Shown here: positions 1 to 42,151 of the stretch, one piece after another | Layout of the letters: each line of letters starts with the position of its first letter | Position numbering within the stretch: the stretch's first letter is position 1 | Source of the DNA: Seison nebaliae | Taxonomy: Eukaryota | Direction: 5' to 3' | Assembly: GCA_023231475.1 (NCBI GenBank) | Contig: JALJEE010001892.1 | Location: forward strand, 1 to 42,151 | Length of the DNA stretch: 42,151 nucleotides | Notes under the pieces: model-generated | What the model saw: only the letters and a program-made list of their open reading frames with translations | What the model was told of the DNA's origin: nothing | Databases searched by the model: none | Made by a program: the position numbers and the translations under genes

Positions 1-243
1 AGTGTAAAAATTTTTTCAATCCGGTTATCTTCTTTTGTTCTTATTATTCGATTGATGTTCCTGAATCTTTCGATGAAGCTCTTTACATTTCTTCTAACTT
101 CGATATTACTTCTCATATTCCGGAATATTTACGAGATGAAATCGTGATTGGAAGAAAACTTATCACTGACAATTTGTACAGTAATATATCTCATTTTCTT
201 TTTAATTTACCTCGAGGGGATTTGATTTTATAATAAAAAAAAA
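1..243 (+). mobile_element. 3' end of a degenerate LINE (non-LTR retrotransposon), truncated by the window edge
   Basis: Ends in aatttacctcgagggggatttg followed by AATAAA/A-tract. This is a variant of the tttatcccgaNgggaattt tail motif of the clearer LINE copies at 404-1112 and 40722-41215. Confidence 0.45.
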
Positions 244-403
244 TATTCCATTAAACAACTGTTCTTTCAGTTTAAAATTTATCTGCATATCGATCTTTCC
301 TGTCGCAACATGTTCTTTACTATGTTAATGATCGTTTCAGAAAGAGACAGACCTTTCTCCAGTTCATTAAATTAGTAGAACCGTCGTTGGTTGATTGTAT
401 TTG

Positions 404-1112
404 TTATTATTATTATTTATTAGAGAAATTCCCGTCGGGATAAATTTGAAGAATAGATAAAAAATTTCGATCTTCGCCAACGTCGATCAATCGGTGTAAT
501 TCGGTAAGAGAATCCTGATCGATTGGTATAGAATCTGAGGGATCGTAAGAAAAAATGAAATTTCTCAAATCTTGGAGAAGATTATCGCGAGATAAATCGT
601 AGTATCGAATAGTATGACTAAAGACTGAGCGATTATGAAAATGATACATGTGTAGAAGTTCTATTCCGAAATTTTGTCGATAAGAGTAAAAACGCGACGA
701 CAAAAGAGAATCGGCAACGGCACGAGACCAACTATTGCGAAAAGTAGAGAACGGTTACATCTGTGAAAACAACCGATTAATCTCCTGATAAGATGATTGT
801 ACGCCCGGTCGATCTACAAGAATGAACGTTGAGTGCATAAAAATATCTCTTAAAAAGCTGTAGACGTAGTTTAGGAGGAACGAACTTCGTCTTAGGAGAG
901 AAAGAGAAGAGCGTTTTACATAATTTGTTACAAACATGATCTAACACCATGGAGGATAGACAACAGAGGTCAATGGTTGAGCCAAGAAAGGTTTAGTGGT
1001 GGAAGATTTAAGTGGAATCGACGAGAAAGATGGTAAACCGGTTGATAGTAGACAACATTTAGAATGATTTATAGATATACCTCGTTGTGTAAGAAGTGAT
1101 GAAAGAGATCCA
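404..1112 (-). mobile_element. 5'-truncated, frameshifted LINE: reverse-transcriptase C-terminus, 3' stem-loop and (TAA)n tail
   Basis: Across frameshifts the minus strand reads TQRGISINHSKCCLL...FLGSTIDL...DHVCNKLCKTLF...KLRLQLFKRYF...HTIRYYDL, typical of the non-LTR RT thumb and C-terminal region. It ends in tttatcccgacgggaattt, then aataaataataataata. Clearly similar to 40722-41215. Confidence 0.8.
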
Positions 1113-1476
1113 TTATTGAAAATATTAATAATATTGCAATATAATATTAGAATCATTATAATAATGCAATGGACAGTTTTGAAATGGTAGAAATATTTCT
1201 AAATTAATTATAAATAATAAAACTAGTTGAAAACGACGAATTAATTGTAAATTTTTTGATTTTCAGTACATATTTCTCGAATTGAAATGAGTAAAAAATG
1301 AAATAAATTGATAAGAAATTTTGTTGTTCGTTATTGTTCGATTTGGAAGCTTATGAACTAAAGGGAAATTGTATGAGAATCGAAATTCATATTCTACATA
1401 CATCAAAAGGTAAACCGTCTCTCAAATTATAGAGGCGATTATTAAATTTCTTATTGGGAAAATTTGAAGAAAGTTG

Positions 1477-4400
1477 ATGACGGAGAAGTTCAATTCTAAC
1501 CCGAATAATTCCTTTCCGGGTAATCTGATGAAGAACAATGGACATCGATTGAACACGATGAATAATAGGCCGTTGTTGCCATATGCTCCAACGATGGACG
1601 GAACGCCAACGATCAATTTGGCACAACCATCATCTTGTTATCATGTTGGTGGTAATGGAATGGGAAATGGAATGAATATAAATAACGCCTTAGAATTACA
1701 TAATCGTTCCGGTCTCGATATGGGAGATCATTTGAATGAAATGAACGGCAATTTTGACAATAAAGATTTAGTGAATAAATTCATAGTGAATAATGGAAGT
1801 TCGATGGAAATGAATCCATCGAATAGTTTATCGATGAATTTAATGCAAATGAAAACGAATGAATTGAAAGGAGCTGCCATACATCTTCCATTTAGTATCA
1901 CCGTTCCACCACCCACAATCTTTCCAACTACTTCATCCAAACCATGTCTCAGTCAACCACCAGATTTCCATGCCACTTCCATTGAACGGAAAAAATTACC
2001 AGTTCGTTGTGTAACTCCACAACAGGAATTAATATCGAAAGATTGGTTGAGAGTGTGGAAACAACAATCGATATATGTCGATTGGTTAGAACGACAAATC
2101 AGACAATATAAAGTCAATGAGAGAATTAGTGGAATGTGTGAGAAATTATGTCGCAACAACGAAGATAATTGCAAATCGGAGAAATTAAATGAAATCCATA
2201 ATCTTCTCAAAACCATTGTTCCCGTTAAAGAGAAGATGGAACGATATCCGAAAAAACCTACAATCGTTCCCATGGCAACCGAACATCGAACAATAACAGA
2301 AAATTGTTTAATTCGAATTAGTGAAAAATTCGATCAAAATAAATTAAATAATAATAAAATTAATTTATTCGATCAGAATGTGGAAGAAGTGACACAAGAA
2401 GTCGATTCTCCCATTGACCTCATCGAATGGCAACGGAAACAAATCGGTCTTTTGCAACATCTTCTCACTCAACGTGATTTAGAGGTGAAACAATTGAGAT
2501 GTGCCATCATCGGGAAATTTAGTGTTTATCGACAAATGAAATCTTTTGCTCCCATTTTCAATTCCATAAGTAAAAGTTTAAAATTTTTTAAATTTAATTA
2601 TTATATTTTAATATTTTAAATTTATTTTCAATTTTTTAAAAATCAGATGAATTAAATCGAAGGAAACGAGAAATGCATTTGAATTATTCACGAAATTCTT
2701 TCGATGGAGTTTCCACTTTAGACGATTTGAACATTTGGAGTGATACAGAACAACGACATATGATCAACAATTGTCTATGGATCGATCCGACTCTCGGTTT
2801 AATTTACGAAAAAATTAAGAAGGAAAGAGATGATTGGAAGAGGAAATATTCCGATTTGGAATCGGAATTACATATGGCTAAATGGAATGAAACTAGTTCG
2901 AATGGAAGACGATTATTGGAGAGATGTCGAGCCTTATTGAAAGAGAACGAGGAATTGGGACAACAACTTCTTGATAAGAATGTGGATCGATTAAAGAATG
3001 CTCTTTATATCGAACGGTTTGTGAAACAAGAGGAACTCATTAAAATTATCAAAGAAATGAAAATGATTATTGGACGACAATCATCTCAAATCCATTTCTT
3101 AGAACTTCAATTACAAAAAACGAATTTAACTCAAATGATAACACCATTCGATCATTCATCCACATCATCATTGATAGATTGTGAAAAAGATGATGATTTC
3201 GATAATAATGATGGTGAAAATGATGATTTTTATGCTTTGGATCAAAACAATTTCGAAAATTCAGATATGGAGACAACTGATATGGAAATAGATGACGATG
3301 AGAATAAATCAGAGAATTGGGAAGATGATGATGATTCTATTGACGAGAAGAAAAAAGATGATTTCGATAAGAATAAAACAGAAGATTTAGATGAGATTAA
3401 GAAATCGGATTCTAATAAGAAGAAAAAAAATAATTCAGAGCAAAAAGAAAAATATGATTTTTCTAAAAATAAAAAATCTGATCAGATGGAAATATTTGAA
3501 TCGAGTTCAAAGAAAAATGATAAATCAGGTTCGAAAGAGAAATCTGAATTGAAGAAAAAAGATAAATCTGAATCGAAGAAAAAAGAAAAATCATATTTGA
3601 TGGAAAAGTTTCAATCGAAAAAAAAAGATGAATCAGATTTGATGGAAAATTTTCAATCGAAAAAAAAAGATAAATCAGATTCGATGGAAGAAGAACAATC
3701 AGATCCGATAGAAAAATTTGAATCGAAGAAAAAAGAAAAATCAGATCCGATAGAAAAATTTGAATCAAAGAAAAAAGAAAAATCAGATCCGATAGAAAAA
3801 TTTGAATCGAAGAAAAAAGATAAAAGAGATTCGATGGAAAATTTTGAATCGAAGAAAAAAGATAAAAGAGATTCGATGGAAAATTTTGAATCGAAGAAAA
3901 AAGATAAATCTGATACAATAATGAAATCAGAAAGGAATTTAAAAGAAAAAGTTAAATCTGATGTGATGGAACTGGATGTCAATTCTGATAGAGAAGAAAG
4001 ATATGAAACGAACAATGAAGATTTTGATGAATATGATGAAGAAAACTACTTAGAAGAAAGTGGAAAATTGGAACAAAATGAAATATCTCTCAAAAACGGT
4101 CTCGTCTATTACGAGGACGAAGAAGATGATGATGCGAAATATTATGATGATGATGTCTTCGAAAGAGAGATAGGTGTTGACGAGGGAGAAGATGAAGTTG
4201 ATGAGACAAATGATGAATTTGAGAAATTATTGAAAAATTTCAAAATAGAAGAAGAAGAGACAGATGGAGAATTTGAGAGTAATAATTTGAGATCAGAAGA
4301 CGAGAAAAACGTTTATAAAAAAATCGATAATTTTATTGATGGGAAATTTGAGGAATCAAGGAAATATGATGAGATGAAGAGTAAAAATTGGAAAAGTCAA

Positions 4401-4625
4401 AAAGAAGAATTACTCGTCAAATCATTGGTACGTCGATCAATTCTATCGAGAATACCGAACAGTTCGAATAAAACTCAACTCGTCTCTTTATTAGATAAAT
4501 TAGAAGAATCTTCTGTTGTCATTTCTTCGGAGAATGACGGAAGAAAACGATTATTAGTTGGCGATCAATTCGTATCGGACGGCAAACGATCAAGAAGATG
4601 TAACGAAGAAAGGATACATTTCTGA
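1477..4625 (+). CDS. WTAP: WTAP/Fl(2)d homolog (m6A writer-complex subunit, splicing regulator), ~1025 aa, two exons
   Basis: Exon 1 is 1477-2575 (or -2569), the intron ends at CAG 2646, and exon 2 is 2647-4625 (phase 1 fits). WTAP-like motifs on both sides of the intron: WLRVWKQQSIYVDWLE, LLTQRDLEVKQL, DPTLGLIYEKIKKE, and SSNGRRLLERCRALLKENEELGQQL (cf. SQTGKKLMAKCRMLIQENQELGRQL). Confidence 0.85.
3600..3918 (+). repeat. 42-bp (14-aa) coding tandem repeat in the WTAP C-terminal extension
   Basis: About 7 copies of (M/I)E(K/N)F(E/Q)SKKK(D/E)K(S/R)D(P/S). Near-identical nucleotide units such as gaaaaatttgaatcgaagaaaaaagaaaaatcagatccgata. Confidence 0.95.
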
Positions 4626-5306
4626 GTTTCTATTTTTCATCCATCCCTCTTGTTCTCATTATTTATTGTTTATTTGTTTTTCAATAAATTTCGAACAATT
4701 TTGGAAATTTTTCCTATTTAAATTCTCCTCAAAATTATTTTTCTTATATAGCCAAATTTCATTTTGCTATCCATTTTAATTTCGAGAATTTCTATTTTTT
4801 AATCATCCGCAATTTTTAATTTTTAAATTTCTATTAAATTAAGTCGAATTTCTGATAAATGGAATTGTATTTAATAAAAATTTGACGAAGTTAATTGAGA
4901 AGAATTGCATCAGTTCCAATATGGAATTGGATGAAATTTTAATGAGAGTTCTGCGAAATACGTTTGTGTCAATGTTTGTTGAGATTCGGATTTTTATGTT
5001 ATCGATAATGGGGAGAATGAGGCGGGAGATGAAATGGTGAATATACGGAATTTGTAGATGAATAAACAAAACTTCAATTCTCGTCAGTTGTTGTCGATGG
5101 CGTTTTGATATGGAAAGATTGGAAAGTAAATAGTTTGATTAGATAACTTGCGAGTTTATCTTAAGCTGCGAGTAAATAAATGTTTCGTTAGAAAGTATCT
5201 ATGTCTTCTTCTCATGATGGATGGAAACCATTAGATTTTATTAAGAGATCTTCCATCATTCACGTTCTTTTAAGGAACAGTATTATTTAATTCGTTTTTC
5301 GATTGG

Positions 5307-6551
5307 ATGAGAAATAAAATGATTCAATTAAACTATCGATCTATTTACCTTCTTCTTATCGTCTCATTCCTCAATTCATTATTAGCGAAGGAATCGATTG
5401 ATAAAATGGAAGCATTTCCTGATTTTGATGATATGAATATAATACGAGTTCGTCGTGCTGATTATGAAGCATATAGTTGGGAGAATAGTCCATGGAATAA
5501 AAAGAATCGAGAGAAGACTAACGAAATTGAAATAGAGACAACGAGAAAACGATGGGAATGGACAGCAAAACCCAGAACGACCACTCAGATTATCACTTCA
5601 TTGAAGAAAACGAATAAAATAAATTGGAATTCAACAAAGAAAAGAACAACAACAAAGAAATCAACGACCAAACGACCAATAACAACATTGAGAGTTTGTA
5701 ATATTAACGGAGTCTATAATTGTCCTGGTGCCATCAATCCGAAAGAGATCATTCCAACAGAACCGACATTGAAAGAGTTATATGAATGGTGTGATAGGGG
5801 CAAGAAATATATCGAGTGTGTCAATGATAAGGCGATGTGTTGTGATATGTATCCTCATTATCGGAGTCGATTGAAAGCTCTGGAAACTCAATTGAAAGAC
5901 GCCGCGGGTAAATTCGGACGATTATGTGCTGGGATTGGTCGAATGAATGCAGCGAAATTTTATTGTGCACCTCCCACAACTACTACAACTCCCACCGTTC
6001 CTCCATGGGTCCTACGTGAACAAGAACGTATTCGAAAAGAAAAAGGTATAACTTTGAGACCAACACGTACTACTGGACGTTCTACAACATCATCAACAAC
6101 AACGAAGATTGGTCAAGTCGTTATGTTGCCTCAATGTGAAACGCAGAAGATGGAAGAATTATGTTCCCCCATATTACGTGGACGACATCGTTTCCAGATA
6201 AAATGGTCAGCGTCTGCTAAAATGAAATGGTGCGAAGATGTTCGACGATACGTTCAGTGTTCGGAGCAAACGGTAATTCATTGTAATTTTACAGGAGATG
6301 ATAAATTGGAACAAGAAGTTCAACGTATCACTTCCATTGTTGATGCCTATACAAAAATCAGTGGATTAAAATGTCCGGGTGGTCTACACGGCTGTGAGAG
6401 TGTGACGGGTGTGATGGATCTCCGATGTCAGAAAGGCTCGTCCTATTTTCACAATAATCTCATATCTTTCTCTCATAAACATTTAACTAATATCTTCCTA
6501 ACAACTTTTCTGATTCCTTTCAATTTGTTATTGGGGAACGTCTTATTATGA
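5307..6551 (+). CDS. Intronless, probably GPI-anchored surface protein with two Cys-rich domains and Thr-rich linkers
   Basis: 414-aa ORF with an N-terminal hydrophobic signal (IYLLLIVSFLNSLLA) and an RVRR furin-type site. Two repeats of WCx5Yx2Cx7C, and a hydrophobic C-terminus with no cytoplasmic tail. Confidence 0.8.
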   Translation: MRNKMIQLNYRSIYLLLIVSFLNSLLAKESIDKMEAFPDFDDMNIIRVRRADYEAYSWENSPWNKKNREKTNEIEIETTRKRWEWTAKPRTTTQIITSLKKTNKINWNSTKKRTTTKKSTTKRPITTLRVCNINGVYNCPGAINPKEIIPTEPTLKELYEWCDRGKKYIECVNDKAMCCDMYPHYRSRLKALETQLKDAAGKFGRLCAGIGRMNAAKFYCAPPTTTTTPTVPPWVLREQERIRKEKGITLRPTRTTGRSTTSSTTTKIGQVVMLPQCETQKMEELCSPILRGRHRFQIKWSASAKMKWCEDVRRYVQCSEQTVIHCNFTGDDKLEQEVQRITSIVDAYTKISGLKCPGGLHGCESVTGVMDLRCQKGSSYFHNNLISFSHKHLTNIFLTTFLIPFNLLLGNVLL

Positions 6552-9168
6552 TGAACCGTTCCTTCTTTCCTGTCGACGATATTTTGTATTTGTCAATAAA
6601 CTTTTAATAATTTTTATCGTTAATATTTTGAAAGAAGAAGAAAAAATTAGTTGTTCGTTCATTATAAGAACTTCGTTTTTTCCTCGTTATAACAAATGAA
6701 AGTGTAGCAGATGTTAAATCAATATTACACTTATCAACGGTTGAGATATAGAGAGAAAACCAGATTTTATTGGGAAGAATTCCCGTTCTAGTTTAATGGA
6801 GAATTGATAGAAACGAATACTCTCCCATAATGGTCACACTAATGTTTATTTGACGAATTACATCAGTTGTGAAACGTTAGTATTGGGAATGAGCTGAAGA
6901 ATTTTAATTTATGGTATCCTCATAAAATAACGACTTCCCGGAGGTAATCGCCTACCGTTTTAACGACTTGTTTTTACTTAATGTTTCCTTTCCCTTTGAG
7001 AATACACGTTCATAAAAAATTTCGTTTCCGTCCCTCCATCATACGTTCTCCCATTGCCTATTGTTTGATAGTGATAAAAAAAGAAAAACGTTTCTTCGTT
7101 TCTTATGAAAGAAAAAAAAAGTTAATTCCAAGGTTGATGTCGATGAAGAAAGTGTAAGATGAGAAATGTCTTCTAGAACAAATGAGGAATAAATGAGAAA
7201 GAATTTATTTATTTGTTCACGTGACTCCTATCGTCTATCTCGTTTTACGGAGACAATAATTTCCTTAAGAATTTTGCCGATATAATACGAATGGAAATTA
7301 GCTTCTTATGACTAACTGAAATCATCCTTACAAATCATCGTATTGTTCGTATAAGAGTCATAGCATCATATGTATAATTTGGTAATAGGAATTTATAGAA
7401 GCAGAAGAAATTATATTTATAATAATTATAAACTATTCCGATTATTTATCAAAACTTATACATTAAATGATGAATTTAATATGAGATTTAGTTGGAATTG
7501 ATTAGCAGAATAAATTTCTGTATAGTTATAAGTTTGACATATAGATATGTATATCCATATTCTGATACAATATCACACAATCTACAGATGGATGGTGCTT
7601 ATCTCTCGAATAGACTAAATAGTAGGCAAATTGGAAATTAATTGATTGTTAGAATGAGTTCCTCTTTTTCCTATTTCCATCTACGTACCATAATGTGACA
7701 TTATGTAACCCATTGTGTTGAGGAGTAGGAGAAAATCTGTAGAGGAATTACAATTCTCCAATAACTGATGACATGTGACACACATATGGATCTGATGCAC
7801 ATTCAGTAGAAATTTGCATATTCAACTCCCATCAATAATTATTTCCTCCAAATGCAATTGTGCGGTAGAAGGAATCGTATGACACTGCCAATCATCATAA
7901 CTATTATCAAAAATTGAATAAGAAGAAAAGCAAGAAATTAAGTTTATTCCATTCTCAATTTGGCAGTTAAACGAACCTAGTAGAACAAAAGGAAGTGCAA
8001 TAGGCCACCGAGAGAAGAGAAAACCAAATTGTCTTCCCAACTAGGAAATGATGTCCGCATGTGAATGATGGTGATGGTGATGGTGATAAGATGTGAATAG
8101 GTGATATAGGTGCAAACGAACAAGTCATTCGAGTATGAAATATAAAGAGAAGCTTTTGTCTGTTTGTCGACGAGTTTATCCTCCACAGACACTGTTCGAC
8201 GAGGAAGGTTATCGAACTCTTCTGATTTAGAAGGAAAAAAAAGAGTTTTGAGATATCTGGGACATCTGATGCTCTTCAGTTCAAATTGAACGATGAAGAA
8301 AATTATAATAAATGAAGTTTCCGATTTGATGATTCGACTGATTAAGGAAATGAAATGTAACTCTATGCTAATCGAGTCGCTGTCTTCTTTCCTTCTTTTT
8401 TAAGGAGATACATTTCTTTTCAGAAGAGATTTATTCAGTTTGACTTCTAATGGAAAGTTGGCACTCTCTTATATTGTTATTCTAATTTGATGATATTAAT
8501 GTTCTGAAAACATATCAAAAGTGAATAGGTATGAATTGGATGGAATTCCGTATCATTAACGGAAATTAGTGTTGGTGGAAGAATTGGTGATGTTCTCATA
8601 AAAATTTGTTAAATGATGACATGTCATGAATGGAAATATATTTTCATATTGTTCATGGAGAAGTTGATTTAGGAAATTAGTTAGGAACTTCTTCAACAAT
8701 TCCTCTTTTCAATTCCATCATATGAGATACGTATCGATGGGAAGTGTTCGAAGAATGTTATGAATAAGAATCATTTTCTCCGATAATTAAGTTTGCCGAG
8801 TCGAGTTAGATGTGGAAAAACAAATGATTCATTCTTCTAATGATGTTGGATCGAATTATATATGTAGATGATATGAAGATGATCGATGATGAGTCACCAT
8901 CTATGAATATTAATAAAATACAAATTACCAACTTTTCTCCATCTTCTTTCCTTCTTTCTTTCATTTAGTTTATTGATGAAATATAATTACTAATATATTA
9001 ACATAATGTCGTCGTTGTTGTTGTTAAAAAGGATGAATATAAATCTTTTAACTTCCTCTTCCATGAACTGATCATTTTGATGTGCAATACAAATATTCCT
9101 TCTCGATAATTTCTTTCTTTATTTCTTTCATTCTCTCGATATTTATTATCTTCTTGATATTTGTCAGA

Positions 9169-9855
9169 ATGGTTGCACAAAAACTCGATACAATGGACTT
9201 GCAACAACTTGATTTTATTTCGGATCTTCCTCTCAATTGGAGCACAGCTCAAGCATTTCGACAAGGACGACATCAATCTTGTTTAATCGAGTCCAATTGT
9301 CAAAAGAATGAAATCTTCACAAATCCTTCAACAAAACCTGCATTACCACCAACCATCCCTCCTCCTACAACAACAACAATTGCTACTTCGTTAGTCAATC
9401 CTCCTTTGGGATTGTCGATCGCTAATGATGGATATCTCATCACCATCGATATTGGTCAATCATTTATGGAGAATGATGTCGAATTGGAACGAATCGAACA
9501 GACACACTCGATAGAAATTATTGTGAAGAAATTGAAAATTAATAGGAAATTCAAATTACCATCATCAGCAGATATTATGAATGTGAAAATTATGAAGCAT
9601 TCCAAACAACCAACATTCCTCATACTCCAAATTCCTCGATATGCTCAACCACAAATTCGTCTGAGAGAGAAATCGACATTGAACGGAAATAACTTCACCA
9701 ATCGTCCATGTTCGAGAACATCGATCTACGTGGAGAAAGCTGAAAAGATGTTAATGGATCTGGAGAATTTATCTCAGAATTTAGATGCACTAAAAAAGAA
9801 TCATCCAGATCGTAGACTCTCAATTGCCAATCTCTCAATTACTGAAAGTAAATAA
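9169..9855 (+). CDS. Small heat-shock protein (alpha-crystallin/HSP20 domain)
   Basis: First ATG at 9169. YLITIDIGQSFMENDVEL...RKFKLPSSADIMNV...LILQIPR follows the alpha-crystallin strand pattern (F.V.LDV..F.PEEL / R.Y.LP..VD...V / L.I.AP). Confidence 0.75.
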   Translation: MVAQKLDTMDLQQLDFISDLPLNWSTAQAFRQGRHQSCLIESNCQKNEIFTNPSTKPALPPTIPPPTTTTIATSLVNPPLGLSIANDGYLITIDIGQSFMENDVELERIEQTHSIEIIVKKLKINRKFKLPSSADIMNVKIMKHSKQPTFLILQIPRYAQPQIRLREKSTLNGNNFTNRPCSRTSIYVEKAEKMLMDLENLSQNLDALKKNHPDRRLSIANLSITESK

Positions 9856-10725
9856 AACTTACAAAATAAACTCACAAATTAAACATACCAGTCGTAGTAT
9901 TCAAAATTTTCAAATAAAAAAAACATTGAAAATATATAAGAATTCTCCTTTTCTCACATATGCATATCACTGCCCACTTCCAAGGTAAAATATTTGATAA
10001 TATTATTTCCATTTTTCTCACCCTCTTCCTTCTCCTCTCTTGGAAACTTTGGAACATATAACATGTCCAACTCTTATTAGAATGGATTGAACTGATCGCT
10101 TTTTCAAGAACTTTATTTGCAATTTTATTTATTCATTTCTCCTTCATCAATTATGATTGATCTCATTTCTCAATTCTCATAATCTTCTCACAGTTTTCTT
10201 TTAGAAGTTCCAAAAATAATTCTTGAAAAATTAAATTTTATCAATATATTCTTGAAATAATTAACGACACTAAATTGAAATTAATTGGAAAATAAATATG
10301 TTTAATTCTCCAACATTGTAATAGGAATGAAAAAAAATATAAAACGTGAAGAATATATTTTTATTTTAATGTCGCCGCTTTGAGACGGCGTCTCAGAAGA
10401 AACTTATAAGTGATTTTCATTCGATTATACGTACCAAAAACATTATAATTTAAGAGTGGCAATAGCTATGATCTTTTAACAATTGATGCATTCAATATTC
10501 AAGTCAACAATAAATTGGGAAAAGTAAAGTGAAATAAATAGTAATTGTGTCAGAAATAATTTTGAAAAAAATTTATTCCTCTTAAAAAATTGATATGAAA
10601 ATGGAGAATAGTTGAAAGTTGAATGTAAATAAGATTATGAACAAGAAGAATACTGAACTTCAGTAACTGAAGAATAGGAAATGATTCAATAAATAAATTC
10701 ATGTAAAAAACAAATAAGAGAAAAT

Positions 10726-11154
10726 TCATGACAAATTCGCTACATACGAAATGCGACGACGTTTCCGTTCATTATTATTTCTCGTTAATGTATTATTTCG
10801 TTTCAAACGAATGATTTCTTCTCCGCTCTTCTTCACATTCTCCGTATACTCTATCATTTGCTTCTCTAAAATTTCATCTTCTTCCTTCGAAAATTTGGTG
10901 TGGGCAATCGGATAAAGTTCTTTTTGTTCTTCGAACGTCAATTCGTAGGATTTGGGAAGTGGTTGATTGTAGTACCGTCCATACTTCGACCACATTAACA
11001 TCGTCACATATACGAATTGTTGTAATTGGTCATAAGTTTTATTACTCCCACTGTGTGATGAAGATGATGAGGGTGATGGTGACTTTTCACCACACATCAA
11101 GTTCGTTGATTCGATGGTGGACTCACATGAATCATCCGAGGCAGTTTCATCCAT
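10726..11154 (-). CDS. Small hypothetical protein (142 aa), Ser-rich N-terminus and basic NLS-like C-terminus
   Basis: ATG at 11154 directly after a CAG acceptor of a probable 5'UTR GTT intron (~11212-11156). Protein-like composition; ends ERKRRRISY. Confidence 0.6.
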   Translation of the reverse strand: MDETASDDSCESTIESTNLMCGEKSPSPSSSSSHSGSNKTYDQLQQFVYVTMLMWSKYGRYYNQPLPKSYELTFEEQKELYPIAHTKFSKEEDEILEKQMIEYTENVKKSGEEIIRLKRNNTLTRNNNERKRRRISYVANLS

Positions 11155-11712
11155 TCTGTTTTGAAGGGAAGAAAAAGTCATAAAATAGAAGGAAAAATTC
11201 TTTTTGAAAAACAAAATCAAATATCAGAGGAGAGTAGTCATTATGTGTTCGTTTTGGTGTGAGGTGAGGGAACCAAATGAGACTGTTTATTCAAACATAT
11301 CTTTTGCACACAATATTCCTCTCTCGCACTAATTCCTTTAAATATTGACACAATTTTACGTAACATGTCGTATGTACATATGTCATCCATTCATCCACTG
11401 GACTGATGGGGGGTTACAGATTCTTTTACCTCATGTACTTCTCTAATCGGTTCAAGCTAATTATATAACGACTATTGACGTCTGCCGCTTGTGATATGGC
11501 GGGTGATAAATGAAGAAATAACATTTCAATTAATATGGCAAGTGAGGCAGGTGAATGCACCTAGGAAATTTATTCTTTTCATGTAATCAATTACAGGAAT
11601 TACTTGTCCATTCTTGTTGGGAGGAAATGTCTCTCAAATCAATTAATTGCCAAGTACATTCCGAAGTAGTTAGTTGAGGATATGAAAGATATTCCATCAA
11701 ACAACTTCCTTA

Positions 11713-12254
11713 CAAGGGAAGTAACTGATATGCAGTAAATGAAATTGAATATAAAAAAAACTAAAATACATTAAAAATAATACTGATCAGGATAGCATTT
11801 TTATTTTTTGCCAAATAGTTCAATTAGTGTCTATATTGGAGGAAAACTCATATATACATTATATTACAAATCAATTGGATTTCTGTATATAAATTTTTTA
11901 TTTCGGGGCGTGGTCTATGAACGTTCCCAACGCCACAACGATGGGACACACGTCTCATGCAACGTAGAGATCTCCTACCACTGACCTTACAGGAGATCGA
12001 TTAAAAAATTTCAGTTTATCCCGATGGGAATTTCAATTAAAATTAAAAAAAAACTAATTCAAAATTTATACACCAATCACATATGTCATCATAAATCTAT
12101 TGATTTGTAATATATGAGTTTTACTCCAATATAGACACTAATTGAAATATTTGGAAAAAAATAAAAATGCTATCCTGATCAGTATTATTTTTAATGTATT
12201 TTACTTTTTTTTTTATATTAAATTTCGTTTCCTGCATATCAGATACATTCCTTG
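11713..12254. mobile_element. MITE/foldback-type element with ~190-bp imperfect inverted arms
   Basis: The left arm ~11713-11899 (aatacattaaaaataatactgatcaggatagcatttttatttttt...tcaattagtgtctatattggag) is the reverse complement of the right arm ~12061-12254. Ends are TA|CAAGG and CCTTG|TTA, reminiscent of Tc1/mariner termini. No transposase ORF. Confidence 0.85.
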
Positions 12255-12390
12255 TTAGATTTAAGGAATTCGGAGTGAAATTCTCCACAATCTATTTATT
12301 TTTCCTATATCTCACTTCACACCTCTCACTTAGTTTTGATATTTTTTAAAAACTTTCCTAGAAATTTTTTTTTGGACAAATTGAAAAATT

Positions 12391-14511
12391 TTATGAATTG
12401 ATATTTGGGAAGGATTGGTTTGGAAATGCCACTGTCTTTCTTGGAAGAAAAACGAAGGAGAAACTTTGAAGAAAAAGTGCCGAAATAATTTTTTCATACA
12501 AAACTTCTCAACTGAACGAGATGTTGTCAAATTAATATCTCCTTCTTCGTCTTCTTCTGCTACTTCTTCTTCTTCTTTTTCTAAATGAGGAGATGTTGCC
12601 ATCGGACTATGTTCTCTCTCGTTATTATTCTCCTCCGATATATGTTCTTCTTCCAATTGGGGATTTGTTGAATGACATGGTTGAATTTCTTCCATTTCAT
12701 TCTCGTCATCCAAATTTTCACGAATTCTCCTCTCATATTCACTATCAAATCCATTCGTCCTCTAACCAGGAAGTGAGATGATTTTTCACTATGAAAAAAT
12801 TTCTAACTCTTTCACTCTCGTCCCAGAATAGAATTGGAGTTTTTTTCACTAGAAGTTTGTCATGTATTTCATCGGGTCGCATAAGTCGATCCTGTCGAAT
12901 GTTCATTTGGAAATAGAAAATTGTTCGTCCATCTCTTAGTAACAAGGAAGCTGTTGGTATGAATCTTTGAATGCGTTTTACCGATTTTTCCGTTTTGGCA
13001 AGTATGGATTTGAATCCATGCAATTCTTCCGTGGTCATCAAATATTTCAATCGACGTTGAAGAACTTCGATGGATTTTTCATCATCTAAAATTACTTCAC
13101 TACTTCCATCATCATCAACAGTTCGATTGTAATTTGTCTTTTCAACACGATCATCTTCTTCTTTCATATCCACTCTCAAATGACGAACATTAGTGAGACA
13201 ATAAACATATCGTTCTAACACATACCAATAAATATCGATTGAATATGGATATCTGGAATTTTTGACAATTTTCATTTTATTCTCAATATCTTCCACTTTT
13301 AATTGTCGTACTACATTATAAGAATGAAGGAAATATCCATAGAAACCAATAGAAGTCTCAATTGTCAACATCGAATATATCCATCCGCCAGGAATTATTA
13401 ATAAATCACCAGCATTCATATCGATCTTTTGAATTTCGTTATCGGAAATTTTCAAAAAAAAATCTCCTTTTCCTTCCTCCGTATTCAAAAGAAAATCTTT
13501 ATAGATTCGATAAATTGTACTTGTGTATTGACAGAAAATGAATTTTATATGACCACTCACCAAATAATACCAAGCACTGGCGCCGTTCATATCGAGATGG
13601 AAATCTTTCAGAGAATTTTTCGAATTCATCAAAAGAAATTTCCGAACTTTCGGATAACTTGATGTCAAATGATCATCAGGTGTTGGTAATTTGGAAGGTG
13701 GTGATAATAACGAAGATTTTGATGAAGATGATGGTAATGTTGATGGTGGTGATAATATTGATGGTTTTGAAAATGGTGATATTGATAATGATGATGGTGT
13801 TGGTAATAATGATGGTTTAGTTGAAGGTGTTGGTAATAATGATGGTTTTGATAATGTTGATGATGATATTGGTAATTTTGCCGACGATGATGGTGATGAT
13901 GATTGAAATGAATTATCAGATGTTTGTGACGAATGTCGACAACTGTTCTTCAGTGTACTCAAATAGAATTGTTCATGTTCGTCTAACACTTTCGGTGGCC
14001 AACATCTGTCGACCCAGTCGATTTCTCTCACAAATTTCGGTTGTCGAATTGAGAGTGACAATTTTGTATGTGATATTTCAAGTAAGTTTAATCGATAATG
14101 ATTTCCCATTATTAATTCATCAGAAAATTCTCCATTTTCTAAGTATGAAAAAAAACATTCTAACGTCACTTTCACCAATTGATTATCGTTGTCAATTAAT
14201 TCGACCACATGAATCATATCACAAATTTGATTGAATATGTCATGAAATAATTTTTCCGTTTTCATCAACATAGATATCTCTAAAATTCTTAAAGTTTCTT
14301 TAATTCCCTCATGTTTACTACTGATGAAAATTGGCTTCTTCATACCATTTTCCCTCAATAATTTCGTGTTTAATTTTGTCGGCGGAATTATTTGGACGAA
14401 ATCTCCATTATATTTTAAATAGAATCGACCAAAACGATTTACTTTAGAATGGTAACTAGAATTTTTTTTAACACCATAAAATGAGAATTCATCCTCCCTT
14501 AATCGCAACAT
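12391..14511 (-). CDS. KDM2 (JHDM1)-like JmjC protein, ~669 aa, degenerate catalytic site, no CXXC/PHD/F-box/LRR
   Basis: KDM2 motifs IDWVDRCWP, YPKVRKFLLM, DFHLD, IIPGGWIY, FLHSYN and WYVLERYVYCLTN. Exons 14511-12808, 12761-12505 and 12439-12391, joined by in-phase GTT..AG introns. The last intron is less certain; the alternative stop is at 12330. Confidence 0.85.
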
Positions 14512-15629
14512 TATCACATTAAGTTAGACCAATAATAAGCAACTATCAAGTAATTCTAATCGATTTGTTTAATCATTTTATAGACTCCCAAATTATTTAA
14601 CTGAAGTTTTAATTATTTAAAAAAACTTAAAATTCAAATTAAAACATTATTTATATTTCATCATCGAACACCATGGAGAAGAAGACTTCAAAGGTTTTGG
14701 TTACTAAGAATGACGTTAACGAAAAATTCTTAAAATTAATTTTATTATTATCTCATTCCCAACTTCGTAAGTCATTTATTACAACTTTACTTTTCTTATC
14801 ACATTGATGTATTGATTTAAAATTTCTCTCGGGTAGAGAGAAGGAGATGTCCCTTTACTAACAAAATTAGATCAGGTAAATTACTTCTTACATAATTTCT
14901 TTTCCCACATTTTAAATAATCATTAAACAACTTTAATACTTAACTTTAGCCATGATTTTTTTCCATAAATCCAAATATTATATTATATTACATTAATTTG
15001 ATTAGTTTAATTTACAGTCATCTAACAACTTGATAATTGATGGATGGCAGAAATTAATATTTTTCATTCTAATTGGTATTTTAATTAAAGTCAGTTATGG
15101 ATAACTATCCATACTTTCATATGGTATTCATTGGACGAAAGTTATTCAACTTTCTGAATCCTTTATATTGAATAATGTACTTCAAATTTTGGTATATGTC
15201 AGAAATTAGTGGACCTATGACTTGTTATGTTAACTCATTTCCTAAAATAAAATGTACAAATTTTTTTGTTACTAACATTCAAAGGTGTTGGAAATACGTT
15301 TCATTTTATCAATTTTTGATAGAAAAGAGAGAGTTCGGAAATACGTTCCTAGAACCATCTCTTACTACTTTGAATTGTTCGTCCTTATTCTTCTATTCTA
15401 TATAATAGTCACTATTAGTTCAATATGGACGGTTACTCAATATTGAATATTGTAACGGTTACACTATTAAGCTAGGATTAAAGCTAAGCATTTAATTCTC
15501 ATTTAAAGAAATTATTCCACTAAAAAATGCGCAATTTATTTTTAATGTTTGAAAAACTGAATCCGTTGAAACTGGGGGATTTACAGAATAATCTTATAAT
15601 ATGATGATCATATCGTAGTATTTGACAAC

Positions 15630-16658
15630 ATGCTAATATTCTTAATAATCATCTCAATGTTAAGTTAAATTCAATGTTGTTAAGCAAATTCATATTTTTT
15701 AATGTTGATTAAATCTAGAAATGATTTCATCAGGAACCGTGTTTAAACTACGATGTCGAGTAGATATGATCGGTATTAGTATCACTGATGATAGTGTAGA
15801 TAACTATGGGAGAATTTTTAAAAATTATGAAGTGCTGACCTTGGGATGTAGACGGTCAGGACCCACACCTGCCCATCTTCTTTTATTCGGTAAGTGTGTA
15901 GAAATCACTAAAAAGCCAATACCATATGAACCTGAGCTACTTTCTTATGTCCGATTCTTCGATCCACAAACGGACAACGCTATTGTTTACAAACTGCTTT
16001 GTAAAGCAAAAGCATATGGACAGATTCCACAAGTATTCATTTTAGAAGACAGGGGTTTGATTGAGATTATGTTATTATAAAATTGGTTTTTAGAAACGGC
16101 AGTTCTTCCACCTGATGATGAGAAATTGAATTTTGATTTAATGGTTCAACCTCACTGTAAATCAGATATGAGGAAAAAATATTTGAAATTAAGACAAACA
16201 AATTGCGATGGAACTGCGGAAACATGTCTGTATGGTATCTGTGCTTCAGCCCGAATAAAAAAATGTTGGTCCGCAAAATTTAGTGGGAAATGCACAAAAT
16301 ATCTTAACAAGAACGATTTAGATCTGATATTGGGACGTCCTTATATATCGCAAAGTGTCTAGTTAACTTAATTATAATATATTTATAAATAGTTTGGAAA
16401 ATAATTTCTTATTGAAAACATTTATTTAGTGACGACTACTTCATCCATTCACCTTCCTCGATAAATTGGGCTATCGACTACACAATCATGGAGATCTCTA
16501 CTGAAGGAATGACCAAAGATAACTATCCTCAATACATAGCTTGCGGAGATTACTCTAAAACCGGTAGTAATTACGACGAATATACACCCCGGACAAGTTT
16601 CGCAATTTCAATGTCGGAATCAGGGAAATGTAAAAAAATATTGAAACCAATTTCTTAA
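15630..16658 (+). CDS. Orphan secreted Cys-containing protein, ~288 aa, four exons
   Basis: Exons 15630-15663, 15719-16054, 16094-16361 and 16430-16658. Three GTT..AG introns (55, 39, 68 nt) join in frame and supply a signal peptide MLIFLIIISMLKMISSG. Confidence 0.7.
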
Positions 16659-16911
16659 CATTTGAAAAATGCACCGACGAATTAGATCAATGTTTATTTA
16701 TATTTAGCCGTTACCTTATGTTGAATTTCTTATTTTTATAAAAGTACTAACTTAAAATAATTGATTACTTCCAAAGCTTTTAATTTAATGCTAATAATTT
16801 AAATAACATAAATTATTTGACTAAAATATAATATGGTCACTATGCCAACCATTGGGTAAAATCATGTAAATTACCAATATTTTTTTTTAAGTATCACCAA
16901 TCCTCATAGAA

Positions 16912-19900
16912 ATGAATAATCATAACACAATCACTTCTTATCATCCAATGTTCGATGCTCAGAAATTGCTGAATGACCATTTGGAGAATGTGAGGAAAAA
17001 TTTCAATAAACATCCATACAACAATCAGGATGGAGTTATGTTCGACCAGCATATTTTTGATAAACAATTTAGCAACGACAAAGATAAAATTGGAACGGAA
17101 AGAATAAAGAAGAAAATTATGAAGAACCAAACGAAATTCTCAGATGTAAGTGAAGTAGAGAGATTACCCGATGACTTACCAGAAACTGAAGATACCGGTT
17201 TCTTGGCGAAATTACAAGAAAAGAAAGAAACAGAGTTTCTAGCACTTTGGACTGATATGAAAGACAATGTCGGGAAATTTATTGAAGAAATGAATAGCAA
17301 AATTATGGATTTTAGCGAAGTGAATTTTGGAGAAATGGAAAAAAACTTTGCAGCCATTCATGAAAAACTGAAAGAGAATGAAAATACTAAAAATGAAAAT
17401 GTGAAGCGACGAGACTTTACGGATTTAGAAGAGACTATTCGAGATAATATTGAAAAAAATAAAGAATTGACCAATCTGCTAGACAATCATATTTCGAGGA
17501 TTGATAAAGAAACTGTTCAAAATATTAATGATGTTGTGAACCGTGCGGCGGAAATCCTCAATCGAATATTTCTTTATGATACTGCTGATCTGGTTCGAAT
17601 GATAAAAGATGAAGCCGCAGTTAATTTTGATTTTCCTATTTAGCCTTGAAGGAAATTTCTTAGAATTTAAATGGACGTATTATCGAAAACCGATTAGCAA
17701 TGACGGAATTGAAGAAAACTTTATTAGTTAAAATGACAGAAAGAGAACACGGATATTTGACAATAGTTAATGATCGGTGCAAAAATTGGAAAGTTGAAAG
17801 AATAACTTTTTTTACCTGCGACTTATTGTTTATAATTTTTTTATCTCATAAAAGGTCAGAAATATATTTAAAACTTTCTAGAACTCTTTTAAATGACAAA
17901 CATGCGGAATTAGTTGGAAAAATTAAAACTTACCAAAAGAATAAATTATTCGATCGTCAACATGACGTGGCTATACAATTGGACGTGCATTTTCAATCAT
18001 TGCAGTTTCTTCTTTTTCCCTTTAGGATAATTCGTCACTGATCTTTTAATGTTTAAGGGAATTTATCCCACCAAAATATGGTCAAGGGGAAGTTTATAAT
18101 TGGTATCAGAAAGTCACCAATATTATAACGACCGCCGAACAAATGATTGACCAATCAAATAAGGTTACTATGGGAAAAATTAGTTATTTTGTTGAAGGAT
18201 TTTTGATGAAAGTGGAAATAAAAAAAGTTAAATTTCTCGAACAAATTTCAAATAAGCTTGTCAAAAACATATCTACTAATTTCATAGAACGATGTGATTG
18301 AAGGTGAAATTTGTGATGTGGATCATGTGACAGAATACTGGCAAGAACATGTCTTATCAAAATTGAGTGAGCTGGAAGTTGAATTGAGAGAAGAGGCACA
18401 AAACGAAACGGAAATGATGGAAAACTATTTTAAGGCAGTCAAACTAAAAACTTACGAAATTCTTGCTTTTATGGAAAGTTTATATTTCTTTGAATTAGTA
18501 AAAATTCTTAATTTCCATTCTTATAGAAATTACTGATATTTGGGATTTACAAGATCGTGACTTGAAACGACAAGAAGATAATTTTGGGAAATTATTAACC
18601 GATTTCACTAATGAATTCGATGTGACTCATAAAGTTATTCATTATATTTTAATTTATTTGATAATCAAAAATTTCTTTAATTTCGTAAAAATTGTGGAAA
18701 AATTTAATTTAATGATCTAAATAAATTTAAAATTAATTTTAGAAAAAAGAAGGAACATTAATGCAACAGATTGATATGTTAAGGCAAGCATCGAGTGAGA
18801 ATCAGTTGAATAACGAAATGGAGGTGATTTGTGATAAATTACAACTGGTGAAAAGAAAGTTTATTTTTAATTTCATTTAACAAATTTTGAAAATGAATAA
18901 AATAAAGTTTTTTAGAAAGATATGAAGAATTGGAAGCATTAATTCGATTTTATCATTATATGATCGCATCATCAGTCACCAAATATGAGAATAATATTTT
19001 CTTAAATTTTAAAGTTCGATCTGATAAAGAAAAATCTTCCACATCAGATATCGAGATTGAATCGGTGAGAACCGAAACAGTTGTAACAGCGACGGGAACC
19101 GCAGCGGTTACTCCATCTCATACGTCGAACATAATTCTCGATCCAACGGAAGTGGAAGAAGAAGTTTTAACACCAGAAGAAAAATTATTGAGAAAATATA
19201 GAAATAAAAATTTAGTTCGATTAGCTAAAGTGGTAAAGGAAATGGATAAGGATGATTTGTTAAAAGAATGGACAGAAAAGTCGCAAGAATATTTGAAAAT
19301 GTTGAAAAAAACAGAAAAGGGTGAGAGAATTGAGATTAGTGAAGATGTCAGTTTGTATGATTTGAAGGAGAAAAGTGTACAAAGTGGCAGTACATCAAGA
19401 TCAACATCGAATGATGTGGAACCATCAATATTGGAGAAGAATGATGATCAGACAGCTAATATGGAGGATGATGTGGAGACTGTACCAGATGAGAAAAGTT
19501 CACTGAATGAAGAAGTGAAAAAAGTAGTAGAATATTTCACCATGTCATCAGATGATTTACCAGAAATTATTAAAAATTTCGATATTAATTTATCCGATTT
19601 TGATACGTATAAGAATTATGTAAAACTTGGAACGTTACGTCATTTGTTCGATTGGAAGACTAATTCGAAGAAGAGAACAGACATGGCGATCGATACGAAA
19701 ATGAATCAAGTGGAAGAAGAGATGAGTATGAAATTGGATGTTCATCGAAGACGTTTGAAAAATATCGAAATGAATGTGAGGAATGTACGTGTCGCTGAAT
19801 TAGTTTGGCATGCGGAACGTATGCAGAGACACGTATTAAGTGTAAATGATCAATTGGATAAAATCTTTCAATTACACGAAGAAGAGAAAGTGAAGTTGGA

Positions 19901-22631
19901 GAGATCATATGAAGAATTTATGAAACAATTCGTCGATCTCTACGACGAGATTTGTTCGTGTAAAAGATCGGGAAAATTTGAAATTTTAATGACGAAAATT
20001 CAAGAGAAGAAAACCGACATTATTGAACGAATAAGAATAGCAACGCGAGATTTGAGGAAAACGACTGATGAAATGATGTTCAATTTGAGAACGGCCAACG
20101 CAAATTATTTGGATTCGTTGAAGTTTATTTATTTTTTGATTTACTTTCAGAAATTCTTCTTCTTTCCAGAGTTTTCGCAGAAGGTGGAAATTATTCATTA
20201 AATGAAATAAAAGAATTTAAAAAGAAATTAGATGAATTGAACGAACATATCGATGAGAAGGAAACAGAGGTCGTTTCCTTGATAGAAAAAACGGAATTGG
20301 AAATGATAAATAATTCGGAGAATGAAGTGAACAAATTCCTCTCTCAGTTTCCACATTTTTTAAATTTTGCTTCAAACTTTTCATTTATTTATAGATTCAA
20401 TTTAAGTAAATCCGAATTGGAATTTAATGAGACTTTAAGTCGATGGTTTCTGTTACTTCAAACAGAAATCAAGAAAGAAGTAAAAAAAAGTAATAATGAT
20501 AAAAAGGAAATTGAGGAGAAATGTAAAGAACTGACTAGACTCATGGACGATTGGAATTTCCCGTTGAAACGAACTCGTAAAGTTTGAACATAAATTTTCG
20601 ATTGAATTTTTTCAATAATTTCCCAGTTAAATTTTTGTAAAGTCGTCAAACAAGAGTTGGAAGAATTACATAAACTTATCATGGACAGAGCAACATATTT
20701 GGAAGCGTTAGCACAACGACAAAAAACTTCTACACATTATCTCCAAGGAAGTATCGCCACAGGTAATTTTTAAATTTTCAAAATTTTTTTTCTTACTATT
20801 ATGATTAATACGATATTATTCAGCATTACGATCTTCAACTTCAGTTAGTAAGAAAGATGGATTAGGGAAGAGTATTGAATCAGTAAACGTAATTCGAGAT
20901 ATTTTGCGGTTATTTCCTTTTTAATATTCTTTATTATTATTAGTAATTTCTTTATTAATATTTAAATTTATAGAATTGTACCAAATGTACCAACAAAGAA
21001 GGAATCGAAAGAAAAGAAAGGAGATTCAGGACAAAGTGGAATGGTTAACACACAAAATTTACCAAAGTTAAAATTACCATAAATTAAAAATTTAACAATA
21101 AAATTTGAAGAATTCGTACTCGTAATCAATTGGAGCAGTTATATGAATTATTCAAAGAGCCGGAGATGGAAGGCAAAAATTCTTTTATCCCCAAAATTGT
21201 CGGATATTTACGGAATGCTATTGAAGGAGTATTAACATTAGGCGAAGTTTTCATTCATTTCCGTTTTTCAGTTTTATCCAAACATTTCCAGACATTTTAT
21301 AAAACGTATAAAGGAAGAAATTCGAAAACGGCCAGAGTTGCTATTCAAATCAAAGGAAGTTTCGAAGAATTCTCTAACGCTGTCGTAGAAAAATTTACAT
21401 CTTATTTCAATCAATCTATCGAATATCAAAAATTTGCAATTAACGGTAAAAATTTTAATTTTAAATTTAACATTCAGTTAACAAACATTTTAAAGATTTC
21501 CGTGCCAGTTTATGTTACCTGGATGAAACTCTATTGGCCGATGTGTCAAAAATGGAGTTATTCGTACTGAAAACAGATTATGCTGAACAAATCGAAAAAT
21601 TGATAAATGAAACGATGAAAGATGTTGAGGACATTCTAGCCAAATCGTTCATAGATCATAAGATTACTAAGAAAGATCTTCGACCAACATATGGTCATCC
21701 GAATTATTTAGGAAAATTGGAGGAGATTAATTTGCTGGAAATTCAAAGAATGTACGATCTCCTTACCAACATTATTTCAGTCAATTACAATTCTCAAGTT
21801 TAAAAATTCAACAAATTTTCATTTATTTAAAATTCATTTATTTTAATTTAAGGTGAAGTTGCAACAACTTGCGATTGATTTCCTAACTACTTTAGAGTTT
21901 CAATTGAGAGCGAATCTTGATATCTTTGAACATTTCGCAGTTCCATCAGATATCATTGATACAGGTTTTCCAGTTATTAGGATATAAATATATGATAATA
22001 TGAATATCAGGAGTCGTCACTGAAACTACTACGGGCAATGCCCAAAAAAATTTAGTTAATGACCAACAAGTGAATCATATCGAGAATTTTTATCGAAGAA
22101 TTCGATTAACAAGTTCAATAAAATTTAAAAATTTTTCTTGTTTCCTATTATAGACGACGAAATAAAATTGAATGAAATCGACAAATTGGATGATATGTTG
22201 AAAGAGGAATTGAAAAATTTCCCGCAAATTGATTTAACCATCAAATCGACAACTGATGATTTACCGACGTTGAATAGCGAACTAAGAAAAAAATTAACGA
22301 TGAATGTTCAAGTGAAGAAACATACAAATTCTGCACATCTCTTAATCGAGGAACGAAATGAAATGATAAAAGTTTTTCTTGAAATTTCACTTAAAAATTT
22401 CATTTTATTTGAAAGATTTTTATGAAATTTTATCGACAAAGTTGGAAAGATTTACGATTGAAGAAACAAGAACAAATCCAACAAATTTATGAGCAGAAAA
22501 GAAAATGGGAAAATTCCATCGAAGCTATTAAACAACTTTATGTGGTTCCTGATGAAACGCCAATAAAACCAGTATCATCTTTAACGGACGAAACTCAAAA
22601 AGAGATTATTAGTGTGGCTAAAACAAATTGA
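16912..22631 (+). CDS. CCDC180: CCDC180 (CFAP76) coiled-coil motile-cilium protein, ~1565 aa, 20 exons
   Basis: Introns: 17620-17663, 17828-17881, 18005-18057, 18227-18287, 18478-18526, 18634-18742, 18859-18919, 20123-20169, 20347-20394, 20582-20626, 20763-20823, 20909-20973, 21067-21110, 21247-21291, 21446-21495, 21798-21852, 21965-22010, 22113-22153, 22372-22415. Exons sum to 4698 nt with an open frame. Motifs VRMIKDEAA, EFIPPKY, NVRVAELVWH, FAEGGNYS and LRPTYGHP match CCDC180. Confidence 0.88.
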
Positions 22632-22652
22632 ATTGAATTTCCGAATAAATTT

Positions 22653-23513
22653 TTATCTCCATCCATATTTTGCATATCTCGCATATAATTCATGTCCGAC
22701 AACCGCACGTCTCTCCATCATAACTCCCATGATCCATTTATAGTAAAAGAAAGAAAGAATGCCAACGAAGAGTAAAATGAAAAGGGGATAGCCGAAACCA
22801 GCTAACCAAATATATGCGATCTCTTTCGGATGATTACTCCAAACGGGAATATATTTAGTTGGATTCGGCATATGATAACGACGTCTAATTTTCGTATTTG
22901 TATAAGTTTTATTAAAAATTAACGGCAATTCACCAATCAAAATATCTAATTTCAATAATAAAATTCAAAATTGAATAGAATTGAATTACTTAAAATCAAC
23001 CGATATCTTTCAGATGAGGTAAATTGGCCTTATGAAATGCTTTCAAAACTAAATTTACTATAGTGGGAATCTTCTCTAACGTTTTGATTAGTTCATACAT
23101 CTGATAAGCTCGATGGATTTTCATTTTCATGAAATCCGGTTCCATCCAAATGACCGTCATGATAAATCGATAATTTTCATAATCTATATAATTATGTTTC
23201 TCATCTATGGGAATGACGGTGTACATTTGACCTTGGATATTCTCAATGGAGAAAACGGTTTGTAAAATAATCGGGAGGAACAACTTAAGGAATTAAATGA
23301 AACAGAATTATCATGATTTAACTTCAACTTGTTGAAAATGGAAAATTGAGATAACCACTTCGTCCTTCGCAAACTCTTCGAGATCTCGATCAGGATTCAT
23401 GTTAAATGAGAATATCGTATAATATTGACATCCATTTATCATCTCTTCCACATTAATGTTCGTTTTCCTGATATTTCCAATGTGAATTTTAAGAACAAAA
23501 AAATTAACTCCAT
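22653..23513 (-). CDS. Orphan single-pass membrane protein, ~230 aa, four exons
   Basis: Exons 23513-23509, 23467-23356, 23283-23001 and 22945-22653 (693 nt, open). Three GTT..AG introns. C-terminal hydrophobic segment IWLAGFGYPLFILLFVGILSFFYY. 5' end uncertain. Confidence 0.65.
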
Positions 23514-23769
23514 GCTCTAATCAGACTTGTCTGATAATAATTATTCGAATTAAATCCAAATCAAAATCCGCTTTAATTCAATAACTAAATTTCTAACTAA
23601 AAATAATTAAATTTCTAATTTGCATTTTATTCTCTAATAAAACGGAAAAATATCATTACTTAATGGAATAAGCAAATTGAAAAATTTGGAATTGGATTGA
23701 TTTGTTTAAATCGCAATGTTTTTTTGAGATTTTGGATTCAAAATACGTGAAATAATAACCAAATTTCCA

Positions 23770-25175
23770 TCAAACTTTTTTACCATACAGTTTCCCTCCA
23801 GTGCTCACTACTCTCTTTTTACATCGATTACATTTTGAAAAACAGGTAAGCACGATAAGAAGTATCGAAAACGCTATTAAATTCATAAGACCCAAAGGTC
23901 GTAATCGTTCAAATGGGTTATCTTTAATTCGTTTGTGAATTAATCGTTGATAGATCATTATCGACGGTTCTTTGAGAACTATAATTTCAGTTAGCATAGT
24001 AAAAGAAGATGTTCTCTAACAAAATCCTTTACCGTCCTTCCAATAATTTCCAAACCAACCAGAGGATAGTCGACGATAGAGACATAATTCGAATTTATTA
24101 AGAGGAAATATAAATAGTGAAGTACCAGGAATGACATTCTTCATTAGAACGTCTCTCATAGAAGAGAAATTACCAAAATATGAATATGAAAAATTAGCAC
24201 CGCCTTCTGCATAGATTTCGTCATACTTTCCTTTAAACAACCTCTTCACACAACTATGGACATAACTATGCACCTGTGAAATTTGTAAGAAAATGCTACA
24301 GAATTAACTTCAATATAAAGGAACATTTTTTTTCGATATAACTATCCTACAAATTGCTTCTTGTTTAAACATGAAAATCTGACTATCCGTCGACAAGAAC
24401 GCTATCGGGAAAGTTGGATCAGTATCGCTGAAAAATATATAAATATCGAAAATTTGATGCCACATAAATGGAATCATCTAAACTTAAAATGTATCGTTCT
24501 CAATTTAACCGAACTAAAATAATTGAAAGGTATTATTTGCCAAATTTGGAAAAATAAGGTACCAGTGTACTGACAACGGGGTGATAACTTGAGGAAGATA
24601 TAACAGGGGAACCATGGTATTAATCTTTTATCCAACATAAGCGTCATAATTTTATCGACAACTGATGATCAATTTTAAAATAGAAAACTATAATTATTAT
24701 GAAACTAAACTCTCTCGGAGGAAACTATATTGCCCAAATTCTCCTTTAGGTAGAGACTGTACAGCTTTAGATAATGATGATTTCCGGCGCATTTGAATCC
24801 GTTTTGACTCTCCTTCGAATGGGATACAGGTAACAGTGTTGACTGTTGAATTGTCAAAGTTATCCATAAAGCTGTATTGGTATTCTATTAAATTTACATC
24901 AAGATTAATTCGCACTATCATAACTTTTCTGAAATTTCACAATTAACATATACAATTATTATCAAAGGAAGTTCAAATGATGAGAGTACTAACCTGGAAG
25001 AACAATATGATGTTGTACTACCTACATAAAAGGATTGTCCTTCAAATTTTTCGCAGGTTTGATTAGGTTTAATTACGAATACTCGAGTATAATGGTGTTT
25101 GAAATGAAGCAACTTAATTGTTGAGAATAATATTAAGACACTTAATTCAATATCTAATGATGCACTACAAATCAT
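23770..25175 (-). CDS. Orphan protein with a C-terminal transmembrane helix, ~374 aa, six exons
   Basis: Exons 25175-24994, 24928-24711, 24661-24484, 24427-24343, 24273-24021 and 23978-23770 (1125 nt, open). Five GTT..AG introns. TM segment LIAFSILLIVLTCF followed by a Cys/basic tail. Confidence 0.65.
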
Positions 25176-25569
25176 CGTTGAAATAATTCGAACGGAAAAT
25201 TCAATAAATTATATATCGAAAATGATTTATACCTAAAAAATTATGTAAAAATTCATTAGTTCTCGTATGACATAAATAAAAAATTCATGTGTCTAACTGA
25301 AATACCGTTAACCAGAAGAAATATTCGTCAAATATTTCTCACATATATTAATTGTTACATATTATTAAATTGTTTAATCATCCTCTGGTCAATAATCTTT
25401 ACACATTGGCTGAATCCTTGTTTTCCAGTTCCTACCTAATATAATACTAGAAAGTTCGATACTAAGAAGGTCACCAATTAAGATGGATTGAAAATTAAGA
25501 TTGAATAATTTTTGGATTGCAATTTATATTTTTTTTAATTAAACGAATTTAAATTTAACAATTTTATTA

Positions 25570-26600
25570 TTATAACTGAAAATTTTTAAATTAAAATTAA
25601 GATTATCATATATTCAACAAGCAATAGAATAGAGATGAATAATATAGAGAGACTAATAGAAAATGACATTTTATGAAATGTTTTCGATTTTCTAGATAAT
25701 TCCTACCGATCCTTCTTTACCCGAAATATATTTGGTTTGTTAATTCAGGCAACGATATAAGGTGTTTGAATTAAACTTTTCCCTCCTTTCAACCACATTC
25801 AATAACTAATGGACGTAATCAGACCATTTCTATAGATGGATATTAAAATAAATTTTGGAAATTTACAAATTAATAGGAACTTGTGGTGAATTATCCAGTT
25901 ACCATCCACTTCCATTCTTCAACCTCCGACAAAAGTCGCCAATTACAGGAGCTATAATAATCATTTTCAGTATAAAAATAATTTAATAAAAGAATAAAAA
26001 CGTTGGAGAAAATTATCGCCTCACCTTCCAATACTCCCTGGAAGACGTCTCTGTGAATTTTTTCTAGATGAGACTTCAAATTTAATATTGACATTAAAAT
26101 AATCAAAATTTTTCAAGAAACCTCTTCCATTCTTTAGAATTGAATGAATTCCACATGATTCAGTCTATGTGTTCCATGAAATTTTGAGTCCAATTATTGA
26201 CTCTTTCCATTCTTCTCGGACTTGTTTTCCTTTCTTCTAAGAATTTCTCTGATAATTCTTTCTCTTCATTTGGCGAAATCGTTGAATGTGGTAGTTTATT
26301 CAGATTCCCCATGTTTCCAAAGAATCGAGTAAATCCTACCAATTTCCTTTGTAAAATAGAAGTAACCGTTGGGAAAACCAAGTTCTATCTTCTTATCACA
26401 AAGTCCGGCTTGGACACCTAAAATTGTTTCGAAACGATCTCCGTTTCAAATAATCATCACCGATAATGGCTCTAATCGGTGGAATAAACTTTTATTGCAC
26501 TATATCAATAAAATGCGCAACGGAGATTGTTTGTTAGAAAAACAAAATTTAAAATTATGAAAAATGTAAAATAAATTCAACTTAAATAGAGATATTTCGA
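25570..26600 (-). ncRNA. Putative spliced lncRNA or microprotein transcript (or decayed gene) divergent from UBR
   Basis: AT-rich GTT..AG intron-like segments at 26121-26074, 26001-25952, 25880-25830 and possibly 25618-25576 separate GC-richer exons. All spliced frames hit stops. The longest ATG ORF found is 50 aa (26312-26160). Boundaries approximate. Confidence 0.4.
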
Positions 26601-26653
26601 ATTTCTGTAACTGTCTTAACGGTTTCAAAATAATATTCTTCGAATTTCCTTAT

Positions 26654-26698
26654 GGAATGTTCGAGAACTTCTAGAAATTATCATTGGTCAGCACGTCA
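26654..26698. promoter_or_regulatory. Heat-shock element with adjacent CCAAT box and TGACGTG (ATF/CREB/XBP1-type) site
   Basis: gGAAt-gTTCg-aGAAc (26654-26668) overlaps cTTCt-aGAAa (26668-26677). ATTGG at 26683-26687 and CACGTCA at 26692-26698. Confidence 0.55.
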
Positions 26699-27460
26699 TA
26701 CTTATCCTTAAAGCGGGAGTTTTTTTTCTTCCAACGGCCTATTGGGAATGGCTTTAATGAATTTAACGGAGAATTTTGAATGGAGAATTGCAATTTTTCA
26801 AAATTTTTATAAATTAAATATTTGGCGTACGTTTAATTTAGATGAGAAAAATTTTAAGAATTTTATGTTTCCTAAATTAAATTTAAAAATTCCATTAGAA
26901 CTTCCATAATTTATAAGGAATGGTTAATAGACATATGAATTAGTATTTTGTATTTTTTTATGATTTGTAATTTTTTTGAACAATTTTGTGCATTATTCAA
27001 TTATGAATAATAATTAAAAGGGAAACCTTATGGAGGAGAAAGACAGCTACTAATTTGAAAAGGAAAAAGGAAATTTGGAATATAAAAGTGAATGAGGAGC
27101 AAATGAAAATTGAAGAATAAGAGATTGGTAATAATAGATGTAAAATTGATTTGAGAAGAAAGTAGATTTTATTTCCAAATGTTATTTTTTATTTTGAAAA
27201 AAAAAACATTTTCTTTTATAAGAATCGAAGCTTAGGACGACGTATCATTTATAATCTTGTGTAGTGATCTATTACTAACTAATTTTTATATACGCACACA
27301 AACACATACACACTCCCTTGTTGGGAAATTTGTCATTTTATCATTCATTCTTTTGTATTAGATTAATGAAAATGGATTTAGAGCGACAATAAGAAGTTGA
27401 AAAATAAATTTTGTTGTTTTCCTCGATATCATATTCGATTAGTATTTTCCTCATTGTCTA

Positions 27461-30400
27461 ATGAAGAAGAGGATGATGGAAGGGAAACGTGAAAAGAATT
27501 TAAAGAGAATAGTGACATGTAATTTAACATTGAAGAATAAATGGCTATTGGATTGGAATGAGACAGCGGAAGATAAGACGATCATAGAAGATTCTATTGA
27601 AGATCGTTCAGGATTTTTTGATTGCTGTAAATTGTTGAAAGAAGCGCTCTCAGAAGATTTAAAGGAGAAGAATGGAAACGATAATACTTTTGACAGTAAT
27701 TTATATCGACGTCTTTTGAGTTATTGGGCGAGAATTGTTCCACTCACCTTCAGATGGTCATTCACTGACGTTCCGTTTAAAGTGCACACGGTGAAATCGA
27801 AGAGTGGAATCGATAATTTACAATTACATCTATTGTCAGTTCTCGATTGGTTATTGATATCGGACGACGAAAAATTTGAATGTCCGAATAAATTTGTAGA
27901 ATTTATGTTGGAGGGAACGACGAACTTTTTCAATAATTTGAAAATAGGGAAAGCGCCTGAGAATATTTGTGGGAAGTTATTCAAAGAAGCCGAACCGACA
28001 TATACGTGCAAAGAGTGTGCAGTGGATAGTACGTGTGTTTTCTGTTACAATTGTTTTATGCATTCCACTCATCGATATCACAAATATCGAATGTGCACAT
28101 CGAGTGGTGGAGGTGGATATTGTGATTGTGGTGATGTGGAAGCGTGGAAAAAAGACTATTGTTGCGACATTCATTCACCTGATGGTGATGGTGAGAGTTT
28201 TGAGAATCGTGACGATTTACCTGATGAATTATCATCCAGAGCAGTTTATGTTATTGGATCTGTCCTCCAATATATCTCACTCGTTTTATCGCCACTTCAT
28301 CTGAAGGATCTTCCCAAGGAATTGGAGGATGCATGTGTTAAATTGAGAATTCTCGTTCCCGTCACTGTGTTACCCATAGCAGGTGTTATCCGAAGAGAAG
28401 ATGATGACGATGATGATGATATTGATGACGACGAGGAAGAAGATGAAGAAGAAGAAGAAATAGAAGACGCAGGTGATGATCAAGATACTACTCCGAACGA
28501 TTTCACATTTGCTACACAACCGCCAACATTCAGTTTTGGTCAACCGTTAATTATTTTTTTTTAATTTTCTTCAATTTTTTTTTAGTCAATTTAGTATTGG
28601 AACACCACCAATTAGACGTGAAATGAAAGAGGCGAATGAAGATGTGGCCATTGAGGAGGAAGTATATAAGAGTAAGTGTATGGACATGTTCATCACAACA
28701 CTCTACAACGACGAAGCACATACATTCCATGAGATAACTTCTTGTCTACAAGCGGCAATCAAATGTAAAGAGGAGAAAGCTTTGATCATTGCATCGACTG
28801 TCGATCATAACGGTCGTTGTTTCATCTCTCGTGGATGCAAGACACAATGTACATTAATCAGTCAATATATTACAATGAAAACGAAAGGACCGAATGATGG
28901 TGTACGTTGTGAAGCGATGGATAGTAGTTTCCTTCTCCATCAGATGTTCGCTGAATATCTCATTTTATGGTTGAGGAAACGTGTGGATACATCGAATAGT
29001 TTACGTAGAATATTTTGTCAATTGGCATTCGAAATGAAATTGAATAAAGAATTATGTAAAAAAATTTCGTCGATGCATATGGAGAATGAGGAAGGAGGAG
29101 AAGTTATAGAATCATCATCAAAACAGACAATAAAATCGAAAATGTTTCTGCCAATCCGTTCTTTTTATCGTTCCATCAATTTGAATTGTGTCGATCGAAA
29201 TAAAACGAACGTACAATCGATCGATATCGATGAAGATGATAATCGTAAATTTACACTGTGGATCGACCAGTTTATGGTGTGGGAAAAATATTCATGGAAA
29301 TCCGTTCGAGATTCACTTCATCAACTTTTCATTTCATCATTCCTCCTTAATATGGATACGAAAAAAGATTATTCTTTACGATTCGCCGACAATTATGAAT
29401 ATGTGTGGCGATCATATATTAGTGATGATGATCATTTCGTTTCCGTTCGACAATTGTCTGTTCAAATTTTTACCGTACCATCAATCGCTCGTGAATTGAT
29501 CGCTGAGAAAGACATGTTAGCTCAAGCATTGCGATTAGCTAAAGATTTCTTCGTGATGGATGTGGATCTTGTTCGATCAACACCGACGATCAATAAATTT
29601 CATATGTTGATGATCGACGTGTCATATTTGATGTTAGTGGAACCGACAAATTGGACGAATAATTTACGATTATCATTCGTTCATGGATTTTATGAATTAT
29701 GTTTATTATGTGAGAAATTGATGTTCGCCGATCGAATACAACGTCAAGTAAATCAACATGTCAAATATGAGAGTGATGTTTGTGATCAATATTTCAATTT
29801 GATGAGAATCGTAGAACGGTGTCAAAACCATTTCATTAAATGGATGGTAACAGATCAGAAATTAATTCAATGCATCTTCTCACTCTATTTGTATTGTACA
29901 CAATTGTTCATGATCGAACATGAAGGAAATCTTCCTAATTTCAAATCGAATTTTGACGATTTCATCAAACCAGGAGACAAAAAGAAACATTATTCATCCA
30001 ATCGTTGTATCAGATGTTATTCACATGATGTTTTCGTTAATTTCGTCTCTTTTCATATCACTTATCTTCGATTATTTCCACAACTCATTCTCGCCATGAA
30101 TCGATTAGATGTCAACATTTTCGATTATATCAATAATTTCCATCTTCTTATTCAAAATATCATCAGTAAACATAAAGATCATACATCATATCTCAGACGA
30201 TTACAATTTAATCGATTGAACTCAAATAATCAATTACTCTCCAAATACAATCCATTAGACGAATTGTTAATTGTGGTAACTATCGAAAATGATGAAAAAA
30301 TATCAGGAAAAAAAATTCGAGAAAAATCACAAGATCATCAACATGAAAGTGTTTCCGATACTCAAATTCTCGCTCTCGATCCACATAATTCCCTTTTCGA

Positions 30401-33400
30401 TTATGAAGATGTTAAAATGGATGATGTGGAACCGATTAAATCATTTTCAACATCATCAACTGGATCATCATCATCATCGTCGAGAAAGAAAAGACGATTT
30501 AATTCATTGAGTAATCCCATCGGATTATTGAAAAATAAGAAAAGTGAAACGGCAATATTAAGAAATGCATCATCACTCTCCTCATCTATAACGGCAACGA
30601 TATCATCATTAAAAAAAGATGTAACTTCTAAGAAGAAAATGAACGAGAAAACATTTCAGAATATCGACGTATCTCCGATAAATTTGATGAGAAATGTTTC
30701 AAAATATGAAAATATGAATTTCTTATATTTCAATTTCAACGTAAAAGAACGAGATGAAATGTTGAAAGATGATTTTCTTCTTTTCCTCTTCGATCACAGT
30801 CTCCGACCAATCGTCCTCAATTATCAAATAAAAGATGGTCTCTGGCGACGGAACGGTTATTCTGCCATCACTCGATCAATAATGTATCGTGATGAGAATG
30901 AGAATGTGTCACATTTCATTTCTGATCTTCGTACCATTCAATCGATTTTCGCTTTAGTATCTCAGAAACCGGTTTCTTCACGTCGATTCGAACCTTTATT
31001 AAGCGAATATAAATTAAACGATGTCAATTATGATTTACGTCCGTGGGAGAATATGTCGACAAATACGAAGAATGTAATTTATTTATTGAATAGTCGAAGA
31101 ATAACGAAAGATAATTTAATAGTTGATGATTTAATTTATTATATTTGTCAAAAATTCGGTTTTCATTCACAAACGGAAAAAACTCCACGATCATCATCTA
31201 ATCGATATGATTGGAAGAAATTTATTAATGTCATCGAATTACTCATTTGTATAGTGAGTGAAAGATATACTTTAGGAATTAGTGAAATTGAAGATGATGA
31301 TATTCTCCGTCATGCCGTTCTACAAAATCTCGCATCTGGTGATATGTCACATGCGAATATTATTCGTCATATCGGTCGATCAGATAAAGATGATATCATT
31401 TCGAAATATATCACCGATTGTGCCATCGTTCAATCATCTCATACAAGTGATTTATCGACATTATTAAATAAGAATTCTTATCGTTTGAAATCGGAATATT
31501 GGAATGAAATTAATCCATTCTATGTGTCGGGTGATGAGAGTAAACGATCATTATTATTAGAAGAATATAAATTATCATTGAAAAAGAATCTTCCATTATC
31601 ATTGCCACCACCACCAAAATTACCGGAATGGAAAGGAATTTATTCGTCGATTGGAAAATCGATTTTATTGGAAGCGAGAAATTTAATTAATTTTACGAAA
31701 TTACTATTTAGTCAAAATGGCGCTTTAAATCATTTGAAAAATATTGAGAGTACTTATGCTAATTCGATTTATCTTCTCTTATTATCGTTAGATGAATTCG
31801 AACGATTAGAGAAACAAGTCGAAAGATTCATTTTCGATTGTTTAACCGAAATCTCTTTAACAATCCGTCGTGATGGTAAATTAACGGTGACAAATACGAT
31901 CGACGTAAAAGAGAAGAATTTCATTTATTACACCATGAAACGAATGGAACGATTTATGAGATTCTCACCGAATTTATCAAATTATTTCCATCTCTGCCAA
32001 TACGTCCAATATCGATATTATATCAATTTGGTGGAATCAACCGAATTCTTTTTCATTTATCTCCATCGAATGCATCAATTGATGATTATTCTCCATAAAC
32101 ATAAAAAGACATCGGAAGAGAAAGATATGAAATTACCATGTGTCGAACTCATCAACAAATGTATCGATCGATTTCATGAAATTTATTCTCGATATGATTT
32201 CGTTTCAATTTTAAAAGAAGAACAAAAAAAAATCCAAGAACACCAACAGAAAGAAGAAGAGAAACATCATGAAAATCAAATGGGAATGAAAAATAAAGAA
32301 GAGAATAAAGAAGAAGTTCAAAAAAGAAGAGTTGCTGAAAGGAAAGCAAGAATTCGTCGAATGATTAATAAGAAACAGAAGAAATTCGAAACGAAAATGG
32401 CGGATGAATTGAGTGAATTGAAAAAACAAGAATTATTAAATGATGATGATAAGAAGAAGAGAAATAAAGGATTAGAAAAAAGAAAAGAAGAATTATTGAG
32501 TGAAATCGAGTTAGAAGAGAAAGATCATGCCGTTTGTATCGGTCCCGATGTGATTCATCAACGAAATATTTTAGAAAATTTCAATTTAGTAAAAGATATT
32601 TTAAATGATAAAGAGCAATCACTCCTACCGAAATATTTAAAGAAGAGTACACGACCCATACCATTTGAAAATGAGACGAATTGTATCGTTTGTCAACAAT
32701 CCACCAAAATCAAAAGTGATGGTGATTGTATGATTTTGTGTGCTTCATTGGAAGCGTCGAATACATTGTCGAGTGATCGATTAATGTATTTCACTTCCGA
32801 TAAATTTTTAGCGAATCAATATTTAGTTGATCCACGTCATTATTTTGGTATTTATCTATCGTCTTGTGGTCACGCTATTCATTATAGTTGTTATTTACGA
32901 TTGAAGAATTCCGAATTACGATTCATCAGTCCAGGAAGTTGGGTGAGTAAATGTCCGTTATGTACGGAATCGTGGACGGTTGGATTACCCATCTTACCAC
33001 TCATTCAACAAACGACATGTTTAGATGATCAGAAATCATTGTCATATGAGGCATGGTTAAGAGCAATGATTAATACGAGTTCATTAAATAATTTAAATAA
33101 TAATGAAAATTCTGTAATTTTAAATGAATTTAATGATCTTCATCAATTACTTCTCTCATCAACAGCTGCCATCGATCTACAATTGAAGAGTGACGACAAT
33201 TCTACTCCTTCACCTAATCAATTATTACAATTCTTCAATGTCAATAATTTATCATCATCTCTCAAAAATTACTTCTCAATACCATCACCATTACCGAATA
33301 TTGGGACGGATGTTTATGATCAATTAATCTCCATGTTCGATTGGGTCACTGCTACCATATCATTACCAACTATTGACATCCCGTCTATCGACCAATTACA

Positions 33401-34994
33401 AGATAAATATGAATTGCCGACAGAAGTGTCGGAAGATTTCAATTCTCTTCTCACTATGCCCGTCACATTCACACAAATTCCAGACGGATTATCCAAAGCT
33501 CTCAGTTGTCTACCTGAACGTCTTCGTTCTCTCCATACATATCTCCTCAAACTCGCATTCGAACGACATGCAAATGAGCAGCGAATGGATTCGAAGAAAA
33601 TTCAAAAACATGAAAAACAACAGACAACAGAACCGTCGACGACGGAATCGAATTCAAATACCACCAACACCGGAGGAACATCATTGACTGACACTATGGC
33701 AGATTTGAATGATAATGATCGTTCCGATCAATACTTACAATTCATCGAGGGGCCGTTTAGCGAATTTCGACATTTGGGAGAAATTTATCGTTTGACGGAA
33801 AATCAATTTCATCCAATTCCTATTATGGCTCAATGTCGTACACAACGAATAAAGAAGCGTGATAAAATGGAGAAAATTTTGAAAAAGAATTATATGAGAA
33901 TGTTAAAACGACGACAAACGAACACGAAGAATCTTCTCGAACAATTAATCCATTTCAATGGAGAATATCAGAAATCATTAGAATTGTTCTCGTTCGAAGA
34001 TCTGACAATTGGAACGGACAAGAATCAATGGTTGACAAGTAATGAAGGTAAAATCGCTTCGTTATGGAATTGTTTGGCTTATACGATCAAAGTGGAAGAA
34101 CGCAATTCACGTTTATGTAATTTACCTGCACATCATAAGAATGAGAGAATCGAGAATGAAATTCGAAATAATATGAATGAACATTCTTTCCATTCCTTAC
34201 ATTTAGATGATGATTTGATTGATGATCAATCATTTATCATACGAAAAAAGAATGAGATACCAATTCCTATAAAGAATATGGCGAAACAGAAAAGTTTTTA
34301 TGACGAATTAGATTCTGTAGAAGGTTCGATTTATTTCGACACGAAAAAGAGTCTGATGGCGGAGAGTGTAAAAATAAAAATTGATGCATTGGTCAGATAT
34401 GCCTCATCTTATGTTCTCTTATCGACAATGGATGGAATTAATGTTTTGAATAATAAAAGTAGTTCAGAGAAGAATGAGGAAATAAATAAAGATAATACTT
34501 CATCAACTAATCATTCGAACAACAACAACAACAGTAACGTGAATAATAATTTGAATGAAATGGAAATGATGGATCATGCAGGTTATGTGCAGATTGGTGG
34601 TGGTGTCCCTCAAGTCAATCCAAATCGAAATGATCTCAATTTTAGAGAGGAGTTAAATGGAATGAACGTTTCGAATTTGTTGAGGAATCTCTTCGAAGAT
34701 CCTTCAGATGTTTTTTACGAAAATGACAATAATATGGAAGATTTCCGTAATAATTTCGCTTCAGCTGTTTTCGAGAGAGATGTTGATGTGGGAGTGAATA
34801 ATATATTGACAAATAATCGACAACAACAACAACAACCTCAAGAAACTGTTGGACAAGAAATTGAATCAGCTGGTACGGAATCCAATCTTCCTCCAACTAA
34901 TTCAACGACGAACGGGAATATTTTAGAAACTACTTTCCCAATTCGTTTAAGTGTCGATAATTTCCAAAGAGAATTATCATTTAATAATAATGAA

Positions 34995-35032
<38 letters not shown>

Positions 35033-38000
35033 TGAAGATACATCGTCAGAAAATGAGTTAATAAAAAATGATAAAGGAAATGAAGATATTGGTTCGAGAA
35101 AGGAATATTTTATTTCATTTCTCAAATATCTTTCCGAATTTTATGTCAATCAGAATTCCATTTCCAGATCCTTCATAGATACCGTTTCCCCATGGTTATT
35201 ACCGTTTTCATTTAATATCCGTTCGATGGACATTCAAAGATTGAGAGAAATGTTATTGGCAGTTCTCAGTCTCCCAACAAATTTTTCTTCTCAACCAAAT
35301 TCCGACGAGAACGCTCCACAATCCACTGAGATGAACGACGTTCCATCATCTGGTACAGTGAATCATCAGAATTTTATTTATGTCCAAAATTTATTAAAAG
35401 CCATTTCTTCCGTCGGATTACCGATGAATTTCACTCAATCATCACATGAGGAAAATGGAGAGAATTCATCAGGAGAGAATATTGAACAACAAACGAGAAA
35501 TGATGATCGAGGAGTAAATTTATGTGGAAATGAAATTGATGAACGATCGATCAGTTCAACAATTCGTGAATGGTTAGAACGAGAAGATATCGTTTCTACA
35601 ATGACATCAGCTGCCGATTATGCTCTCTCATTACTTTATCGAATGATTAGTCCATCGATTGGTGATACACTTCGATTAATTCAAGAATTGTATAAAAGTA
35701 ATCCGACCATTTTCTCCAAGAATTGGATGGATTCATTCTCCCAAATACTTTCCGCACCATCCATCGATGATAAACGAACCATTATCATTACATTTATCAT
35801 GAAATATTGTTCAGAAATCATCATTGCATTATTCGCCCCAATAATTGACGCGAATTTCACTGACGAATATTCCGAAATTCGTGACGGAAATAATTTATTG
35901 AAATTCGATTCATTCTCTGCATTAATCTCTCTCGTCTTCTCACTACCACATGCATTTGGCAACGCAACAGCATTCGCTTCCTTATTGAATGACATTCTTC
36001 CGAAGAAGACTAATGAAACAAGACGACCCACCGTTCCCATGGAAACGGATGATTTGATGAAAGACTCACAAATCTACCAAACACTTTCTCCACTCTCAGA
36101 AGCTAATTCGAAAATGAATTTCTCTAATTATCTACCATCAATCAATGCCGTCTCTTTGTGGAATAATCGAATCGATATGTTCCACACATATTCTCAATTA
36201 TGCAATTATTTCGAGACAATTTTCCATCCATTCAAACACGAAACATTCAACAATTTAAAAAAAGAAGAAAAAAATTCAAATATTTCTTCCAATTCCACAA
36301 CCACAACAACTAATACTACAACAACAACAACAACGAGTACAACGAAAGAAAAACCGTCAATTTCAAAATCAGCAATCGATTCGGCGAAATTAGCCTGGAA
36401 GAAATTATCGACAACTTCCATCACACCCAAAACGACCATTCAAGCTGCCATCTGTACAGGAACATGTCTCAACGATTTGTATTTGATGCGATTATTCTTT
36501 CTAGTAAATGTGACACAAGTCTCATTACGATCTGATACGAATACAACTTTATTTCAAATGGAAAATCCTACGAAACCGAAAAAATTTAAAAATTTTCAAA
36601 ATTTATCTTTCGACCGAACATCCAATATCGCTTTCGAGGAAATATTCCAACACCAATCCAAGGATGTGGAAGAATTGATGAATGGAACGTATGACGGAAA
36701 GGAATCGAAACGTTTTTATCGAAAATTGAAATATTATCAGAAATATCATTTGAGAAAAGGTGAAACTTTTATAATTCATTTTCAAATTTACTTTTCTTTC
36801 CCCTAAAGAAACTGATAAGAAAATCAATAAAATGATGAGTGTTATCGAAGAGTTTGAGTGTATGAACTCCCAACAATTCCATCAGTTTATTTTTCATTAT
36901 CATTTCATAATACTCAAATTCTCTCTAAATTTTTAGGTTCCTATTAACCAACGTCCATTTCCATCGATCAATGTTACCATTCTTACGACATTGCGCCATT
37001 TTTTTCGAATGTTTGACAAATTCGATACGAATCCATATTCCGTTTTGTTAGAATAATTCCTTTCACAACTTTTACTAATCCCATCTTTTCATAGCGGCCA
37101 CTGTCTCTGAAGAGTTTTTTGCTTTGACAGAATATTTGAATTTGAAAGATCATTATTTGTTGGATGGGAAGAAAAATTCGGATGGAATTGATTTTACCGG
37201 TGAATTGTCATTAATTCGACATTGGTTACGTCCTATACGACGTTGGTTGTTACATGTGAAGAATTTGCGAGAAGATATTTCAGCAGAAATCGATTCGATC
37301 TTAAGAACAACGAAAACAATGAAAGAACTTGAAGTGGAAATGGGACTGTTCTATTTATCGCAACGAGTGAAACTTCCATTTTCGATGAATCAAAATTATT
37401 CGTCTCTCATTCATCTGGAGATGCCAATGAACATCAACTTAATGAATTTCCTTCCTTACGAATTCAACGATCTAATTCAATTATCAACAACATTCAGGTT
37501 TTCATGAAGAAGTTACTGAATGAAAATCATCAAATTTTCCCTTTTTTTCAGATGTTTCGAGAGAACATTAGCAATGAAAAGAAACCAATTGAAAATTAAA
37601 AAAAATTCTTCCAGACCCATCTACAATCGTCTACAAGTATTCGATTATATTAGTGATCAGGGCATGGAAATTGGTTAGTCTCTTCAAATTAATGATAAGC
37701 TTATGAGAAATTTTTTTTCTAATTCTCACAGATACATATCAACGATCAACCGATATTCCTTATCGATTGACAATTTGTTTATTATGTGGCGAATTATTAT
37801 GTGGTTTACCTGAATGTTATTGTGCAACGGAACCGCGACAATCTGTTTTTAAAGGAGATTTTGATGATGAAAACGGTCCAGCCGAGACATTCCTTTCTGA
37901 TGATGCTGAATATATTTGGAGAATATCACCAGAAACGTTAAATTCATTATATAAAGACGATTTGAAAGAAAAAAAGTATGATGCACGAACACTGCACACA

Positions 38001-38335
38001 ATGCAATGTGGTGCTGGTCGATGTATTTTCATGCAGGTGGCGAACTCTTTATGTTTCGTTTCTACTATTTCATGCAACGCTGCTGGTCAAATGACTTCGA
38101 AAATTTATCAAATTGAAGGACCGTACACTGACGATCATGGTGAAGTTGATTCGATGTTGAAGTTAATTTAAAATTTTCTCATTAAAATTCCATTGTCTCT
38201 TCTAGACGTGGTAATGCATTATATTTGAATGAACAACTCTGGCGAGGAATGATGTCCATGTATTCTCAACACAAACTTTACAGTTTCCTACGAATGAGTT
38301 TGCAAAATCCCAACAGAATATATCATGTCGCATAA
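27461..38335 (+). CDS. UBR1/2: UBR1/UBR2-type E3 ubiquitin ligase (N-recognin), ~3509 aa, eight exons
   Basis: UBR box CGKLFKEAEPTYTCKEC...GYCDCGDVEAW, ClpS-like LYNDEAHTF, LWRRNG, RING CIVC...CGHAIHYSC...CPLC, LPFLRHCAIFF, CLLCG, PYTDDHGEVD and LKRGN. Exons 27461-28545, 28586-36759, 36809-36884, 36937-37046, 37095-37497, 37552-37673, 37732-38161 and 38206-38335 (10530 nt, open). Confidence 0.93.
34996..35030 (+). repeat. (AAT)n microsatellite encoding poly-Asn in UBR
   Basis: About 11 consecutive AAT codons in frame. Confidence 0.9.
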
Positions 38336-38789
38336 ATGGAAAATTAGCGGAAATTGAATTGTTATGTATGTCATTCCTGCTCAAATTCGTCATTCTCAAC
38401 AACTACACAACGAGATAAGATATCGTGTTAGAAATATTTTTCAGATCTTTAAAATTATTTCGATTTTAGTCTTTCTATTTTAATCTATATCGAATACATT
38501 CAATATTTATCGGTAAGAAAAATAATTTATAAAACTTATCCTTTCACCTCTAAAATTTGTTCAACTAAAATATACTTTAAAATATTCTTAAGTTATATGG
38601 TAATATGACGGAAGAATATTATTTTGAGGATTAGTTAAATCGGATAGTAATATTGGAGAATTTTAACTTTAATCGGTTATTTAAATAGTTACTGATTGTT
38701 AATGGTATTACTATTATTATTATTATTATTACACCACTATTTTGATTAAATGAATAAATTATTTATTGCATGCATGACTATTGTACACA

Positions 38790-39260
38790 TACTTTAATTG
38801 AAATCCCTGTCGGGTAAATGAGAAAATCAGTTTAAAAACTTGACTGAAGAGTCTTTACCGAAGACTAACTCTGAAAAAGGTTATCTGTCAATTGGTAAAT
38901 ATGTTATCGGATTGGGTTGGGTTGGGAAAACAAAATGTTCGTGATGAAGAGGAAAACAAAAACAACGAAATCGGGAAAGAGTATATTGCACGGTAGATCA
39001 TAATATCGGATATCATTAGAGAATACTGAAAAGTGAGTGATATTAATATTGGAAAAATAAGAATTTTCCAAAAAAGAAGATTGAAATTTGAAGAAAACGA
39101 ATCGTAGAAAAGAGTAAAGAACGACCGGAGCTGTAGAATGAACAGAAATTAACGTTGTAAGAAAATAGTTCTTATAGAGTATAGAAAATGGAGTATAATG
39201 GAAAAACTAAATTCTTAAAAAGCTGCAGAAACGAATTTAGTTTATGGAAAGAGAAGGATA
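38790..39260 (-). mobile_element. Heavily decayed, internally deleted LINE 3' fragment of the same family as 404-1112 and 40722-41215
   Basis: Minus strand carries cagctttttaaga, atccgatattatgatctaccg (IRYYDLP) and the tail motif atttacccgacagggatttc. Confidence 0.65.
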
Positions 39261-39332
39261 TATTATATTATTGATTAATAAATATATGGATGAAATTAAT
39301 AGAGAATAATGGTAACAGAAATAAGTTCATAG

Positions 39333-40279
39333 TTATAAAAAATCATATCGGATTCTTATGGCGTGCCTATTAGGTCTTAATTTACTAAATAACACTTGTT
39401 TATATGGGATATGGCAATTTCCCCAAAAAGCATATTTTCCACTTACTTGAAATATATTGTTACCCATTGGTCTACCTCCTTCACACGAGTTCAAACTTTC
39501 TTTACGATTATACTTACTTATCATTTCTCCTACCGTTGCTTTATATCGGTTGGTTTTAGAACTGAAGTATGTACCGCAATATTCTGACTCTCCATCTATC
39601 AAATTAGACTGAATATAATGATTTAAGCATAATTTAGATATTTTTGATAGTTGATATAAGAACTCATTTCCAAGATAGTAGTTCTCGGAATTGTAATAGA
39701 ATCCATTTGCATATTCATTAAATGTTTTTGACTTTGTAAACGTCGATTCAGCAAAATAGAAGTAATTTGGTGTTTTCGACCGATAAGATTTAGTACTCTC
39801 CAACTTATCATAAATAAAACTATATTCTAAGAAGGGGAATAATTGGAATATTTTAATGATAATTAAATTAAACTTTCTTCGATAAACAGGTTATTATGAT
39901 TTTTGAATAGTGTATCAGAAAAATGCTTTATTTGAATTAATTGGTTTGTTTTTACGTCTGTATAGATTCCAATACATCCAACACTTTTGGAACATTGCGA
40001 TAATTGACATATTATCAGATTATCAGATACCGAAGTATATTTGACTTTTGATAGATATCTTTTTCCAGTTGCCAATTGGTAATATATCATTGAAATCGTT
40101 AGAATTTGTGTAGCACCGGTAAACATTATGTCTAACAAAGGTAAGATTCTAATATTTCTTAAACTTAGAAATATCCAACTTATGAAATTGTCGAAATAAG
40201 AAACAATCGCAATACCTTTTGAAAAAGCCAATGTAACAATTCTTAAAATGAAATATGATAAGACATGATATATGTCCAT
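39333..40279 (-). CDS. Orphan, probably secreted protein with a PAN/apple-like Cys motif, two exons
   Basis: Exons 40279 (or ATG 40126)-39874 and 39826-39333 are joined by a 47-nt GTT..TAG phase-1 intron. The motif CQLSQCSKSVGCIGIY resembles an apple/PAN core. Domain call tentative. Confidence 0.6.
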
Positions 40280-40721
40280 GTTATCAGATGAATATTAGTA
40301 ACTTAATTTCGATTCAGTATGATATATTAATTGGGGATATAATGAACAACACTATTGATGTAACAGTTTTTTTTATAAATATATATAAAATCTGAAATGT
40401 AAGTTTTTAAACTCATAAACATCTTATAGCTATACATCTATTTCCTTTAACGAATATCGAGTTTCAAAATAGTTAGAGTTCGTGAGCATATTATGAACAG
40501 AGGAATAATTTCATTGAAATTAGAATCAAGTGCGTTCAAAACCGAAATATTAAAAACATTAGTAAGTTTATTCTATACAATTTACATATTCAATAAAAAT
40601 ATAGTTTCCTAACACCATATTCTAATTTCTTCGACAAAGACAAAAAGAATCTTCTTCCATTATCAAGAAGATTGTATAAATTGTTGTAACGTATATATAT
40701 ATACTATATATATATGTATAT

Positions 40722-41215
40722 AGTTCTTCCACTATACTCTGTGGGAACTATTTCCTTATGTACACAACGTTCATTTCTGTCAATTGATCGTGTCTACAAT
40801 CGGTTTATCAGGAGATTAGTCTGTTGTTTCCATAGGTGCAATCGTTCTTTACTATTCGCCACCGTTGGTTTTCTTCCACTGCCTATTCTCTTTTCATGTC
40901 GAATTTTTTCTCTCCTGGACAAAATTTCAATTTCGAAGTCTCTCACTTCTTTTACTACTTATACTAATACTTTCCACGTTCACTCAATCTTTTCTCATAC
41001 TATTCGATATTACGATTTACCACGAGATATTCTTCTTCCCGATGTTAATGACTTCATTTTTTTTACGATCCGATCACGTCTTTAATTGGAGAAGATCAAG
41101 AAACTCTTATCGACTTGCACCACTTGATCAACATTGGTGAAGACGGGAATTTTTTTAACATTTTTTCTAATTTATCCCGAAGGGAATTTTGATAATAAAT
41201 AATAATAATAATTAT
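40722..41215 (+). mobile_element. 5'-truncated LINE 3' fragment with (TAA)n tail, abutting a (TA)n tract
   Basis: Encodes VYNRFIRRLVCCFHRCNRSLLFATVGFLPLPILFSCR...FSHTIRYYDLPRD. Ends tttatcccgaagggaattttgataataaataataataataa. (TA)n at ~40693-40714. Confidence 0.8.
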
Positions 41216-41222
41216 ACAAACG

Positions 41223-41430
41223 GAGTGAGTTTCTCTCCGCAATATAACCAGATGAGTGAGTTCCTCTCAAAAATTGAAAAATAAGGTGAGTTCCACTCCG
41301 AAATATTGAAAGTGGGTGAGTTCCTCTCCAAATTGCAGTATTAAGCATTTTTCCATTGGTGAATTAATTCACTCATTAGAAGTGAAGAGTGTTTTCCGGT
41401 CCAAAAATTAAATAGCGGTGAGTTCCTCTA
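41223..41430. repeat. ~30-bp-period array of a GTGAGTTCCTCTC core with divergent spacers
   Basis: Cores start at 41225, 41256, 41286 and 41316, with a further copy at 41418. Confidence 0.85.
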
Positions 41431-41802
41431 TAAAATTAATTCCGCTCCTAGATTCGACAAGTATATAAAAAATCATACTTGTATTCTTGCAACTTCCAAC
41501 CAAAAAACTTCGTCTGACAGATTTATGCTCCCAAATTTATACCAGTTCCCATATATGATAAGGATGTAATTATTACTAGTTAAAATTGTGCAAGTCTCCT
41601 AACTTATGATGTTTCGCCTTTTTGAATCTTTCCTATTATGGCTTTCTTGATGAAGGATCGACATTACGAAATACCTTCATATGTGCGAAAATAATTCATT
41701 TGTTTAAAAAATTAATATTTAAACAAATTAAGAGTTTCTTCTTTATAAATTCATCTGTGTTATTATAAACGAGCGCGTTACTATAAACCTTGAGTACGCA
41801 GT

Positions 41803-42151
41803 ATGCATCTTGAGAGATGCACTGAGTACGTCGGAAACTCTTCAGATGTTACTATGACGATCGACACTCTTGCTCCTCCCTCTGTCTCATCATCTTCCCC
41901 TATCGTTCTTCCAGCTCCTTCTACCACATCTTTATGACATAATTCTGACCACCAAGCTACTCCCGTTCATTCATATATAAATCAACGTCATATCAACTTT
42001 ATCTCTTTCAACACCCATGGTCCTACTAATCTCCGTTCTTCCATTTCTCTCTTCAACAATCACGATATCATTTTCTGTCAAGAGACATGGCTAGTGGGTA
42101 CTAAACCTGTTTGGTTAGAGTCGAACAATCACGTCATCTTTAACTCACAGT
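41803..42151 (+). mobile_element. Start of a LINE ORF2: apurinic-endonuclease (APE) domain, running off the window
   Basis: The frame reads INFISFNTHG...HDIIFCQETWL, the first two conserved APE motifs. There is an in-frame TGA upstream at 41935-41937. Confidence 0.85.

What the first reader, a model, noticed from the sequence alone, without database searches (positions are those of the whole stretch)
16912..38335. Rewired 5' splice-site code: introns begin A|GTT and lack +5 G
Seen: of 26 introns in CCDC180 and UBR placed by reading frame and protein similarity, 23 start GTT (GTTTAT, GTTAAT, GTTTTC, GTTATT...). Only 3 have G at +5, and 16 have A at exon position -1 (7 G, 2 T, 1 C). All 14 introns modelled in five other genes also start GTT, although those picks are partly circular. 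At 20577/20582 a GTAAAG donor must be skipped in favour of GTTTGA, otherwise a stop follows. Established: major-spliceosome donors are G|GTRAG, read by the U1 5' end and the U6 ACAGA box. GTT-type donors such as Entamoeba GTTTGT keep +5 G. Inference: these sites have almost no complementarity to standard U1/U6 beyond GT. The organism may have a variant U1/U6, or may select donors by U5 loop-1 pairing to A-rich exon ends plus proteins. This is the best candidate for an undescribed system here.
Basis: partly seen in the sequence, partly recalled or inferred. Interest (0 to 1): 0.9.

Follow-up and report, generated by a model that had tools for sequence, protein, structure and literature searches.

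The report
Rotifer introns start A|GTT, not G|GTAAG
In this piece of the genome of the tiny marine animal Seison nebaliae, 31 of 34 predicted introns begin with GTT and none has the usual GTAAG/GTGAG start, so its splicing machinery likely reads intron starts differently from other animals, possibly one letter further along.

Summary
The window is from the rotifer Seison nebaliae. A model blind to the donor motif gives 21/26. No frame-preserving GTRNG donor exists near any of the 26 junctions. Over 34 introns: GTT 31 (18.6 expected), GTRAG 0, AG|GT 5. No RNA confirmed these junctions, and Seison snRNAs could not be obtained, so the mechanism is inferred. New here: the consensus (A/C)A|GTTAR equals the standard signal slid one base, and all three non-GTT donors are G|GTRA. 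I favour U1 read in the +1 register, possibly with C8>A, but +6 G is not enriched and rivals fit almost as well. Precedents are Entamoeba, Fritillaria and rare human shifted sites. This scan noted GTT or shifted donors earlier in Bonamia and an unidentified protist. I found no report for rotifers in the searches run. Verdict: new variant of a known kind, interest 0.62.

The parts
16912..22631 (+). CCDC180/FAP76 gene, 19 introns (17 GTT, 2 G|GTA)
   Evidence: P0001 exact map; Pfam DUF4455/4456; PDB 9ijj_F E 9e-30
27461..38337 (+). UBR-family E3 ligase gene, 3509 aa, 7 introns (6 GTT, 1 G|GTG)
   Evidence: Pfam zf-UBR, ClpS, PRT6_C; open frame; no NCBI model retrieved
23770..25175 (-). SNEBB_004309, 380 aa, no family; 5 introns, all GTT
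   Evidence: P0003 exact map
22653..23513 (-). 241-aa gene of no Pfam family; 3 introns, all GTT in the longest model
   Evidence: exhaustive enumeration; Pfam blank on two exons
17620..17663 (+). intron gca|GTTAAT
17828..17881 (+). intron att|GTTTAT (only donor possible)
18005..18057 (+). intron gca|GTTTCT
18227..18287 (+). intron aaa|GTTAAA (3 alternatives)
18478..18526 (+). intron aaa|GTTTAT (only donor possible)
18634..18742 (+). intron aaa|GTTATT
18859..18907 (+). intron aaa|GTTTAT
20123..20169 (+). intron gaa|GTTTAT
   Evidence: blind model prefers another GTT 6 nt upstream
20347..20394 (+). intron tca|GTTTCC
20582..20626 (+). intron aaa|GTTTGA; rival donor ctc|GTAAAG at 20577 with a later acceptor
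20763..20823 (+). intron cag|GTAATT (canonical-register type)
20909..20973 (+). intron gcg|GTTATT
21067..21110 (+). intron aaa|GTTAAA
21247..21291 (+). intron gaa|GTTTTC
21446..21495 (+). intron acg|GTAAAA (canonical-register type; only donor possible)
21798..21852 (+). intron caa|GTTTAA
21965..22010 (+). intron cag|GTTTTC (only donor possible)
22113..22153 (+). intron caa|GTTCAA (only donor possible)
22372..22415 (+). intron aaa|GTTTTT (only donor possible)
28546..28585 (+). intron acc|GTTAAT (acceptor 28585 or 28594)
36760..36808 (+). intron aag|GTGAAA (canonical-register type; only donor possible)
36885..36936 (+). intron tca|GTTTAT; blind model prefers a GTG 27 nt upstream (0.62)
37047..37094 (+). 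intron ttt|GTTAGA
37498..37551 (+). intron cag|GTTTTC (only donor possible)
37674..37731 (+). intron ttg|GTTAGT
38162..38205 (+). intron gaa|GTTAAT
   Evidence: gap-free against P0002, score 70 against 57, 35, 28 for alternatives
24929..24993 (-). intron cag|GTTAGT
24662..24710 (-). intron aga|GTTTAG
24428..24483 (-). intron taa|GTTTAG
24274..24324 (-). intron aat|GTTCCT (NCBI choice)
23979..24020 (-). intron ttt|GTTAGA
23468..23508 (-). intron gga|GTTAAT
23284..23322 (-). intron gaa|GTTAAA (alternatives: 2 GTT, 1 GTG)
22946..23000 (-). intron tcg|GTTGAT

Best explanation
The predicted short, AU-rich GT-AG introns of this Seison nebaliae window mostly start (A/C)A|GTT(A/T)R, and are likely removed by the ordinary major spliceosome, with U1 snRNA likely pairing one base further into the intron than usual (inferred), possibly helped by a single U1 change, C8 to A (predicted). 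In that register U10 faces A-1, C9 faces G+1, A7 faces U+3, and the two pseudouridines face A+4 and purine +5; U+2 mismatches C8 unless C8 has become A. The minority G|GTRA donors would use the normal register. Because the helix is weak, intron length (39-109 nt, median 49), near absence of G (6%), a TTNYAG acceptor and U5 loop-1 pairing to A-rich exon ends would carry much of the definition (inferred). Shown: intron positions by frame, deposited models and partial homology, and the base frequencies. Not shown: any Seison snRNA, any RNA junction, any protein factor.
For: (34 introns): +3 T 31 (18.6 expected); +4 A 16 (8.2; P 0.003); +5 purine 24 (14.0; P 0.0004) with A 19 and G 5; -1 A20 G9; -2 A20 C8 G2. 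This is the standard MAG|GTRAG pattern moved by one base. Within 28 GTT donors, -1 A 18 (10.5 expected) and -2 A/C 23 (14.6) against codon-position background. All 3 non-GTT donors have -1 G and +4 A, against 6 of 31 GTT donors with -1 G (Fisher P 0.014), and all 3 pair better in the canonical register. A standard U1 arm, taken from locus L064, shows excess pairing over a composition null when C9 faces G+1 (z 3.6) but not in the canonical register (z 1.4). The best single change in that register is C8A. A +1 shifted register is proven for rare human sites (PMC4856993, passages) and was raised for Fritillaria (PMC13326754, Discussion part 1). Unchanged U1 arms are the rule in most lineages with odd donors (Entamoeba preprint passages).
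Against: +6 G, which faces U1 C4 in the shifted register and whose change to C abolished measurable binding of the shifted test oligo (Table 2), is not enriched: 2 of 34 against 2.0 expected; +7 T is at background. In absolute pairs the GTT donors do not prefer the shifted register with standard U1 (12 better, 11 worse). One free substitution ties the registers: U6A canonical 6.23 pairs, C8A shifted 6.21. Eight registers were scanned, and an implausible one (U1 A3 facing G+1, about 3 pairs) scored z 4.0. Duplex energies are weak and hardly separate true donors from decoys (AUC 0.50 standard, 0.58 C8A). A at -2 (20 of 34) is not paired by G11. The idea was fitted after seeing the consensus, on 34 introns from 4 genes, and no U1 sequence was obtained.
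Confidence: 0.35

Rival explanations
1. Unchanged snRNAs read in the normal register, with U1 pairing marginal. Donors are chosen at the tri-snRNP step by U5 loop-1 uridines pairing A-rich exon ends and U6 ACAGA pairing +2..+4 (G44 wobble with U+3, unmethylated A43 with U+4), plus proteins and intron definition by length and AU content.
For: U5-type scoring of -3..-1 gives AUC 0.67 and standard U6 gives AUC 0.66 against 160 decoys. The first base of the next exon is also A-rich (18 of 31 against 11.5 expected), which U1 cannot explain. Loss of U6 m6A shifts C. elegans splicing to sites such as AA|GUUGU (PMC11347140 passages). Fritillaria keeps an unchanged U1 5' end despite far odder donors. 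C. merolae lacks U1 snRNP altogether (PMC10158995 passages).
Against: The known U5 class is AG|GU, not AA|GU, and only 5 of 34 fit it. One G-U wobble is a weak reason for 91% T at +3. +5 A>G and +4 A enrichment are not predicted.
Confidence: 0.3
2. Entamoeba-type co-evolution: U1 pairs in the normal register but carries substitutions (position 6 U to A, probably also C9 to U and C4 to U) that match AA|GUU.R.
For: U6A is the best single change in the canonical register (AUC 0.76; 6.23 pairs), and the next best are C9U and C4U. It explains -2 A directly. Entamoeba and Mastigamoeba are precedents. Natural U1 genes with C9U exist in metagenome contigs of unknown organisms.
Against: It needs up to three changes against none or one. 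Entamoeba donors are near-uniform and keep +5 G, whereas these are degenerate beyond +3. No compensatory U1 arm in an animal turned up in the papers read.
Confidence: 0.17
3. The U6 ACAGAGA box is changed (for example G44 to A, C42 to U) so that it reads U+3 and purine +5, while G|GTRA donors rely on strong U1/U5 pairing.
For: The -1G versus +3T coupling resembles the U5/U6 see-saw described in PMC11732430. A changed box (ACUGAGA) is reported in C. merolae.
Against: The box is catalytically constrained (established knowledge). It does not explain -1 A and -2 A/C enrichment within GTT donors. Untested.
Confidence: 0.1
4. Artefact or local effect: misplaced junctions, T-rich composition, an intron-generating transposon, or a peculiarity of this window.
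For: No RNA junction confirms these introns. The NCBI models are predictions and also choose GTT at three doubtful upstream introns. Only 4 genes were sampled. An unmodelled gene holds a possible AG|GTGAGG donor at 26024 (-).
Against: No canonical alternative exists near any of 26 junctions. The motif-blind model gives 21 of 26 GTT. +3 T is far above background. There is no shared sequence, terminal repeat or target duplication among the 34 introns. Transcript gaps elsewhere in the species have the same sizes.
Confidence: 0.08

Closest known systems
+1 shifted U1 register at atypical human 5' splice sites (Roca and Krainer 2009, not held; seen through PMC4856993 passages, and PMC9311317 passages)
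   Same: Standard signal slid one base: A at -1, pyrimidine at +3, A at +4/+5.
   Different: Human cases are rare, and the test oligo depends on +6 G. Here the pattern would be the default (31 of 34) and +6 G is at background.
Entamoeba GUUUGU(U) donors with co-evolved U1 ACAAAC (bioRxiv 10.1101/2022.06.08.495308, passages)
   Same: Nearly all introns have U at +3; major spliceosome.
   Different: Entamoeba is intron-poor, uniform through +7 and keeps +5 G. Seison is intron-rich, degenerate after +3, lacks +5 G and has A-rich exon ends. Its U1 is unknown.
U5-class AG|GUNNN donors and METTL16/SNRNP27K-sensitised sites (PMC11732430 parts 1-3 of 7; PMC11347140 passages)
   Same: No +5 G; exon side carries information; coupling between -1 G and intron positions.
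   Different: The class is AG|GU, 5 of 34 here. The majority here is (A/C)A|GUU, 18 of 34, with a near-fixed +3 U that the class does not have.
Fritillaria borealis non-canonical introns (PMC13326754 abstract and Discussion part 1)
   Same: An animal whose major spliceosome serves a genome-wide changed donor signal; the authors raise a shifted register.
   Different: There 95% of introns break GT-AG; here all modelled introns keep GT-AG, which was also an assumption of the modelling.
Bonamia GTT micro-introns and protist GTTGCG donors
   Same: GTT starts; frequent AAG acceptors in Bonamia; a shifted-register reading for the protist.
   Different: Bonamia introns are 19-30 nt; the protist class is a minority and keeps +6 G. 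Different lineages; not tested here.

Membership tests
Major (U2-type) spliceosomal introns | GT...AG ends that restore a reading frame | tested here: met
   All 34 fit; GT/AG was also the search constraint
Major (U2-type) spliceosomal introns | Donor of class NN|GURAG or AG|GUNNN | tested here: not met
   0 and 5 of 34 against 53.6% and 45.1% in human
Major (U2-type) spliceosomal introns | Removal from mRNA at these positions | not testable with these tools
   No RNA holder listed; no row for these genes in the held part of the transcript table
Minor (U12-type) introns | RTATCC donor | tested here: not met
   0 of 34
+1 shifted-register donors | Better fit to U1 when slid by one base | tested here: inconclusive
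   Excess over null z 3.6 against 1.4, but 12 better and 11 worse in absolute pairs
+1 shifted-register donors | G at +6 facing U1 C4 | tested here: not met
   2 of 34, 2.0 expected; so it may work like these sites but is not filed as one
+1 shifted-register donors | Rescue by suppressor U1 in the shifted register | not testable with these tools
   Needs an experiment
Entamoeba-type co-evolved U1 system | U1 5' arm complementary to the changed donor | tested here: inconclusive
   Laying Seison DNA contigs on a foreign U1 locus gave nothing
Entamoeba-type co-evolved U1 system | Uniform GUUUGU with +5 G | tested here: not met
   +5 G 5 of 34; +4 split A16/T15
Introner (transposon-made) introns | Shared sequence, terminal inverted repeats or target duplication | tested here: not met
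   Best pairwise score 31 against 31.3 shuffled; TIR score at control level; 20 of 34 with no junction repeat
METTL16/SNRNP27K-loss lineages | Loss of the genes, with +4 U preference | tested here: inconclusive
   Genes not searchable (no genome); +4 T at background and +4 A enriched, which does not favour loss

The most novel reading that the evidence does not exclude
Seison is the first animal whose U1 snRNA reads the bulk of its introns in a permanently slid register, fixed by a C8-to-A change in the otherwise invariant U1 5' arm, so that the genome-wide donor code has moved by one nucleotide (CA|GUUAA) while a minority of old G|GURA donors is still read the old way.
Probability: 0.2. Interest if true: 0.87.

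Novelty: new variant of a known kind. Interest (0 to 1): 0.62.

Why it matters
Almost all human donors fall into two classes (GURAG or AG|GU); 29 of 34 introns here fall into neither while keeping GT-AG. How a donor consensus can change across an intron-rich genome, and whether snRNAs follow, is an open question. Seison has a public genome and RNA-seq, so one Infernal search and one junction logo would decide between a slid U1 register, a co-evolved U1 or U6, and U1-light selection. In practice, splice models trained on other animals should mis-score Seison genes, which may inflate its reported 36.5% missing BUSCO genes (my inference, not tested).

Tried and rejected
The RNA run search returned 'no RNA holder listed'; X1 and X2 cover introns and behave as DNA, and X6 and X7 laid nothing. 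Four searches of the GMAP transcript table in PMC8351084 supplement 2 found no row for these genes; only 19,906 rows of a longer, cut file are held, and the unseen part may hold them. Supplement 1 had none of six splicing or gene-loss terms. Rfam found no snRNA in the window. Laying runs X1-X4 at 80% likeness on two foreign U1 genes (L064:480-1200) laid 0 contigs; there was no positive control, so this says nothing about Seison U1. U6 and U2 were not attempted. No Seison UBR model was retrieved. The HMMER search with a UBR exon gave 3 repeat-driven false hits, and the PDB search with it gave nothing. The Atlas gave no answer. A minus-4 register with an AAACUU-type U1, perfect on paper for AA|GUUU, was considered: it gives AUC 0.64 by pair count and the best energy separation (AUC 0.66, U2A), but +4 T, -3 T and -4 G are at background and it does not predict +5 purine; kept only as a minor possibility. 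Introner origin and U12 type were rejected. The gene at about 25830-26560 (-) could not be modelled (0 models) and was left out of all counts, as were the ambiguous WTAP intron and three doubtful upstream introns of P0001. Literature searches showed no description of Seison or rotifer donor consensus. Mark Welch and Meselson 2001 on rotifer introns (cited) was not seen; Roca and Krainer 2009 is not held.
Full report
Identity. A CCDC180 exon matched one protein at 100%, labelled SNEBB_004307 of Seison nebaliae, on a contig of the window's length; a neighbour matched SNEBB_004309. Seison is an epizoic rotifer with a genome of about 46 Mb and 32% GC (PMC8351084, passages). CCDC180 is confirmed by Pfam and PDB 9ijj_F, and UBR by Pfam.

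Observation. The deposited model P0001 places the same 19 CCDC180 introns, each with one GT..AG solution. P0003 adds 5 of 5 GTT, and a small gene enumerated without a motif adds 3 of 3. How the NCBI models were made is not known to me, so they are a second prediction, not proof.

Circularity. All frame-preserving GT donors within 45 nt were listed. None is GT[AG]NG at any of the 26 junctions, and 13 junctions have no GTA/GTG option. A model using only codon statistics, intron composition and length, with the donor flanks masked, chose the modelled donor at 22 of 26 and a GTT at 21 of 26. It disagreed at 20123 and 38162, choosing other GTTs; homology supports the modelled sites. It also disagreed at 20582 and 36885, choosing a GTA and a GTG; these are unresolved. 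Seven CCDC180 junctions align without a gap to the PDB homologue, two have gaps nearby, and the rest lie outside the printed alignment.

Chance. Intron bodies are 48% T, 34% A, 6% G. Over 34 introns, +3 T is 31 against 18.6 expected (P about 6e-6), +4 A 16 against 8.2, +5 purine 24 against 14.0, +5 G 5 against 2.1 (P 0.05), +6 G 2 against 2.0. Exon ends of GTT donors are enriched for A at -1 and A/C at -2 over codon-position background. None is NN|GTRAG and 5 are AG|GT; in human these classes hold 53.6% and 45.1% (PMC11732430). The three non-GTT donors are all G|GTRA (Fisher P 0.014). Acceptors are TTNYAG-like, with 8 of 34 AAG and A as the next exon base in 19 of 34.

Genome-wide hint, weak. 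In parts 1 and 200 of 400 of the held GMAP table I counted by hand 81 distinct transcript gaps of 41-99 nt, the size of the modelled introns (median 49). 72 are printed as deletions and 9 as introns, while all gaps of 112 nt or more in those parts are printed as introns. As I recall it, GMAP calls a short gap an intron only if both ends score well on its built-in splice model. That would mean most Seison introns score poorly, but the rule is recalled, donors and acceptors cannot be separated, and there is no control species.

Mechanism. Written against the standard MAG|GTRAG, the Seison consensus (A/C)A|GTTAR is the same pattern moved one base, with +2 held at U. A standard U1 arm shows excess pairing over a composition null in that register (z 3.6) and not in the normal one (z 1.4); the three G|GTRA donors fit the normal register. 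One change, C8A, would close the helix. Against this: +6 G is at background, though the human shifted test oligo needs it (PMC4856993); absolute pairing does not favour the shift (12 against 11); a canonical-register U6A change fits equally (6.23 against 6.21 pairs); an implausible register scored z 4.0; and energies barely separate donors from decoys. U5-type and standard U6 pairing each separate donors from decoys modestly (AUC 0.67 and 0.66). The slid and substituted U1 readings share one prediction, an A facing U+3. I put the slid register at 0.35, unchanged snRNAs with U5/U6 and proteins at 0.30, an Entamoeba-type U1 at 0.17, a changed U6 at 0.10 and artefact at 0.08. The shifted-register lead came partly from earlier notes of this scan on a protist. 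The attempt to read Seison U1 from DNA runs was blank and uninformative.

Comparison and novelty. It works like a major-spliceosome system with a changed donor signal, as in Entamoeba and Fritillaria. It fails membership in the human shifted class (+6 G), the Entamoeba type (+5 G, uniformity), U12 and introners. Searches showed no report of this in Seison or rotifers. The genome paper's main text has only two hits for 'intron' and one for 'splic', none on donor sequence. Subscription literature and one rotifer intron survey were not seen, and no other rotifer was measured, so the trait may be wider than Seison. Verdict: very probably a real feature (about 0.9), new variant of a known kind, interest 0.62.

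Noticed in passing
window 15712-16891 (+): The NCBI model P0001 fuses about 260 unrelated residues to CCDC180 through three doubtful GTT introns; the first (16055-16093) removes an in-frame stop between two ORFs with no Pfam hit. Probably a separate decayed element.
   Followed up: partly
window 1468-4625 (+): WTAP/Mum2 gene with one likely intron ending at 2646 and two in-frame donors, taa|GTAAAA at 2570 and aaa|GTTTAA at 2576; long charged repeat tail at 3452-3985. A clean test site for the donor rule.
   Followed up: partly
window 25830-26560 (-): Unmodelled gene with a possible fully canonical AG|GTGAGG donor at 26024; enumeration gave no model.
   Followed up: partly
acceptors of all 34 introns: T at -6 in 28 and at -5 in 23, AAG in 8, and A as first base of the next exon in 19; a strict CTRAY branch motif in only 4 of 31.
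   Followed up: partly
window 28586-36759 (+): A single 8.2-kb exon in UBR; the 3509-aa model is almost twice the length of the yeast homologue P0002 (1831 aa).
   Followed up: no
window 11709-12258: MITE-like inverted repeat, arms 11749-11855 and 12110-12216, 95% complementary.
   Followed up: no
window 404-840 and 40756-41434: Two inverted, 76-85% similar copies of a repeat near the two contig ends; the right copy is followed by at least four spaced GTGAGTT motifs.
   Followed up: no
window 12745-14523 (-): Uninterrupted 592-codon ORF with JmjC and JHD matches below the curated cut-offs.
   Followed up: no
L064:530-1133, L062, L111, L112: Metagenome contigs of unidentified eukaryotes carry two different U1 genes side by side, one with the standard arm and one beginning AAACUUACUUG (C9 to U); L047 and L084 have ACUUACAGUG. 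Natural U1 arm variants worth a look.
   Followed up: partly
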